From assembly GCA_046758505.1 (NCBI GenBank), contig JBHIAH010000017.1, positions 1 to 45,265 on the forward strand: DNA of 45,265 bases, given 5' to 3'. Below the pieces are notes generated by a model. That model did not search any database. It saw nothing but the letters and a program-made list of their open reading frames with translations, and had not been told where the DNA came from. Shown here in pieces: positions 1 through 45,265 of this stretch (position 1 is its first letter; every line of letters begins with the position of its first letter). Origin of the DNA: Candidatus Methylomirabilales bacterium. Lineage in GTDB: Bacteria > Methylomirabilota > Methylomirabilia > Methylomirabilales > CSP1-5. The position numbers were made by a program, and so were the translations under genes.

Positions 1-175
1 CCGTGCCCTTCTCCGCCCGCTGATGGCAGCCCGTGCAATTCAGTTTCAGTTGCTGCACGTGGGTCTTGTGTGGGAACTGGATCGGCTGGCTGACAGCCGG
101 CTCCGCCAACAGACCCCAGGTCCCCCAGACAATGAGGCCAAGGGCGACCAAACCGCCCACGCCCAGCCACCTCAT
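1..175 (-). CDS. N-terminal part of an ActA/QrcA-like class III multiheme cytochrome c (runs off the left edge; absent from the ORF track)
   Basis: Manual translation from ATG at 175: MRWLGVGGLVALGLIVWGTWGLLAEPAVSQPIQFPHKTHVQQLKLNCTGCHQRAEKGT. It has a TM/signal helix, then QPIxFxHxxH and CxxCH, as in the ActA at 12448-12951. The start overlaps the upstream stop (ATGA, 175-172). Confidence 0.85.
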   Translation of the reverse strand, partial: MRWLGVGGLVALGLIVWGTWGLLAEPAVSQPIQFPHKTHVQQLKLNCTGCHQRAEKGT

Positions 176-543
176 GGCGTCCTTCTATCTGTGCATCGTT
201 CTTGTCGTCCGACTGATCGCACAACTTTCACGAGGTCCTCGACGTCGGCGGCGGGAACCTGGCGGGTCGTGTATACGGTTGCTCGATTCTCGCCGGGGTC
301 GATGCTGATCACCCGCCCCGGAAGGCTCTCCTTGAGGACCTCCGAGAGGCTGGGGCCCAGGCTCCCTTCGCCTCCCTCGATCATGATCACGTCGGGGTGA
401 TGAGTCCTGAGCTCTTCAAGGGCGTTATGGCCCCGCGCGGTTGCGCCCAACACCTCGATGCCCCTTTGCTGCTTGAGAAGTCTTTCGAGGCCGAGGCCGA
501 ACAGGGGATGATCGTAGAGGATGAAGACCGTGACCTTCTTCAT
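172..543 (-). CDS. Stand-alone atypical response-regulator receiver domain (pseudo-receiver, no HTH)
   Basis: MKKVTVFILYDHPLFGLGLERLL...IEVLG...PDVIMIE resembles the NarL receiver N-terminus, but the phospho-acceptor Asp is Glu. Start moved to ATG 543, which has a GGAGAG SD. Confidence 0.7.
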   Translation of the reverse strand: MKKVTVFILYDHPLFGLGLERLLKQQRGIEVLGATARGHNALEELRTHHPDVIMIEGGEGSLGPSLSEVLKESLPGRVISIDPGENRATVYTTRQVPAADVEDLVKVVRSVGRQERCTDRRTP

Positions 544-578
544 ACCGCTCTCCCCACCTCTGCCCGCGCACATATAGA

Positions 579-659
579 AAAGTAGACGCTCGCCTTCGCT
601 CTGGGCAGACCCCATCCGGTTCATTTTTCAGGGGAAAAAGGACTATGCAGCGATAGCCC
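579..659 (-). promoter_or_regulatory. Conserved promoter element, copy 1 (putative NarL-family operator plus sigma70 -10)
   Basis: 591-659 matches 2163-2231 at 62 of 69 positions. On the minus strand: GGGCTA-N8-TAGTCC...GGGGTCTG, 21 nt, then TACTTT (584-579). Confidence 0.65.
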
Positions 660-718
660 GTTCGGGGGGACGGGCATGGTTGGATAGGAGAGGGCGTGAA
701 GAGCCCCCCTGGGGCTGT

Positions 719-1918
719 TCACCGCTTCTGCCGTAGGGTCTGGAGGTAGGCAACGAGGTCGCCCATCTCCTGGGGGCGGAACCGGGGCCAGGTGATCCGC
801 TGAACTTCGGTCACCCGTTCCATGACCAAGGCGTGGTTCCACAATGCCGAGATGACGGCGGCAGGCGAGACGAAGCTCTTTACCCGGGCGAAGTCGACTG
901 CGAAATTTCCACCCTTACCGCGGACCGCGTGACAGCGCAGGCATCCCTTGTTTGCCACCAGCGTCCTTCCTTTACTGGGATTCCCCGGCGCGGCGAAGTA
1001 CCGCACCGCGTAGAGGTAGGCGACGAGGTCGGCCATCTCCTTGGCCCGGAGCTGAGGGACGGAGACCCCCCGGGCGTGCATCGTCTCGAGCATCGCCGGC
1101 GCCTTGTTCCACATCGCCGCCGCGAACTCGATCAGGCTCCGGTGAAGGCCCCGCTCGGCGAGGGCCGGCCCCACCCGGCCGCCCCGTCCCCCGACCCGGT
1201 GACACTGAATGCAGCCCTTTTCCACGAAGAGCTTGCGTCCCTCCGCGGTGCGGCCGGGCAGGAGATAAAGCGGGTCCTCTGCCGGCGCCGGCGAGGTAGA
1301 CTTGAGATAGGCAATCAGATTGCGGAGTTCCGACGCCGTGAATGAGGGGCGCGTGATCCCTCTGGCCCGCATCGCCTCGGCCATGGCGGGACCGTGGTTC
1401 CACATGGCGGTCGCTACGAAGATCGGCGAGCCGTTCTGCTTCAAGAAGTCGAGATTCGGCCCGACCACCCCCCCGTTCCCACCTACCTGGTGGCAGACGA
1501 TACATCGCTTCTCGGTAAAGAGCCGTTGGCCGGCCTCGATGTTTCCGGGGGGATCGAAGTAGTCGAGGGTATAGAGAAAGGCAATCAGATCACCGGTCTC
1601 CTGCGGATTGATGTGTGGGTGGGGGATCCCGAGCTCCCGCATCCGCGCGGCCATGCCGGGGAAGTGGTTCCACATGGCCGCGGCCAGATCGTAGAAGGAG
1701 CGGGAACGGGGGATGCGGCCGAGGTCGGGCCCCACCCGACCCCCTATGCCGTTTACCGCATGACACCGGCTGCACCCTTTTGTTCCGAAGACGCGCGAGC
1801 CGGCGATCGGGTTCTGCGTGGGGCTGGAGAGTGGTTGGGCGAGGGCCGGCCCGAGCGACCACAAAAGCAGGAGGGGAACAGATACAAAGACGGCAACTGC
1901 TGCGGCACGAATGATCAT
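719..1918 (-). CDS. Periplasmic tetraheme cytochrome c built from four tandem class-I-like repeats
   Basis: Signal peptide MIIRAAAVAVFVSVPLLLLWSLGPALA. Heme motifs CSRCH, CIVCH, CIQCH and CLRCH are each followed by a (M/L)WN(H/K)xxxM motif. Start moved to ATG 1918 because the upstream ORF extension looks non-coding and overlaps a promoter repeat. Confidence 0.85.
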   Translation of the reverse strand: MIIRAAAVAVFVSVPLLLLWSLGPALAQPLSSPTQNPIAGSRVFGTKGCSRCHAVNGIGGRVGPDLGRIPRSRSFYDLAAAMWNHFPGMAARMRELGIPHPHINPQETGDLIAFLYTLDYFDPPGNIEAGQRLFTEKRCIVCHQVGGNGGVVGPNLDFLKQNGSPIFVATAMWNHGPAMAEAMRARGITRPSFTASELRNLIAYLKSTSPAPAEDPLYLLPGRTAEGRKLFVEKGCIQCHRVGGRGGRVGPALAERGLHRSLIEFAAAMWNKAPAMLETMHARGVSVPQLRAKEMADLVAYLYAVRYFAAPGNPSKGRTLVANKGCLRCHAVRGKGGNFAVDFARVKSFVSPAAVISALWNHALVMERVTEVQRITWPRFRPQEMGDLVAYLQTLRQKR

Positions 1919-2150
1919 ACCTTCACGGGCAGCAGTCGCCCCGGGAAGGCATCCGGCGTGTTGGTGTGCCAACCGCTGTGCCGGGGGTGGGCTATGAGCT
2001 CGAGCTACCCCGAATCCACCTTGCATCCCCGCTTGGATCGAATCGTCGGAAGGCTCCGCGTGCACGATAACACCGGTCATTGAGCGATACGATCGAGACC
2101 GCCCTGATCGAATGCGGTGGCGTCGCGGCCCCCGGGACGACTCTGTCAGG

Positions 2151-2241
2151 AGGATAAGGACCCGCCTTCGCTTTGTGTAGACCCCATCCGGTTCATTTTT
2201 CGGGGGAAAATGGACTATGCAGGGGTAGCCCATCCGGGTGA
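2151..2241 (-). promoter_or_regulatory. Conserved promoter element, copy 2
   Basis: Direct repeat of 591-659. On the minus strand: GGGCTA-N8-TAGTCC...GGGGTCTA, 21 nt, then TATCCT (2156-2151). Confidence 0.65.
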
Positions 2242-2253
2242 GGGTGGACGGGC

Positions 2254-2288
2254 AAAAAAAAGTTCGTCGGTTTCCGGGACGGCGAAAC
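2254..2288 (-). terminator. Probable intrinsic terminator after the NarL-type regulator
   Basis: Imperfect stem-loop (GTTTCGCCG...CGACGAAC) followed by T8 on the minus strand, immediately after the stop at 2292. Confidence 0.5.
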
Positions 2289-2291
2289 CCG

Positions 2292-2954
2292 TCAGGCTTT
2301 GTGAGGGGGGACCAACCCTTTCCGGAGGGCGAAGGCGGCGGCTTGGACTCGATTCTGGAGGTGGAGCTTATCCAGGATGTTGCGGAGGTGGTTCTTCACG
2401 GTGTTGTCGCTGATGCCTAAGGCGGCTGCGATCTCCTTGTTCGTCGATCCTTTCGTCAGAAGCTCTAAGACCTCGTGCTCCCGGGGGCTGAGCTCCTCCC
2501 CCGGGTGCTCCTCGCGGCCCTGTTTGGCCTGCCGGGCGACTTCATGCAGAATCTTGGCCGCCGTGAGCCGGGAGATGGGAGCCTCACCTTTCACCACCCC
2601 CCGCAGCATCTCGAAGAGCTGCTGGGGCTCGATATTCTTCGAGAGGTATCCCTGGGCGCCGCTCTTGATGGCGCTGAACAGGTTCTGGTCCTCCTCCGAA
2701 ACAGTCAGGATGACGATCTTGACGTAGGGGAGGGCTTCCTTGATCTGCTGGGTGGCCTCGAGGCCGCCGCAGCCGGGCATGTAGATATCCATGAGGATGA
2801 CGTCCGGCATCAGCTCTTTCGCCTTGGCCAGGGCTGCTTGCCCCTCCGGCGCCTCTCCCACCACCTCAAAGTCTGGCTGGTCCCGAAGCATGCTGACCAG
2901 CCCCTTCCGGAACAGGGCATGATCATCCACCACGAGCACGCGAATGCGCTCCAT
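2292..2954 (-). CDS. NarL/LuxR-family DNA-binding response regulator (paralog 1)
   Basis: MERIRVLVVDDHALFRKGL...PDVILMD...GAQGYLSK, plus the LuxR HTH LSPREHEVL...NKEIA...TVKNHLRNILDKL. Start moved to ATG 2954. Confidence 0.95.
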   Translation of the reverse strand: MERIRVLVVDDHALFRKGLVSMLRDQPDFEVVGEAPEGQAALAKAKELMPDVILMDIYMPGCGGLEATQQIKEALPYVKIVILTVSEEDQNLFSAIKSGAQGYLSKNIEPQQLFEMLRGVVKGEAPISRLTAAKILHEVARQAKQGREEHPGEELSPREHEVLELLTKGSTNKEIAAALGISDNTVKNHLRNILDKLHLQNRVQAAAFALRKGLVPPHKA

Positions 2955-2965
2955 GAACGTCCTCC

Positions 2966-4426
2966 TTAGCGGGGCAGCCGGACCATCACCCTCGTCCCCC
3001 TCCCCGGGGTCGCCGCGACCTCCAGGTGTGCCCCGATGCCTTGCGCCCTTTCCCGCATCGCCTGGAGGCCGAAGTGGCGGCACCCTTCCTCCGGGATCTT
3101 TCCAGGATCGAAGCCCTGGCCGTCGTCGCGCACGGTGACGCAGCAGCAATCTCCCTCCACATCGAATCGCACCACGGCACGCGTCGCTCCGGCGTGTTTG
3201 CGGATGTTGGTCAGCGCCTCCTGGATGATGCGGACGAGCTGGACCTCGACATCGGGTGAGAACCGGGGGGCATGATCACCGCCGATCTGGAGATGCGTGG
3301 CGATCCCGTTCTGCTGGCTGAATTCGTGCAGGTATTCGGTGAGGGTGGGAATGAGGCCCAGGCCTCGGGACACCATCGTCCGGAGACCGAAGATGGACTG
3401 GCGAACCTCCTCGTAAGCCTCCCCCGCTACCTTTTTGATTTCACGGAGCTTGCCGTGCATGCCGTCCTGGCCCTCGGGGGGAATGCGCGCCTCCAGCGCC
3501 GCAACGTGCATGTGGATGAAGGCGAGCGCCTGGGCCAGGCCATCGTGCATTTCCCGGGCGATGCGCTCTCGCTCCTTGAGGGTCGCCAGGCCCTGGAGCA
3601 TCTTCTCGTGCTCTTCCAGCCGCTCGGCCATCACGTTAAAGGAATGCGCGAGCTGGCCGATCTCGTCCCGGGAGGTGACGGGGACTCGTTTCTTGAAATC
3701 GCCCCCCGCGACCTCCAGGGTGGCCGAGGCGAGCCGGCGGATGGGGAGCACGATGGTCCTGTAGAAAACGAGATTGCTCCCGAGGATGAGCAGGCTGCCG
3801 ATCAGGATGAAAGCCAGGAAAAAACCGAAGATGAGCCGCATCCGCTCCCAGCTCTGGGCGATCGATCGGTTCATGTTGGTCCGATGGATCCCGTTCATCT
3901 CGTGGGCCAGATTCGGGATCCTCGCATTGACGGTGGCTAAATATTCCAGGTCCCGTCGGCCAATGGCCTGCCCGTGGGTCACCCTGTTGGACAACCGTTT
4001 CGCGACGGGCACCAGGTTGGCGATCGTCTTCCTGATCTCGAGGAAGATCCTCAGTTCCCGCTCTTTATCTGGAAACGCCCTTGTCCTTGCCTCCAGTTCC
4101 TCGTATCGCCGCAGGTGTATCTGGAGATCCGTGATGAGCTTCTGTTGTTGATCCTCGGGAGGAGGGGTCCCGGTGATAATCGCATACTGAAGCGCCGAGA
4201 TCAGATGGTGGATCGTGGCATGAATGGCGTCGATGGTCTCGACGTGCCGGTCCTGCCCTTCGATGGCCACGGTGCTCTGGTAGATGGACCTCGCCGACAA
4301 GAGGGATATCCCTCCAATGAGGAGCACCACGACGAAGATGAGACCCAACAGCAGACTCAGCCTCCGGCTGATCTTCCCTGTAAACGCTTCCTGAGGGTTT
4401 TCGTGCCCTTCACCGAGACTATCCAT
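2966..4426 (-). CDS. Membrane sensor histidine kinase (TM - periplasmic helical sensor - TM - HAMP - HisKA_3 - HATPase)
   Basis: H-box ERERIAREMHDGLAQ, N-box QEALTNIRKHA, DDGQGF, HFGLQAMRERA, and HAMP DEIGQLAHSFNVMA. Confidence 0.95.
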   Translation of the reverse strand: MDSLGEGHENPQEAFTGKISRRLSLLLGLIFVVVLLIGGISLLSARSIYQSTVAIEGQDRHVETIDAIHATIHHLISALQYAIITGTPPPEDQQQKLITDLQIHLRRYEELEARTRAFPDKERELRIFLEIRKTIANLVPVAKRLSNRVTHGQAIGRRDLEYLATVNARIPNLAHEMNGIHRTNMNRSIAQSWERMRLIFGFFLAFILIGSLLILGSNLVFYRTIVLPIRRLASATLEVAGGDFKKRVPVTSRDEIGQLAHSFNVMAERLEEHEKMLQGLATLKERERIAREMHDGLAQALAFIHMHVAALEARIPPEGQDGMHGKLREIKKVAGEAYEEVRQSIFGLRTMVSRGLGLIPTLTEYLHEFSQQNGIATHLQIGGDHAPRFSPDVEVQLVRIIQEALTNIRKHAGATRAVVRFDVEGDCCCVTVRDDGQGFDPGKIPEEGCRHFGLQAMRERAQGIGAHLEVAATPGRGTRVMVRLPR

Positions 4427-5049
4427 AGCTACTTGCCCCGCTTTGGGCCTGTTGTCACACCGTCCCTATCACGAGTCGGCACCGACCCTCATCGGCGGGT
4501 GCAGATTCGACCCCCTGCCTTTGAAACGCCGAAGGGCGGCGGTCCCGCCTACCTTTTCCTTACGGAAATCCCTTCGCCCTCTGGCGTACCGGGATGATGC
4601 TCTCGAACGCAAAAATCCCCCCTTCACGACGGCGGATGGCCGTATGCCAGTAAAAGCAGGAGATGTGCCGTAGGCCCGCATTACAGCAAAAGGGGTGCCG
4701 GTAAGCCAGTGGTCGCGAATCACGGAAGGTGATGGCCGTAACTCATTGATTCTGAAGTATCGAAGGAACATTCGGGGCACCCCCCGTTTCGGACTGAGGC
4801 TCGTCGGGGACTGAAAGGCGGGGCAGCGGTGCCCCTGTGGTTTGCGCGGGAGACCCGCTATCCTCCTGAAATATCAGGGGGAAATGTCTGGGGCACGGCT
4901 GCCCCACGGCAAGTGATATGCCTCAACGAGGCGGGCCGGTGCCGCTCTCCGGCGGCGGGTCAAGAACATGAAATACTTACGGACAGGAAGGTGCCCTCGT
5001 GCATTCTCGGTCGGTCATTCTCCCCGTACGTGTCTCGGGACAGGCTCAA

Positions 5050-5718
5050 TTACCGATGGGGCCTCTTGAAGGTCTTCAGGTATTCCATCACGTCTTTGAT
5101 CTGCTGGGGGGATAAGGCTGTCCTCCACTCGGGCATATACGGGGAGCCGTGAAACGCTTTCGCGGCCCCCATGAAAATCGCCCGGTAGACCTCCTCCTCG
5201 CGCCCCTCGATGATGAAGTCCTTCGAAGTGAAGTCCCTCGGCTTGACGTCGGCCAGGTTCTTTGCCGCAGGCCCCTCTCCATCTCCTCTCGACCCGTGGC
5301 ACACCTGGCAAAACGTGTTGTACACATCCTTGCCCGCCAGCAGGCTCACGTGCTTGCCCGGCACCGCCAGGGTTCGCATGTAGGCGATGGCATCACGAAG
5401 GGCCTCTTCCTTCAAGGCCTGTGTAATCACCACCATGGGCCTATGCGTCGCATCGGGGCGACCCTTTCCCGCTCTGATATGCCTGATAATTTTTCGATCG
5501 GATTTATCACCCAGGACTGCCGGGTCAGTCAAGTCAGGAGGGCGGACAGCGAGATACTCGGCCGCCGGGCCATCGCCCCGGCCATAGCGGCCGTGACAGG
5601 TCCAGCAAAACGTCCGGTATACCTGTTCCCCGTGGGTCACGGCCTCGTGCGACTCGGGCTGAGCCGTAACCACCCCCGCCATCATGAAGAGCCCAAGGAG
5701 TGCTACTCCCACTCTCAT
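5050..5718 (-). CDS. Periplasmic diheme class I cytochrome c
   Basis: Signal peptide, CWTCH and CQVCH, GxGDGPAA...P(P/R)D(L/F)T motifs, distal Met in MPEW. Last gene of the act cluster. Confidence 0.9.
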   Translation of the reverse strand: MRVGVALLGLFMMAGVVTAQPESHEAVTHGEQVYRTFCWTCHGRYGRGDGPAAEYLAVRPPDLTDPAVLGDKSDRKIIRHIRAGKGRPDATHRPMVVITQALKEEALRDAIAYMRTLAVPGKHVSLLAGKDVYNTFCQVCHGSRGDGEGPAAKNLADVKPRDFTSKDFIIEGREEEVYRAIFMGAAKAFHGSPYMPEWRTALSPQQIKDVMEYLKTFKRPHR

Positions 5719-5727
5719 CTCATCACC

Positions 5728-6222
5728 TCACCTTCCCTGTACATGCCGAAGGTAGTTCACGATGTCCCACCGTTCCATTGGGGAGAGGGCTTCCCTTTGA
5801 GCCGGCATGAGCGCGCCGCCATCCCGGATGGTGGCGTAGAGAAACCCATCACTCCGCTGGCGGAAAATTTGGAGGGTGAGGTTGGGGGGAGGGACAAATT
5901 TCTTCGCAACGGGTCCGCCCCCCTTGGCATCGGGCCCGTGACACAGGGCGCAGTAGATCTGAAAGAGTCGCTTGCCGTTTTCCACGGAGGCGACGGTGGG
6001 CTTGACCGGATTGTGCAACCGCTCCCCGGCCTCCATCCGACTCATCCGCGGTTCTCTCCCTCGCCTCGGGATTGATCGCGACGGCGGCAGGCGCGGGGCC
6101 TCCTGGGGGCGGACGGAGGGTTGTTTATCCATGTCGGGGCTCCAGGGCCAGCCGTAGGCGAGGCCCACCCCAATCAACACGAGGGTGGCAGCGCCCACCA
6201 GCGATCGCCAAGCCCTCTTCAT
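5728..6222 (-). CDS. actE: Alternative complex III monoheme cytochrome c subunit ActE-like
   Basis: MKRAWRSL...DMDKQPSVRPQE...PPSRSIP...NP...YCALCHG...DGFLYATIRDG..LMP...ERWDIVNYLR. The start overlaps the actF stop (ATGA at 6222-6219). Confidence 0.8.
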   Translation of the reverse strand: MKRAWRSLVGAATLVLIGVGLAYGWPWSPDMDKQPSVRPQEAPRLPPSRSIPRRGREPRMSRMEAGERLHNPVKPTVASVENGKRLFQIYCALCHGPDAKGGGPVAKKFVPPPNLTLQIFRQRSDGFLYATIRDGGALMPAQREALSPMERWDIVNYLRHVQGR

Positions 6223-7517
6223 GAACCAGCTCCTCTCCCGTGGGGGATGGCAGGCGTGGCGTTTTCTCCTCGATGACTCTCGACGGGGGAGACCGGCGTG
6301 CGGACACGGGGGGACAGGGGAAAGTTTCGCAGGAAGAACAGATAGCTCAACCCGGCCGCCCCGAGGAATCCAGCCGTTACCCCGATCTCCAGCCAGCCGA
6401 AGGGAACTCCCTCGCCGTGCCATAGCGAGGGGACCACCAGCACGTATCGCTCGAGCCACAGGCCTGCCGCAATGAGGATACCCACCGAGAGCATGATCGA
6501 TGGGGTCTGTTTGGCCCGGCGGCTCAGGAAGACCACGCCCGGGATAAAAAAGGTTGCGAACAGGACGCTCCACGAGAGGGCCGCCCAGGGTCTCTCCCAG
6601 ACCCGGAGCACGACGAAGTGGGTCTCTTCCGGGAGATTGCCGTACCAGATCACGATATACTGCGACCAGACCATGGCCATGTAGGTCAGCGTGAACCCGA
6701 AGAGGAGCTTCCCCAGGTCCCAAAAGTGGGTGGAGGTTATGTCGGGGATCCCGAGGTACCGTCGTGTGAGCGCGGCCACCACGGTGAGGCCGGCAAGGCC
6801 CAGGTAGAACGTGCTGACAAAGAAGTATCCGCCGAAGAGCGAACTGTACCAGAACGGATCGAGCGCCATGATCAGGTCGAAGGCCATGAAGCTGTACGTA
6901 ATGGAGTAGGCGAGAAGCACCCCCGCCGCCAGGACATCCATCCCCCGCTCGCTCCGCTCGATCTCGAGCGGCTCTCCCTGCCACCCCTCGGCGAGCGATC
7001 GAGAGAGCCATCCCCCTGACGTGCCCCCCCGTGCGAGGGCAGCGCCGATCTCGGGCCGGAGCGCGTAGTAGACAAAGAGCAGGCTCAGGACGGTCATCGA
7101 CCCGAGGCCGAGGCCCCCCCGGACGAAGATGAATCGGGCGTCAAACCACGCCCCGCGCTCCGGGTTGAGTTCCTGGACCCGGGCGAAAAACAGGCCCAAC
7201 CCGAAGAAGAGCGGAAGGAACAACACGAGGCTCACCGGGAGGAACGCGACCATCCCCTCGGCCAGGCGCCGGATGGGGGGTCCCCATTGTGCCCCGACCA
7301 CATGGTAGATGGCGGCGAAGACCACCGCACCCTGGGCCAGGCCGCTCCAGAAGAGAAAGTTCACCAGATAGATCTGCCACGCCCGCGCCGGGTCCACCAG
7401 CAGGCCGGCCAGGAAGGCCAGCACGCCAACCGCCAGCAGGCCCACGAAGCTCCGGGTCAATGCCGGGGGGATTAGAGGGGCATGGCTCGAGCGCGCTTCC
7501 CGGCCTTCGCGCATCAT
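6219..7517 (-). CDS. actF: Alternative complex III membrane subunit ActF
   Basis: Multi-TM NrfD-like protein with RAW..YLVNFLFW, WYSSLFG, DLGKLLFGF and SQYIVIWYGNLPEE; lies in the act cluster. Confidence 0.9.
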   Translation of the reverse strand: MMREGREARSSHAPLIPPALTRSFVGLLAVGVLAFLAGLLVDPARAWQIYLVNFLFWSGLAQGAVVFAAIYHVVGAQWGPPIRRLAEGMVAFLPVSLVLFLPLFFGLGLFFARVQELNPERGAWFDARFIFVRGGLGLGSMTVLSLLFVYYALRPEIGAALARGGTSGGWLSRSLAEGWQGEPLEIERSERGMDVLAAGVLLAYSITYSFMAFDLIMALDPFWYSSLFGGYFFVSTFYLGLAGLTVVAALTRRYLGIPDITSTHFWDLGKLLFGFTLTYMAMVWSQYIVIWYGNLPEETHFVVLRVWERPWAALSWSVLFATFFIPGVVFLSRRAKQTPSIMLSVGILIAAGLWLERYVLVVPSLWHGEGVPFGWLEIGVTAGFLGAAGLSYLFFLRNFPLSPRVRTPVSPVESHRGENATPAIPHGRGAGS

Positions 7518-7550
7518 GACTCCTTCGCCGGACGGTCCATGAGGATTCTC

Positions 7551-8066
7551 CTACTCGCCGGCACGGCGTACCTCCTCGGCCCCCGCGCCTTCGAGGAGTT
7601 GCGTGACGCCGCCGTAATCCTCCGGCCGGCAGCGGACCCAGAGACCGAACCGGTCCTCCGAGAAGCGGGCATCGTACGCCGGGCCGATGCGGACGTGCGG
7701 CAGGCGGGCATTGAGCAGCATTCCCCCGAGCGTCAACAGCCCCCCGAACAGGATCGTCAGCTCGAAGACGATGATGAGGAACGGGGGGATCGAGACGATC
7801 GGCTTGCCACCGGTCATGAGGGGGTAATGGAGCGAGGTGGCGACGGTGAGGACCAGGCCCGTGATGCCCCCGAGGAGGCACCCGACGAGGGTAAAGACGC
7901 GCACCGGACTTGCCGGCTTTGCCAGGGCCTCGTCGATGGCGTGGTGGGGGACCGGCGAGAGGGCCTGCAGGTCGTGGTAGCCCGCGTGGTGCAGCCGTTC
8001 GATGGCCTGAAGCAGGCTGTCCAGGTGGCGGAAGCTTCCCACAAGCCCAGCGGATCCTCGTGCCAT
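7551..8066 (-). CDS. actD: Alternative complex III subunit ActD (DUF3341)
   Basis: SPVPHH, YPLMTGGKP, FELTILFG and YDARFSEDRFG motifs with two TM helices. Confidence 0.9.
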   Translation of the reverse strand: MARGSAGLVGSFRHLDSLLQAIERLHHAGYHDLQALSPVPHHAIDEALAKPASPVRVFTLVGCLLGGITGLVLTVATSLHYPLMTGGKPIVSIPPFLIIVFELTILFGGLLTLGGMLLNARLPHVRIGPAYDARFSEDRFGLWVRCRPEDYGGVTQLLEGAGAEEVRRAGE

Positions 8067-8067
8067 C

Positions 8068-9393
8068 TTACGCCTCTCGCGCCGTAGCCTTCATGGGAGG
8101 TGGCAGCTCTTCCTTGACCTCGACGATGGAGACCACCGGCAAAAGCTTCGCGAACAGCAGGAACCAGAAAAAGAACCAGGCAAAGCTCCCCAGGGTGATG
8201 CTCAGATCCACCCAGGTCGGGAAGTACAGCCCCCAGGAGTACGGGTTGTACTCGTGGGCCAACGAGCCCACGATGATCACGAATCGCTCCATCCACATCC
8301 CGATGTTGATCAGGATCGCGATGCCGAAGAGCCAGGGGGTGCTGGTCCGGATGCGCTTGACGAAGAAGAGGAGGGGGACCAGGGAGTTGAAGATGATCAT
8401 GATCCAGAACGGGACCGCGTATTCTCCGGTGACCTGAAAGAGGAAGTGCTGCCACTCGGGGACGTTGTTGCTGTACCAGGCGATGTAGGTCTCGACCACG
8501 TACGCGTAGCCCACGATGAGGCCGGTGAGGATGATGAGCTTGGCCAGGTTCTCGAGGTGCGTCTGGGTGAGATACCTGTCGAGGCGGAAGATCCGCCGGA
8601 GTGGGATCAGCAGGGTGATCACCATGGCCAGCCCCGAGTGGATTGCCCCGGCGACGAAGTAGGGAGCAAAGATCGTGCTGTGCCAGCCGGCGACGATGGA
8701 CTGCGCAAAATCCCAGGAGACCACGCTATGGACCGAGATCACCAGGGGGGTCGCCAATGCCGCCAGGAAGAGGTAGGCGGCCTTGTAGTGGCGCCACTGC
8801 CGGTCGGTCCCCTGCCAGCCCTGGGCCAGGAAGGCGTAGAGGCGATGCCGCCACCCGGCCGTCCGATTCCGCACCACGGCCACGTCCGGGACCAGTCCCG
8901 TGAAAAAGAAGAGCATGCTGATAATCATGTAAGTCAAAACTGCAAAGACGTCCCACACCAGGGGGGAGCGGAAGTTGGGCCAGAGGCCCCCCACCTGCGG
9001 GTAGGGGAGGAGCCAGTAGAAGAACCAGGGGCGGCCCAGGTGGATCAGGGGGAACAGGCCGGCCGTGAAGAGGGCAAAGACCGTGACCGCCTCGGCAGTC
9101 CGGTAGACACTGGCCCGCCAGCGGACCCGGAAGAGATAGAGGATGGCGGAAATCAACGTGCCCGAGTGGGCGATCCCCACCCAGAAGACGAAATTGGTGA
9201 TGTAGATGGCCCACATGACCGGGTGGGTGAGCCCGGAGACCCCCATGCCGTGGACGATCTGATATCGCCAGGCGTAGATCCCCCAGGCGAGGACTGCGAT
9301 GTCGGCCAGGAGGACCGCGTAGTAGCGCCACCCGGGGGCTTCCATGGCCTGCAGGATGTCTCGATCGACCTGGCTATAGGTGAGCTGCGACAC
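8068..9393 (-). CDS. actC: Alternative complex III quinol-interacting NrfD/PsrC-family subunit ActC
   Basis: NFVFWVGIAHSGTLISAIL, HLGRPW, NFRSPLVWDVFAV, HSVVSWDFA and WHSTIFAPYFVAGAIHSG. Confidence 0.95.
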   Translation of the reverse strand: MSQLTYSQVDRDILQAMEAPGWRYYAVLLADIAVLAWGIYAWRYQIVHGMGVSGLTHPVMWAIYITNFVFWVGIAHSGTLISAILYLFRVRWRASVYRTAEAVTVFALFTAGLFPLIHLGRPWFFYWLLPYPQVGGLWPNFRSPLVWDVFAVLTYMIISMLFFFTGLVPDVAVVRNRTAGWRHRLYAFLAQGWQGTDRQWRHYKAAYLFLAALATPLVISVHSVVSWDFAQSIVAGWHSTIFAPYFVAGAIHSGLAMVITLLIPLRRIFRLDRYLTQTHLENLAKLIILTGLIVGYAYVVETYIAWYSNNVPEWQHFLFQVTGEYAVPFWIMIIFNSLVPLLFFVKRIRTSTPWLFGIAILINIGMWMERFVIIVGSLAHEYNPYSWGLYFPTWVDLSITLGSFAWFFFWFLLFAKLLPVVSIVEVKEELPPPMKATAREA

Positions 9394-12315
9394 CTATCCC
9401 TCCACGGATCCGGCTGTGATCTTCTTCAGGTAGGTAATCGCGGGTTCGGTGTTCAGGTCCTCGAGGACCCGGTAGCGCCGCGGATCCTTCGCTCGCTTGG
9501 AGACGTCGCTTTCCGCATCCTTGAGATCGCCAAAGACGATGGCCCGCGTGGGGCAGGTCTGGGCGCAGGCGGGGACAATCTCCCCGTCTCGGACGGGGCG
9601 CTCCTCCGCCTTGGCCGCGAGCTTTCCCTGCTCAATCCGCTGCACGCAGAAGGTACACTTCTCCATGATGCCCATCGTCCGGACAGTGACATCCGGGTTG
9701 AGCTGCAGGTGGAGCGGCTCCGGCCACTCCGCCATGAACCAGTTGAACCGGCGGACCTTGTACGGGCAGTTGTTAGAGCAGTACCGGGTGCCGACGCACC
9801 GGTTGTAGACCTGCACGTTGAGGCCTCCCGGATTGTGATAGGTGGCGTACACGGGGCAGACCGGCTCGCATGGGGCATTGTCACATTGCTGACAGAGCAT
9901 GGGGAGGAAGTGGTGTGCGGGTCGGTCGGCCTCTCCGAGGTTCACGCGTTCGACGCGGATCCAGGACATCTCCCGCCCCGCCCCCACCTGCTCCTTCCCC
10001 ATGACCGGAATATTGTTTTCCGCGTAGCAGGCGGTCACACAGGCCCCGCAACCGATGCAGGCATTGAGGTCGATCGTCATGCCCCAGCGGTGGTGGTGAT
10101 GCGGATGCTCCGGATAGATCTGGAGGAAGTGCGGGGGCGCCTTTGCGTGACGACCACTCTGCAGGGTGGCTAGGGGGATGGTTTGGATGATTTCCCGGTC
10201 GTTGGGCCGGTCACTTCCCGATGTTGAGACGAGCGGATGGCGCTTTCCCGTCGGGGTGATGGTCACCCCCGTGGCGATCCAGGGAAGCCCGCCCGAGCGT
10301 TCCTCGGGTTTGGCGGAAAGAAGGGGAATGGGGTTGGCACCCCGCCCGGTCGCGTAGCGGCCGAACGCAGTGTGGCCCTGGCCCACGGGGACCGCGACCG
10401 TCCCAGGGCGCACCCCGCCGGAGAGGTGGGCCGGGAGTTCCACGTGCCCAAGGGGAGATTCGATGCGGAGCAGGTCCCCCTCTTGTACCCCGAGCGGCTT
10501 GGCATCGGCAGGGTGGATTTCGAGCCAGTTATCCCAGACGATCTGCGTCAGGGCATCGGGAAGTTCCTGAAGCCAGGGACGGTTCGCCATTCGCCCGTCG
10601 TAAAAGAATGGAGAGGGATAGGGGATCAGCGTAGGGGAGTCGGTCTCCCCGACAATCTTTGCGGGCTCGAATCGGTAACGAAATGCCGTGGGCTCCAGCC
10701 CGACAGAGCGCGCGCGGCTGGATCGGAAGAGACCGCCGTGCTGCAGTGCCCCGGCCCAGAAGGATTCGAAGTCCTCCGTGGACTTGAGCGTGCGGTGCAG
10801 TGCCTTCCACTCCCCCCTCAGATAGCTGTAGGAATCCTCCCAGGGGAAGCGCTCGTTGAGGCCGATCTGTTTCGCCAGGGACAACAGGACATCCCCGAGG
10901 GCCCGGGTGTCGTAGAGCGGCCGCATGGCCGGCTGCTGCAGCCCGCGCGCCCCCTCCCAGGGTTCGTGGTCGCCCCAGCTCTCGAGGAAGGTATGGTCCG
11001 GCAGGATCAGGTGCGCCGCGTTCGCCGTTTCGTCGAGAAAGCTGGCAAAGCTGACCACCAGGGGAATCTTGGCGAGGGCTTTCCGAAATCGTTCCCCTTC
11101 GGGAAGGGCGAAGACGGGATTTCCCCCGGCGAGCAGCACGAGGGGGATCTCGCCCGCCTCCATCGCCTCTAGGAGGTTCCGCATCTCCCGGTATGTCGAG
11201 ATGTGCCCCGCCGCCGCGGTCGGGCCGAAACGGACTGTCCGGCCCACATTGCCAACCACATAATTGAGGAGGTTGACCGCGAGACACGTTGCTGTCCCGT
11301 TGGAAGTCTTTCCGTCCGCCAGGGCGAGACTCGGGCGGGCCCGGGCAAAGGCGCGGGCCAGCACCTGGACCTGGTCCGCCGATATCCCGGCCCGCTCCGC
11401 CACCGCGGCGGGTGTCCACGGGGCCGCCAGCTTGCGGAGTGCCGCCTCTTCCCGGGCGGGCAGGGACGTTGCCAGCCCCTCGCCAAGGATGACCTGAATC
11501 ATGCCCAGGGCCAGGAAGCCTTCGGTTCCCGGGCGAACGGCAAGCCACTCGTCGGCGTTGGCCCCCGTCAGCGAGAGGCGGGGGCCGATGTACACAAAGC
11601 GCCCCATGCGCCCCTGTCGGTAGGTCCGCATGGAGGCAAATTGCCGCGCGAACTCCACCGGTGAGAGCCACGTCTCCAGAAAGTCGGCTCCGAAGGCAAG
11701 GATCAGTTCTGTCTGCTCGAGGTCGTAAAACGGAATGGCGTCCGTCCCGAAGGCGACGCGGTTCGCCTCCCGGAGCGATTCGTAGCTCACCGCCTCGTAG
11801 CGGAGATGTCGGCCGCCCCCGAAGGCCTCGAGCCATGCCTCGATCAGGTGATCCACGCTTCCGGTGAGGAGGGGGGTGACAAACGCGATCCGATTCCCCT
11901 GCCCCCTGAGCTCCGCCAGGTGAGTGGCGAGGAGCTTTTCCCCTTCCTCCCACGCGATCGGCCGCCATTGGCCGTCCGTTCCCTTCCTCTGGGGCTGCCG
12001 GAGCCGGTCGGGGTTATAGAGCCCCTGGAGGCTGGCCTGTCCACGGGCGCAGAGGCGGCCTCGGTTCACCGGGTGATCCGGGTTCCCCTCGACCTTGATG
12101 GCCCGCCCCTCCATGGTCTTGACCAGCATGCCACAGCCGGCGGGACATTCCCGGCAGACGGTGGCGTACCAGGTGGCCTGGCCCGGGATGATCTCGTCCG
12201 GGGGGACGACATAGGGGATAAGGGTCTCGGGCGGCTGAGCAGAGCACCCGACCATGGCGGCCGTGCCCCCCCCGATCCCGAGGATCTTGAAGAAATCTCG
12301 CCGATTCACCTGCAT
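9394..12315 (-). CDS. actB: Alternative complex III subunit ActB (molybdopterin-oxidoreductase-like B1 domain fused to an Fe-S B2 domain)
   Basis: Tat motif NRRDFFK with lipobox MVGC. B2 cluster motifs CIGCGACVTAC, CQQCDNAPCEPVCP, CVGTRYCSNNCP and CTFC...CAQTCP. Start moved to ATG 12315 (GAGGAG SD). Confidence 0.93.
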   Translation of the reverse strand: MQVNRRDFFKILGIGGGTAAMVGCSAQPPETLIPYVVPPDEIIPGQATWYATVCRECPAGCGMLVKTMEGRAIKVEGNPDHPVNRGRLCARGQASLQGLYNPDRLRQPQRKGTDGQWRPIAWEEGEKLLATHLAELRGQGNRIAFVTPLLTGSVDHLIEAWLEAFGGGRHLRYEAVSYESLREANRVAFGTDAIPFYDLEQTELILAFGADFLETWLSPVEFARQFASMRTYRQGRMGRFVYIGPRLSLTGANADEWLAVRPGTEGFLALGMIQVILGEGLATSLPAREEAALRKLAAPWTPAAVAERAGISADQVQVLARAFARARPSLALADGKTSNGTATCLAVNLLNYVVGNVGRTVRFGPTAAAGHISTYREMRNLLEAMEAGEIPLVLLAGGNPVFALPEGERFRKALAKIPLVVSFASFLDETANAAHLILPDHTFLESWGDHEPWEGARGLQQPAMRPLYDTRALGDVLLSLAKQIGLNERFPWEDSYSYLRGEWKALHRTLKSTEDFESFWAGALQHGGLFRSSRARSVGLEPTAFRYRFEPAKIVGETDSPTLIPYPSPFFYDGRMANRPWLQELPDALTQIVWDNWLEIHPADAKPLGVQEGDLLRIESPLGHVELPAHLSGGVRPGTVAVPVGQGHTAFGRYATGRGANPIPLLSAKPEERSGGLPWIATGVTITPTGKRHPLVSTSGSDRPNDREIIQTIPLATLQSGRHAKAPPHFLQIYPEHPHHHHRWGMTIDLNACIGCGACVTACYAENNIPVMGKEQVGAGREMSWIRVERVNLGEADRPAHHFLPMLCQQCDNAPCEPVCPVYATYHNPGGLNVQVYNRCVGTRYCSNNCPYKVRRFNWFMAEWPEPLHLQLNPDVTVRTMGIMEKCTFCVQRIEQGKLAAKAEERPVRDGEIVPACAQTCPTRAIVFGDLKDAESDVSKRAKDPRRYRVLEDLNTEPAITYLKKITAGSVEG

Positions 12316-12328
12316 TACAAGGCTCCTC

Positions 12329-12401
12329 GTCCGATGTCCAATGTCCAACGTCCGAAGTTCATGGTCCGACTCGGTTCATGGTTCATAGTTCATGGTTCAT
12401 G
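12329..12401. repeat. Tandem heptanucleotide repeat tract (GTCCRAN / GTTCATR) between actA and actB
   Basis: gtccgat gtccaat gtccaac gtccgaa gttcatg gtccgac, then tcg, then gttcatg gttcata gttcatg gttcatg. Confidence 0.85.
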
Positions 12402-12447
12402 GAAGACGCAGCTTGACTACGCTCAACGCTCGACTCTGGGCCTACCT

Positions 12448-12951
12448 CTAGCGGTGACACGTCGCGCAGTCGATGCTCGCTTTCCGCTCCCGATGGCAAG
12501 CCACACAAAAACGCATGGTGAGCGCCTTGGCCTGCTCCATCTGGTCCATGGTCTCGACGGAACCGTGACAACTCTGACACCGGATCTTGGCGCGGATGTG
12601 GGGCCAGTGCTGAAAGAAGACGAAGTCGGGCATCCAGGTCACCTTGGCCCACGGGATCGGCTTTTTCTGATCCCAGTATTGCTTGAGCTTCTTCACCTCC
12701 GCTTTGTTCGCCGCGGTGATCTTGTGGCAGCCCATGCAGCGCGCGACCGAGGGGATGCCGGCAACCGATGACCGCCGGGCGTTCGCATGGCAGTAGAGGC
12801 ACGCGATCTGATTCTGCCCCGCGTGCACCCGGTGACTGAAGGCGATGGGCTGGGCGGGCGCTGCCTGGCGCCCGAAGGCCGGCATCAAAAACCCCACCGC
12901 CCCCACGGCGAACACTCCCGCCGTGATCCCTGCGATCCGGAGACCCCTCAT
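12448..12951 (-). CDS. actA: Alternative complex III pentaheme cytochrome c ActA
   Basis: N-terminal TM, QPIAFSHRVH, and five hemes (CLYCH, CMGCH, CQSCH, CVACH, CATCH); directly upstream of actB. Confidence 0.92.
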   Translation of the reverse strand: MRGLRIAGITAGVFAVGAVGFLMPAFGRQAAPAQPIAFSHRVHAGQNQIACLYCHANARRSSVAGIPSVARCMGCHKITAANKAEVKKLKQYWDQKKPIPWAKVTWMPDFVFFQHWPHIRAKIRCQSCHGSVETMDQMEQAKALTMRFCVACHRERKASIDCATCHR

Positions 12952-12963
12952 GTCGTTTTCAGT

Positions 12964-13344
12964 CTACTTGCCAGACTTCGCCAGTGTTCGGATGTAGGCC
13001 ACGACGTCCCAGATGTCCTGGTCCTTGAGCTGGGAGCCCCAGGGGGGCATGAGCGGAGATTTCCCCACGCTGGCTCCTCCCTCCTTAATGACTTTGAACA
13101 GGTAAGCATCCTTCAGGGAATTCATGTGCTTGGCGTCCGCGAGGTCCTTCGGCTTCGTGGGCAAGGTGGCTGCGGCCGGGCCGTCCCCCTTACCGGTCTC
13201 CCCGTGACACGAGGCACAGAGAGTGCTGAAGCTCTTCTTCCCCGCCTTGGGATCACCCTTTTTGGCCGCGAAACTCGAGGGGGCCAATGCCCCAACCAGC
13301 AAAAGCGCAACAATCGGAGCCACGAACATCTGTAATCTCTTCAA
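12964..13344 (-). CDS. Periplasmic monoheme class I cytochrome c (likely carrier between ACIII and the ba3 oxidase)
   Basis: Signal peptide, CASCH, GKGDGPAA and distal MPPW. Probable TTG start at 13344 after GGAGG. Confidence 0.88.
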   Translation of the reverse strand: MKRLQMFVAPIVALLLVGALAPSSFAAKKGDPKAGKKSFSTLCASCHGETGKGDGPAAATLPTKPKDLADAKHMNSLKDAYLFKVIKEGGASVGKSPLMPPWGSQLKDQDIWDVVAYIRTLAKSGK

Positions 13345-13510
13345 GGCTGCACCTCCATGAGAAAGGTCCTGTAAGTCTTTTTCGATCCTCACGCCTCGTC
13401 CATCTGACGGGGCGCGTCCCCTGGAAATTCCACGTGTCTTCTCACCCTCGATGGGCCGCCCTCCCTGATCCTTGGACTGAGTGCACCTCCCATCGGGGTA
13501 TCACCCCGGC

Positions 13511-15163
13511 CTACCACACCCGGAAGCCCGGCGTGTTGAACGGCGTCGTGGCGATGAGCCGGACCAGGGTTGGACCGTACGCAATGACGATCATCACGCC
13601 AGCCAAGGCGAGCCACGGCCGCCACCGGTCGAGGATCGCCGGCGCATTCTCGGGACCCGACAGTGCCTCGGCGAACGGCACCTCTCCGACCGCCGGCTTG
13701 CGGGATGCCACCACCGTGAGCACGATGTTCGCGAAGTAGAGCATCGCGCTGATGAACAGGATGGTTCCCCCGATTCCCACGAGCGACAGGGCCGAGTGCC
13801 ACTCGGGCTGCAGATAGGGCGAGGCGCCGATCATGGTCCGCCGCGGCATCCCCATGAGTCCGAGGCGATGCTGGGCATTGGAGAAGATCGCCATCCCGAC
13901 GAACCAGAGCCATGCCTGGGCCAGCGCCATCCGCCGGCCCCAGAGCTGCCGCCCGCTGAGCAGCGGAACCAGCCAGTAGGTAATCCCCATAAAGGTCAGG
14001 GTCACGGCCGTTCCCACCGTCAGGTGGAAATGTCCGGGGACCCACGCCGTGTTGTGGACCACCAGGTTCATGGTGAACGACGCGTTGATCAGGCCCCCCA
14101 CGCCGCCAAAGGCAAAGAGGAGCATCGCCAGGACCTGCGCCGCCACGGACGGATCGCCCCAGGGGAGCTTTCCGAACCATGCAAACCACCCCCTGCCTCC
14201 GCGCGCCCGTGCCCCGGTCTCGAGGGAGGCAACGACGCCGAAGAAGGTCAGGAGGCTGGGGAAGAAGACCGCGAACGTGAGGAAGGCGTGAAGCAGCTTC
14301 CACCCCTCCCCGATACCCGGATCGGTGAACTGGTGGTGGAAACCGAGCGGGGTCGAGAGGATGAGGAACAGGATGAACGTGACCCGTGCCAGCGGGTCGC
14401 TGAAGAGCCGTCCCCCGGCCTGGCGTGGGAGGAGCGTGTACCAGGAGAGGTACGCGGGGAGAAGCCAGAAGTACACGATCGGGTGCCCGGTGTACCAGAA
14501 GAGGACCCGCGCCAGGAGTGCGTCGGTCCCCGCGACGAGCCCGAGCGACCACGGGATCAGCATGAAGAGCATCTCGGCCGCCAGTCCCAGCGAGGCGATC
14601 GTCCACATGACAAAGGTGACCAGCGACATGAAGGCGGGCAGCGGCGTGCGGGTCCCGGGATTCCGTGCCCGCCAGCGGCGATACGTCAGCACGAGGTTCA
14701 GGGTCACGAGCCAGGTGGCGACCACGACCACGGTGAGCCCGGTGTAGAAGGTCCAGTGGGCTTTCATCGGGGGGTAAAAGGTGTACAGGACGGTGGCCGC
14801 GTTGCCCAGCAGGGGGATCGCCGCGAGAACAAGTCCCCCCGTCATGAGCCAGAAGGTTGCCCACGCCAGGAGACGGCTCCAGAGCGGCATGCCGAGGGCC
14901 CGGACGGTCATGAACTGCAGAAACCCGGCAATGAAAAATGTCGTCCAGACCAGGACATTGAGCACCCCATGAAGGCTGAGGCCCTGGTAGTACGACTTGA
15001 TCACGGGTGCAAGCCAGGGGTATAGATCGATGCCGGCCTGCTCGAGCGCCTGAAAGAGCCCCAACAGGACGCCGCCAAAGAGCGCGAGGAGCGCGACGAC
15101 GAGGTAGGCGACCGTCAGGCGGTCTTCCGGTCCAAGATCAAGTGCTCTATTTGGGGCGGTCAT
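13511..15163 (-). CDS. cbaA: B-family (ba3-type) heme-copper oxygen reductase subunit I
   Basis: YYQGLSLHGVLNVLVWTT, FWYTGHPIVYFW (His plus cross-link Tyr), GFHHQF, GHFHLTVG and GMPRR. The start overlaps the cbaB stop (ATGA). Confidence 0.95.
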   Translation of the reverse strand: MTAPNRALDLGPEDRLTVAYLVVALLALFGGVLLGLFQALEQAGIDLYPWLAPVIKSYYQGLSLHGVLNVLVWTTFFIAGFLQFMTVRALGMPLWSRLLAWATFWLMTGGLVLAAIPLLGNAATVLYTFYPPMKAHWTFYTGLTVVVVATWLVTLNLVLTYRRWRARNPGTRTPLPAFMSLVTFVMWTIASLGLAAEMLFMLIPWSLGLVAGTDALLARVLFWYTGHPIVYFWLLPAYLSWYTLLPRQAGGRLFSDPLARVTFILFLILSTPLGFHHQFTDPGIGEGWKLLHAFLTFAVFFPSLLTFFGVVASLETGARARGGRGWFAWFGKLPWGDPSVAAQVLAMLLFAFGGVGGLINASFTMNLVVHNTAWVPGHFHLTVGTAVTLTFMGITYWLVPLLSGRQLWGRRMALAQAWLWFVGMAIFSNAQHRLGLMGMPRRTMIGASPYLQPEWHSALSLVGIGGTILFISAMLYFANIVLTVVASRKPAVGEVPFAEALSGPENAPAILDRWRPWLALAGVMIVIAYGPTLVRLIATTPFNTPGFRVW

Positions 15164-15666
15164 GATTTTGAGCCTCCGGGCGCGGGCGGTACGACGATGA
15201 CCTTTCCCCCCATCGTGTGATGTGCGATTCCGCAATACTCGTGACAGAAGAAGGGATATATCCCGGGGCGGTCGAAGCGCGTGGTGGCTCGCGCGACCTG
15301 CCCCGGCAGGATCATCACGTTGACGGTGGACCGGGGGATAAAGAGCCCGTGGACCACGTCCCGGCTGGTGGCCACGAAGGTGACGGTCGAGCCGGCCGGC
15401 ACGCGGATCACGTTCGGGGTGAAGAGCCAGATGCCGGCGACCATCCGGACTTCGTACCGCCCCGGCCCGACCTCGACCACGCCCGGCTGGTCAAATGGGG
15501 CCGTCGTCAGTATCTTGGTGGGATCGACACGCCCCGCGTCCCCCGGCAGGTGCACGTCGGCGCCAAAGGCAAAGACGACCAGCGCCACCAACATGGCGAC
15601 CGGAATGGCAATGCTGGGGAGGATCCACGCAAGCTCGTACAGGTAGACGGTGCTGCCGCGTCTCAT
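15160..15666 (-). CDS. cbaB: ba3-type oxidase subunit II (CuA)
   Basis: One N-terminal TM, DVVHG and CHEYCGIAHHTM CuA ligands. Confidence 0.95.
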   Translation of the reverse strand: MRRGSTVYLYELAWILPSIAIPVAMLVALVVFAFGADVHLPGDAGRVDPTKILTTAPFDQPGVVEVGPGRYEVRMVAGIWLFTPNVIRVPAGSTVTFVATSRDVVHGLFIPRSTVNVMILPGQVARATTRFDRPGIYPFFCHEYCGIAHHTMGGKVIVVPPAPGGSKS

Positions 15667-15672
15667 CGGCCC

Positions 15673-15780
15673 TCACCCTCCCCAGAGTCGCAGGTAGACG
15701 TTGAGCCAGAGCCCAACCAGGATCACCAGGTACACGAGGATAAACGCCAGGGCGCCTTTGGGATGTTCGTTCTCGTCCAT
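15673..15780 (-). CDS. cbaD: ba3-type oxidase small subunit IIa (35 aa; absent from the ORF track)
   Basis: Manual translation MDENEHPKGALAFILVYLVILVGLWLNVYLRLWGG. The PKGAL...W..VY pattern resembles Thermus CbaD; it has a GGAAGG SD and lies directly upstream of cbaB. Confidence 0.85.
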   Translation of the reverse strand: MDENEHPKGALAFILVYLVILVGLWLNVYLRLWGG

Positions 15781-15972
15781 GGTTTCCTTCCCCCTACTCG
15801 AGGATCGCCGCGCGGCTGACGCTGCTCGGCTTCGCGAACGCTACCGGGTGCGGACCGCGCGCGTCAAGGGACATCGGTTGGGAAAACGGAGAAAGCGTGG
15901 ACGACCTGTCCGGGGGACCAGAACGACCGAGACGGTAGCATAACCATAACAAAGAAGTCCTCCCCTGACAAG

Positions 15973-16317
15973 TCACCCAGACGGATTGTCCGGGGTTGTA
16001 GTCTTGATCAGCAATAACAACATCAGCACGGGGGTCTTCGCGGTGACGCTGTGGCGAAGCTGAGCCGGCATATGGACCCACGCGCCGGCTCGGGCTTCCA
16101 GCAAATCATCACCGAGGGTCACATCGGCTTCTCCCTGCAGGATGTGAAGCACGGCCGGCTGCGAGGCGGTATGCTCCGAAAGTTCCTGGCCCGGCGCAAA
16201 ACCGAAGAGGATCACCCTGATGTGCTCATCGCTGTACAGCGTGCGACTGATGATACTGGCCGCCGGGATATCGGGGAGCAGCTCGAATACATTGGGGATA
16301 TAGGTGTATGTGCCCAC
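15973..16317 (-). CDS. Cupin-domain protein
   Basis: FGFAPGQELSEHT...ILQGEA...MPAQLRHSV cupin motifs. Probable GTG start at 16317, just after the rrf2 stop. Confidence 0.85.
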   Translation of the reverse strand: MGTYTYIPNVFELLPDIPAASIISRTLYSDEHIRVILFGFAPGQELSEHTASQPAVLHILQGEADVTLGDDLLEARAGAWVHMPAQLRHSVTAKTPVLMLLLLIKTTTPDNPSG

Positions 16318-16322
16318 GTGTT

Positions 16323-16724
16323 CTACCCGCGTGCAAGATGAGCCAAGGTCTTTCGTTCCAGTCGGGCGACGAGTTGCGGCCTTATCTGACTCCAATCCCG
16401 ATGGAGGGGGCAGGGATCCCTCTCGCCGCATCGGTCTTCCCAGAAGAGGCAACGCGCAAAGAGATCCACCCCCTCGATGCTCTCCAGGATTGCCCGCACG
16501 GCGATCTGGCCGGCCGGCCTGGCCAGGGCGTACCCCCGGTGACGGCCCCGGTGAGATCGCACCAGGCCATGGCCTAAGAGCTTCTGAAAGATCTTGGAGA
16601 GAAATCCTGCCGGGATCCCCAGCGCATCCGCGATCTCCGGTACCGAGCAGACCGTCCCTGCTGGCCGGCGGGCCAGGAAGATCAGGGCCCGAAGCGCGTA
16701 TTCCGTTTCCCGCCGTAGCCGCAT
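16323..16724 (-). CDS. Rrf2-family transcriptional regulator with putative Fe-S ligands
   Basis: EYALRAL...EIA...FLSKIFQKL...GLVRSHRG..GY.LARP winged helix, and a C-terminal CLFWEDRCGERDPCPLH (3 Cys + His). Start moved to ATG 16724. Confidence 0.92.
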   Translation of the reverse strand: MRLRRETEYALRALIFLARRPAGTVCSVPEIADALGIPAGFLSKIFQKLLGHGLVRSHRGRHRGYALARPAGQIAVRAILESIEGVDLFARCLFWEDRCGERDPCPLHRDWSQIRPQLVARLERKTLAHLARG

Positions 16725-17047
16725 GGTCTCAACGGACCTCTTGACTCCACTGGCCTCCGGGTCCGTGGAATCCAGCAAGGGCCATACCAGCAGTGGAGAC
16801 GGACGCTGCGGATCGCTAACTATAGATTTCAGCGCGCTTTGATTTTTGGACTCTCCGCAGCGATGCGCGTCCTGCGGGACAGAAGTGCCTCAGCGTTTTG
16901 TCTGTTCTCAGCCGGAATCGATTCTAACTGATGATTGAGAAAGGGAAGAGAGACGTGGGGCACCGATGTACCAGAGTATGGCCCCCGGTCACGATATGTC
17001 CCATGGCTGGGTTTGCATCTTTTACCTCGCCCCTTCCCGGTTTTCTC

Positions 17048-17512
17048 TCATTGCTGTCCTGGGGACGTGGCCTCAAGTCCCCGAATGAGCGCTTGGTGTT
17101 CAGCCGAAGAAAGGGTGCCTTGTGGGTTGAACGCGGCGTAGTACCACGGGGGCATTTCCCCCTTCCGCACGGCCCGGACCAGCTTCTGTGCCCCCTTCTG
17201 CGACCGGTCCCCCTCCGAGAAGTTCAGAACCTTCCGCCCGTCGTTCACATCGCGCTGAGTGAGCCATGACACGGGGGCGATGTTGGCGTACCACGGCCAG
17301 ACCGTCTTGTTGCTATGGCAGTCATAGCAGGCGCGGGCAGCCAGCTCCTGTGTCTGTCGGCTGTCCCAGGTCGGCTCCGTCCGCACGGGGGGATCCGTGT
17401 GATTGTGCCCGTAGGGGATCGCCTGAATGCCCAACACAAACATGACGACGCCGATCAATACCCGCCGTGCCCGCCTAGACCTCCGGCTGCTCATGTCGTG
17501 CATTCCATCCAT
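17048..17512 (-). CDS. Membrane-anchored monoheme cytochrome c of the Haem_bd family
   Basis: N-terminal TM, then ACYDCHSNKTVWPWYANIAPVSWL, LNFS and EMPPWYY. Start uncertain (17512, 17503 or 17494). Confidence 0.85.
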   Translation of the reverse strand: MDGMHDMSSRRSRRARRVLIGVVMFVLGIQAIPYGHNHTDPPVRTEPTWDSRQTQELAARACYDCHSNKTVWPWYANIAPVSWLTQRDVNDGRKVLNFSEGDRSQKGAQKLVRAVRKGEMPPWYYAAFNPQGTLSSAEHQALIRGLEATSPGQQ

Positions 17513-18074
17513 TGGGGCACCGGGTGACTCCGGAGTGGTTTTCTGTGGCGCGTCCCGCTCCCTGGTGCTCAAAGCTCTTCCTCGTATCCAGGTGTGGCCG
17601 GTGGCGGAGTATATCGGATTTGACTTTCACGATGCAACATCCTTAATCACCCCTCGGGTTCCTCGAGGGACTGGCGAAGATGCTGCAGCCGTCGGCCCCC
17701 GCCATGAGAGGGTTCTGTTCCTGCTCCCCACTCTCTGTCCTATCAGGCCAACCCCTGCCCACTTTTTCACCTTCCCTCTTCGCAAGGGGAGCCAGAACCA
17801 TACCTTCCACAAATGGTCTTCGCGGGGCATCGCCTCCCCACTGTGGCACTGGTGCCCCAGCAGAAACCCTTGTCATGAGAGGAAAATTACGTAGGCGAGA
17901 AGCTATCGCTGTCCCATGCCAGGGACAGTCGAGAACCACAAATTGAGCTGAACCCGGAACGTGCTCGAAAATTCGCGGAGTTAGCGACACCACGTCTCTG
18001 GCACCCTTCTTGCCGGCCATGCTGGGAAGATTGGCAACCTCATGAAATTCCAGATGCGTGAACTTGAACAGGAG

Positions 18075-18178
18075 TGGGAGTGAGCGGAACTGGTGGACGG
18101 TTCCCTCACGATAACCACGGCACCGGGTGAGGGAACCCGCATCACGGTGAGAACACCCCTGGGTGAGGAGAAAGCGAA
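18075..18178 (+). pseudogene. Remnant of the 3' end of a HisKA_3 sensor kinase (HATPase tail)
   Basis: TGG GAG TGA GCG GAA CTG... reads W-E-*-AELVDGSLTITTAPGEGTRITVRTPL. This matches the kinase tails RERAQGIGAHLEVAATPGRGTRVMVRLP and RERAESVAGSLQVQSQPGRGTSVVVRLP. No upstream kinase body is present. Confidence 0.75.
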
Positions 18179-18856
18179 ATGGAAGGACCGGTTCGCGTCC
18201 TGGTGGCCGACGACCACATCCTCTTCCGCAGCGGGTTAATCAGTCTATTATCCGCCGAGCCCGGGATTGAGGTGGTGGGTGAGGCCGACACCGGCCGGAG
18301 GACGGTGGAGAAGACCAGGGAACTCATGCCGGATGTAGTCCTCATGGACGTCTACATGCCGGACTGGGATGGGATCGAAACCACCCGTCACCTGAAGGCC
18401 GAGCTTCCCTACGTCAAGATCATCATCCTGACGATTGCCGAAGATGAGAAAGTCCTCTTCGAGGCGGTGAAGGCCGGGGCCCAGGGGTATCTTCTGAAAA
18501 AGATCGAGCCCCAGCAGCTCTTCGACCAGATTCGAGCGGTCGCGTGCGGTGAGGGGGCGATCGCGGGCCACCTGGCCGCCAGGCTGCTCAAGGAATTTGC
18601 CCGCCAGAACAAACCGGACGGGGCGCACCCCTTGCAGGAGCTCACGGGCCGGGAGCGCGAAGTGCTCCAGCTCGTTACCCAGGGCAAGACGAACAAGGAG
18701 ATTGCCGGTGAGCTTTGCATCGCCGAGAACACGGTGAAGAACCACTTGAAGAACATTCTCGAAAAGCTCCACCTCCAAAACCGCGTCCAGGCGGTCGCCT
18801 TTGCCCTCCGACAAGGGTTAAGTGTCCCATCGCCTTCCAACCAAGCCAACCAATAA
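18179..18856 (+). CDS. NarL/LuxR-family response regulator (paralog 2, orphaned)
   Basis: VRVLVADDH...PDVVLMD...GAQGYLLK, and HTH LTGREREVL...NKEIA...TVKNHLKNILEKL. Confidence 0.95.
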   Translation: MEGPVRVLVADDHILFRSGLISLLSAEPGIEVVGEADTGRRTVEKTRELMPDVVLMDVYMPDWDGIETTRHLKAELPYVKIIILTIAEDEKVLFEAVKAGAQGYLLKKIEPQQLFDQIRAVACGEGAIAGHLAARLLKEFARQNKPDGAHPLQELTGREREVLQLVTQGKTNKEIAGELCIAENTVKNHLKNILEKLHLQNRVQAVAFALRQGLSVPSPSNQANQ

Positions 18857-18924
18857 TCCAGCCACGAGCCCCTTTGGTCCACGGATCCCCCTTTTGATGG
18901 CGTCCGCCGGTTCAAAGAACCTCC

Positions 18925-19014
18925 TAGCCCAAAGGGGCTATCGAGCATAGCCCTTCTTTTTCAGAAAATTAGCTCCTCCAGGGGATAGGCAGCTCTCTTC
19001 GTTCCGCCTAGACT
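18925..19014 (+). promoter_or_regulatory. Conserved promoter element, copy 3
   Basis: Perfect palindrome TAGCCC-AAAG-GGGCTA (18925-18940), then GGGCTA-N7-TAGCCC...GAAAA, which aligns with the reverse complement of 591-659. GGGGATA lies 21 nt before TAGACT (19009-19014). Confidence 0.65.
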
Positions 19015-19095
19015 TCTCACGAGGTTAAAGGAGCGAGGGATGCCTGTGTCGCACACTGTTTCGCCGAGTGCCAGGATTAGTAGGAGGTAGCTCCC

Positions 19096-19614
19096 GTGGG
19101 CTGGGGAAGGTTCGGGCTTGTCCTGAGTGTGGTTGCTGTTCTCGTCGGCTGCGGCGGAATCCCGCCGCTCCCGTCGGGATCGCTCGATCCACTGGGGCCG
19201 GTGACGACCAGCCCGGGGAAGACCGCGGAAGGGCCCGGCGCAAGAGATGAGACCCCGCCTCAATCAACGGCCGCGTCCGCCGGGGAAACAGGGAGTATGA
19301 AGCAGGCCAAAGTGTGGGTTGGGCGGTATCGGGACAGCCGGGGCGAGGGGGACATCACGTTTTCCCTGGTTCGGAAAGAAGCGACCCTGTACGGGGTCTG
19401 GACACTCAGAACGGGAGGAGGTGGGCCGGTCAAGGGGACGATCGGATCGGACGGAGAGGCGCTGACCTTCCGCATGGAGAACACCGCGCCGGAGTGCCAG
19501 GGGTTCTTTACCGGGCACGGCATGGTGGAGCAGAAGGTCATTCGGGGGGCGTACGAAGGGAAAGATTGCCAGGGAGAGGTATCGGACGGGTACCTCGAGC
19601 TTCGGTTGAAGTAG
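19096..19614 (+). CDS. Hypothetical lipoprotein
   Basis: AGGAGG SD and GTG start, lipobox VLVGC, Pro/Ser/Thr linker, then a beta-rich domain with two Cys. Confidence 0.75.
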   Translation: MGWGRFGLVLSVVAVLVGCGGIPPLPSGSLDPLGPVTTSPGKTAEGPGARDETPPQSTAASAGETGSMKQAKVWVGRYRDSRGEGDITFSLVRKEATLYGVWTLRTGGGGPVKGTIGSDGEALTFRMENTAPECQGFFTGHGMVEQKVIRGAYEGKDCQGEVSDGYLELRLK

Positions 19615-19673
19615 TCGCCTGCAGGTATCTCTTCGTGGGTGAGCAATGAATGCTGGGCGAAAGGAGGTATGAT

Positions 19674-20864
19674 ATGTCGAAGCGAACTGTGGCCCTCTGC
19701 GCGACGCTTGCCATGTTGGCGACTGGCCTGATCATGGCGCCGTCCGCGTGGGCGGTCCCGGCCTTTGCGCGGGCATACGGCATGAGCTGTTCGGGCTGCC
19801 ACACCACCTGGCCGGCGCTGAACGCCACCGGGCGGAAGTTCAAAGAGAACGGATACACGTTCCAGCGCGGAAAGCCCAAGGAGATGAAGAATATCGGGAA
19901 GCTGGGGAACATCCCGATCACCTTTCCCTGGGCCCTGGTGGTCAAGAGCCGCCCCTACGACAAGAAGGAGAACAAGGACACGAAGCTTCGCGCACTTCAC
20001 GAGCTCGAGTTCTTCGTCGCCGGCAACGCCTGGAACTACGGATCCTTCTTCGCCGAGTTCGAAGCGGAAGACGAGGCGGGTTTCGACTTCGAGCTGGCGC
20101 ATGCGGTCGGCGGCATTCACCCGCACCCCCTGGCCAATATCGTCCTCGGGAAGGCGCAGGTGTTTCACGTCGATCCGCACGATACCCTCACCAACGATCG
20201 CCGGCTCACGCGGAGCAAGCGGCAGGCGTTGGCCCAGGGGGAAACAACCGGGGTCACGCTGGATTCACCGGTCCAGATGGTGAGCCTCTACGGGCGGGAG
20301 ACGGTCGCCAACAAAGTCTTCTATGCGCTGACCTATTCGGCCGACGTGAAGGATGACGAGGGGGAAGGCCCCAAGGATTGGACGGGGCGGCTGGTCGTCG
20401 ACGTCCTTCCCCAGGTCTCGGTCGGGGGCTTCATCACCACCGGCGAGCAGGCAAAGACCGTCGGGGCGATCACCCGCGAGCTCGACTTCAAGCGGTACGG
20501 GTTTGACGTCCAGGCGCAGATTGACGGCGTGAACGTGCTCGGGGCCTTTGTGAAGGCGGAGGACGATCTGTTCGCGGCCGGGGATGAACAGAACAATCTC
20601 TGGTACGGCGAGATCTACTATACCGTGGACAAGAAGGTCCTGGATAGCGTCGGCATCCCCGGGGTCAGAATCGTCCCCATCTTCCGGTTCGACCAGTACG
20701 AAAAAATGGATGGGGACCAACGGTTCAAGGAGGTCACGGCGAACATTTCCTACTATCCCTGGGAGAACGTGAGGGTGTACACTGAGTTCTTCAAGCCCCT
20801 CGATGCGCCGTCGGGAACGGCAAAGCCGTGGCGGTGGACGGTGCAGGTCGAGTTCGGGTTCTGA
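19674..20864 (+). CDS. cyc2: Cyc2-like outer-membrane monoheme cytochrome-porin fusion (copy 1)
   Basis: Signal peptide, then AVPAFARAYGMSCSGCHTTWPALNATGRKFKENGY (AxPxFAR-x5-CxxCH-PxL signature). Amphipathic beta-strands and a C-terminal Phe (VQVEFGF). Start ATG 19674 with AGGAGG SD. Confidence 0.75.
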   Translation: MSKRTVALCATLAMLATGLIMAPSAWAVPAFARAYGMSCSGCHTTWPALNATGRKFKENGYTFQRGKPKEMKNIGKLGNIPITFPWALVVKSRPYDKKENKDTKLRALHELEFFVAGNAWNYGSFFAEFEAEDEAGFDFELAHAVGGIHPHPLANIVLGKAQVFHVDPHDTLTNDRRLTRSKRQALAQGETTGVTLDSPVQMVSLYGRETVANKVFYALTYSADVKDDEGEGPKDWTGRLVVDVLPQVSVGGFITTGEQAKTVGAITRELDFKRYGFDVQAQIDGVNVLGAFVKAEDDLFAAGDEQNNLWYGEIYYTVDKKVLDSVGIPGVRIVPIFRFDQYEKMDGDQRFKEVTANISYYPWENVRVYTEFFKPLDAPSGTAKPWRWTVQVEFGF

Positions 20865-20869
20865 GGGCG

Positions 20870-20997
20870 CGTGCCGGCAGGGCACTCTCCTTCGCCGGCA
20901 CGGGCAGCCCTCGCACAGGGCCGTTTCACGGACAGGCCAACGCAAGGGCTCCACAACCGCTGAAGCCGCGGGGAGGGAAGGACCTCCCTCCCCGCGG
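20870..20997 (+). other. Two strong intergenic stem-loops
   Basis: CGTGCCGGC (20870-20878) pairs with GCCGGCACG (20894-20902). A perfect 13-bp stem CCGCGGGGAGGGA / TCCCTCCCCGCGG (20966-20997) has a 6-nt loop. No long U tract follows. Confidence 0.7.
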
Positions 20998-21019
20998 ACT
21001 TTCCCGGATGAGGAGAGGA

Positions 21020-22198
21020 GTGAAACTCTTGATGACTGCATGCCGAGCGATTTTGGCCTTCGTCGTCGTTAGTCTTCTCACGCTGACCTCGACGCCGCCC
21101 GTTGCGGCTGATGACACCCCCGAAGAGGTTTTCGAGGAAACCTGCGCGCTCTGCCACAGCCTCGATCGTGCGAAGGAGCGGCACCTCACCCGCAGCGAGT
21201 GGAACGAGGTTCTCGACCGCATGGTCGGGTTTGGGGCGCAGATCTCCGACAAGAAGCGGGGGATGATCCTCGCGTACCTGGTCAAGACGCAGGGGCCCCA
21301 GAAGGCGCCAGCGGCCAAGGCACCGAGAGCGTATGTGGTCAGCGAAAAGTCCGAGGAGGTGTGGGTCATCGACGTGGCGACCCGCAAGGTGGAGCGCAAG
21401 ATCAAGGTCGGCAAGCTCCCCCACGGCATCGCTGCCTCCCCGGACGGCAAGGCCCTTTACGTCACGAACATGGGGAGTAACGATATCACGGTCATCAATA
21501 CGAAGACCTACGAGACCACCACCATGGGCGGGACCGGCCTGAACCCCCACGAATGCGCGGTAAGCCCCGCGGGCCGGTTCCTCTACGTGTCGAACCCGAG
21601 CAGTAACGCCATAACCGTGCACGACATGGCGACTCATACCCCGGTTGCCACGATCCCGGTTGGGCGATTTCCGCATGGCGTGGTCATCTCGGCCGATGGA
21701 AAAATGCTCTATGCAGCCAACATGGAGTCCCACAGCATCTCGGTGGTCGATACGGCCACGAATCAGGTGAGTGCCACCATTCAGACGGCCGCCGGACCGC
21801 ACAAGCTGGCCCTGAGTCCGGACGGCAAATTCCTGTACGTCGTCAACACGGATGACAACCGCCTTTCGATTATCGACACGGCCCAAGGTCGCCAAGTCAA
21901 ATCGGTGCTGGTGGGCCGGGCGCCCTACGACGTCACGGTTGGGACCGGCGGGACCACCGTCTGGGTCGCCAACGGTGAATCTGATAGTGTCGAGGCGCTC
22001 GACAGCCGGACCGGCGAGGTGCTGGCCACCGTGACCGTGTCGGGCAGTCCGCACGGGCTGGCCCTCACCCCTGACGGCAAGGAGCTGTGGGTCGCCGACA
22101 TCGCTGCCAACGCCGTCGCGATCGTCGATATCGCCCAGCGAAAGGTCGTCGCCACTATCCCCGTGGGGAATCATCCCCACCTCGTCCTCATCCGCTGA
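21020..22198 (+). CDS. Periplasmic monoheme cytochrome c fused to a 7-bladed YVTN/YncE-type beta-propeller
   Basis: Signal peptide, CALCH...W..VLDRM cytochrome domain, then seven (V/T)G..P(H/Y)...SPDG-type repeats. Start near 21020-21032 after AGGAGAGGAG. Confidence 0.85.
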   Translation: MKLLMTACRAILAFVVVSLLTLTSTPPVAADDTPEEVFEETCALCHSLDRAKERHLTRSEWNEVLDRMVGFGAQISDKKRGMILAYLVKTQGPQKAPAAKAPRAYVVSEKSEEVWVIDVATRKVERKIKVGKLPHGIAASPDGKALYVTNMGSNDITVINTKTYETTTMGGTGLNPHECAVSPAGRFLYVSNPSSNAITVHDMATHTPVATIPVGRFPHGVVISADGKMLYAANMESHSISVVDTATNQVSATIQTAAGPHKLALSPDGKFLYVVNTDDNRLSIIDTAQGRQVKSVLVGRAPYDVTVGTGGTTVWVANGESDSVEALDSRTGEVLATVTVSGSPHGLALTPDGKELWVADIAANAVAIVDIAQRKVVATIPVGNHPHLVLIR

Positions 22199-22449
22199 TC
22201 CTTTCGTGCACTGCTCGCCGCTCCGGTGGCAGCCTGAGCACGACCAGCTGCCCCAGGCCGCCCCGACTGGCTGCTACCCGCTCTGACCTGCTCCAGGCAA
22301 CCGGCTCGTTGGCGTGAGAAGGGCCGGCATAATGAACCGCTCATTTTCGATACCGAGCAACGGGCGGTCGAGGGAGGTCAAGAGTCCAACGTCGCATGCC
22401 GATTGGCCTCCCGACCCTCAAAGGAACTGTTGCCAGGAGGAGTAGGACG

Positions 22450-24429
22450 GTGGTCGCGCCGTCGCCTAGTTTCCCTGGGAAGATGAGTCGGAGGCTCAGC
22501 CTGGCCGCTGCCTCGCTCTTCTCTTTGGTCCTCGTGGTTGGGGGGATCTCTATCCTGCTGGCGTATTGGATCTTGGAAAGCACCGATCAGATCGAAACGC
22601 TGAGCGAAGAGATCAAGGGCATCGACCAGATCCATTTCACGGCCCATCACTTGGTCGATACCATCTCATATGCCGCAACCCGTGGGAGACCCGATGCCGG
22701 AGACGATCTTCCGCACATCATCTCGAATCTGAGCGGTCAGGTGCAGGCGTATCTCACGTATTTGAAGACGAACAAGGGTCTTCTGGAAGAGGAGCTCGAG
22801 TTTGAGATTTTCCAGGAGCTCATGGGCACCGCCTCCGACCTCGGCCGCGTCTCCGAGAGGATCTTCGGAGCGGTCACGCGGGGGAATCAGGCAAAGGCCG
22901 GCGATCTTCAAAGCCTCCTTGGACTTATCCGCAGGATTCACCGTCGGGCTGAACAGCTTACCCATATCCACCAAGCGAAGATCCGCCAACTCGTCCAGAG
23001 TAGCGAGGCGAAGATGCGGCTCATCCTACTTTTTTATTTGGCCTTCGTTTTGGTTGGCGGCCTGCTGATCGTGATGGGGAGTTACTTTTTTTCCCGGGCC
23101 ATCGTTGCCCCTCTCCGGACATTGGCGACCGCCACGCAGGAAGTGGCCGGCGGACACTTCAAGAAGCGGGTTTCCGTCTCCTCCAATGACGAGATCGGCC
23201 AACTCTCCCATGCCTTCAACGTAATGGCCGAGAAGTTAGAGCAACACGAGGAGCAGCTAACAAGCCTGAACGAAAGCTTAGAACACAAGGTGCGAGAGGC
23301 GGAGGCCCTCTACAAGATCGGGACGGAGATTCTGGGGCTGTTGGATCTCGACAAGGTCCTGCACTCCGTCGTGGAGAAGGCAAAGGATCTGCTGGGCTGT
23401 GAGATCGGTGCGCTATGTCTGCTAGATGATGAAAAGGACGAACTGGTTCCCCGGGTGACCAGCGGCCCCGCCGAGGCCTTTGGGAAGGGGAGGAGCAAGC
23501 GGGTGGACCGGGACCTGGCAGTCGCCCCGACGGCCCATTGCCCCCCGGCGCAAGGAGCAGGAGGTCAAGGGAGATCTCTCTTTCGTTGCGCGATGGTGAA
23601 GCCCGAATACCTCGAGGCCCATCTGACCGTCCCCTTGAAAAGAGGGGAGAAAGTGATCGGGGTCTTCTGCGTCGGGGATAGGAGGCCTCGGGAGTTCTCT
23701 GCCGCCGAGGTCGACCTGCTCGCGGGTCTCGCCACGCAGGCCGCCATCGCCATTGAGAATGCCAAGCTTTACGAGAGGACACAAGGCTTGGCTATCCTGG
23801 AGGAGCGGGAGCGGATCGCCCGGGAGATGCATGATGGCCTGGCCCAGGCCTTGGGCGCCATGCACTTCCGGATCAGCAGGGCTCAAGAGTTGCTGAAGGG
23901 GCCCCAAACGGCCAGGGTCCAGAACGCCCTCGAGGAGATCCGGAAGATGGCCGAGGGCGCCTATGAAGAGATCCGTCAGGCCATCTTTGGCCTGCGAACC
24001 ATGGTCTCCCGAACGTTGGGGTTGGTCCCGACCCTGACGGAGTATCTGCACGAGTGGAGCCTCCAGAACGGCGTCGCCGCCGATCTCGAGATCGCCAACA
24101 AGAAGGCGATCAACCTTTCACCGGAGGCGGAATTACAACTGATCCGGATTATCCAAGAAGCATTGGCGAATGTGCGGAAGCATGCCGCGGCACGACACGC
24201 CCGGGTACGGTTCGAACTGGATGGGGACCATCTCCTCGTAACGGTCGCCGACGACGGAAGGGGGTTTGATCTGGCCGAGCTGCCACGGCGAACGAGTCAG
24301 AGCTTCGGATTCGAGACGATGCGGGAGAGGGCGGAATCAGTGGCCGGAAGCCTCCAGGTGCAGTCGCAACCCGGAAGAGGGACTTCCGTCGTCGTTCGCC
24401 TTCCCTTTTCCGGGGACGGGAGATTATAG
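22450..24429 (+). CDS. Sensor histidine kinase (periplasmic sensor - HAMP - GAF - HisKA_3 - HATPase)
   Basis: Two TMs, DEIGQLSHAFNVMA, GAF ending LATQAAIAIENAKLY, ERERIAREMHDGLAQ, QEALANVRKHA and DDGRGF. Probable GTG start at 22450. Confidence 0.95.
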   Translation: MVAPSPSFPGKMSRRLSLAAASLFSLVLVVGGISILLAYWILESTDQIETLSEEIKGIDQIHFTAHHLVDTISYAATRGRPDAGDDLPHIISNLSGQVQAYLTYLKTNKGLLEEELEFEIFQELMGTASDLGRVSERIFGAVTRGNQAKAGDLQSLLGLIRRIHRRAEQLTHIHQAKIRQLVQSSEAKMRLILLFYLAFVLVGGLLIVMGSYFFSRAIVAPLRTLATATQEVAGGHFKKRVSVSSNDEIGQLSHAFNVMAEKLEQHEEQLTSLNESLEHKVREAEALYKIGTEILGLLDLDKVLHSVVEKAKDLLGCEIGALCLLDDEKDELVPRVTSGPAEAFGKGRSKRVDRDLAVAPTAHCPPAQGAGGQGRSLFRCAMVKPEYLEAHLTVPLKRGEKVIGVFCVGDRRPREFSAAEVDLLAGLATQAAIAIENAKLYERTQGLAILEERERIAREMHDGLAQALGAMHFRISRAQELLKGPQTARVQNALEEIRKMAEGAYEEIRQAIFGLRTMVSRTLGLVPTLTEYLHEWSLQNGVAADLEIANKKAINLSPEAELQLIRIIQEALANVRKHAAARHARVRFELDGDHLLVTVADDGRGFDLAELPRRTSQSFGFETMRERAESVAGSLQVQSQPGRGTSVVVRLPFSGDGRL

Positions 24430-25095
24430 ATGGATACCTTCAGGATCCTCCTGGTGGACGATCACGCCCTTTTTCGCGACGGGCTGGCAAGCCTCCTGGC
24501 GGAACAGGCAGACTTTGAGGTGGTGGGGGAGGCCGAGAGTGGGGAAGAAGCGCTCGAGAGAGCCAAGGAGTTGGAGCCTGATCTCATCCTGATGGATATC
24601 TACATGCCGGGCGGGGATGGCCTGACCGCCACCCGCCGGATCAAGGAAGAGATGCCCTCCGTCAAAATCGTTATGCTCACGATCTCTGAGGAGGATCAAA
24701 AGCTCTTCGACGCCGTTAAGAGCGGAGCCCAGGGCTATCTCCTGAAGAGAATGAAGGCTCAGCAGTTCCTCGAGTTGCTCCGGGGAATCTCCCGGGGCGA
24801 GGCCCCCATCTCTCGCGCTATGGCGGCCAAGATCCTGGCCGAGTTCGCCCGCCAGGCCCCCCACGATCCCGGGTCGGCACCCGGCCTTCGACTCAGCCCC
24901 CGGGAGCGGGAAGTCCTCGAGCTCTTGACAAAGGGGCAGACCAACAAAGAGATTGCAACCGCGCTGGGGATCAGCGAAAACACGGTGAAAAATCGCCTCA
25001 AGAGTATCCTGGAGAAGCTCCACCTCGAGAACCGGGTCCAGGCCGTAGCTTACGCCCTCGAGAGGGGCTTGGTCAAAAGGACCCCTCCCGGCTAG
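24430..25095 (+). CDS. NarL/LuxR-family response regulator (paralog 3)
   Basis: RILLVDDH...PDLILMD...GAQGYLLK, and HTH LSPREREVL...TVKNRLKSILEKL; abuts the kinase stop. Confidence 0.95.
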   Translation: MDTFRILLVDDHALFRDGLASLLAEQADFEVVGEAESGEEALERAKELEPDLILMDIYMPGGDGLTATRRIKEEMPSVKIVMLTISEEDQKLFDAVKSGAQGYLLKRMKAQQFLELLRGISRGEAPISRAMAAKILAEFARQAPHDPGSAPGLRLSPREREVLELLTKGQTNKEIATALGISENTVKNRLKSILEKLHLENRVQAVAYALERGLVKRTPPG

Positions 25096-25134
25096 ACCCA
25101 ATCGAGCTCTCCCCTCACATCTCAGGTACCCAGT

Positions 25135-25162
25135 AGGGCTCTCGGACGGGAGCCCTTTTTTT
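25135..25162 (+). terminator. Intrinsic terminator
   Basis: AGGGCTCTC-GGAC-GGGAGCCCT stem-loop followed by a T run, about 40 nt after the regulator stop. Confidence 0.85.
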
Positions 25163-25170
25163 GTGTCAAC

Positions 25171-25216
25171 TTGCCCCATCTGGGGGCTACCGCACCGAGG
25201 CGACGCGACGTATCCT
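25171..25216 (+). promoter_or_regulatory. Conserved promoter element, copy 4 (proximal site only)
   Basis: TTGCCCCATCTGGGGGCTA, 21 nt, then TATCCT (25211-25216); same spacing as copies 1-3. Confidence 0.55.
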
Positions 25217-25313
25217 CCTCTAGTGGAGGGCCGACTATGATTCACCAAGCCGCCACGCAACGCCGATCGGTCCTCGGCGGGCTCCGGTCACCATTTCCGA
25301 GAGGAGGAAAGGG

Positions 25314-26651
25314 ATGAAGGGAGATACGTCTCTTATCGCGGCGCTCGTCCTGATCCTGGCCACCGGGTGTCTGATCCTTCTGCTCTTTCCTGATTCCTCG
25401 GAGGCGGTGCCGGCCTTCGCCCGAAAATACAAGGTCGAGTGTACCGTGTGCCATACGCGACCGCCCCGGCTGAACCCCTTCGGCGAACGGTTCCTGGAAA
25501 ACGGCTACCAGATCCCGGGGACGCAGGACGGTGGGATTGTGGAAAAGCTCAAATTGGGCAATGTGACACTCGACCTCGTCCATAATTACTTCGCGGTGCG
25601 CCTCCGGGGGAACGTCTACCGGCAGTTCGACGTCGAAACAGAGGATGAGGCGAAAGACAAAAAGGAGCTGACCTTTCCCGAGATTGTCAATGTTTTCTTT
25701 GCCGGGACGCTCACCAAGAACGTCGGAACCTTCATTGAGCTGGAGGGGAACATTGAAGAGGAGGAGACCGAGTTCGAGCGGAGTATCCTGAGCTTGAACA
25801 ACCTCTTCGGCGACTGGATCGGTCCTAACGTTGCCCATCTTCGCTTCGGGAAACTGGACCCCTCCGCCTACTTTTCCTTCCCCACCCACCGGCAGCAACT
25901 CCTCCCGGTTCCTGCGGAGATCGAGGGAGGCATGCTCGTGCGCCCCCCACTGGTCCCCAACGCCGGGGCGGCCAAGTTCTTCGGCCTCAGCAATAACGAG
26001 GGCAAATCGATCCTGCCATTGAAGCCGATCCTGTACAATACCACTGACGCGGTGGGTCTCGATCTGCACGGTCGCCCCTTTGGCGATATCTTTCTCTACC
26101 AGATGGGCATCCTCAATGGAGCGGACGAGGAGTTCGGCGACTCGAATACCGCGAAGGATCTTTACGTCATGGGCCGGTTCGACTGGGCCCGTTCCGATCT
26201 CTTCTCCGCTAGCCTCTCCGCCTTTGCGTACTTCGGGTACAACACCGCCAAGGTCGGAAACGACGGGGTGGACTGGCACCGCTACGGCATCGGGGCGAAC
26301 GTCCGGTGGAGGATGATCGACGTGTACGGGGCCTTTGTTTGGGACAAGATCCTGGATCTCTCTTCCACCACCGAGGCAACCTTCGACGATACGGCCTCCG
26401 GCATCACTGTAGAGGCGGATGTGTTGGTCACGAACTGGTTGCTCGCCTCGGTCCGGTTCGACCACCTGAACGCCGGCGGACGCCTTGCCATGAAAGCAGA
26501 CAACACGGTGCTCGGGACGCAGCTCAAGTTCTACCTCACAGACAATATCGGCCTGTATGTCCGAGACGATATCAACCTGCGAGATGAGGGCGAGAGCGCA
26601 CTCGAGAATCTGCGGAATACTTTCCTGGTCGGGGTTGACCTGGCCTTCTAG
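25314..26651 (+). CDS. cyc2: Cyc2-like outer-membrane monoheme cytochrome-porin fusion (copy 2)
   Basis: Signal peptide, then AVPAFARKYKVECTVCHTRPPRLNPFGERFLENGY, a beta-barrel-like body and a C-terminal VGVDLAF. Confidence 0.78.
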   Translation: MKGDTSLIAALVLILATGCLILLLFPDSSEAVPAFARKYKVECTVCHTRPPRLNPFGERFLENGYQIPGTQDGGIVEKLKLGNVTLDLVHNYFAVRLRGNVYRQFDVETEDEAKDKKELTFPEIVNVFFAGTLTKNVGTFIELEGNIEEEETEFERSILSLNNLFGDWIGPNVAHLRFGKLDPSAYFSFPTHRQQLLPVPAEIEGGMLVRPPLVPNAGAAKFFGLSNNEGKSILPLKPILYNTTDAVGLDLHGRPFGDIFLYQMGILNGADEEFGDSNTAKDLYVMGRFDWARSDLFSASLSAFAYFGYNTAKVGNDGVDWHRYGIGANVRWRMIDVYGAFVWDKILDLSSTTEATFDDTASGITVEADVLVTNWLLASVRFDHLNAGGRLAMKADNTVLGTQLKFYLTDNIGLYVRDDINLRDEGESALENLRNTFLVGVDLAF

Positions 26652-26663
26652 TGGAGGGGTGTA

Positions 26664-27425
26664 ATGAGGGAAAAAGTGCAAATGGGAAGTCTCGCCCTGG
26701 CCTCTATTTTCCTCCTTGCCCTACCGGCTTGGGGAGTCAAGCCGCTGGAGACACCAGAGCAGGTGACCCGTGGCAGGGCAATCTTTGAGCAATCGTGTAT
26801 CCTCTGTCACGGGGCCACAGGCGAGGGGGATGGGCCGGCGGCCTTTTTCATCGCCTCGTACGGGGCTCCCCGGCCGCAGAACTTCCATACGGACAACTTC
26901 AAATTTCGCTCAACCCCCTCGGGGATGCTCCCCACCGACGACGACCTGTTCCGGACCCTCACGAGGGGGGTTCCCGGCTTCATGCCCTCCTTCGCCGGGC
27001 TGAACGAACAGGAGCGGTGGCAGGTCATTTACTACATCAAAAGCTTTAACCCCAAATTTCAAACTGAGAAACCGGAGAATGTTGAGATCAAGGTCGGGCA
27101 CCCGCATCTCCCCACTCCGGGCCATCTCGCTCGCGGCAGGAAGCTGTACCGTGCGGCTGGATGTGGCGAGTGCCACGGGAAGAGTGGCCGCGGCGATGGG
27201 GAGAAGGCAGATGCGCTCAAGGATTATCGGGGGTTTCCGATCCGCCCCACCGACCTCACCAATCCCACGGCATTCAAGAACGGGAGCAGCCAGGAGGATA
27301 TCTACCGCACCATCATGACCGGCCTAAACGGGACTCCTATGCCCTCTTATGCGGACGCCTTTGAAGGCATGGAGGACGACATCTGGCACATGGTGCATTA
27401 CATTCTTTCCTTATCGAAAAGATAA
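26664..27425 (+). CDS. Periplasmic diheme cytochrome c
   Basis: CILCH and CGECH, FKFRST...PTDDDLFRT..MPSF, and DIYRTIMTGLNGTPMPSY. Homologous to the N-terminal half of 40920-42551; starts 12 nt after the cyc2-like gene. Confidence 0.9.
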   Translation: MREKVQMGSLALASIFLLALPAWGVKPLETPEQVTRGRAIFEQSCILCHGATGEGDGPAAFFIASYGAPRPQNFHTDNFKFRSTPSGMLPTDDDLFRTLTRGVPGFMPSFAGLNEQERWQVIYYIKSFNPKFQTEKPENVEIKVGHPHLPTPGHLARGRKLYRAAGCGECHGKSGRGDGEKADALKDYRGFPIRPTDLTNPTAFKNGSSQEDIYRTIMTGLNGTPMPSYADAFEGMEDDIWHMVHYILSLSKR

Positions 27426-27677
27426 GAGGACCGCTGGTCACGGCCTCACCAACAGATGGGGGTGGAGTCGGCGGCCTTCCTCACAAGGCGATTTTCCTGT
27501 TCGGCTACATTGAGGATGTCGGACGGTACCGCGTAGAATCTGCGCCCCTGCCACGGGTAGAGGCCCCTCGTTGCGGCCTCTGCCGTTCTCCCCCCTTAGC
27601 CTCTGAACATACCTCGGGTTAGCTGCCGAACCTCCGTTCAACTTGTTGCCCCCGATTTCTTGGCTTGATCGTCCAGC

Positions 27678-27713
27678 ATGATTAGAATCACCAGTCCTCA
27701 TGACAGAGATCAT
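27678..27713. promoter_or_regulatory. Tandem Crp/Fnr-like boxes upstream of the nap-like operon
   Basis: ATGAT-TAGA-ATCAC (27678-27691) and ATGAC-AGAG-ATCAT (27700-27713), 22 nt apart, compared with the FNR consensus TTGAT-N4-ATCAA. Confidence 0.4.
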
Positions 27714-27998
27714 TGATCGAACTCGCCCACCATCTTATGGTCAGCCAATAGAGCTAAAAGAGCCGAAAGGTCCTTTGAGCCCGCGGATCCCTGACAAGCC
27801 CGAGTACCGACTGAGGGGGAGAATCTGCTCGGTCGAGCGACTGTGGCCGGCGGTAACAGCACCAGCCGTCGAGGTGAGCGATTGGCCGAGAGGGTCCGCG
27901 GCCTCGTCTTGCCTTTTCAACTTCACATGTCGTGGGCGACATAGCCTTTGCGTGGCGAGAGGCGTCCGGAGAATGAACAGGAGGGGGAGGGGTGCTTT

Positions 27999-28736
27999 AT
28001 GCGAAAAACGGGCTTGTTCATCATGCTCATCGTGCTCCTCGTCGGAGGACCCCTGGGGTGGGCGGTCTTCCAGGGCGGCGGCGCTGCGGCCTTTGAGAGA
28101 GATTCCCGGTGGAATACCTCGTACTCGGAGGGCCGTGCGCTCTATCTCAAGTACTGCTCCGCCTGCCACGGCACGGATGGTGAGGGGCGGATCGGGCTTC
28201 CCCTCAACCTGCAAAGCTTTCTGACCGTCGCCCCGCCCGGCTACATCCGCCGCTCGATCTTTTACGGGCGGCTGCCCCGGCAGATGACGCCCTTCGGCAC
28301 CATTCTCAGCAAGAAGGAGATCGAGGCCATCGCCACTTACGTGCGCGGCTGGCAGGTGCAGGATTATAAGGGCATCGACGTCAGGCGCGTGGCCGGGTCG
28401 GTGTCGAACGGCAAGCTCCTCTTCAATGGGATCTGCTCCGGCTGCCACGGGAGAGACGGCGTCGGCGGGCCCCAGGTGGGGGGCGGTCACGTGACCAGTG
28501 CGATTGCTGGCTACGCGGGGCCTTCGCTTAACAACCAAGGTTTCCTGAAGTCCGCCACCGACGGCTACATCAAGGCCACGCTCATGTATGGCAGGGTGGG
28601 AACCCCGATGGGGGCCTATCTGAAGGGACGGCAGGGTTTCGTCGAGCTGAGCGAGGAGGAGATCAACGACATCGTGGCCTACATCCGCTCCTGGGAGAGG
28701 CAAGACGCAGGGCCACAAGACCCGTGGAGGGAATAG
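27999..28736 (+). CDS. Membrane-anchored/periplasmic diheme cytochrome c (first gene of the nap-like operon)
   Basis: N-terminal hydrophobic helix, CSACH and CSGCH, distal Met in QMTPF and TPMGAY. ATG 27999 follows GGAGG. Confidence 0.88.
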   Translation: MRKTGLFIMLIVLLVGGPLGWAVFQGGGAAAFERDSRWNTSYSEGRALYLKYCSACHGTDGEGRIGLPLNLQSFLTVAPPGYIRRSIFYGRLPRQMTPFGTILSKKEIEAIATYVRGWQVQDYKGIDVRRVAGSVSNGKLLFNGICSGCHGRDGVGGPQVGGGHVTSAIAGYAGPSLNNQGFLKSATDGYIKATLMYGRVGTPMGAYLKGRQGFVELSEEEINDIVAYIRSWERQDAGPQDPWRE

Positions 28737-28738
28737 CA

Positions 28739-31378
28739 ATGGCTGACATGAATCGACGCAATTTCCTGCAGACATCCGCGGCCTTGGCCACCGGCGTGGC
28801 CATGGGGGGAAAGCTCGTCCGCGACAAGGAGATGTTCCAGTTCGTGACCGAGGCGGAAGCCGCCACCACCGACACCCGCACGCTGGTCCCGACGCAGTGC
28901 CCGTACTGCGGCGTGGGCTGTCAAACCTACTTCGTCGTGGAGAAGGGGAAAATCGTGGCCTCGGTCCCCGACAAGGACTCCCCGGTGAACCAGGGAATGC
29001 AGTGCATCAAGGGACTCACCGCCGCGGAGGCGCTGTACGTGGACCGGCTCGACACCGTCCTCATCCGCAAGGACATGTCGAATCCCCTGACGGGCCACGT
29101 CTCGAAGACAAAGGGACGTTTCGACGACGACGTCTTCCGCGTGGCGACGTGGGAAGAGGCGAGCGAGATCGTTGCCAGCATGGTGGTAAACGTGGTGAAG
29201 AAGTTCGGGGGGAACGCCGTCGGCGTGTACCAGTCGGGCCAGCTCACGATGGAGGAGCAGTGGCTCGATAACATCTTTTACAAGGGGGTCCTGCAATCGA
29301 ACACCATCGAGGCCAACGCGCGGATGTGCATGACCTCCGCCGTCACCGGCTATATCCATAGCCTGGGCAGCGACCACCCCCCAGGAAACTACTCCGACAT
29401 CGAGCAGGCAGATTTCATCAGCCACTGGGGCCATAACGCGCGCGGCTCGCACCCGGTTCTTTTCTGGCGGGTGGCGGCGTCAAAGGAAAAGCGCAACATC
29501 CCGACCATGGTGGTCGATCCGCGCTATACCGGGACCATGGACGGCTACGCCCAGATCAACTCCAACAACAGCCTCTCCATCACCATTCGCCCGAACGGGG
29601 ATATCTCGCTCCAGAACGCCATCGCCCACGTCCTGATGAAAGAGTTTCCCCAGGCGGTGGACGAGGCCTTCATCCGCCGGCATACCGACGGGTTCGAACA
29701 GTACCGCGAGGGCATCATGGCGCGCTACAGCCCGGAGCAGGTCGTCGACCGGACGGGCCTCGCCCCCGCCGTCGTGCGCCGGATCGCCCAGATCTGGGCC
29801 GAGGCGACCCTGCGGGGTCGGCGCCGCGGCCGAGGCGGTGTGCTCACCTTCTGGGGGATCGGATACAACCAGTCGATCCACGGCCAGCACCGCACGATCA
29901 ACCTGATCAATCTCCACCTGCTGACCGGCAACATCGGGCGGCCGGGGTGCGGGCCCTTCTCGATGACGGGGCAGCCCAACGCGATGAGCGAACGCCTCAT
30001 GGGCGGCCTCACCGGCCGGCTCCCCTTCAACGAGGGGCTCAAGAACGCCAGGCACCGCAAGCGCATCAACAAGATGTGGGGCCTGCCGGCGGGCCGCCTC
30101 GACGTCACCGCCGCCGCGCCCAACAAAGGGATGGCGGTCGGCATGTTCGAGCGCGCCTTCAAGGGCGAGGTCAAGGTGATGCAGTTTGCTTACGCGACCC
30201 ACGTTGACCTGCCCGAGGTGAACACCCTCGTCCGGCCGGCGATCACCAAGACCTTTACGTATATGGCCGAGGCGTATCGTCACGCGCCAAACCTGCTGTA
30301 CGCGGACGTCGTGTTCCCCGCGGCGACCCATGGCGAGAAGTGGGGCGTCTACCAGAACAGCGAGCGCCGCATGTACGTCACCGACAAGGCGATGGAGCCG
30401 CCCAAAAACTGCAAGCCCGACCTCGACATCACCATCGACGAGGGGAAGACGATCGCCGGGAAGCTGGGGCTCGACCCGGACAAGGTCTTTCCCTATCGGA
30501 AGAAGGCGAACGGCCGCTACGATCCGGAGGACGTCTTTCGCCACATCTGCCGCTCGAGCAAGGGGACCGACGCGGATCTGACCGGCATCCTCGCGGTGGA
30601 GAAGCGGGACAAGATCTCCCCGTATGAGCAGCTCCGCAAGCTCAAAGGGATCTTTTATCCCGCGCCTACCTATCAGCACGCGAAGCAGGGGGGCATCTCC
30701 CGCAAGTACATGGATCAGGAGGTCGGATGGAAGGATAAGCCCTACGGGGCCTTCCGCCGGAAAGACGGCAGGGCCAAATTCAAGCTGACCGAGCAGGACT
30801 ACTCGCGGGCGAAGGAGCTCATCGGCAAGTTCGAGAAGGTGGGGAAAGATCCAAACCTCTTTGTCACGGACCACTACCAGGTGCTGGTCGAGCTGCGCGA
30901 CAACGCCCTGACGCCGGAGCTCCCCGATTTCGATTTCTACGGCAAATCCCTCGAGGAAATCCGGAGGGCGGACAAGTATCCCTTCTGGCTCAGCCTCGGC
31001 GTGGTCTTCGAGCATTTCCATACGACGAAGACCATCCGGGCGGCCACCACCCGCCGGCTCGTCCCGGAGCAGTACGTGGAGATGAATGACCGCGACGCCA
31101 AACAGCTCGGCGTGCAGGATGGGGAGTGGGTTCGCATCGTCACCCCGCGGGGGAACTACGAGGCGCGGGCGAGCATCGGCACCAAGAGCAAGGTCAAGCC
31201 GGCCCGCAACAAGGTCATGCCGGGCCAGCTCTTCTCCCCGTGGAATCTCTCCGTGGCCGACAGCGCGGATCCGAAGAAGAACCGCTGGATGGTCAACGCG
31301 GTCTCGCACCGCGCCTTTGATCCGGTGTCCGGGCAGGCGGACTTCAAGCACCTGAAGGCGCGGATCGAGAAGATCTGA
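28739..31378 (+). CDS. napA: Tat-exported Mo-bisPGD nitrate-reductase-like catalytic subunit (NapA/NasA family, divergent)
   Basis: Tat NRRNFLQ, [4Fe-4S] motif CPYCGVGC...CIKG, Mo-ligand Cys in NARMCMTSA, GPFSMTGQPNA, NSERR and DPVSGQADFK; followed by napG/napH-like genes. Confidence 0.75.
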   Translation: MADMNRRNFLQTSAALATGVAMGGKLVRDKEMFQFVTEAEAATTDTRTLVPTQCPYCGVGCQTYFVVEKGKIVASVPDKDSPVNQGMQCIKGLTAAEALYVDRLDTVLIRKDMSNPLTGHVSKTKGRFDDDVFRVATWEEASEIVASMVVNVVKKFGGNAVGVYQSGQLTMEEQWLDNIFYKGVLQSNTIEANARMCMTSAVTGYIHSLGSDHPPGNYSDIEQADFISHWGHNARGSHPVLFWRVAASKEKRNIPTMVVDPRYTGTMDGYAQINSNNSLSITIRPNGDISLQNAIAHVLMKEFPQAVDEAFIRRHTDGFEQYREGIMARYSPEQVVDRTGLAPAVVRRIAQIWAEATLRGRRRGRGGVLTFWGIGYNQSIHGQHRTINLINLHLLTGNIGRPGCGPFSMTGQPNAMSERLMGGLTGRLPFNEGLKNARHRKRINKMWGLPAGRLDVTAAAPNKGMAVGMFERAFKGEVKVMQFAYATHVDLPEVNTLVRPAITKTFTYMAEAYRHAPNLLYADVVFPAATHGEKWGVYQNSERRMYVTDKAMEPPKNCKPDLDITIDEGKTIAGKLGLDPDKVFPYRKKANGRYDPEDVFRHICRSSKGTDADLTGILAVEKRDKISPYEQLRKLKGIFYPAPTYQHAKQGGISRKYMDQEVGWKDKPYGAFRRKDGRAKFKLTEQDYSRAKELIGKFEKVGKDPNLFVTDHYQVLVELRDNALTPELPDFDFYGKSLEEIRRADKYPFWLSLGVVFEHFHTTKTIRAATTRRLVPEQYVEMNDRDAKQLGVQDGEWVRIVTPRGNYEARASIGTKSKVKPARNKVMPGQLFSPWNLSVADSADPKKNRWMVNAVSHRAFDPVSGQADFKHLKARIEKI

Positions 31379-31402
31379 TTCCGCGACGGGCAGGGTGATG
31401 CG

Positions 31403-31993
31403 GTGGAGGTGAATCTTAAGCGGCGAACCTTCCTGCGGGCGGGGGCCGTGGGAGCGGCCTTCCTGTGGCTCGGCGCGGGCGGGCGGGTGTTCGCCCGGGT
31501 CGGCGCCCGGCTCCGGCGTTTCCTCCGTCCCCCTGGCGCCTTGCCCGAGGCGGAGTTTCGTGAGCGCTGCATCCGCTGTGCCCGGTGCGCGGCCGTCTGT
31601 CCCAACACCGCCATCCGCATGGCGGACTTTCGGTTTGGCCTCCGCAACCTCAACACCCCCTACATCGTGCCGCGGGAGCAGGCGTGCATGCTCTGCATGA
31701 AGTGCACCGCCGTCTGCCCCACGGGCGCCCTGACCCCGATACCGGCGGACACCGCGGAAATCGTCACGCGCGTGAAGATGGGGCGCGCCTATGTCGATAA
31801 GTCCATGTGCTACTCGTACCAGAAGCGCACCTGCGGCGTGTGCATCCGGGCCTGTCCGTTCCCGGGGGTCGCGATGAAGACGGGCCTGTACGAGCAACCC
31901 ATCGTGACAGCGGTCTGCGTTGGATGCGGCCTCTGCGAGCGTGCCTGCATCCACATCCCCCAGGCGATCCGCATCGCTCCGGTGGAGGCATGA
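31403..31993 (+). CDS. napG: NapG/MauM-family polyferredoxin
   Basis: Tat KRRTFLR, LRPPGA, and cluster motifs CIRCARCAAVCP, CMLCMKCTAVCP, CGVCIRACP and CVGCGLCERAC. Confidence 0.88.
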   Translation: MEVNLKRRTFLRAGAVGAAFLWLGAGGRVFARVGARLRRFLRPPGALPEAEFRERCIRCARCAAVCPNTAIRMADFRFGLRNLNTPYIVPREQACMLCMKCTAVCPTGALTPIPADTAEIVTRVKMGRAYVDKSMCYSYQKRTCGVCIRACPFPGVAMKTGLYEQPIVTAVCVGCGLCERACIHIPQAIRIAPVEA

Positions 31994-31994
31994 C

Positions 31995-33500
31995 ATGATG
32001 CCCCGGTGGCCCCGCCGCGTTGTGCAGCTCTCGGCACTCGCCTTTCTCCTTGCGGTGCCGGCGCTGAACTACGGCGGTGTCCTCTACCAGCAGTACGGCA
32101 AGAACGGCTATCATACGATCGCCCTCATGGGCACGGTCTTCGAGCGGGTCCTCTTCCGGCTCTTCTCGGCCGTCGCGGGGGTCCTGCCCGATCCGGCGGT
32201 CAGCTCGACAGCCGTCGTGGGCGGGTTCGGGACCTTCTCGATCTTCGGCGTCTCCTTCCTCGACCCCGTGGTCGCCCTCGAGACGGGGCTGCGCGTGCCG
32301 GGGGCCTGGGCGGCTCTCCTGGCGGGGGCGGCCCTGCCGCTGCTGCTCGCCGTATTGTTGGGACGGGTCTTTTGCGGGTGGCTCTGTCCCGTGAACACGA
32401 TCCTCGAGGGGTTCGATCTCCTCCGAAAGCGCGCTCTGCCGCGCCTCGGCCTCCGGCCCCCGGACCTTGCGGTGCCCCGGTGGCTGAAGTGGGGCCTCTT
32501 ATTCGCGGGCGTGGCTGCGGCCGTGCTGGCGGATCTCGCCGTATGGGCGAACGTGCTGCTGCACGTTCAGATCGGCCGGGACGTTTTCTCCCTAATGGTC
32601 TTCGGCACGACGACGACGGGAGCTCCGCTTTTCGCGGGAATCATTCTCGGCGAACTGCTTTTCTCGCGTCGGGTGTGGTGCCGGTCGCTCTGCCCCACCG
32701 GTGCCGTCCTCGGCCTGGCGGCCGTGGCGGCCCCGCTCAGGGTGCGCAAGGCGAAGGAACCCTGCGTCAGCGGCTGCGCGGCGTGCGCTCACGTTTGCCC
32801 GATGGGGCTGAACCCGGCGGAGCCGTTCCCGGCGGCCGAATGTTACAACTGTGGACTTTGCGTTTCCATCTGTCCGTCCGGTCTGCTCAGGCTCGGCTTC
32901 CCGCGTCGGCGGCACGCCGTCATTGCGGAGGTTCTTCCCATGGGTAAGTCGGTCGTGGGTGTTGTCCTTGCGGGCACCCTGCTGCTCGCTGCGCCGGCGG
33001 CGGCCCACCACATGCGCGGCCAGCCGCACTACGGCTATGCCGAGAACTATCCGCAGGTCCCGACGAAGGAGACGTACGCCCACATCGGCAACTTCGACGT
33101 CACCGTTGTGAGCTACTTCTTCGAGGGGCTACGCCGTAACCTGTCGGACACACCGCATGACGTGCAGTTCTACGTTGGTGTCACCGATAAACGGACGCAT
33201 CAGGGTTACACCGGACCGCTCTCGATCGAGGTGTGGCGTGAGGGGGGACGCATCGCCGGCTTCGACCACGCACGTCCATTCGAGGAGGCGGTGTACCGCA
33301 TCCGCCAGGCGGTTCCCGGCGCGGGCGAGTACGAGCTCCGCCTCGAGGGGGTGGGGTTTCGCGGGAGTGTCTCCGTCGATGTGGAAGGGGAGTCGGCCCC
33401 GGTGACACCCTACCTTCTGACGGGAGTCGCCCTCTTACTGGGCCTGCTCGTCTTTGTGAACCGGCGGCGCATCCGACTGCCGGCGCGGCGACTGCTGTGA
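31995..33500 (+). CDS. napH: NapH/MauN-family membrane ferredoxin, in frame with an extra exported domain (internal start at 32940)
   Basis: GRVFCGWLCP, WCRSLCP, CVSGCAACAHVCP and CYNCGLCVSICP. No stop occurs before a second signal-peptide-bearing segment MGKSVVG...AAAHHMRGQPH. Confidence 0.82.
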   Translation: MMPRWPRRVVQLSALAFLLAVPALNYGGVLYQQYGKNGYHTIALMGTVFERVLFRLFSAVAGVLPDPAVSSTAVVGGFGTFSIFGVSFLDPVVALETGLRVPGAWAALLAGAALPLLLAVLLGRVFCGWLCPVNTILEGFDLLRKRALPRLGLRPPDLAVPRWLKWGLLFAGVAAAVLADLAVWANVLLHVQIGRDVFSLMVFGTTTTGAPLFAGIILGELLFSRRVWCRSLCPTGAVLGLAAVAAPLRVRKAKEPCVSGCAACAHVCPMGLNPAEPFPAAECYNCGLCVSICPSGLLRLGFPRRRHAVIAEVLPMGKSVVGVVLAGTLLLAAPAAAHHMRGQPHYGYAENYPQVPTKETYAHIGNFDVTVVSYFFEGLRRNLSDTPHDVQFYVGVTDKRTHQGYTGPLSIEVWREGGRIAGFDHARPFEEAVYRIRQAVPGAGEYELRLEGVGFRGSVSVDVEGESAPVTPYLLTGVALLLGLLVFVNRRRIRLPARRLL

Positions 33501-34123
33501 GGATGGGAGCTGTGGGCCACGACGATGTGCTCGACAGGTCTATGGACCGCAAGACCTTTTTGCGCGAGGCGCCGGCCGTGTTGTTGCGTGCTGTCGCCCA
33601 GGGTGCCCGCGAGGCGCGCCCCCCCGCTCCGGAGCCCCCCGTCCCCCTCCTTCGCCCGCCCGGGGCAGCTCCCGAGGAACAATTCCTCGAGCTATGTTGC
33701 GGGATCGGGGCCTGCGCGGCGGCCTGCCCGGCGGACGCCATCCAGCTTCGCCCGCGTGAGGACGATCCCAGCCGTCTCGCCCCGATCGTCGTGCCGGACG
33801 AGGCCCCCTGCGTCGTTTGCGAGGAGCTCGCCTGCATGGCGGCCTGCCCGAGCGGGGCGCTCACGCCGACGACCCGGGAGGCGATCCGCATCGGCCGCGC
33901 CCGGGTGAGCGTCGGGGCCTGCCTGTCCTGGGAGGGCGTGGACCTGGACTGTAATTACTGTGTTGACCGCTGTCCGCTCGGAGTGGCTGCCATTGCGATG
34001 GAAAAAACAGCCCGCGGCAAGGGGCCTCGAGTGAAGGATGGCTGCATTGGCTGCGGGGTGTGTGAGTACTATTGTCCAACCGACCCGGCCGCCATACGGG
34101 TCTTCGAGCGCGAGCCCTCATAG
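33497..34123 (+). CDS. NapF/MauM-like polyferredoxin, probably cytoplasmic
   Basis: LRPPGA, CCGIGACAAACP, CVVCEELACMAACP, CNYCVDRCP and CIGCGVCEYYCP. The degenerate DRKTFL motif lacks a hydrophobic core. Confidence 0.85.
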   Translation: MRMGAVGHDDVLDRSMDRKTFLREAPAVLLRAVAQGAREARPPAPEPPVPLLRPPGAAPEEQFLELCCGIGACAAACPADAIQLRPREDDPSRLAPIVVPDEAPCVVCEELACMAACPSGALTPTTREAIRIGRARVSVGACLSWEGVDLDCNYCVDRCPLGVAAIAMEKTARGKGPRVKDGCIGCGVCEYYCPTDPAAIRVFEREPS

Positions 34124-34129
34124 ACTCAT

Positions 34130-34996
34130 TTAAAAATCTTCCTCGTCCCCGTGTTCATCATGGAGCCACACGAGGTACTCCACCAGGTGTTCTGACAGGT
34201 GGTAAAAGGCTTGACTGACCTTCGTCTCTTTGTGGGTCAGCACATAGGGAGCGGTTTCCGCTTCGATGGTTGCCAGCGCGGGCTCGTAAGGGATCGCCAC
34301 CCGAATCGGGATGCCGAAGGTCTGGCCGAGGCCCTCTACGTTCTCGCCACTCGAGCGCCCTTCCATGTTCGAGACAAGCCCGATGGCTGGGGTGCTACTT
34401 GCATCGAAGAACTGCCAGAGGCGTCGGATGCGCTCCCGCTCCCCGGCCCGCGAGACGATGAGCGCGGCATCGATGGCCGGTAAGACCTCCGAGAGGTCCT
34501 CGACCGCCTCGATCCCTGCCGGAAGCTCGATCAGGAGCAGGTCGAGGCCATCCCACTCGACCTCTCCAAGGGACCGCTGCACCGGGCCCCAGTCCCTGAG
34601 GCTCGCCATGCCTTCTCTAGAGGGCTCCCCGATCACCATATCCAGGGTCACGACCTTGACGCCCCCAAGGCCACCCGCCGGAAGGAGGCGGGGACCCCGT
34701 TTCTCCAACCCGCGCGGCGCTCCGCCGAACCTCTGGGGGAAGGACGAGCCACCGAGATCGAGGATCCCGACCGTAGGCACCCGTCGGCGCTCTGTGTCGA
34801 GTCCTTCAAATTTCGCGTGCCTCAGGGCCAAGGCCAAATTGAACGTACACGTGCTCACCCCAACGCCCCGTCTCGTGCCCGTGACGGCCACCGTGAACTC
34901 CACCGGTGCCATCAGGGCCTTGAGCCGCCTGAGTGTCTCGGGCTCGTCGAGCTGAAGCGCCGTGCGCCCTCGCAGTTCGCTTTCTGGAATTGCCAT
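34130..34996 (-). CDS. Degenerate Mrp/NBP35 (ApbC)-like P-loop protein
   Basis: VTGTRRGVGVST..NLALAL, EWDGLDLLLIELPAG, IGLVSNME and IPYEP map onto the Mrp motifs GKGGVGKST, WGxLDxLxxDxPPG and GxVENM. Start ATG 34996 after GGAGG. Confidence 0.75.
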   Translation of the reverse strand: MAIPESELRGRTALQLDEPETLRRLKALMAPVEFTVAVTGTRRGVGVSTCTFNLALALRHAKFEGLDTERRRVPTVGILDLGGSSFPQRFGGAPRGLEKRGPRLLPAGGLGGVKVVTLDMVIGEPSREGMASLRDWGPVQRSLGEVEWDGLDLLLIELPAGIEAVEDLSEVLPAIDAALIVSRAGERERIRRLWQFFDASSTPAIGLVSNMEGRSSGENVEGLGQTFGIPIRVAIPYEPALATIEAETAPYVLTHKETKVSQAFYHLSEHLVEYLVWLHDEHGDEEDF

Positions 34997-35059
34997 CGTG
35001 TCATCCTCCCGATCGCCTTTCACTCGTTTTCCGTGAGATCCATCCGAGACCGCACGGGG

Positions 35060-37732
35060 TTAGACGATGTCCCTCCGGGCAAAGCTCATGGCTTCGAAGG
35101 ATCGCTTGTAGGGGGACTCCCCGATCCGCGTGACCTTTGCCACCGCCAGCATGAAGCGGTAGTGGTCGCTGAGGGGGTCCGGAACCCGGGGGATGAGATC
35201 ATTGATAGAGTTGGTGGTGTCGAACTTCAGGGCGGCCACGACGCCTCTCTTGACTGCCGGGGTAACGATGGCCACGGCCGAAATAGAAGCCCTGGTCATC
35301 TTGATATGGCCGTTCTTCATGAGCCCGGTGAAGCTGTTGTCGTTTCCCATCACCCCGTAGAATCCCCCGGTCTGGATGGCGACCCTGTCATTGGTGAGGC
35401 TCACCATGTCGCCGCTTTCGATCCCGCGGGGACCGGCATCGTCCGGATGGACTTCTACGAAGATCTCCGGCCACCGCTGCATGATGTATGGCTTGCGCAT
35501 GTCGTCGAACATGGTCTGCCACGTCTCGTTGATGCGGACGTTGATCAGCCAGAGCTCCTCCCCCGTGGGCCGCATCCACTCGTAGTAGTCGGAGAAGAGG
35601 TCCCATGGCGACCGCATCCAGTTGAACTTGCCGGACTGCGACTTGGCAGAGGTCAGCCATATCGGCCAGACAGTGGGGCCCTGGGGGCCGGTCTCGGGGA
35701 GCTTCAGTGTCGAGTCGTGGAGCCGCGCCGTCCCGACCAGTTTTCCATCCTCGTACCGGATCGGACACTGAATCCCCTGGGTGCCATACGTCCGTAAGAG
35801 GTCGTGGGCGCGCATCCCTTTCTTCTTGGCCAGCCAAACCAGGGGATGGTAGTTCACCCGGCTTCCCCGTCTGAACCGGGCGCCCTCCTCGAAGACCTCG
35901 TTCGAGTCTTTCCAGTGAAACCCTTCAAAACCCATTCGCTTGGCAAACTGGGCGGCGACCCACCAGTCCGGCTTGGCCTCCCCGGGGGGATCGTAGAACT
36001 TGGAGTAAAGCCGCAGCCGCCGCTCACCGTTACATCGGGCGAAATCCTCCTCGCCCCACGTCGCGGCCGGCAGCACGATATCGGCATACCGGGAGCCGAT
36101 GGGGTCCCGCAGGTAGATCTCCTGGCTGACCACGACCATCCCGCCGCTGTCCACCCGCTTTGTGAGGGTCTCGATGGCTTGGGCCTTGTCGAAGGTTTGA
36201 ATCTGGTGCGGGTTGCCCCGGGTCATCGCTTCAAAGACGCGGCGCAGCTCGGCGCCTCCCGCCATCGACTGGATCCAGGTCGTCCCGATGACCCACGCGA
36301 ACCGCACGTTTCCGCTCTGCACCCACCGGTCGAGGTCGAGCTTCTTTTTTCGTCTGCCGGGGAACTTCTCCGGGGACCTTTCGTTGGGGTATCGCCCCGC
36401 GGTGTTCCCGCCGCGCTGGTGACCGCCAAACCGGCCGATCATCTGGCCGGGGCGGTTCCCGGTCCCGCAGAGGAGGGCGAGTGTCGCGATGGAGACGGTG
36501 TTCAGATAATTGTTCGACCAGTAGAACCCCTTCTCGACCCCGATCGAGGTCTTGGGCCGCTTGCCCCCCAGCGGCTTGGCCATCATCTCTGCCGCCCTGA
36601 TGATCTTCTCCCGGGGGACGCCGGTCTCCTTTTCGGCAAAATCGAGGGTCGATTCCTTTTGGGAAAGTAGCCACTTCTTGTAATCGGTGTAACTTCGGCC
36701 CTCGAGTTTCCCCCAGGTGGTCCGCCACTGCCAGGGGGTGTTCCGCGTGCCCTGACCAAAGCCCGAGTCGGTCTCCCATTTGTTCGAGGTGTATTTGGCA
36801 ATCCAATCCTTATCCTCCCAGCCGTTCTCAAGGATGACCCGCGAGAGGGCCATCAAGAGGATCGTATCGGTCCCGGGGTTGAGCTGGAGGAAGAGGCCCC
36901 CGTGCTTCTCGGCATAGGCCGCCCCCGTGGTCTTCCGGGGATTGGCCATGATGACCTTGAGGGTCCCCCTTTGTATCCCCGGCAGGATCCACGAGGTAAA
37001 CAGGACCGACTTGGTCTCGTACGGGTCACAGCCCGCGCAATACAGGACGTCGGCGTTTCCCCAGTCCCAGTAAGCCGGACCGAAGTTATCGACCCCCACG
37101 TCCCGGAAGCCGGGGGTCGAATTGGTGTTGGCGGTCCCGGTCCAGTGGGAAGCCCACGCCGGGGTCTTGACATGCCGGAAGGCGATCTTGGTCAGGGCGT
37201 AGGTGTTCTCGAAAAACTGGTAGCTGTACATCTTCATGGCCCAGGCGTGGACGCCGTGCTTGTCGATAACGTGCTTCGAGACCTCGGCCATGATGTCTAA
37301 CGCGGTATCCCAGGGAACCATCTGCAGGCTCCCCCCGACCCGGAGGAGGGGATGTTGCAGCCGGTCGGCCGTGGGCGTCTTGGGGTTATAGCACTTCTGG
37401 GCGATACAGCCCCCACGAATGCTGTGTGTTCCCCCCACGTTGACCACCTGCGAGTCGGCGTCGGGGATGACGATCACGTGGTGCGGCCTCCCCTCGTGCA
37501 TCACGATATTGTGCATGTTGGGACTGACCCACTTCCCCGTGTTGGGTGCGACGGGATAGTTCACCCCGAGGGCGTTCTGTCTCGCTTTCGGCCCGCCCTC
37601 TTTCCCTAGGGGCCACCGGTAGACCTTGTACCCGCAGCCGACGACGCAATAGTCGCACGCCGTCGTCAGCACATCGGCGTCCTTCGGGGGGAGGGGAACC
37701 CTGTCTTCCGGAATGTAATATGGGGTTGCCAT
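35060..37732 (-). CDS. idrA: IdrA-like (iodate reductase / arsenite oxidase AioA family) molybdoenzyme large subunit, with a divergent active site
   Basis: VPLPPKDA..TTACDYCVVGCGYKVYRWP and HSIRGG ([3Fe-4S] motif), ENTYALTK, EKG.YWSNNY, GGHQRGG and NGERRLRLY. No signal peptide of its own; preceded by a Rieske subunit and two peroxidases. Confidence 0.75.
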   Translation of the reverse strand: MATPYYIPEDRVPLPPKDADVLTTACDYCVVGCGYKVYRWPLGKEGGPKARQNALGVNYPVAPNTGKWVSPNMHNIVMHEGRPHHVIVIPDADSQVVNVGGTHSIRGGCIAQKCYNPKTPTADRLQHPLLRVGGSLQMVPWDTALDIMAEVSKHVIDKHGVHAWAMKMYSYQFFENTYALTKIAFRHVKTPAWASHWTGTANTNSTPGFRDVGVDNFGPAYWDWGNADVLYCAGCDPYETKSVLFTSWILPGIQRGTLKVIMANPRKTTGAAYAEKHGGLFLQLNPGTDTILLMALSRVILENGWEDKDWIAKYTSNKWETDSGFGQGTRNTPWQWRTTWGKLEGRSYTDYKKWLLSQKESTLDFAEKETGVPREKIIRAAEMMAKPLGGKRPKTSIGVEKGFYWSNNYLNTVSIATLALLCGTGNRPGQMIGRFGGHQRGGNTAGRYPNERSPEKFPGRRKKKLDLDRWVQSGNVRFAWVIGTTWIQSMAGGAELRRVFEAMTRGNPHQIQTFDKAQAIETLTKRVDSGGMVVVSQEIYLRDPIGSRYADIVLPAATWGEEDFARCNGERRLRLYSKFYDPPGEAKPDWWVAAQFAKRMGFEGFHWKDSNEVFEEGARFRRGSRVNYHPLVWLAKKKGMRAHDLLRTYGTQGIQCPIRYEDGKLVGTARLHDSTLKLPETGPQGPTVWPIWLTSAKSQSGKFNWMRSPWDLFSDYYEWMRPTGEELWLINVRINETWQTMFDDMRKPYIMQRWPEIFVEVHPDDAGPRGIESGDMVSLTNDRVAIQTGGFYGVMGNDNSFTGLMKNGHIKMTRASISAVAIVTPAVKRGVVAALKFDTTNSINDLIPRVPDPLSDHYRFMLAVAKVTRIGESPYKRSFEAMSFARRDIV

Positions 37733-37746
37733 TCTTGGTCTCCTCC

Positions 37747-38307
37747 TTACGCCTTCGACCGCAGGTTATCGCTATACCCGTACATCAGGCCGACGATTCC
37801 CGTGGCGTAGATCTCTCGCCCCCTGACCTCGAGGACGATTTGCGGGAGTGGCGCCGTGGCGTGACCGGCCACGACCATGCCGTGCCTGGTGAGATCAAAG
37901 GTGCTCAGGTGAAAGGGGCAGGGCCCGAGGACCTTGTGCTCGGCCTTGTACGTCCCCATCAGCGGGCCCCCCATGTGGGTGCAGAGGTAGTTGAAGGCGA
38001 CGATGTCCCGCCCGCGCCCGACCCCCCCGCCCGCGGGGGCGCCCAGTTTGATCACGAAACAGCTTGAGTGGAGGTCGTTGTAGGGATAGCTAAAGGAAAC
38101 GGGCACGTTCGTCTTGAGCTGGCTCACGGTCGCGATCTTTTTCTCGGGATACCGGCTGAACTTGACCTTCCGGTCCCCAAAGGCGGTCCCGGGAAAGACG
38201 CTGGAGAGGAGCACGGTGGCCGTGACGCCACCTCCCGCTGCGAGAAACTGCCTGCGGGTCAAGCAGGGGGACTCCACGCATGGATGATCCAATTCCTTCT
38301 TGTTCAC
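37747..38307 (-). CDS. idrB: IdrB/AioB-like Rieske [2Fe-2S] small subunit
   Basis: Tat TRRQFL, CTHMGG...CPFH Rieske motifs without the disulfide Cys pair, GHATAPLPQI and GLMYG. Confidence 0.8.
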   Translation of the reverse strand: MNKKELDHPCVESPCLTRRQFLAAGGGVTATVLLSSVFPGTAFGDRKVKFSRYPEKKIATVSQLKTNVPVSFSYPYNDLHSSCFVIKLGAPAGGGVGRGRDIVAFNYLCTHMGGPLMGTYKAEHKVLGPCPFHLSTFDLTRHGMVVAGHATAPLPQIVLEVRGREIYATGIVGLMYGYSDNLRSKA

Positions 38308-38341
38308 GGTGTCACCTCCTCTGGCGCACGTTCCGGCGCGC

Positions 38342-39496
38342 TTACTTCGTGACCATCACCGCATATTCGGGCAAACGGGGCATTTCGAGGAGGATCTCCT
38401 TCCCCGAAAGGCTATCCAGAAAAGCCAGCAGGACTTCCTTCTCCTGATCGGTGAGGTGGAGCTTTCTCACCTTCGTCGTCTTGGTGGCAATACCGAAATA
38501 TTTCGAGGCCTGGTCCTCCCCGCCGCCCCGGTTGTAGAAGTCGACGACCTCCTCGAGGGTGGCGAAGACCCCGTTGTGCATGTAGGGCGCCGTGTACTTC
38601 AGGTACCGCAGGGTCGGCGTCCTAAACTTGGCCATGTCCTCTTTTCTCTTCGCCCGGTAGAAGAGGCCGAGGTCGGTCTTGGTCTTGCGGTAGACGTCCT
38701 CGGGGACCCCCTTGGCGTACTGCTCGAACCGGAAGGTGATTTGTTTGAAGGGATCTTGCGTGAAGGCCGGGTTCTCCGGCACCCCCAGGTTGTAGTACTT
38801 CTGGTCCGTGAAGAAAGGTCCGTTGTGGCACTGGATGCAGCCGGCCTTCCCCTGGAAGAGCGCCAACCCCTGCTGGGCCTTGGCGGATAGGGCCGCCATG
38901 TCCCCCTGCATGTACCGGTCAAAGGGGGTATCCCGCTGGACGAGGGTCCGCTCGAAGGCGGCGATGGCCCGCCAGGCATTCTTGAGGAGCGGCCACTCAT
39001 CGCCAAACACCTCTTTAAAGCGCTTGCGATACTCGGGGATCTGATAGAGGCGGGCTTCCATCGTATCCCGCTCGCCGTTGCCGGCCACCGCTCCCCTGGC
39101 GGCCGTCTCTGCCTGGGCCTCGAGGCTTCGACTGGACCCGGCCCAGAAGAGCTTGTTGTAGTACGCGCTGTTGATGATCGTCTGGATATTGCGCCAGTGG
39201 GAGGTACCGGGGTATCCCCGGCCAATGTCCTGGCCGTCGCCCCATCCGAGCTTGGGAACGTGACAGGTCTCACAACTCAGACTCGTATCCCCGGTGAGCC
39301 TGGGATCGAAAAAGAGGAGCTTTCCCAGCTCGACCTTGGCACGGCTCATCGGGTTGTCGGGGGGAATGGGTGGCGGCCCGAGTGCCCCGAGCGGGGGAAT
39401 CTGTTCGGCCAGAACAGTCTTTCCACTTGCGGAGAGACCGACGGCCATCACGACGGCTGCGAGGAGTAAGGGAACCGCTCTCCCTATTGTTTTCAT
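38342..39496 (-). CDS. idrP1: Diheme cytochrome c peroxidase/MauG-family protein (IdrP1-like)
   Basis: Signal peptide, LGKLLFFDPRL..SCETCH, CIQCHNGP and FRTPTLR...TAPYMHNG; adjacent to idrB. Confidence 0.75.
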   Translation of the reverse strand: MKTIGRAVPLLLAAVVMAVGLSASGKTVLAEQIPPLGALGPPPIPPDNPMSRAKVELGKLLFFDPRLTGDTSLSCETCHVPKLGWGDGQDIGRGYPGTSHWRNIQTIINSAYYNKLFWAGSSRSLEAQAETAARGAVAGNGERDTMEARLYQIPEYRKRFKEVFGDEWPLLKNAWRAIAAFERTLVQRDTPFDRYMQGDMAALSAKAQQGLALFQGKAGCIQCHNGPFFTDQKYYNLGVPENPAFTQDPFKQITFRFEQYAKGVPEDVYRKTKTDLGLFYRAKRKEDMAKFRTPTLRYLKYTAPYMHNGVFATLEEVVDFYNRGGGEDQASKYFGIATKTTKVRKLHLTDQEKEVLLAFLDSLSGKEILLEMPRLPEYAVMVTK

Positions 39497-39523
39497 CTGC
39501 GTTGCTCCTCCGGGATTCGTGCG

Positions 39524-40642
39524 TCAGTTTCTCGTGTCGTACCAGTCGGTAATGAGGGGGTAGTCGAGCGGCAGGTCGTCAGGCATGGCCGCCGTGATTT
39601 CGTCCCCACTCAGGCTCTTGAGGAACGTCACGAGGTCACCGATCTCTCTCGTGGAGAGGCGGACCGGCGTGATGTCCGGCCCCGTCCCCTTGGCGTGAAA
39701 CGTGATCACTTGCTCCAGGGTCTTGAAAATCCCATTGTGCATGTAGGGCGCCGTTCGGGAGACCTCTCGCAAGGACGGGGTCACGAATCTGCCGATGTCC
39801 GCCCGGTTCTTGCTCACCGCATAGTACCCCACGTCGTGTTCGGCCCGCGCAAAGCCCGGGACCCCCATGGCGAGCTGGAAGGACCGCAGGGTAAAGTGCC
39901 GGAAGGGGTCACTCCAGATCTTGGGGTTTTCTGGCACGCCGAGGTTATGCGGCTTGTAGTCGGAGAGCATCGGCCCGTTGTGGCACTGGATGCAGCCGGC
40001 CTTCCCCCGGAAGAGCTTCAGTCCCCGCTTGGCCTTGCGGGAGAGGGCTCTCTTCTCACCCTTGAGATACTTGTCAAAAGGGACGTTTTTCGAGATCAGG
40101 GTTTTCTCAAATTCGCGGATGGAGTTTCGGATCTTCCCGAACGAAGGCTCCGCGTTCCAGGCCTCTTTGAACATCTTGACGTAGAAGGGAATCTGCTTGA
40201 TCCGCTCTTGCAAGAGCCGCCCGTCCATGTTCAGGAAGTGGGTCTCGGTGATGTGGTCCCTCACGTGCACCTGGAGCATGGACTTACCTGGGAGCCGGCC
40301 GTCCCAGTAGACCGTCTCTGCAAAGGCCACATTGACCGGGGACTTGGCGTTGCGGAAATATTTGGATCCGGGGTAGGCATCGGACAGCTCCTCATCGTTG
40401 CCCTCGTTGTTGGCCCATCCCTTGGTGGGGTCGTGACAGGTCGCGCACCGGATCGCGCCATCCCCGGAGAGTTTCGGATCGAAGAAGAGATACATCCCGA
40501 GCTTGGCCCGGGCTGGCTTCACCGTGGGGGGATCGGGCAAGGGAGCAAGATTCTCCGCCGCACGGGCCTTTTCGGGGGGCAGGGCAAAAAGGGAGAGGGC
40601 GATTATCATGAAGCCAGCGAACAATATAGTGACACCTTTCAT
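39524..40642 (-). CDS. idrP2: Diheme cytochrome c peroxidase/MauG-family protein (IdrP2-like)
   Basis: LG..LFFDPKLSGD..CATCH, WDGR, CIQCHNGP and TPSLRE..TAPYMHNG. ATG 40642 follows GGAGGAGG. Confidence 0.75.
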   Translation of the reverse strand: MKGVTILFAGFMIIALSLFALPPEKARAAENLAPLPDPPTVKPARAKLGMYLFFDPKLSGDGAIRCATCHDPTKGWANNEGNDEELSDAYPGSKYFRNAKSPVNVAFAETVYWDGRLPGKSMLQVHVRDHITETHFLNMDGRLLQERIKQIPFYVKMFKEAWNAEPSFGKIRNSIREFEKTLISKNVPFDKYLKGEKRALSRKAKRGLKLFRGKAGCIQCHNGPMLSDYKPHNLGVPENPKIWSDPFRHFTLRSFQLAMGVPGFARAEHDVGYYAVSKNRADIGRFVTPSLREVSRTAPYMHNGIFKTLEQVITFHAKGTGPDITPVRLSTREIGDLVTFLKSLSGDEITAAMPDDLPLDYPLITDWYDTRN

Positions 40643-40842
40643 CCCTTGCACCTCCTCCTCCGGAAGTTTCTGGCGGTCATGGGACAACAAAGGGGGTGCC
40701 CCGTTCCTTTGTGACTAAGCCATGAAGCTTGACGGTGAGCCACGATCTGAAATGCCAAGGGAGCGCGCCGTCGGCCGTTCGATCAGGGCCGGTGGTATGT
40801 AAGCCGCGACCGGGACAAGTCGATCTCAGATTGCCTCTCAAT

Positions 40843-40856
40843 ATGACGTAGATCAA
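40843..40856 (-). promoter_or_regulatory. FNR/Crp-like box upstream of the idr-like cluster
   Basis: TTGAT-CTAC-GTCAT on the minus strand matches TTGAT-N4-ATCAA at 8 of 10 positions, in an AT-richer intergenic gap. Confidence 0.5.
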
Positions 40857-40919
40857 CTTTTTTATCAAGGGGATATCGGGTAAGACCCCTGTGCCCGGCT
40901 GGACCGAGGATCCGCTGGC

Positions 40920-42551
40920 CTATCGGACCTCCTCGATCTGCAGGCGCTGCCACGTGGAGACCGCCTTCTGCCCATCCCGGTCCCCTTCGGTGCCGTCCCA
41001 GACGGCGAAGGCCACGGGCAGGGACTGACCCGGGCTGAACTGCGCGTCCCGTTTGCTTCCCGAATGGATGTTTCTCACCATGACTACCCGCCACTTCCCC
41101 TCGGTCCAGACACCCCTCCCCTGGACGTTCTGGTCTTGAGGGGGCTGGGATGTGAGGGTGCCGAAGCCGATCGCATTCAGGTCCTCCACCGATGAGCGGC
41201 GGTTCGGGCTAGAAAGCAAGCTCCCGGCCCCCCAACCGGCGAGGTACGTGGGATCATGCCTGGAGGTCGGGACCCTTACCTGGGCGGCGCTTGGGCTTCC
41301 CAGTGGGACGCCCTGATTGAACGGGTACTCGTCCACCGCCATTCCCGCGTAGCGGTCCTGAATATCCCGGTACCGCTGCAGGTCCGCTTCCCAGTCCGCC
41401 TTCCAGTGCCAGATATTCACCGGATCCTTCTTATCGCCCATGGTGAACGAGGGTTCACCGTGACCCGCACCCCGACGCGCGGGGGCCTGCACGGGGAACT
41501 GAACAGCCACGGCGTCCCGGAAGTCCTGGTGTCCTAAGACCTCCTGGTCCGCGATGGCGTCATCCCACTCGAGGAGGATAGCGATCTGCGTGCCGTTATG
41601 GAGGGATTTCACCGCCACACGGTCAATGGTCTTGGCTCGTGTCCAGAGGGTCCTCAGGGAAACTTGCGTCGCCGGGACCTTGGTCCACATCGATGCCATG
41701 GGATCAAGGGGGACGTTCCCCGGCAAAAATCGCGACCTGATCATTCCCGACTCCGTCGACGCCTCCTTTCGCGGCGTGCGCTGGGCGAGGGACAGGGTGT
41801 AATACGCCAGGGCCCACGTCTCCTCCTCGGTGAGGGAGTCGCCATACGAAGGCATCGGCGTGCCACCGATCCCTACCTGGAGGGTCCGATAGATATCCTG
41901 GACGGTCGAGCCGGCCTTCATCTTCCCGGGGATGGTGAAATCGTAGGGGACGATACGATAGCCCCACTCGTCTTTCAGGGTCGCGGCGGAGGGGCCGTCC
42001 CCCCTGCCGGAGATCCCGTGGCAGTCGAAGCACCCGCCCTCCTTGTAAAACTTTTTCCCCAGGGCGAGGAGCCGAGGCGTTCGCTTCGGCGGCCGTGGGA
42101 TTGCGACAAGCTGGCCGGCAGGTTGGGTTGTGAACACCGGGGAGAGGCTCTTGACGTAGGCGACCAGGGCCCCCCGCTCCTGCTCCGTGAGCGAGGCCCA
42201 CGAGGGCATTGAGGTCCCGGGGATCCCTTTGGTGATGGTTCTCAAGAGATCCTGATCGGTGGGGAGGTTCATCGTACTCCGGATCTTGAACCTGCCCCTG
42301 GTGAAGTCCCTGGGCTTCGGATACAGGAGGTACGCGGCAGGCCCGTTTCCCTTGCCTTCCCTGCCATGGCAGACGGCGCACTTCTCTTCGTACAATGCCT
42401 TTCCCGTGGTGAGGGTCCCCGAGGCGCGCTGCACCGTTTTCCCCCGGGGTGTCGCCTCCGGACCGCGCCCATCCCCCGGTCCCGCTGCCAGGGCGGTGAT
42501 CGTCAGCGCCGTGATGGCCACGACCGTGCCTTGCAAAGCCTTCCTGGCCAT
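40920..42551 (-). CDS. Diheme cytochrome c fused to an EB_dh heme-b-binding domain (NxrC/gamma-subunit-like)
   Basis: Signal peptide, CAVCH and CFDCH, then DAVAVQFP...FTMG...VNIWHWKA...VAFAVWDG..DRDGQKAVSTW (Met/Lys heme b ligands of type II DMSO-reductase gamma subunits); in the nxr operon. Confidence 0.85.
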   Translation of the reverse strand: MARKALQGTVVAITALTITALAAGPGDGRGPEATPRGKTVQRASGTLTTGKALYEEKCAVCHGREGKGNGPAAYLLYPKPRDFTRGRFKIRSTMNLPTDQDLLRTITKGIPGTSMPSWASLTEQERGALVAYVKSLSPVFTTQPAGQLVAIPRPPKRTPRLLALGKKFYKEGGCFDCHGISGRGDGPSAATLKDEWGYRIVPYDFTIPGKMKAGSTVQDIYRTLQVGIGGTPMPSYGDSLTEEETWALAYYTLSLAQRTPRKEASTESGMIRSRFLPGNVPLDPMASMWTKVPATQVSLRTLWTRAKTIDRVAVKSLHNGTQIAILLEWDDAIADQEVLGHQDFRDAVAVQFPVQAPARRGAGHGEPSFTMGDKKDPVNIWHWKADWEADLQRYRDIQDRYAGMAVDEYPFNQGVPLGSPSAAQVRVPTSRHDPTYLAGWGAGSLLSSPNRRSSVEDLNAIGFGTLTSQPPQDQNVQGRGVWTEGKWRVVMVRNIHSGSKRDAQFSPGQSLPVAFAVWDGTEGDRDGQKAVSTWQRLQIEEVR

Positions 42552-42564
42552 TTCACTCCCTCCT

Positions 42565-43353
42565 TCATGGATCCCGTTTGCGCGTCATGGCCCTCGTGGG
42601 GAGGCTGATCAGTGTCGGATCCTCTCCGCACCCCTCTGCTCCGCAGGGGAAATCCGGTCCGGCAGGCTCGACGTCGATGGGGGCGAGCTCGAGCGCGACG
42701 CTCTCGATCCGGATGCCGACGGCACGGCAGTCTGCCTCGAGGCAGTCCGCGGTCACATCGGCCAGCGTGCTGAGGATGCCGCCCACTCCACGGTCCGCGA
42801 GACGCCGCAGGAACGTCGGGGCCCACCGACCAAGGTGATGGTGCAGGAACTGTCCATACCCATCCCGGCAGACCTCCGCCTGTTCGATCCACTCCCGACC
42901 AAGGGCATACGCCTCCTTGATGGCGAGGACGTGCATGAACTCCAGCTCTACGGCGATGTGGTCCGGCCGCTCACGGCACGCCTCGGCACCCTCAAGGCCA
43001 AAGGCTCGGTAAAAGCCCGCGACGTCTGCCATGCATTGCGTCTCTTGGAACAGGTGTCGGGTGCCGTAGCGCGCCTCGTACGGGGGGATCTCGCCTGCGG
43101 CGGTATGACCGAAGACCGCGACGTGCTCCGACTCGAACTGCTCGCGTGGGCAGTCACGGAGCACGGTTCGGAGTGTTTCAAACGCCTCCACAGGCCACCC
43201 CAGGACGGCAAGGCCCCGTGCGGCCTCTCCGCCTAGTTCTCCCCGCAGCGCTCTGTACCCTGCCGCGGTTGGATAGGCGAATGCCGTGGAGAGGAAGCGG
43301 TACAGGTGGCCCCGGGCCAACGCCTCTTCGCACCGTTGTGTTGAGGTTCCCAT
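42565..43353 (-). CDS. TorD/DmsD/NarJ-family molybdoenzyme chaperone
   Basis: PPYE..Y, VAGFYRAFG, ERPDHIAVELEFM and FL..HLGRW. Confidence 0.92.
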   Translation of the reverse strand: MGTSTQRCEEALARGHLYRFLSTAFAYPTAAGYRALRGELGGEAARGLAVLGWPVEAFETLRTVLRDCPREQFESEHVAVFGHTAAGEIPPYEARYGTRHLFQETQCMADVAGFYRAFGLEGAEACRERPDHIAVELEFMHVLAIKEAYALGREWIEQAEVCRDGYGQFLHHHLGRWAPTFLRRLADRGVGGILSTLADVTADCLEADCRAVGIRIESVALELAPIDVEPAGPDFPCGAEGCGEDPTLISLPTRAMTRKRDP

Positions 43354-43384
43354 GATGTTCTCCTGCCGGGGGGCGCCCGCCGGC

Positions 43385-44674
43385 TTATATCGAGTTCACG
43401 TGCTCCTTCGAACGCTCGAAGGTCGGCTCCTCGACCGTCGTCCGGACCACCTCCTTGCCGTCCCGATCAAATCCGATGACCGTGTCGTTGTACATTGCCC
43501 ACGGCTTGCCTCCGATCTCGGTCTCGAAAAGCTTTCCCCCCTCCCGGATTTCGTACCGGAAGATGACTTTCTGGGCGACCCGAAAGAGCTGGAGAACGGC
43601 GAGCAGCTCGCGGGAAGGGGCGACGTATCGCTCGATCGCCAGGTCCACCCCCGGTCCGAACATCTGCCGCAGATATGCCCGCGGCACCCATCGGGGAGGA
43701 ATATAATAGATGTTGGGCTCGGTACCGAACTGTGGATAGAGCGGCAAGGCGACCTTTTCCACCTGAATCAGAAAGTAGAGGGGGTTGGATCGATCCTCGG
43801 CCCACGCTCCGGTCCGTCGGTTGATTTGGACGAGGCCCTGGAGCCGGATCTTTCCGACGCACGCCGACATGCACCGGGTTTCGAGGGGGACCCCGTCGGG
43901 GGTCAGTTGGGGATCCTTCCCTTCGATCCGCGGATAGCAGGCGACACACTTTTCCGAGATGCGGGTCGTGGGACGGTACATGGCTTTCTTATAGGGGCAA
44001 GCCTCCACGCACTTCCGGTAGCCGCGACATCGCTGCTGGTCGATCAGGACAATTCCATCCTCTTGGCGCTTGTATATGGCCTTTCGTGGGCAGGCCGCGA
44101 GACACCCCGGATACGTGCAGTGGTTGCAGATCCGCTGCAGGTAAAAGAACCAGGTCTTGTGCTGTGGCAGGGTCGTCCCCGGGGGATGCAATTCTCCTTG
44201 GCTCCCCTGGTGGCCGGTCGCGGTATCCTCGTAGATGTTGGGGGAACGCCACTCCTCGTCGCCCGGGATGTATCCCAAGGCCCTCATGTGTCCCTCTGGT
44301 CCGTACCGTTTCAAGGCGGCGTCGAAGATGGTCATCCCCTCGAAGACGCCGTACGGTCGCCGTGGTCCGTCCTTTTTCGACGCATCCCAGGCCGCCTGCG
44401 TGCCCTCGCGCTGATGCGCCTCGTCGAGGCGTTCCAAGAGCTTCACGTCCCAGAACTGGGGATACCCTCCATAGGGCTTTGTCTCGACGTTGTTCCACCA
44501 CATGTGCTCCTGCCCTTTGGAGAAGGTCCAGGTGGACCTACACGCCATGGTACAGGTTTGACATCCGATGCAGCGGTTAATATTGAAGACGGCGGCGAAC
44601 TGCCATTTCGGGTGGGCCTCCCGGTACGGGTAGTGCATTCTGCGGCCGAGCTGCCAGTTATAGACCTGGGCCAT
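43385..44674 (-). CDS. nxrB: Nitrite oxidoreductase / nitrate reductase beta subunit, periplasmic Nitrospira/anammox type
   Basis: VYNWQLGR..YPY...PKWQF..VFNINRC..CQTC, WWNNVETKPYGGYP, YLQRICNHCTYPGCLAACPRKAIYKR, EKCVACYPRIEG and QMFGPGVD. Confidence 0.93.
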   Translation of the reverse strand: MAQVYNWQLGRRMHYPYREAHPKWQFAAVFNINRCIGCQTCTMACRSTWTFSKGQEHMWWNNVETKPYGGYPQFWDVKLLERLDEAHQREGTQAAWDASKKDGPRRPYGVFEGMTIFDAALKRYGPEGHMRALGYIPGDEEWRSPNIYEDTATGHQGSQGELHPPGTTLPQHKTWFFYLQRICNHCTYPGCLAACPRKAIYKRQEDGIVLIDQQRCRGYRKCVEACPYKKAMYRPTTRISEKCVACYPRIEGKDPQLTPDGVPLETRCMSACVGKIRLQGLVQINRRTGAWAEDRSNPLYFLIQVEKVALPLYPQFGTEPNIYYIPPRWVPRAYLRQMFGPGVDLAIERYVAPSRELLAVLQLFRVAQKVIFRYEIREGGKLFETEIGGKPWAMYNDTVIGFDRDGKEVVRTTVEEPTFERSKEHVNSI

Positions 44675-44692
44675 TGCCTTCCTCCTCTGGGA

Positions 44693-44722
44693 GCTGTCGG
44701 CTGTCAGCGGTCAGCCGTCAGC
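44693..44722. repeat. Tandem heptamer repeat (GCNGTCR x4) just upstream of the nxrB RBS
   Basis: gctgtcg gctgtca gcggtca gccgtca gc. Confidence 0.75.
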
Positions 44723-44798
44723 ACCACACGTTCGAGGTGCACCGTTGATCGTTGAACACTCATACACCTGATGGTCAGGAGCTCCACGTTCTCCGTGT

Positions 44799-45059
44799 TC
44801 ATTCCGCGTCGTCCATCGTCCGGCGCCTGCGGATGCGTTCAATGAGCGATTTGACGTACGCCTCTCCCTTGGCTTTGTAGATGCGATGGGTGGCTCTGTA
44901 GAAAGGGTTCTTGAAGAGATCGAGGAGCGGCTCGTCCTGGAGCCCCATCCTGACGAACTCTTCCACGAAGGCCTCCGCCGCCTCCTGCATATCCCCCCCG
45001 GGCAGGGCCATGCCGGTCAGCTGCATCGGGTCGTCGTCCTCGAACGGCTTATTCACCAT
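44799..45059 (-). CDS. Small hypothetical protein between nxrA and nxrB
   Basis: 86 aa with a strong AAGGAG SD, natural-looking helical sequence (DDPMQL...FVEEFVRMG...LFKNPFY...H), co-oriented in the operon. Confidence 0.75.
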   Translation of the reverse strand: MVNKPFEDDDPMQLTGMALPGGDMQEAAEAFVEEFVRMGLQDEPLLDLFKNPFYRATHRIYKAKGEAYVKSLIERIRRRRTMDDAE

Positions 45060-45086
45060 CTCTCCTTTCCCTCCGAGCCTTTGCCC

Positions 45087-45265
45087 CTATCGTTTCTTGA
45101 TAGTGACAATCTCCCCTGCCAGGTACCGCTTCATGAAGTCGTTTTCGTTCCCTGGGGTGAATCCCGTCCGGGCCGGCCCCCAAATCCCCTTGCCACCTAG
45201 CCCTCCATCCTCGGCCTTGGTGATCTTGACCAGCGTCTCTTTGGGGACCGTGTTGACGGCATGGT
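45087..45265 (-). CDS. nxrA: C-terminus of the nitrite oxidoreductase alpha subunit (truncated by the window edge; absent from the ORF track)
   Basis: Manual translation HAVNTVPKETLVKITKAEDGGLGGKGIWGPARTGFTPGNENDFMKRYLAGEIVTIKKR*, which is the recognisable C-terminus of Nitrospira/anammox-type NxrA; upstream of nxrB. Confidence 0.9.
   Translation of the reverse strand, partial: HAVNTVPKETLVKITKAEDGGLGGKGIWGPARTGFTPGNENDFMKRYLAGEIVTIKKR

What the first reader, a model, noticed from the sequence alone, without database searches (positions are those of the whole stretch)
19096..22198. Candidate undescribed outer-membrane redox module: lipoprotein + Cyc2-like heme-porin + cytochrome c/propeller
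Seen: three co-oriented exported-protein genes behind promoter copy 3, flanked by two-component genes. Established: Cyc2 is a fused monoheme cytochrome-porin, shown to oxidise Fe(II) in some clades, while many homologs are untested. I know of no described Cyc2 operon with these two partners. Inference: a trans-envelope system that oxidises or imports an extracellular inorganic substrate and passes electrons to the cytochrome pool, ba3 oxidase and ACIII.
Basis: partly seen in the sequence, partly recalled or inferred. Interest (0 to 1): 0.8.

Follow-up and report, generated by a model that had tools for sequence, protein, structure and literature searches.

The report
Cyc2 haem-porin with lipoprotein and cytochrome-propeller
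Three neighbouring genes in an uncultured Methylomirabilota-type bacterium encode an outer-membrane pore with a built-in haem (a true relative of the iron oxidase Cyc2), a haem-less lipoprotein that almost always travels with such pores, and a cytochrome fused to a propeller, which together look like an undescribed way of wiring the cell surface to respiration.

Summary
Three co-oriented genes for exported proteins lie at 19096-22198, between a LuxR response regulator and a histidine kinase/regulator pair. The "promoter copy 3" was not found.

- **B (404 aa)** is a Cyc2-family cytochrome-porin. It has one CXXCH, the Cyc2 motif (AVPAFARAY, PAL), a 16-strand barrel model, and full-length profile homology to Gallionellaceae-type Cyc2 (99.4%).
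- **A (172 aa)** is a haem-less lipoprotein of no named family: a lipobox, an invariant PLPxxSLDP, a disordered tether and an 8-strand soluble barrel.
- **C** is a monohaem cytochrome c fused to a 7-blade YVTN propeller.

A is tightly linked to Cyc2-like genes. The link holds in 16 of 18 genomes with a stand-alone A; the other two lie on short contigs. It also holds in 40 of 78 metagenome loci, and the 38 without are all cut short upstream.

All three genes are seen together in four more genomes (one with C cut by a contig end) and five metagenome loci. The porin type differs between them. B's nearest relatives often lack A and C.

The best reading is an outer-membrane electron-entry module for Fe(II) or a similar donor. 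Substrate, direction and physical contact are untested. I rate it a new variant of a known kind. Earlier notes of this scan reported other Cyc2-like porins with lipoprotein partners on other DNA.

The parts
18179..18856 (+). LuxR-family response regulator upstream of the trio (receiver + GerE HTH)
   Evidence: Pfam Response_reg 2.7e-27 and GerE 3.5e-22. Similar regulators precede the cassette in L087, L088, L091, L116 and L209.
18933..18955 (+). Terminator-like hairpin between the regulator and gene A
   Evidence: A 9-pair stem followed by a T-run in the consensus scan. This is a pattern match only.
19096..19614 (+). Gene A: haem-less outer-membrane lipoprotein. It has a lipobox Cys19, an invariant PLPxxSLDP, a disordered linker (about residues 33-69) and an 8-strand soluble beta-barrel (70-172) with an invariant Cys134/Cys158 pair.
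   Evidence: - No Pfam or NCBIfam hit.
- 74 homologues found, all unnamed.
- Alignment A3 gives the invariant residues.
- The AF2 model has pLDDT above 95 for residues 70-172, with 8 strands.
- Structure searches return generic 8-strand barrels only.
- There is no CXXCH in the sequence.
19650..20864 (+). Gene B: Cyc2-family fused monohaem cytochrome-porin. The likely start is 19674. The haem motif is CSGCH at residues 47-51 and the 16-strand barrel spans residues 94-403.
   Evidence: - The motif AVPAFARAY..CSGCH..PAL fits the published Cyc2 signature.
- The AF2 model has pLDDT 86 and pTM 0.82, with 16 strands.
- Foldseek matches OmpF, OmpC and OmpK36 at E about 1e-11.
- hhalign against Gallionellaceae-type Cyc2 gives probability 99.4 and E 3.2e-21 over 332 columns.
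20968..20995 (+). Perfect 11-bp inverted repeat (GCGGGGAGGGA / TCCCTCCCCGC) in the B-C spacer, with no T-run
   Evidence: Read from the sequence. Its function is unknown; it could modulate C expression or stabilise the mRNA.
21008..22198 (+). Gene C: exported monohaem class-I-type cytochrome c (CALCH) fused to a 7-blade YVTN beta-propeller. The ORF is open from 20828.
   Evidence: - TIGR02276 YVTN repeat: 239 bits, 7 stretches.
- Pfam YNCE 1.5e-26, and the Dehyd-heme_bind haem domain at 26 bits against a cut-off of 25.2.
- The nearest solved chains are 1L0Q and hydrazine synthase beta 5C2V.
- Orthologues of 52-75% identity occur in 6 other genomes of the phylum.
22396..24429 (+). Sensor histidine kinase (HAMP-GAF-HisKA_3-HATPase), possibly co-transcribed with A-B-C
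   Evidence: Pfam hits. No terminator-like site lies between C and this gene. Kinases of the same type flank the cassette in L087, L088, L091 and L116.
24430..25095 (+). Second LuxR-family response regulator, followed by a terminator-like hairpin at 25135-25156
   Evidence: Pfam Response_reg 3.6e-30 and GerE 1.2e-20. Hairpin.
25314..26651 (+). Second Cyc2-like cytochrome-porin (445 aa) with a perfect signature (AVPAFARKY..CTVCH..PRL). It has no A-type lipoprotein beside it.
   Evidence: (40% identity to B over the haem domain, E 3e-14).
26664..27425 (+). Dihaem cytochrome c directly after the second Cyc2-like gene (a cyc2-cyc1-like pair)
   Evidence: NCBIfam hits are all below their cut-offs, for example cbb3 subunit II/cytochrome c and cytochrome 579. 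Homologues of this protein sit between the Cyc2-like gene and A in L090, L093 and L214.

Best explanation
The locus encodes an outer-membrane electron-entry module built around a Cyc2-family cytochrome-porin.

- **B** sits in the outer membrane as a 16-strand barrel. It carries one c-type haem on a short N-terminal domain. As shown for Cyc2 proteins elsewhere, it would take single electrons from a dissolved extracellular reductant that enters the pore, most likely Fe(II).
- **C** is exported to the periplasm. Its cytochrome c domain would be the dedicated first acceptor. Its YVTN propeller would act as a docking scaffold.
- **A** is lipid-anchored to the outer membrane and carries no redox cofactor. 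It would be a structural adaptor: a long flexible tether and an 8-strand binding barrel hold the periplasmic partner at the pore.
- From C, electrons would pass to soluble c-type cytochromes and on to the haem-copper oxidase or the ACIII-like complex encoded nearby.
- The adjacent HAMP-GAF kinase and LuxR regulators would control expression.

Shown: the gene structure, the family membership of B, the folds, and the conserved gene linkage.

Inferred: protein contacts, direction of electron flow, substrate and regulation.
For: **1. B meets the published Cyc2 criteria.**
- The criteria come from Keffer 2021, PMC8406198, section 12.
- B has one CXXCH and 8 of 9 positions of AXPXFAR[Q/K][T/Y]. PXL starts 4 residues after the CXXCH. 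Its length is 396-404 aa, above the 365 aa minimum.
- The model has 16 strands and is porin-like.
- The profile-profile match to Gallionellaceae-type Cyc2 covers both the haem domain and the barrel: probability 99.4, E 3.2e-21, 332 columns.

**2. Cyc2 proteins oxidise Fe(II) when expressed in E. coli.**
- Keffer 2021: abstract and passages read.
- A cluster-3-type Cyc2 of a Thermodesulfovibrionia MAG, PMC13647500: passages read.

**3. A is linked to Cyc2-like genes.**
- With profile A3, 24 of 251 genomes of the phylum have a match, and 18 of these carry a stand-alone A.
- In 16 of those 18, a Cyc2-signature gene lies on the same strand within about 2.6 kb.
- The other two (G013, G043) lie on contigs of 4.3 and 2.8 kb that end near A.
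- Of 78 metagenome loci found with A, 40 hold a Cyc2-like haem domain on the same strand.
- The 38 without all have under 2,230 nt upstream of A. In the Cyc2-first arrangement the haem domain starts 1,597-2,629 nt upstream.

**4. C orthologues occur in 7 of 251 genomes.**
- Six of them show A and/or a Cyc2-like gene beside C.
- All three genes are seen in G000, G034, G213 and G053.
- G203 also has all three, but C is cut by the contig end, so it is not among the 7.
- Metagenome loci L095, L100, L125, L156 and L127 also hold all three.

**5. Where C is absent, other periplasmic c-type cytochromes take its place.**
- These are a dihaem of about 200 aa in 8 of 9 loci inspected, and monohaem plus pentahaem c7-like proteins.

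**6. The propeller looks like a scaffold for a one-electron centre.**
- Propellers 51-60% identical to C's are fused to multicopper-oxidase domains by precomputed Pfam (P0164, P0165, P0167, P0169, P0170).
- A two-domain multicopper oxidase was confirmed on P0164, the one I scanned.

**7. Domain fusions of A's barrel.**
- A's barrel domain occurs fused behind PQQ/BamB-like propellers. This weakly suggests that it binds propellers.

**8. Genomic context.**
- The window also encodes a haem-copper oxidase, an ACIII-like complex and many c-type cytochromes.
Against: - B-type porins do not need A or C. Among B's nearest relatives in the tree, L008 and L009 have neither within the flanks held. L007 has no A in 2.2 kb upstream, and L005 has no C in 1 kb downstream.
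- Only 1 of the 56 genome-contig loci (L006) had A by tblastn. None of the Gallionellaceae-type Cyc2 loci did.
- The porin inside the A/C cassette belongs to different Cyc2-like clades in different genomes. This argues against a tightly co-evolved barrel contact.
- A's barrel is a promiscuous domain. It is also found behind trypsin-like proteases, Kelch and PKD domains. A could therefore be a general envelope helper.
- No RuBisCO large subunit was found in the 96.8%-complete genome, so this is not a classic CBB iron-oxidising autotroph.
- B groups apart from the Gallionellaceae-type sequences. Keffer 2021 calls the function of divergent Cyc2 homologues the most uncertain.
- No expression data, no complex model and no haem geometry were obtained.
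Confidence: 0.55

Rival explanations
1. The same hardware runs the other way or on another substrate. The module would export electrons to extracellular Fe(III) or Mn(IV), or take them from Mn(II), reduced sulfur species, humics or a partner cell, rather than oxidising Fe(II).
For: - Cyc2 homologues are proposed for Mn(II) oxidation in Ca. Manganitrophaceae (PMC9040806, passages read).
- Many homologues in organisms not known to oxidise iron are untested (PMC7029218 and PMC8406198, passages).
- The genome lacks RuBisCO and pmoA, with a positive control in G050.
- Propellers 51-60% identical to C's are fused to multicopper-oxidase domains, a class that oxidises several metals (the substrate range is from my own knowledge).
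Against: - Every functional test of a Cyc2 protein that I read about was Fe(II) oxidation.
- Keffer 2021 predicts that a single haem at a narrow pore suits a dissolved ion rather than solids.
- No multihaem outer-membrane cytochrome lies in the cassette.
Confidence: 0.2
2. The three genes are neighbours without forming a complex. B works alone, as Cyc2 is thought to. C is one of many interchangeable periplasmic cytochromes. A is a general envelope lipoprotein, for example an assembly or quality-control helper for this class of barrel, and not a subunit of a redox machine.
For: - The porin type is swapped within the cassette.
- B-type porins occur without A and C.
- A's barrel domain is found behind trypsin-like (HtrA-type) proteases, where a substrate-binding domain is expected. 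The PDZ analogy is from my own knowledge.
- C is replaced by other cytochromes in many loci.
Against: - The A/Cyc2-like linkage has no evaluable exception in 16 genomes and 40 metagenome loci. That is more than a general helper would show.
- A is not found beside ordinary porins in these loci.
- C orthologues are beside A and/or a Cyc2-like gene in 6 of 7 genomes.
Confidence: 0.2
3. B is a haem-carrying porin used for something other than respiration, such as sensing, iron or haem uptake, or peroxide defence. The flanking two-component system would read out its state.
For: - Kinase and regulator genes accompany the cassette in several genomes.
- Two dihaem peroxidase (MauG/CCP) genes are in the window.
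- YncE-type propellers are linked to iron limitation in E. coli (my own recollection, not checked).
Against: - The partners are c-type cytochromes in every arrangement.
- The window is a respiratory island.
- No transporter or TonB-type gene lies in the cassette.
Confidence: 0.05

Closest known systems
Cyc2 fused cytochrome-porin Fe(II) oxidase (Acidithiobacillus ferrooxidans Cyc2 of the rus operon; Mariprofundus Cyc2PV-1; Gallionellaceae Cyc2)
   Same: B has the defining signature at the mature N-terminus, one CXXCH, PXL, a 16-strand barrel, a similar length, and full-length profile homology to Gallionellaceae-type Cyc2. A second copy in the window is followed by a dihaem cytochrome, like cyc2-cyc1.
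   Different: - B has Ala where the motif has Gln or Lys.
- B groups apart from the Gallionellaceae-type sequences.
- Its cluster (1-3) is not assigned.
- It is flanked by a haem-less lipoprotein and a cytochrome-propeller fusion. These were not mentioned in the Cyc2 papers I searched.
- None of the Gallionellaceae-type loci has A.
Porin-cytochrome complexes with an outer-membrane lipoprotein (MtrCAB/MtoAB, Geobacter Pcc) (recalled; mentioned in PMC9040806 and PMC13741234)
   Same: The parts list has three items: a barrel, a periplasmic cytochrome and a lipoprotein. All are encoded together for electron transfer across the outer membrane.
   Different: Here the haem is part of the barrel protein. 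All cytochromes are monohaem, not deca- or dodecahaem. The lipoprotein has no haem motif. There is no sequence relation.
FoxEYZ of Rhodobacter ferrooxidans SW2 and the NHL propellers UetH/UetI of Ca. Tenderia
   Same: A beta-propeller protein is encoded with iron-oxidation or electron-uptake cytochromes (PMC10654088; 10.1101/2022.05.06.490989).
   Different: FoxY is an 8-blade PQQ-type propeller, and UetH/UetI are NHL propellers without a fused cytochrome. C is a 7-blade YVTN propeller with its own cytochrome c domain.
Other Cyc2-like porin plus lipoprotein modules noted earlier by this scan (e1-3345956, e1-2319398, e1-1360199)
   Same: A haem-carrying porin has a lipoprotein as its constant partner. 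One of these also has a propeller fused to a one-electron centre (a cupredoxin).
   Different: Those lipoproteins carry haem or a Rieske cluster, and those barrels were judged distant cousins of Cyc2. Here the lipoprotein is cofactor-less and the barrel passes the Cyc2 tests. No sequence overlap with earlier windows was found.

Membership tests
Cyc2 fused cytochrome-porin family (criteria of Keffer et al. 2021, PMC8406198) | N-terminal signal peptide | tested here: met
   Read by eye: MSKRTVALCATLAMLATGLIMAPSAWA followed by VPAF. The same layout holds across alignment A1. No signal-peptide predictor was run.
Cyc2 fused cytochrome-porin family (criteria of Keffer et al. 2021, PMC8406198) | Exactly one CXXCH haem motif, near the N-terminus | tested here: met
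   CSGCH lies at residues 47-51 and is the only CXXCH in the protein. C47, C50 and H51 are invariant in 36 sequences.
Cyc2 fused cytochrome-porin family (criteria of Keffer et al. 2021, PMC8406198) | AXPXFAR[Q/K][T/Y] motif just upstream of CXXCH | tested here: met
   AVPAFARAY fits 8 of 9 positions, with Ala in place of Gln/Lys. The paralogue at 25314 has AVPAFARKY.
Cyc2 fused cytochrome-porin family (criteria of Keffer et al. 2021, PMC8406198) | PXL motif 4 residues after CXXCH | tested here: met
   The sequence reads CSGCH-TTW-PAL. P55 is invariant and L57 nearly so.
Cyc2 fused cytochrome-porin family (criteria of Keffer et al. 2021, PMC8406198) | Length of at least 365 aa with a 16-strand porin barrel | tested here: met
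   B is 396-404 aa. The AF2 model has 16 strands at pLDDT 86. Foldseek matches 16-strand general porins at E about 1e-11.
Cyc2 fused cytochrome-porin family (criteria of Keffer et al. 2021, PMC8406198) | Sequence homology to accepted Cyc2 proteins | tested here: met
   hhalign of A1 against 12 Gallionellaceae-type sequences (A4) gives probability 99.4 and E 3.2e-21 over 332 columns. That Gallionellaceae Cyc2 are accepted cluster 1 members comes from the papers. I did not verify that these particular ORFs are the published ones.
Cyc2 fused cytochrome-porin family (criteria of Keffer et al. 2021, PMC8406198) | Assignment to cluster 1, 2 or 3 by FeGenie HMM or the reference tree | not testable with these tools
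   No FeGenie models or reference alignment are on hand. B groups apart from the Gallionellaceae-type clade in my tree.
Cyc2 fused cytochrome-porin family (criteria of Keffer et al. 2021, PMC8406198) | Haem domain seated as a plug at the periplasmic mouth; Fe(II) oxidase activity | not testable with these tools
The N-terminal domain has pLDDT of only 45-85. Activity needs an experiment.
YVTN beta-propeller repeat proteins (TIGR02276) / YncE-like propellers (PF21783) | Seven YVTN repeats scoring above the family cut-off | tested here: met
   C scores 239.1 bits against a cut-off of 27.85, with 7 stretches. PF21783 scores 94 bits against 27.1.
PQQ-dependent catabolism-associated beta-propeller (TIGR03866) and hydrazine synthase beta (NF052340) | Whole-protein score above the curated cut-off | tested here: not met
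   C scores 233.9 against 287.3, and 158.5 against 560. C resembles these in fold only.
Any named lipoprotein or domain family for A | A match in Pfam or NCBIfam, or a specific structural relative | tested here: inconclusive
   There are no Pfam or NCBIfam hits at E of 0.01 or less. The Atlas returns unnamed clusters only. Structure searches give generic 8-strand barrels, with Z up to 13.7 but tied among unrelated families.

The most novel reading that the evidence does not exclude
A subset of Cyc2-type cytochrome-porins would not be stand-alone oxidases. They would be the core of a three-part outer-membrane complex.

- An unnamed, haem-less lipoprotein would be the obligatory adaptor. It has a lipid anchor, an invariant PLPxxSLDP, a tether and an 8-strand binding barrel.
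- This adaptor would clamp an exchangeable periplasmic one-electron module onto the pore. The module is a YVTN propeller carrying either a cytochrome c or a multicopper oxidase, or a dihaem c4-type cytochrome.
- The barrel itself can be swapped between Cyc2 clades while the adaptor and propeller are kept.
Probability: 0.3. Interest if true: 0.75.

Novelty: new variant of a known kind. Interest (0 to 1): 0.6.

Why it matters
Cyc2 is the most widely used marker gene for microbial iron oxidation. In the papers I read, it is drawn as a single protein that hands electrons to soluble periplasmic carriers.

A lipoprotein family that is strictly syntenic with Cyc2-like genes, and a dedicated cytochrome-propeller partner, would matter in three ways:
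- They would give the first candidates for accessory subunits.
- They could explain how the one-haem pore is coupled to the periplasm.
- They offer extra marker genes to separate functional classes among the many untested Cyc2 homologues.

The finding also widens the metabolic picture of non-methanotrophic Methylomirabilota. The runs that hold this DNA, which may be its source, are labelled hydrothermal vent metagenome.

The claim is directly testable with the E. coli expression system already used for Cyc2.

Tried and rejected
- **The search for related loci with the broad alignment A1:** this failed because no stretch was conserved enough. It was repeated with the closer alignment A2.
- **Repeated promoter:** not found.
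- **Protein Atlas:** only unnamed clusters for A and B.
- **Earlier-findings look-ups by place and by sequence:** nothing.
- **Sequencing runs:** no RNA holder is listed. The four holders are DNA runs of one study that may be the source of this DNA.
- **Slam (PF04575) as a route to surface exposure of A:** no hit in the genome, but the control rang nowhere, so this is uninformative.
- **pmoA (PF02461):** no hit in G000. The model did ring in G050.
- **Idea that A's barrel is a transmembrane OmpA-like barrel:** it scores Z of about 13 to OprF, PagL and OmpA. I rejected it because the domain is charged on both faces of its strands, carries a conserved Cys pair, and is fused behind soluble proteases and propellers.
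- **Idea that A is a redox protein:** rejected. It has no CXXCH, no conserved His, and only two conserved Cys.
- **Tree labels:** my script labelled the L087-L094 rows "noA" because a regular expression missed them. One search shows that A is adjacent in those loci, so the printed "changes" count of that call should not be used.
- **Supplements:** those of PMC13647500 and the figshare files of Keffer 2021 were not seen. They hold the reference sequences that would settle the cluster of B.

Full report
**What is there**

The + strand holds three ORFs that match the finding's coordinates.
- A is 19096-19614 (172 aa).
- B is 19650-20864 (404 aa). It more likely starts at the ATG at 19674 behind a GGAGG, which gives the 396 aa form held in public collections.
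- C is an ORF open from 20828 to 22198. Its likely start is the ATG at 21008 or 21032.

Upstream lies a LuxR-type response regulator (18179-18856). Downstream lie a HAMP-GAF-HisKA_3 kinase (22396-24429) and a second LuxR regulator (24430-25095).

Terminator-like hairpins stand at 18933-18955 and 25135-25156, with none between C and the kinase. A-B-C-kinase-regulator may therefore be one transcription unit, but this rests on a pattern scan only.

**The organism**

- The window is contig C17 of a 2.99 Mb, 149-contig genome, 96.8% complete.
- Named relatives of its proteins are Methylomirabilia/NC10 MAGs.
- No pmoA-type gene was found, although the same model rang in G050, a genome of the same order.
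- No RuBisCO large subunit was found.
- The only public runs holding this DNA may be its source. They are labelled hydrothermal vent metagenome.

**Gene B is a Cyc2-family protein**

Keffer et al. 2021 (PMC8406198; section 12 read in full, other passages by search) define the family by these features:
- a signal peptide
- one CXXCH
- the motif AXPXFAR[Q/K][T/Y] just before it
- PXL four residues after it
- at least 365 residues
- a 16-strand porin

B reads ...SAWA/VPAFARAY-GMS-CSGCH-TTW-PAL. All features are present, with Ala at the Q/K position.

- An AlphaFold2 model from 36 sequences has pLDDT 86 and pTM 0.82, and shows exactly 16 strands (residues 94-403) behind two short N-terminal helices.
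- Foldseek matches 16-strand general porins (OmpF, OmpC, OmpK36) at E about 1e-11.
- A profile of B's family aligns with a profile of 12 Gallionellaceae-type Cyc2 sequences. I took these from public genome contigs that carry the FARQT..CxxCH form of the motif. The match has probability 99.4% and E 3.2e-21 over 332 columns, and covers both the haem domain and the barrel.

Pfam and NCBIfam have no model for this family.

I could not assign B to Cyc2 cluster 1, 2 or 3, because the FeGenie models and the reference tree are not on hand. In my own quick tree of 71 sequences, B sits in a well-supported 23-row clade (SH-aLRT 99). The clade holds sequences from Binatia, Methylomirabilota, Vicinamibacterales, Myxococcales, Gammaproteobacteria, Nitrospirota and Woeseiaceae, and is apart from the Gallionellaceae-type clade.

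B orthologues are patchy. Only 3 of 66 genomes of the order have one at E of 1e-20 or less. This fits the horizontal transfer described for Cyc2 (PMC12442345, passages).

The genome has four Cyc2-like genes. One is in the window at 25314-26651, with a perfect signature, and is followed by a dihaem cytochrome c.

**Gene A is an unnamed lipoprotein**

It has no Pfam or NCBIfam hit. A 38-sequence alignment shows:
- a lipobox with an invariant Cys19
- an invariant PLPxxSLDP directly after it
- a variable low-complexity linker
- a conserved domain of about 100 residues (WVGRYRDSRGEG, LRTGGGGP, RMENTAPEC, Y.GKDC.G.VSDG) with two invariant cysteines, no CXXCH and no conserved histidine

The model gives pLDDT above 95 for residues 70-172, as eight strands. 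Residues 1-69 have block-mean pLDDT of 41-62, and residues 36-65 are below 50.

Structure searches return only generic eight-strand barrels. These include de novo barrels, avidins, GID4, the C-terminal barrels of neisserial surface lipoproteins, and OmpA-like membrane barrels. Z reaches 13.7, with unrelated families tied. I read the domain as a soluble binding barrel.

A profile search of 1.84 billion representatives finds 14 proteins at E of 1e-30 or less, 57 at 1e-10 or less, and 363 at 0.001 or less. Of 20 longer hits that I scanned, 8 have a trypsin-like protease domain. Others have PQQ/BamB-like or Kelch propellers or PKD domains, and 9 have no Pfam domain. In the window's own genus the domain ends PQQ-like propeller proteins of about 580 aa.

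**Gene C**

- The N-terminal part has one CALCH and weak cytochrome c family hits (Dehyd-heme_bind at 26 bits against a cut-off of 25.2).
- The rest is a seven-repeat YVTN propeller (TIGR02276, 239 bits).
- The nearest solved chains are the Methanosarcina surface-layer YVTN propeller 1L0Q, hydrazine synthase beta and YncE.
- It fails the cut-offs of the PQQ-associated propeller and hydrazine synthase families.
- Among its closest relatives in the big protein collection, five proteins of 616-638 aa are 51-60% identical over the propeller and carry multicopper-oxidase domains by precomputed Pfam in place of the cytochrome. A two-domain multicopper oxidase was confirmed on P0164, the one I scanned.

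**Is the gene set conserved?**

Starting from B:
- Of 56 loci in species-representative genomes, only L006 has A and C, in the same order. L006 is in the same genus and is the same contig as G034:C52.
- Identities there are A 49%, B 55% and C 70%.
- L008 and L009 have ample flanks and neither partner.
- L007 has no A in 2.2 kb upstream, and L005 has no C in 1 kb downstream.
- None of the Gallionellaceae-type loci has A.

Starting from A, in genomes:
- With the profile A3, 24 of 251 genomes of the phylum match, and 18 of them carry a stand-alone A.
- After fetching longer stretches, 16 of the 18 have a Cyc2-signature gene on the same strand within about 2.6 kb.
- The other two lie on contigs of 4.3 and 2.8 kb that end near A.

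Starting from A, in metagenomes:
- Of 78 metagenome loci found with A, 40 hold a Cyc2-like haem domain on the same strand.
- All 38 without have less than 2,230 nt upstream of A. In the Cyc2-first arrangement the haem domain begins 1,597-2,629 nt upstream.
- So I found no evaluable exception.

Three arrangements occur:
- A then Cyc2-like, as in the window.
- Cyc2-like directly followed by A.
- Cyc2-like, then a dihaem cytochrome of about 200 aa, then a longer A. The dihaem was seen in 8 of 9 loci inspected.

Starting from C:
- Orthologues at E of 1e-90 or less occur in 7 of 251 genomes.
- G000, G034 and G213 have A, a B-type porin and C.
- G053 has a Cyc2-like gene of another clade, then A, then C.
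- G249 shows the end of a B-type gene and then C, at a contig end.
- G088 shows A and then C, at a contig start.
- G245 has C alone.
- G203 has regulator, A, Cyc2-like and C, with C cut by the contig end.
- Metagenome loci L095, L100, L125 and L156 have A, Cyc2-like and C. L127 has Cyc2-like, A and C, and may be the same lineage as G088. Their propellers are 56-68% identical to C's.

Where C is absent, the neighbours are other c-type cytochromes. Kinase and LuxR regulator genes of the same kinds accompany the cassette in several genomes.

The order-level tallies include the unpublished genomes G031 and G041.

**A swapped porin**

In the tree, read together, A-linked Cyc2-likes fall in three separate clades. 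(One search corrects my script's wrong "noA" labels for L087-L094.) The window's B, with L006, lies in a clade whose other members are not A-linked. G213's B-type gene (64% identical to B) was not in that tree. A and C are kept while the barrel type changes.

Either the partners recognise the conserved N-terminal haem domain rather than the barrel, or they do not bind the porin at all.

**How it most likely works**

I commit to an outer-membrane electron-entry module.
- B oxidises a dissolved external donor, most likely Fe(II). This is the only activity shown for Cyc2 proteins in the papers I read.
- C's haem takes the electron in the periplasm.
- A, which has no cofactor, tethers the periplasmic partner to the pore.
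- Electrons go on to the cytochrome pool and the oxidase or ACIII-like complex encoded in the same window.

Only gene structure, family membership, folds and linkage are shown. Contact, direction and substrate are inferred. The rivals are:
- another substrate or the reverse direction
- neighbours without a complex
- a non-respiratory role

**Known or new?**

I searched the held library for the following:
- Cyc2 with "fused cytochrome-porin"
- Cyc2 with Methylomirabil*
- Cyc2 with beta-propeller and cytochrome
- Cyc2 with lipoprotein, "iron oxid" and porin

I also searched inside a 2026 review of iron-oxidation proteins (PMC13741234: 0 occurrences of lipoprotein or propeller), the Manganitrophaceae paper, the Gallionellaceae pangenome and the sequence-network paper.

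None describes a haem-less lipoprotein or a cytochrome-propeller fusion as a Cyc2 partner. Propellers are known beside other iron-oxidation or electron-uptake cytochromes (FoxY, UetH/UetI).

Subscription journals and the supplements named above were not seen.

Earlier notes of this scan report Cyc2-like porins with haem or Rieske lipoprotein partners on other DNA. This locus adds a cofactor-less partner family and a barrel that passes the Cyc2 tests.

**Verdict**

This is a real, conserved and apparently undescribed accessory gene set around a genuine Cyc2-family protein. It is a new variant of a known kind.

Noticed in passing
window 25314-27425: A second Cyc2-like cytochrome-porin (445 aa, perfect AVPAFARKY..CTVCH..PRL signature) is followed by a dihaem cytochrome c. 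This pair resembles cyc2-cyc1 and has no A-type lipoprotein. The genome holds two more Cyc2-like genes, on contigs C141 and C66.
   Followed up: partly
window 8068-15666 (- strand): A respiratory block: an NrfD-like membrane subunit, a fused molybdopterin-like/FeS subunit and a pentahaem c7-type cytochrome (ACIII-like), then haem-copper oxidase subunits I and II.
   Followed up: no
window 35060-40690 (- strand): A Rieske_3 + molybdopterin large subunit with a small Rieske subunit looks like an arsenite-oxidase-type enzyme (AioA/AioB-like). Two dihaem MauG/CCP-type peroxidase paralogues lie next to it. These paralogues explain repeat families D2 and D13.
   Followed up: no
window 40920-44674 (- strand), running towards the window end: A cytochrome c + EB_dh (ethylbenzene-dehydrogenase gamma-like) subunit, a NarJ-like chaperone and a NarH-like FeS subunit. 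This is a periplasmic Nxr/Nar/EBDH-type molybdoenzyme cluster.
   Followed up: no
window 591-666 and 2163-2238: A 76-nt direct repeat, 88% identical, lies at the ends of two - strand genes: a tri-domain cytochrome c gene and its upstream neighbour. It could be a shared regulatory or 5' region.
   Followed up: no
window 20968-20995: A perfect 11-bp inverted repeat with a 6-nt loop lies in the 143-nt spacer between B and C. It has no T-run.
   Followed up: no
P0164, P0165, P0167, P0169, P0170 (protein collection): YVTN propellers 51-60% identical to C's carry N-terminal multicopper-oxidase domains (precomputed Pfam) instead of a cytochrome c domain. A two-domain multicopper oxidase was confirmed by my own scan on P0164 only.
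   Followed up: partly
L073:142-1821, L086:148-1800 and relatives P0203, P0208, P0218, P0273: The 8-strand barrel domain of A is a mobile module. It ends PQQ/BamB-like propeller proteins of about 580 aa in the window's own genus. Elsewhere it follows trypsin-like proteases, Kelch propellers and PKD domains.
   Followed up: partly
window 17048-17572 (- strand) and 16323-16778 (- strand): A Haem_bd (PF14376) protein and an Rrf2-family regulator lie just upstream of the module, on the other strand.
   Followed up: no

Follow-up and report, generated by a model that had tools for sequence, protein, structure and literature searches.

Gene Organization of the Locus

The stretch of DNA analysed here (45,265 nucleotides of contig JBHIAH010000017.1 from a Candidatus Methylomirabilales bacterium, hereafter the window) carries a gene for a cytochrome c-YVTN propeller protein, P0001 (21008..22198, + strand), with relatives at E 1e-138. 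The + strand frame is open from 20828 to 22198, and translation from the ATG at 21008 gives a product of 396 aa. An antisense ORF (20753-22180) was rejected as a gene because of the relatives found for the + strand product. Three start codons were considered for P0001. The ATG at 21008 is without a Shine-Dalgarno-like sequence, the GTG at 21020 used in the initial annotation lies 4 nt downstream of GAGGAG, and the ATG at 21032 is about 11 nt downstream of AGGAG. The signal peptide is retained with each of these starts. As read from the translation, this putative signal peptide (residues 1-34; 21008..21109, +) is hydrophobic and signal-like and ends with PPVAA ahead of DD. Residues 6-26 form a low-confidence helix in the AlphaFold model.

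Two genes on the same strand precede that of P0001. The nearer one encodes P0123 (404 aa; 19650..20864, +), a Cyc2-type fused monohaem cytochrome-porin assigned on a near-match to the Cyc2 motif, its AlphaFold model and Foldseek matches. Cyc2 proteins are defined by a single CxxCH with AxPxFAR[Q/K][T/Y] before it and PxL four residues after it, and they have a 16-stranded, OprO/OprP-like barrel and a length of at least 365 aa, according to the definition given in PMC8406198. P0123 has a signal-like N-terminus, the sequence AVPAFARAY, one CxxCH (CSGCH) and a PAL; this PxL is located four residues C-terminal to the haem motif, and the last residue of the protein is Phe. Compared with published Cyc2, the CxxCH and PxL are present and Ala is found where Gln or Lys is expected. 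In 88 relatives, one CxxCH was present in all 88 and PxL in 85, while the strict motif was found in 21 and a relaxed motif in 46. The AlphaFold model of P0123 (pLDDT 90.0) has 16 long strands, as in the Cyc2 barrel, and the protein is longer than 365 aa. Foldseek retrieved 16-stranded porins, among them OmpK36/OmpF, OprO (4rjw, rank 4) and OprP (2o4v, rank 18). One cluster neighbouring P0123 had a 20% Porin_O_P share, which is a weak lead, and the other cluster matches of P0123 and P0124 were unnamed.

The farther gene encodes P0124 (172 aa; 19096..19614, +), a small lipoprotein-like protein composed of a Cys at a lipobox-like site, a disordered linker and a domain of approximately 100 aa with two conserved Cys. 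Pfam and NCBIfam scans of P0124 gave zero matches, and homologues are present in the two related loci described below. Between the cyc2-like gene and the P0001 gene lies a structured intergenic RNA (20865..21007, +), with a minimum free energy of -89.3 kcal/mol (z = -5.96; 0/200 shuffles as stable) and a perfect 13-bp hairpin at about 20968-21000.

Regulatory genes are found on both sides. Upstream, a NarL-type response regulator (18179..18856, +; Pfam Response_reg and GerE) scored 188.8 bits with the NarL model, under the cut-off of 250. Directly downstream of the P0001 gene are a HAMP-GAF-HisKA_3 sensor kinase (22396-24429, +) and then another NarL-type response regulator (24430-25095, +), both assigned with Pfam. 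A second cyc2 homologue, P0122 (25314-26651, +), fits the Cyc2 signature AxPxFAR[QK][TY]...CxxCH...PxL exactly and is followed by a dihaem cytochrome c with two Cytochrom_C stretches in Pfam (26664-27425, +); a pairing of cyc2 with a periplasmic cytochrome therefore exists in the same genome. Elsewhere, the window encodes COX1/COX2, an alternative-complex-III-like set and Nxr/Nar-like genes.

A locus from a Methylomirabilota MAG (L001) contains a kinase, two regulators, one of them upstream and similar to that at 18179..18856, a cyc2-like gene, a lipoprotein gene and a cytochrome-propeller gene whose product is 70% identical to P0001. Its cyc2-like gene is split across two overlapping frames, by either a frameshift or an assembly error. 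A second locus (L002, 49% identical) has a lipoprotein gene directly adjoining that of the cytochrome-propeller protein, on a contig that starts 332 nt upstream. Linkage to cyc2 was observed in 2/2 loci with upstream DNA and linkage to the lipoprotein gene in 3/3 loci (the window, L001 and L002). Judged by gene order, the lipoprotein, the Cyc2-type porin and the cytochrome-propeller protein are a conserved three-gene module in which the P0001 gene comes last. The adjacent Cyc2-type cytochrome-porin, which the initial annotation had passed over, is the strongest clue to the function of P0001.

Domain Architecture of P0001

The CALCH haem domain fused to a propeller, as reported by the initial annotation, was recovered in our analyses. 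The mono-haem cytochrome c domain (residues ~35-95; 21110..21292, +) holds the one and only CxxCH of P0001, C46-A-L-C-H50 (residues 46-50; nt 21143-21157), and is all-helical in the AlphaFold model. Dehyd-heme_bind (26.4 bits, cut-off 25.2) was the only Pfam match above cut-off on this domain, and Cytochrome_CBB3 scored 21 bits, under its cut-off of 27. Met72 (nt 21221-21223) is a candidate and the probable sixth haem ligand, its column being kept in 5/5 cytochrome-fused relatives. The sequence of P0001 has the features of a c-type cytochrome, namely CxxCH, a signal-like N-terminus and the conserved Met72, and by these features the haem domain is a small, class-I-like monohaem cytochrome c (Cys46/Cys49/His50). 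It is followed by a Pro/Ala-rich linker (residues ~96-101; 21293..21310, +), where the model has a low-confidence stretch (residues 91-100, pLDDT 69).

The remainder of the protein (residues 102-396; 21311..22195, +) is a seven-bladed YVTN beta-propeller according to TIGR02276, AlphaFold and Foldseek. The NCBIfam YVTN repeat model TIGR02276 matched seven stretches with 240.9 bits (cut-off 27.85), which places P0001 in this family, and Pfam YNCE (PF21783) scored 95 bits (cut-off 27.1). The model for the PQQ-dependent catabolism-associated propeller, TIGR03866, gave 235.5 bits against a cut-off of 287.3, leaving P0001 outside that group. The AlphaFold model (pLDDT 92.3) has 28 strands in seven blades and a closed fold, in which blade 7 is completed by the N-terminal strands (107-133) together with the C-terminal strand (390-395).

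Each blade measures exactly 42 residues and carries a conserved Pro, at positions 138, 180, 222, 264, 306, 348 and 390. After this Pro, blades 1 to 7 read HG, HE, HG, HK, YD, HG and HL, and the motifs PHG, PHE, PHG, PHK, PYD, PHG and PHL listed in the initial annotation do recur with an exact 42-residue period. The six His and one Tyr that it had placed at an equivalent site are H139, H181, H223, H265, Y307 (blade 5), H349 and H391, one per blade (span 21422..22180, +), with codons at 21422-24, 21548-50, 21674-76, 21800-02, 21926-28 (Tyr), 22052-54 and 22178-80. In the AlphaFold model, each of these ring residues is the second of its blade's innermost strand, which we take to be the mouth of the central channel of the propeller. 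The channel mouth is the place where a metal is held in NosZ, thiocyanate dehydrogenase and lactonase-type propellers. Across YVTN proteins, the residues of the ring column are subfamily-specific; the PQQ-associated type has, for example, R-E-E-R-M-W, and relatives that are named TIGR03866 or have the same ring type show R-E-E-R-M/V-W, without His. Another conserved element, the loop H205-D-M-x-T-H210 after strand C of blade 2 (21620..21637, +), is located on the face opposite the ring. In 11 relatives, D206 of this loop is invariant and H205, T209 and H210 are conserved at 90% or more.

The archaeal S-layer propeller 1l0q ranked first for P0001 both by sequence (E 4e-57) and by fold, with a TM score of 0.71 and an rmsd of 1.2 Å over 290 columns when the propeller was aligned with 1l0q_A by Foldseek. 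Like P0001, it is built of seven 42-residue YVTN blades. The ring column of 1l0q, in contrast, consists of M, Q, L, K, S, A and Y; a His ring and a haem domain are both absent, and no cofactor is known for it.

Conservation of the Ring Residues

The initial annotation had proposed a His-ring metal centre wired to haem c. The architecture and the innermost-strand position of the ring residues are in line with that proposal; however, conservation does not extend to the entire ring. The His of blades 1 to 4 are kept in 11/11, 9/11, 9/11 and 10/11 full-length relatives, respectively, and the Tyr of blade 5 in 8/11, whereas His is found in 4/11 for blade 6 (elsewhere G, Q or R) and in 6/11 for blade 7 (Asn in all five oxidase-fused forms). 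The blade 4 His persists even in relatives with Ala instead of Pro at the position before it, and a carboxylate (E182) follows the blade 2 His in most relatives. The 70% identical orthologue of L001 has Asp in blade 5 and Gly in blade 6 of the ring column. The oxidase-fused P0009 and P0010 have 1 and 2 ring His, respectively, with the remaining propeller conserved, and P0011, a cytochrome-fused fragment, has Arg in blades 1 and 4. Because the ring is incompletely conserved, a CuZ-type centre with a strict set of seven ligands is unlikely in P0001, and selection would cover at most a four-His core of the ring.

The initial annotation had cautioned that PHG is a fairly common YVTN repeat variant, and His is indeed the commonest residue at the ring column, occupying 162 of the 582 aligned repeats in the best 120 relatives. 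Drawing at this frequency gives P = 0.0025 for at least six His out of seven, and excluding the close and cupredoxin families (His in 83/480 repeats) gives P = 1.6e-4, both values being a guide only since blades duplicate and are not independent draws. Among the same best 120 relatives, a redox domain is fused in 15 of the 19 whose ring has at least four His versus 5 of the 101 others, a contrast that stems from just two lineages in a tree with an unresolved backbone. All ten cupredoxin-fused relatives (10/10) have at least four ring His.

Relatives and Domain Fusions

A redox partner, either a cytochrome c or a complete multicopper oxidase, was found in 10/11 full-length family members. The oxidase is a complete two-domain enzyme fused to the same propeller in five relatives (44-51% identity to P0001). 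In a quick tree of 103 rows, from which P0006 and fragments were removed by length and repeat-count filters, these oxidase-fused forms nest among the cytochrome-fused ones (SH-aLRT 96-99), which argues that the propeller is a module paired with interchangeable high-potential redox domains. P0006, a close relative, has the full ring, yet it is fused to an NHL propeller and is without a redox domain.

A profile search of 1.84 billion representatives produced 149,994 matches at E <= 0.001. The best 150 of these contained no new family members; nearly all were giant multi-propeller proteins, and the close family was represented by P0003 and P0006 only. Longer fused forms were also sought, with none above 40% identity and matches corresponding to generic surface proteins. 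A tblastn search of plasmids with a cupredoxin-fused relative returned 590 records, 0 of them with 80% query coverage. Seven more distant loci, at 25-28% identity, come from Nitrososphaerales, Thermoproteota and Thermoplasmata; one of them (L003) encodes a generic surface YVTN protein with no ring His. No description of a cytochrome c-YVTN fusion was found in the literature searched, which did not extend to bench work in subscription journals.

Comparison with Known Systems

As in the Cyc2 systems of iron oxidisers, a gene for a Cyc2-like cytochrome-porin precedes one whose product is a c-type cytochrome destined for export, and the window has both the P0123-P0001 pair and a classical cyc2-plus-dihaem pair. 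In contrast to the classical pair, the partner P0001 joins a single-haem domain to a propeller of 300 residues, and there is an extra conserved lipoprotein gene.

Other redox systems combine propellers and cytochromes. In thiocyanate dehydrogenase, three copper ions are described in the central tunnel of a seven-bladed propeller, and a separate monohaem cytochrome c552 is the electron acceptor (PMC9456337). The cytochrome of P0001 is fused instead, and thiocyanate dehydrogenase was absent from the P0001 sequence matches among solved structures (E <= 0.001). The operon of the multicopper oxidase gene mnxG in Mn(II)-oxidising Pseudomonas is reported to include genes for a YVTN/lactonase-type propeller and a cytochrome c domain and to be under two-component control (PMC11409713; PMC8218464). 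The P0001 family has the same three kinds of domains, likened by kind only, as fusions rather than separate genes. The Fe(II) oxidase FoxE of phototrophic Fe(II) oxidisers is a c-type cytochrome encoded with a periplasmic propeller protein, FoxY (PMC10654088). FoxY has a gene of its own, and its propeller is of the PQQ type, with eight blades and Trp-docking motifs. We found no sequence relation between FoxY and P0001.

The haem domain of P0001 resembles quinohaemoprotein amine dehydrogenase, as the Dehyd-heme_bind family (26.4 bits versus 25.2) is that of the haem-binding region of the alpha subunit. The beta subunit of this enzyme is a seven-bladed propeller to which P0001 has a weak match (55.7 bits). 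Unlike members of this enzyme family, P0001 missed the NCBIfam cut-offs (55.7 versus 223.2 and 23.2 versus 274.35 bits), and the gene for the gamma subunit with the quinone cofactor was not found near the P0001 gene.

Proposed Role of P0001

The position of P0001 beside a Cyc2-type cytochrome-porin suggests that it is probably part of a metal-oxidising electron chain. The explanation we favour, though held at slightly less than even confidence, is that P0001 acts in the periplasm as redox partner to the Cyc2-like protein and that its pocket, lined with His, accepts a ligand that is possibly a metal. P0001 would be exported by Sec to the periplasm, where its haem c domain would be tethered to the closed seven-bladed propeller. 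Electrons would be drawn from a donor outside the cell, taken to be Fe(II) as for characterised Cyc2, and would pass by way of the Cyc2 haem to the haem c of P0001; from there they would go on to either of two complexes that the window encodes, the cytochrome oxidase or alternative complex III. The propeller would serve as a recognition module, and its channel-mouth pocket, lined by the four conserved His of blades 1 to 4, the Tyr of blade 5 and two less conserved His, would take a ligand. We lean against this ligand being a metal ion (Cu or Fe), while regarding that as a serious possibility. Which way and between which partners the electrons flow, Fe(II) as their donor and a ligand in the pocket are what we infer from this arrangement, and Fe(II) oxidase activity of P0123 is assumed by analogy. 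Since a 300-residue propeller exceeds what an electron shuttle needs, a catalytic or binding role is favoured for it, and this speaks against the redox-partner reading, which does not account for such a role.

A rather unlikely alternative, which follows the initial annotation, is that the propeller itself is catalytic, with the axial His/Tyr ring holding Cu or Fe and oxidising or reducing a small substrate. It would exchange electrons with the fused haem c or, in the sister proteins, with the type-1 copper of the fused multicopper oxidase. NosZ provides a precedent, since the central tunnel of its seven-bladed propeller houses a metal centre and it works with a c-type cytochrome, and so does thiocyanate dehydrogenase with its tunnel metals and cytochrome acceptor. 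The location of the ring residues as second on the innermost strand of every blade is consistent with such a site. So are the retention of His in blades 1 to 4, even after the Pro to Ala change in blade 4, the carboxylate E182 after the blade 2 His, and the association of rings having four or more His with cytochrome c, cupredoxin or multicopper oxidase fusions, including every cupredoxin-fused relative. This association, however, comes from the two lineages mentioned above. The variable blades 6 and 7, the Asp and Gly of the closest orthologue, the few ring His of P0009 and P0010 and the Arg residues of P0011 also argue against a catalytic ring, and metal-insertion or chaperone genes were not found adjoining the P0001 gene. 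The opposite possibility, that the propeller is a structural or assembly factor without a redox or metal role, which stabilises or positions the cytochrome-porin and has its His as a habit of the YVTN lineage, is in our view unlikely. It would fit the prevalence of His at the ring column of YVTN repeats in general, the cofactor-free S-layer propeller as best structural match, and the full ring of P0006 next to an NHL propeller and not a redox domain. The role would also resemble the one suggested for NHL/beta-propeller proteins of extracellular electron-transfer clusters, the NHL propellers of the Uet cluster being discussed as protein-protein interaction or stabilising modules (bioRxiv 10.1101/2022.05.06.490989). 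Left unexplained by a purely structural propeller are the cytochrome c or complete multicopper oxidase partner of 10 of the 11 members and the persistence of the blade 1 to blade 4 His amid neighbouring changes.

That P0001 is a nitrogen-oxide enzyme, whether of the cd1 nitrite reductase/NirN type, an L-NosZ-type reductase or a subunit resembling that of hydrazine synthase, is very improbable. Both cd1 nitrite reductase and NirN begin with a cytochrome c domain and continue into a propeller that has the ligand site at its centre, and in NosZ and L-NosZ, inner-strand His ligands in a seven-bladed propeller hold a metal centre beside a fused electron-transfer domain. The cd1-like layout noted by the initial annotation stands insofar as P0001 has a cytochrome c plus a propeller. 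Furthermore, Pfam Cytochrom_D1 (PF02239) scored 56.8 bits (cut-off 25.5), Foldseek matches to NirN and NirS cover both domains, the hydrazine synthase beta and L-NosZ models gave weak matches, and the window has its Nxr/Nar-like genes. However, the Cytochrom_D1 match is not diagnostic because the model also matches 10/10 other YVTN relatives scanned. Two-domain superpositions on NirN and NirS (6rtd, 1nir) gave rmsd values of 22-24 Å, a different arrangement from that of the d1 enzymes, and the P0001 model is seven-bladed, against eight blades for the d1 domain. Every curated cut-off was missed by far. The canonical NosZ models TIGR04244 and TIGR04246 scored 35.1 (TAT-type) and 21.9 bits against 625, hydrazine synthase beta (NF052340) scored 159.9 bits against 560, and clade III L-NosZ (NF052460) scored 104.7 bits against 700, a model on which 16/17 relatives gave 84.8-130.2 bits (128.1 for P0045 and 130.2 for P0032; P0042 had 95.1). 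L-NosZ is of the lactonase type and was found in Nitrospirota and Nitrospinota in the work reported in PMC13477213. Unlike NosZ and L-NosZ, P0001 has no cupredoxin domain among its Pfam matches. On these scores we rejected P0001 as a NosZ, L-NosZ, cd1 nitrite reductase or hydrazine synthase.

Among markers for inferring microbial iron oxidation, Cyc2 is the most widespread and, to our knowledge, the receiver of its electrons is unknown in most lineages. If P0001 is indeed the periplasmic redox partner of the Cyc2-like protein, the cytochrome-propeller protein and the lipoprotein beside a cyc2 homologue would make a concrete, testable candidate receiver in Methylomirabilota, a phylum often reported in iron- and manganese-rich sediments. 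Should the His pocket bind a metal, P0001 would be a new entry on the short list of propeller-hub metalloenzymes, beside the NosZ, thiocyanate dehydrogenase and galactose oxidase types. It is doubtful, although worth stating, that a redox-active metal in the four-His-plus-Tyr axial pocket defines a new class of propeller oxidoreductases with interchangeable electron outlets. The outlet would be haem c in P0001 and the complete multicopper oxidase in the sister proteins, and the separate His-ring YVTN clade with a type-1 cupredoxin may follow the same principle. Such a centre behind a Cyc2-like porin would represent an undescribed periplasmic step in oxidising Fe(II), Mn(II) or Cu(I), occurring in Methylomirabilota and related uncultured lineages. 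The oxidase fusions, together with the propeller of the Pseudomonas Mn-oxidase operon, suggest that YVTN propellers are a recurrent and ignored part of metal-oxidising systems.

Domain structure and fold of the cytochrome c-propeller protein

In the open reading frame 20828-22198 (+ strand, without stop), translation from ATG 21008 gave P0001, a 396-residue protein with a hydrophobic, signal-like N-terminus and a single CxxCH motif (C46ALCH50). No ribosome-binding sequence precedes this ATG; a GGAG-rich stretch precedes both GTG 21020, the start chosen in the initial annotation, and ATG 21032. Seven tandem repeats carry a conserved Pro (138, 180, 222, 264, 306, 348, and 390) at a spacing of exactly 42 residues, and the residue that follows, referred to here as the ring residue, is Tyr in blade 5 and His in the other six. 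NCBIfam also recognized seven YVTN repeats (240.9 bits, cut-off 27.85). The exact period, the His and Tyr positions and this score therefore bear out the initial description of a propeller with six His and one Tyr beside a CALCH haem. Among the best 120 relatives, the ring column held His in 162 of 582 aligned repeats (P = 0.0025 for six or more of seven) or, without two His-rich families, in 83 of 480 (P = 1.6e-4), values that are a rough guide only because the blades were duplicated from one another.

The AlphaFold model, built from 75 sequences (mean pLDDT 92.3, pTM 0.76), comprised a four-helix haem domain, a linker of lower confidence (residues 91-100, pLDDT 69) and a seven-bladed propeller of 28 strands, in which blade 7 is closed by the C-terminal strand 390-395 together with the N-terminal strands 107-133. 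In every blade, the ring residue came second in the innermost strand, a position that in propellers generally lies at the mouth of the central channel. The top solved match was the archaeal S-layer YVTN propeller 1l0q (sequence E 4e-57; TM 0.71 and rmsd 1.2 A against the model), followed by hydrazine synthase beta, while NirN and NirS superposed on both domains with rmsd of 22-24 A.

Against curated models of known propeller enzymes, P0001 scored far below all cut-offs: L-NosZ (104.7 bits vs. 700), TAT-type NosZ (35.1 vs. 625), hydrazine synthase beta (159.9 vs. 560), YncE (102.8 vs. 400), PQQ-associated propeller (235.5 vs. 287.3) and QH-amine dehydrogenase beta (55.7 vs. 223.2). The Pfam cytochrome D1 cut-off was exceeded (56.8 vs. 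25.5), a match that is not specific because all 10 other YVTN relatives scanned exceeded it as well.

Ring conservation and redox fusions

The close family of P0001 is small. Among the best 120 matches, it included two full-length cytochrome-fused relatives (P0002, P0003), three cytochrome-fused fragments (P0008, P0011, P0012), one fragment without CxxCH (P0017), one NHL-fused relative (P0006) and five proteins of 616-638 aa (P0004, P0005, P0007, P0009, P0010) in which a two-domain multicopper oxidase, with copper-binding His motifs in the alignment, precedes the same propeller. Two further orthologues came from Methylomirabilota genomes, namely P0125 at locus L001 (68% identity to P0001 in the alignment, 70% in the best tblastn segment) and P0126 at locus L002 (approximately 50%).

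Over 11 full-length family members, ring His was present in all 11 for blade 1, in 9 each for blades 2 and 3, and in 10 for blade 4, where it stays even when the preceding Pro is Ala; Tyr occupied blade 5 in 8 of 11. Blade 6 had His in only four (Gly, Gln, or Arg elsewhere) and blade 7 in six, with Asn in all five oxidase-fused forms. A single ring His was left in P0009 and two in P0010, and blades 1 and 4 of the fragment P0011 both carry Arg. Judging from these counts and losses, selection appears to act on a four-His core plus the Tyr and not on the complete seven-fold ring. In the conservation check suggested initially, His was thus largely kept in blades 1-4, and the ring as a whole was not conserved, as blades 6 and 7 are variable. 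Across YVTN proteins, the ring column was strongly subfamily-specific (R-E-E-R-M-W, V-F-E-G-F-A, H-A-H-A-I-H, and others), as would be expected of a pocket-lining position. On the opposite face, an H-D-M-x-T-H loop (residues 205-210, window 21620-21637) was as conserved as the ring and was lost in P0009 along with most ring His; it might bind a second metal or make contact with the N-terminal redox domain.

A cytochrome c, cupredoxin or multicopper-oxidase domain was found in 15 of the 19 matches with at least four ring His (best 120), compared with only 5 of the 101 others (Fisher p = 1e-11), an association that rests on two lineages because the P0001 and cupredoxin families are two clades. 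Three of those five were close-family fragments. Ten cupredoxin-fused proteins (P0036, P0051, P0053, P0061, P0080, P0089, P0103, P0104, P0107, P0110) shared the ring H-H-H-R-H-H-R and a type 1 copper domain; they are about 400 aa long with the cupredoxin at the C-terminus. No characterised member of this clade was found in the literature searched; Acidovorax has one annotated relative without the fusion. A quick maximum-likelihood tree was built from 103 propeller domains, with P0006 and fragments filtered out. In it, the P0001 family formed a single clade (SH-aLRT 100) with the oxidase-fused forms inside it (96-99), and the cupredoxin family a distinct clade (98), on a backbone without resolution.

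Genomic neighbourhood and proposed role

Directly upstream of the P0001 gene are a small lipoprotein-like gene (19096-19614) and the gene for P0123 (19650-20864; 404 aa). As defined in excerpts of Keffer et al. (PMC8406198), Cyc2 has a signal peptide, a 16-strand OprO/OprP-like barrel and one CxxCH, with AxPxFAR[Q/K][T/Y] before it and PxL after it. P0123 contains, in order, AVPAFARAY, CSGCH and, four residues further, PAL, and ends in Phe; it departs from this definition only in having Ala where Q/K is expected. The P0123 model (pLDDT 90.0) had 16 long strands and matched 16-stranded porins, including OprO and OprP. Among its relatives and paralogues, exactly one CxxCH was present in 88 of 88 and PxL in 85 of 88; the named relatives came from Methylomirabilia, NC10, Binatia, Elusimicrobia, and Gammaproteobacteria genomes. 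L001, from a Methylomirabilota MAG, has in sequence a kinase gene, two regulator genes, the cyc2-like gene, the lipoprotein gene and the cytochrome-propeller gene; at L002, the lipoprotein and cytochrome-propeller genes adjoin each other at the start of the contig. The L001 cyc2-like gene (1900-3476) lies in two overlapping frames (1900-2946, 2856-3476), as a result of either a frameshift or misassembly.

We tentatively propose that P0001 works in the periplasm as the redox partner of the Cyc2-like cytochrome-porin. Cyc2 would draw electrons from an extracellular donor, and the P0001 haem would receive them and hand them on towards the oxidase; the propeller would be the recognition module, with a putative ligand in the channel-mouth pocket of four His and Tyr. 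The multicopper oxidase-fused sisters point to metal-oxidation chemistry. In excerpts of two reports (PMC11409713; PMC8218464), the Pseudomonas mnxG Mn-oxidase operon has an unfused YVTN/lactonase-type propeller gene, which may point the same way. The hub-metal enzyme envisaged in the initial annotation draws support from the strand position of the ring residues and from the pattern of redox fusions among His-rich rings, but blades 5-7 are variable and we regard it as doubtful. With a conserved four-His core in the family, a purely structural propeller seems unlikely, and a known nitrogen-oxide enzyme, despite the D1 match, is nearly excluded. The parts of the proposed redox-partner system are of known kinds; in the portions of the literature covered, we found no publication that links a cytochrome c-YVTN fusion with cyc2, and none that describes the combination, the conserved module or the oxidase-fused sisters.

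The 143-nt spacer between the genes for P0123 and P0001 (20865-21007, +) had a very stable fold (MFE -89.3 kcal/mol, z = -5.96). This fold has three stable hairpins, among them a perfect 13-bp stem immediately ahead of the start codon, without a clear U-tract; the spacer may act in attenuation or in mRNA stability.

Other redox genes in the window

A second cyc2 homologue, P0122 (25314-26651, +; 445 aa), has the exact Cyc2 motif and a C-terminal Phe. A dihaem cytochrome c gene follows 12 nt later (pair 25314-27425, +), and the two form the classical cyc2-plus-periplasmic-cytochrome arrangement. The window also carries three NarL-type two-component systems, cytochrome oxidase subunits I (13511-15235, -) and II (15160-15666, -), with genes for an Rrf2 regulator (16323-16778) and a Haem_bd domain protein (17048-17572) nearby, and an alternative-complex-III-like set (5050-12348, -). 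This set encodes a 984-aa molybdopterin-like/4Fe-4S protein (9394-12348, -), an NrfD-type membrane subunit (8068-9393, -) and c-type cytochromes (5050-5718 and 5728-7011, -). Further along, a molybdopterin oxidoreductase (28724-31378, +) has ferredoxin-like partners (31920-33500 and 33497-34123, +). An arsenite-oxidase-like large subunit (35060-37732, -) has a Rieske_3 (3Fe-4S) domain at its N-terminus as well as molybdopterin domains; ahead of it lies a 186-aa ORF (37747-38307, -) that matched nothing in Pfam at 1e-8. Beyond them are two MauG/dihaem peroxidase paralogues (38342-39496 and 39524-40690, -), an EB_dh-plus-cytochrome c protein (40920-42551, -), a NarJ-like chaperone (42565-43353, -) and a NarH/NxrB-like iron-sulfur subunit (43385-44674, -), whose catalytic partner probably lies past the window end.

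Follow-up and report, generated by a model that had tools for sequence, protein, structure and literature searches.

Judged by its sequence, a gene cluster in a Candidatus Methylomirabilales genome is of the known iodate-reductase type, but its catalytic subunit represents a rare sublineage in which two residues that are invariant elsewhere, at the molybdenum site or close to it, are replaced. The cluster lies on the minus strand of the window, by which we mean the whole 45,265-nucleotide stretch of DNA that was analyzed (GCA_046758505.1, JBHIAH010000017.1:1-45265). We refer to the sublineage, which carries an H-W loop, as the HW type, and to the usual form as HD. The reading that we prefer is that the HW type is a variant oxyanion reductase whose substrate is still iodate or a closely similar halogen oxyanion and in which binding or proton delivery has changed, and we assign it a probability of roughly 0.5.

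Gene set and genomic surroundings

The first-pass annotation described an idrABP1P2-like gene set, with two CCP/MauG genes, a Tat-exported Rieske subunit, and a large subunit of the AioA/IdrA family, and all of these were found, in the order P2-P1-B-A on the minus strand, with idrB directly upstream of idrA. The idrP2 (39524..40642) and idrP1 (38342..39496) genes encode di-haem proteins of the cytochrome c peroxidase/MauG family, each with two CxxCH motifs (Pfam CCP_MauG, 8e-34 and 3.3e-44, respectively), and IdrP2 has a signal-peptide-like N-terminus. As mechanically called, the idrP2 ORF spans 39524-40690 and begins with a TTG at 40690. We instead place the start at the ATG at 40642, behind a GGAGGAGG ribosome-binding site; both elements are kept in three HW loci, which supports the end coordinate given in the earlier annotation. 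The ribosome-binding site and start were all that the upstream DNA of these three loci had in common, and no clear operator was found there. The 186-residue Rieske [2Fe-2S] small subunit encoded by idrB (37747..38307; Pfam Rieske, 1.9e-6) scores 122.2 bits against TIGR02694 of NCBIfam (cut-off, 95.65) and contains CTH and CPFH motifs. It also has a TRRQFL twin-arginine motif, with a Pfam TAT_signal score of 21.5 bits, slightly below the cut-off of 22.7. The idrA-like catalytic subunit of the HW type (35060..37732; 890 residues; Mo-bisPGD and [3Fe-4S]) matches the Pfam families Rieske_3 ([3Fe-4S], 2.8e-37), Molybdopterin (4.4e-34), and Molydop_binding, and its N-terminal C-x2-C-x3-C cysteines, C26, C29, and C33, are invariant in a 54-sequence alignment. 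An AlphaFold2 model of this subunit (mean pLDDT, 90.6) has AioA chains as its best fold matches (TM 0.81-0.82).

For comparison with a known system, we used Azonexus hydrophilus NCP973 (plasmid NZ_CP151407.1), an iodate-respiring isolate that, according to the available part of PMC13455634, upregulates idrABP1P2 while it reduces iodate. The same part of that source lists Pseudomonas sp. SCT, Denitromonas iodatirespirans IR-12, Aromatoleum toluclasticum TC-10, and Azoarcus sp. DN11 as further iodate respirers. The window shares the P2-P1-B-A order with NCP973, and the two IdrA proteins, which fall in the same crown clade, are 53.6% identical. Downstream of idrA, Azonexus has cytochrome c and moaA genes, whereas the window has neither and carries a gene related to MinD/Mrp (NUBPL) directly downstream instead (34130..35023, minus strand; Pfam ParA/NUBPL, 2.6e-15). 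The Walker A motif of this gene is degenerate (GTRRGVGVST), with both Lys residues lost; its NCBIfam MrpORP score of 47 bits is far below the cut-off of 450, and the atlas structure neighbors of the protein are Fe-S carrier proteins (TM 0.74-0.78). The gene is present in all three HW loci for which downstream DNA is available and was found in HW-type loci only. Regulators differ as well: Azonexus has a sigma-54 type regulator, whereas a second HW locus, on the contig that we call C45, has a NarL-type two-component system with a Cache/GAF sensor upstream (Pfam), and a third HW locus, in genome G034, shows DNA similarity to this C45 region.

The respiratory neighbors of the cluster include NapA, a Nar-type beta/delta/gamma set, an ACIII-like complex, cytochromes c, and a haem-copper oxidase. 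The genome also has a gene of the Chlor_dismutase family. Because this family is widespread, with matches in 7 of 14 unrelated control genomes, we rejected the gene as a sign of chlorate metabolism. A search for PF02461 (PmoA) gave no match in the genome, and the control likewise matched nowhere.

Residues around the molybdenum site

The loop that caps Mo (A194-G208, ASHWTGTANTNSTPG; 37109..37153, minus strand) aligns with His199-Gly210 of AioA. The Mo-facing residue is retained as His196, and Trp197 and Thr198 stand at the place of an invariant Asp, with one residue extra. Among 127 relatives, the position after the His is Asp in 124, Glu in 2, and His in 1; in 71 metagenome loci it is Asp in 67, His in 2, and Glu and Trp in 1 each, the single Trp belonging to an HW-type locus. 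We treat the constancy of this Asp as an empirical feature of the clade rather than as a published criterion. PMC3758308 assigns its AioA counterpart, Asn200, to the second sphere of Mo, and loss of the Asp may well alter chemistry or substrate. The remaining loop positions are hypervariable among IdrA proteins, that of the isolate included, and the Thr and Ser that face AioA Arg201 and Glu207 lie inside normal IdrA variation. The first-pass annotation had given HNRPAYNSE for AioA, in agreement with the PDB alignment and AioA representatives (H-NRPAYNSE), and HDK-x5-D for IdrA, a pattern that fits the H-DKCSATND of NCP973. Its description of a rewritten loop holds for the lost Asp and the gained Trp, but not for the Thr and Ser positions. 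Conversely, the alternative that it raised, normal variation among IdrA proteins, describes most positions of the loop in our alignment, but not the Asp after the His. The deviation at the Mo site was seen in no verified or putative IdrA sampled.

Two further motifs flagged in that annotation, WQTMFDD and YRFMLAV, do depart from WQSGFDD and YR[FY]KLG, which proved to be the family consensus. In the former (residues 738-744; 35501..35521, minus strand), Thr replaces Ser740 (Ser in 120 of 127 relatives) and Met replaces Gly741 (Gly in 105 of 127). In the latter (residues 858-864), Met861 (codon 35150..35152, minus strand) replaces a Lys found in all 127 relatives, in each of 11 outer-clade representatives, and in all but one of 72 metagenome loci, the exception being a misaligned fragment. 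We regard the Lys of this C-terminal YR[FY]-K-L motif as an empirical invariant of the Aio/Idr family; the window's own NapA also has a Lys at the corresponding DP-x-S...FK motif. In addition, Ala696 (codon 35645..35647, minus strand) replaces a Phe that is present in 127/127 relatives, 77/78 metagenome loci, and 10/11 outer representatives, and the HW type is altered at Gly732. We infer that the replacement of Asp by Trp, of Lys by Met, and of Phe by Ala may be a single coordinated event in which the shell around Mo was repacked, and we propose a contact among Trp197, Met861, and Ala696.

Around these changes the catalytic core is retained, comprising C26/C29/C33, His196, Lys401, Arg434, His438, and the IdrA-type Arg440 (core residue list, including AioA Glu453 opposite Arg440, from PMC10448176), and the other second-sphere residues are unchanged. 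Azonexus IdrA shares the [3Fe-4S] motif, His196, Lys401, Arg434, and His438 with the window protein. The Arg of the GGHQ-R-G motif, R440 in the window protein, is found in 125 of 127 relatives, whereas Azonexus itself has Cys. Within the loop, H-D-K-C of Azonexus contrasts with H-W-T-G-T of the window, which is longer by one residue, and the closing Asp is Ser in the window; the central A-N-T-N is in frame with some betaproteobacterial IdrA loops. Outside the loop, Lys861, Phe696, Gly732, and Gly741 of Azonexus are Met, Ala, Val, and Met in the window.

The structurally characterized AioAB enzymes (PDB 4AAY, 1G8K, and 8CFF) resemble the window proteins in fold, cofactor set, Tat-Rieske partner, and the lack of a protein ligand to Mo, and AioA His199, Lys413, Arg447, and His451 have conserved equivalents, at 25-26% identity in the structural alignment. 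However, AioA has H-NRPAYNSE and Glu453 where the window protein has H-WTGTANTNS and Arg440, and AioAB would catalyze in the direction opposite to that proposed here. Across the AioA set of His199, Asn200, Arg201, Glu207, Arg447, and His451 (PMC3758308) plus Glu453 (PMC10448176), the window protein departs from AioA, keeping equivalents of the two His and of Arg447 and having Trp, Thr, Ser, and Arg at Asn200, Arg201, Glu207, and Glu453. We therefore consider it very unlikely that the HW type has gone back to oxidizing arsenite or antimonite: the NCBIfam model that it matches, arsenite_ox_L (447.7 bits; cut-off, 359), is named for the arsenite oxidase large subunit, and a neutral residue after the His is reminiscent of the AioA Asn, but the hallmarks Arg201, Glu207, and Glu453 are absent and the peroxidase genes are retained. 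Two such genes separate idr from aio neighborhoods, which lack them (PMC8692401). The same low probability applies to a decaying or non-catalytic copy, as idrA is intact, has no stops, and is under purifying selection.

Distribution and placement of the HW type

The H-W loop, Met861, and Ala/Ser696 are confined to the HW sequences, namely three of 130 aligned proteins (P0001, P0005, and P0006), G034, and the metagenome locus L103. These five versions, 83-89% identical overall, keep the residues identical or nearly so; because five versions carry the changes, we take the HW type to be real, rare, and under purifying selection. Between the idrA genes of the window and C45, 300 codons differ synonymously and 123 non-synonymously, and within the 13 codons of the loop (H196-G208) there are 4 synonymous and 0 non-synonymous differences. 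We rejected a sequencing artifact, since the motif is repeated in five versions with synonymous differences. A frameshift origin was also rejected: translating the loop DNA in the other two forward frames yields nothing that resembles a standard loop, and its central GCC-AAC-ACC-AAT keeps the frame used by betaproteobacterial loops.

Among five genomes searched, none had both HW and HD copies: G000 has two HW copies, G034 has one, and G028 and G032 have one HD copy each. This pattern is more readily explained if one type has taken over the role of the other than if the HW type serves a second function. We did not accept the two copies in G000 as paralogues of one genome, because the C45 contig, which carries the second copy, also occurs in G214, a genome from another family (99.99% identical across 20,000 bases). 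The composition of C45 agrees with that of its bin (rank 60/86), and its first gene is 74-78% identical to genomes of another family versus 66-68% to its own genus.

The first-pass annotation had called for an alignment and tree, and in these the large subunit falls in the IdrA branch rather than the AioA clade. With four AioA-like representatives as the outgroup, the HW clade (4 rows; SH-aLRT 100; stem 0.22) is nested in a 40-row clade (SH-aLRT 99), itself inside a 54-row crown (SH-aLRT 97) together with the Azonexus clade and a marine/Vibrio clade. In an AU test, placing the HW clade outside the crown was not firmly rejected (p 0.055; group named after the tree had been seen), and the exact position of the clade within the crown is not secure. 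The nearest relatives of the window protein, at 56-68% identity, come from Rokubacteria, NC10, Planctomycetes, and Nitrospinota and are the deep-branching IdrA-like proteins noted by Reyes-Umana et al. 2021 (PMC8692401). These share the same operon core; however, they retain H-D-x-P, Lys861, and Phe696, which the HW type lacks. We rejected the idea that HW is an exceptionally divergent clade, as its clade-specific changes at conserved columns number 6, versus 14 in the verified-IdrA clade and 11 in the marine clade.

These comparisons bear on whether the HW type is an ordinary iodate reductase whose substitutions are neutral or purely compensatory, without functional effect. The hypervariable loop and the unexceptional number of private changes would suit such an enzyme, and a smaller residue at 696 beside a larger one at 197 looks compensatory. 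P0164 and P0190, the sole other lineage of the wider family without the His loop, also lack the Lys; this joint loss hints that loop and Lys are coupled and would fit compensation. However, when a column holds one residue in 127/127 relatives and is conserved as far as AioA, a change there seldom goes without effect, and the replacements have in turn become fixed across the five versions. We thus regard an ordinary reductase as improbable, though less so than an arsenite oxidase or a decaying copy.

Substrate and role of the substitutions

More possible, though still tentative, is that the HW type constitutes a third specificity in the Aio/Idr family, with a different physiological substrate and with the peroxidases kept since a reactive oxidant would still be released. 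With an acidic and a basic residue gone and Trp and Met added near Mo, the pocket would be less charged and more hydrophobic and might accommodate either an oxyanion that is weakly hydrated (chlorate, bromate, nitrate, or selenate) or a neutral species. This reading is favored by the second-sphere location of the residue after the His in AioA and by the fact that the HW type alone has lost the Asp, Lys861, and Phe696. Partner proteins also show HW-specific changes at conserved columns (1 in IdrB, 5 in IdrP1, and 8 in IdrP2), including Ser92 to Gly in IdrP1 and Tyr332 to His in IdrP2, both 100% conserved elsewhere; the HW-only accessory gene and the NarL-type rather than sigma-54 type regulators point the same way. 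In its fullest form, a Trp/Met-lined, charge-depleted Mo pocket tuned to something other than iodate or arsenite (such as another halogen, nitrogen, or selenium oxyanion or a neutral molecule), matured with help from a dedicated, ATPase-dead MinD/Mrp-like factor, and coupled to two peroxidases, the reading is likewise conceivable rather than probable. Against a third specificity, the HW clade is nested in the iodate-reductase branch, most second-sphere positions are the same or within IdrA variation, the verified-IdrA clade has more private changes, and no genome holds both types. The new substrate specificity put forward in the first-pass annotation thus draws support from the Mo-site deviation, but not from the variable remainder of the loop, the unremarkable divergence of the clade, or the other second-sphere residues, and so is a plausible hypothesis, not a result.

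The preferred reading, a variant reductase of iodate or a very similar oxyanion, is favored by the gene set and order shared with NCP973, placement in the IdrA branch, the kept catalytic core, purifying selection, the private-change count, the lack of a genome with both types, and the respiratory surroundings. Weighing against it are the near-universal Asp after the His in other IdrA-like proteins, the invariance of Lys861 and Phe696 elsewhere, the partner-protein changes, the extra gene, and the AU result. The cluster would then form a five-gene respiratory module of idrP2, idrP1, idrB, idrA, and the degenerate MinD/Mrp-like gene. By homology with AioAB and IdrAB, a periplasmic IdrAB, with the Tat signal on IdrB and Mo-bisPGD and [3Fe-4S] on IdrA, would pass electrons from the cytochrome c pool via the Rieske center and [3Fe-4S] to Mo and the oxyanion. 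The two di-haem peroxidases would clear released reactive oxidant, as proposed for iodate reductase. Within this module, the second-sphere Asp beside the Mo-facing His has given way to Trp with a one-residue insertion, Lys861 to Met, and Phe696 to Ala or Ser, and Gly732, Ser740, and Gly741 are altered too. The identities of the genes, their lineage, and the substitutions, with their rarity and conservation, are direct findings; the path of the electrons, the substrate, and the part played by the substitutions are inferences.

In our literature search, we found no solved IdrA structure or residue-level IdrA study, and PDB matches were AioA chains only. The terms "active site" and "residue" are absent from the available part of PMC13455634, as is "residue" from PMC11445184, and PMC5432002 and PMC10100899 contain no residue-level information on the loop. 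The HW type amounts to a natural experiment: scaffold and partners are the same, but the one acidic residue that is invariant in the second sphere has been exchanged, as has a Lys that is invariant elsewhere. It would offer a direct route to the residues that set specificity for iodate reduction versus arsenite oxidation. Metagenome idrA counts serve as a proxy for iodate respiration (PMC8692401; available part of PMC13455634); if HW-type enzymes act on another substrate, idrA-based inferences would need a residue check.

A Methylomirabilota cluster has been interpreted as serving iodate-coupled methane oxidation in the accessible portion of PMC10989891 (Zhu et al. 2022), which reports an idrP2P1BA cluster in Candidatus Methylomirabilis iodofontis. 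The main text, as far as available, discusses no active-site residues, and "IdrA" is absent from the supplement text. On the basis of that portion, iodofontis and the window share phylum and gene order. The best hit reported for iodofontis IdrA is a Planctomycetaceae protein at 65.4%, and the window protein is 64% identical to a Planctomycetaceae protein (P0020). The iodofontis genome comes from an iodine-rich spring, whereas the runs that contain the window, with no RNA run listed among them, are labeled hydrothermal vent metagenome and belong to one study, possibly the source of the window.

The gene cluster and its respiratory surroundings

Five consecutive genes lie on the minus strand of the window at 34130-40642. 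The genes idrP2 (39524-40642) and idrP1 (38342-39496) each encode a di-haem peroxidase of the CCP/MauG family with two CxxCH motifs, and the start of idrP2 at 40642 was set by a ribosome-binding site and an ATG kept in three related loci. They are followed by idrB (37747-38307), encoding a Rieske protein with the twin-arginine motif TRRQFL, and by an idrA-like gene (35060-37732), whose 890-aa product carries a [3Fe-4S] Rieske_3 domain and two molybdopterin domains. A MinD/Mrp(NUBPL)-like gene (34130-35023) comes directly after idrA as the fifth gene of the row. The first-pass annotation had named two CCP/MauG genes, a Rieske subunit and an AioA-family large subunit, and this gene set is borne out. 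By NCBIfam, the large and small subunits are both arsenite oxidase over the cut-off, the name that databases commonly give IdrAB.

Respiratory genes fill the entire 45 kb of the window, making it a dense respiratory island. Directly upstream, a Nar/type II DMSO-reductase set (40920-44674, minus strand) adjoins idrP2 and is cut by the contig end. In it, a Nar-type beta subunit (43385-44674) and a NarJ-like delta chaperone (42565-43353) are accompanied by a haem-b gamma subunit (40920-42551) that carries two fused cytochrome c domains. The ORF listing shows no catalytic-subunit gene from the beta-subunit gene onward to the contig end. At 28724-34123 lies a Tat-NapA together with NapH/G-like ferredoxins. 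The minus-strand stretches 8068-12348 and 13511-15235 hold an ACIII-like fused molybdopterin-fold (MopB)/Fe-S protein of 984 aa and its NrfD partner, bordered by multi-haem cytochromes c and by subunit I of a haem-copper oxidase. Three NarL-type two-component systems lie elsewhere in the window, farther from the idr cluster.

Placement of the IdrA-like protein

The solved structures closest to the IdrA-like protein are chains of AioA, the arsenite oxidase large subunit (E 2.8e-81), and its AlphaFold2 model (pLDDT 90.6) matches AioA in the PDB at TM 0.81-0.82, with no IdrA structure among the matches to the model. By protein search, the closest named IdrA relative is a protein of a "Candidatus Methylomirabilales bacterium", and among 5.8 billion proteins the top two matches are 87% and 86% identical, with the remaining matches listed at 68% or below. 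In a plasmid collection, the top match (53.6%) comes from Azonexus hydrophilus NCP973, whose P2-P1-B-A cluster encodes it as the large subunit. The available text of PMC13455634 describes this strain as one of five isolated iodate respirers, with idrABP1P2 upregulated during iodate reduction. Two marine clusters were expressed in E. coli in the same paper.

The first-pass annotation had proposed a tree with AioA and IdrA as a check. In a maximum-likelihood tree of 65 rows, with AioA-like representatives as outgroup, the window protein falls within the IdrA crown, where it forms one clade with three relatives (SH-aLRT 100, stem 0.22). We call this the HW type, after the Trp197 that follows the Mo-facing His196 in place of the usual Asp. 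The HW clade lies inside a 40-row clade (SH-aLRT 99), itself inside the 54-row crown (97), which also holds the Azonexus clade and a marine/Vibrio clade. This nesting is likely, though not secure, because an AU test of the HW clade outside a clade of all other crown rows, a group named after the tree had been seen, gave p 0.055. Wherever the clade branches, the HW residues described below are derived: all 11 deeper representatives, AioA included, have Lys861 and none has Trp after His. Two more distant relatives, P0164 and P0190 (~38% and 34% identical), form a sister lineage of the Aio/Idr family with another uncharacterised active-site variant, in which G-N-G-Y-x-F-W-x-D-E-S replaces the His loop, GGHP replaces GGHQ and the C-terminal Lys is absent.

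Changes around the molybdenum site

Five HW versions were recovered, from the window, the relatives P0005 and P0006 (the latter identical to the copy on C45, a second contig in the window's genome bin), the genome G034 and the metagenome locus L103, and they are pairwise 83-89% identical. All five keep H-W-T-G-T-[AS]-N-[TN]-N-S-T-P-G and have Ala or Ser at 696, and Met861 is present in all four that reach residue 861, L103 stopping at residue 759. The window and C45 idrA-like genes show 300 synonymous and 123 non-synonymous codon differences, of which the 13 loop codons hold 4 and 0, respectively. A frameshift origin of the loop was rejected, as reading the loop DNA in either of the two shifted forward frames gives nothing like the standard loop. 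The window gene is an intact, selected member of the IdrA lineage with standard partners, and the HW type has a small, fixed set of changes concentrated in the second sphere of Mo and at two family-invariant residues.

In an HMMER alignment, residues 196-208 match His199-Gly210 of NT-26 AioA, with His196, Trp197, Thr198 and Ser205 equivalent to His199, Asn200, Arg201 and Glu207. The AioA second coordination sphere is given as H199, N200, R201, E207, K385, R447 and H451 in the text available of PMC3758308, and that of PMC10448176 lists Asp169, His199, Arg201, Glu207, Lys413, Arg447, His451 and Glu453. Its AioA counterparts stand in these lists, so the loop caps the metal. Among 127 other IdrA-like proteins the loop interior is hypervariable (Azonexus H-DKCSATND-ATG; Vibrio H-DTPSDVTA-TPG; window H-WTGTANTNS-TPG), the Arg201 position being N, K, H, T or Q and the Glu207 position D in 61, S in 53 and A in 10. 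The loop His is invariant (127/127) and is followed by D in 124, E in two and H in one. The His+4 position presumably corresponds to the residue that binds Mo in other enzymes of the superfamily. A metagenome scan added 80 loci (the best 80 of 596 relatives); among the 71 with a readable His+1, this residue is D in 67, H in two, E in one and W in one, the last being L103. The window loop is one residue longer and lacks any acidic residue; the initial claim of an added Trp holds, and the Asp after the His is lost. The competing idea of normal IdrA variation holds for the loop interior but not for His+1, with D in 124/127.

The A-N-T-N core of the HW loop (37121-37132, codons Ala201-Asn204) also occurs, in frame, in some betaproteobacterial IdrA loops (L020, L028; H-DK[CN]-ANTN-D) with almost identical codons (GCC AAC ACC AAT/C), and relatives nearer by whole sequence have loops quite unlike it. 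This likeness may reflect convergence or an ancient exchange.

The three motifs quoted in the first-pass annotation were found at residues 194-208, 738-744 and 858-864. Outside the loop, the HW type has Met at 861 (K in 127/127 others), Ala or Ser at 696 (F in 127/127), Val or Thr at 732 (G in 125/127), Thr at 740 (S in 120/127) and Met or Gln at 741 (G in 105/127). The AioA counterparts of the two invariant residues are a C-terminal Lys in a Y-K motif and a Phe in an F-x-T-x-x-G-K motif. The C-terminal Lys predates the Aio/Idr family, because the NapA of the window shows the same motif (DP-x-S...FK). Aligned with the 127 others, the window protein keeps the core residues Ser170, Lys401, Arg434 and His438, and also Arg440, the IdrA-type residue replacing AioA Glu453. 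Reversion to an oxidase, or decay, appears very improbable. At the GGHQ-R-G position, the 127 relatives have Arg in 125, Cys in one and Leu in one; since the Cys belongs to IdrA of the isolate NCP973 (L007), the IdrA-type Arg is not needed for iodate respiration.

As a control, we took 10 tree clades and counted, for each, the columns in which all members depart from a residue conserved to at least 90% in the crown outside the clade. There are 6 in the HW clade, 14 in the clade of the verified Azonexus enzyme, 11 in the marine clade, 8 in the Entotheonella type and 0-3 in each of the six remaining clades. By count, therefore, the HW type is not "rewritten", the word first used for its active-site loop. 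What is distinctive is the location of the changes rather than their number: at the Phe696 and Lys861 columns, every other crown row and at least 9 of 11 outer rows have one and the same residue, other clades change 0 or 1 such column, and a third HW change falls on the loop's sole conserved second-sphere position. That the changes have no functional effect would suit their modest number more than their location, and we consider it quite unlikely.

We infer that the HW enzyme is still a periplasmic oxyanion reductase, in which electrons would pass via the Rieske and [3Fe-4S] clusters to the oxyanion and the two peroxidases would still handle a reactive by-product. The three changes Asp to Trp, Lys to Met and Phe to Ala may form one coupled repacking, because both members of the charged pair are gone and a small-to-large change has a large-to-small one beside it. 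In the wider family, only one other lineage, that of P0164 and P0190, has no His loop; it lacks the Lys too, a joint absence that faintly hints at coupling. We put at about one in two the probability that the substrate is still iodate or a close analogue, with altered properties. A different substrate, as first suggested, seems somewhat unlikely.

Partner proteins, earlier reports and distribution

Measured against 74-91 other loci, at columns conserved to 90% or more, private HW changes number 1 in IdrB, 5 in IdrP1 and 8 in IdrP2. They include Ser92 to Gly in IdrP1 and Tyr332 to His in IdrP2, both residues 100% conserved elsewhere, and the IdrP2 stretch F-Y-x-x-G-G becomes F-H-A-K-G. The MinD/Mrp-like gene comes next after idrA in all three HW loci having downstream DNA (window; L006, the C45 locus, 16419-17267; L101, 8449-9339) and in 0 of 44 and 0 of about 108 other loci searched, some of which end short downstream. 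Walker A reads G-T-x-x-G-x-G-V-S-T in all three copies (window GTRRGVGVST), with both Lys missing, which makes ATP hydrolysis doubtful. By fold the protein neighbours Fe-S cluster carriers, and it may serve in maturation as an ATPase-dead factor.

Reyes-Umana et al. 2021 (PMC8692401, partial text) already describe idr clusters that branch deeply, from NC10, Rokubacteria and Planctomycetaceae. The text available of Zhu et al. 2022 (PMC10989891) describes idrP2P1BA genes, taken as iodate reductase, in the genome of Ca. Methylomirabilis iodofontis. The IdrA there (bin48_25 cds5) has a Planctomycetaceae protein as top match (65.4%); by that reported match alone, the window protein shows a similar pattern. 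The limited literature searched yielded no discussion of the residues changed in the HW type; "active site" and "residue" occur 0 times in the partial text of PMC13455634, as does "residue" in that of PMC11445184.

Of the 251 genomes in the phylum, 17 have an IdrA-like gene (E <= 1e-100), as do 3 of 13 other genomes of the window's genus, where G034 has the HW type and G028 and G032 the ordinary H-DKPGPG type. No genome among those searched has both the HW and the Asp-containing type. The 20 kb contig with the second HW cluster is 99.99% identical in G000 (C45, L006) and G214 (C36, L102), species-representative genomes of different families, and its first gene is 74-78% identical to a third family versus 66-68% to the window's genus. 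The second copy is thus of doubtful bin membership, and one or both bins probably hold the contig by mistake. Upstream of the C45 idr locus, Pfam identifies a Cache/HAMP/GAF histidine kinase and a NarL-type regulator, and the G034 locus has DNA similar to this region. No RNA run is listed among the public runs containing the window stretch, which are labelled hydrothermal vent metagenome and come from one study, possibly the window's source.
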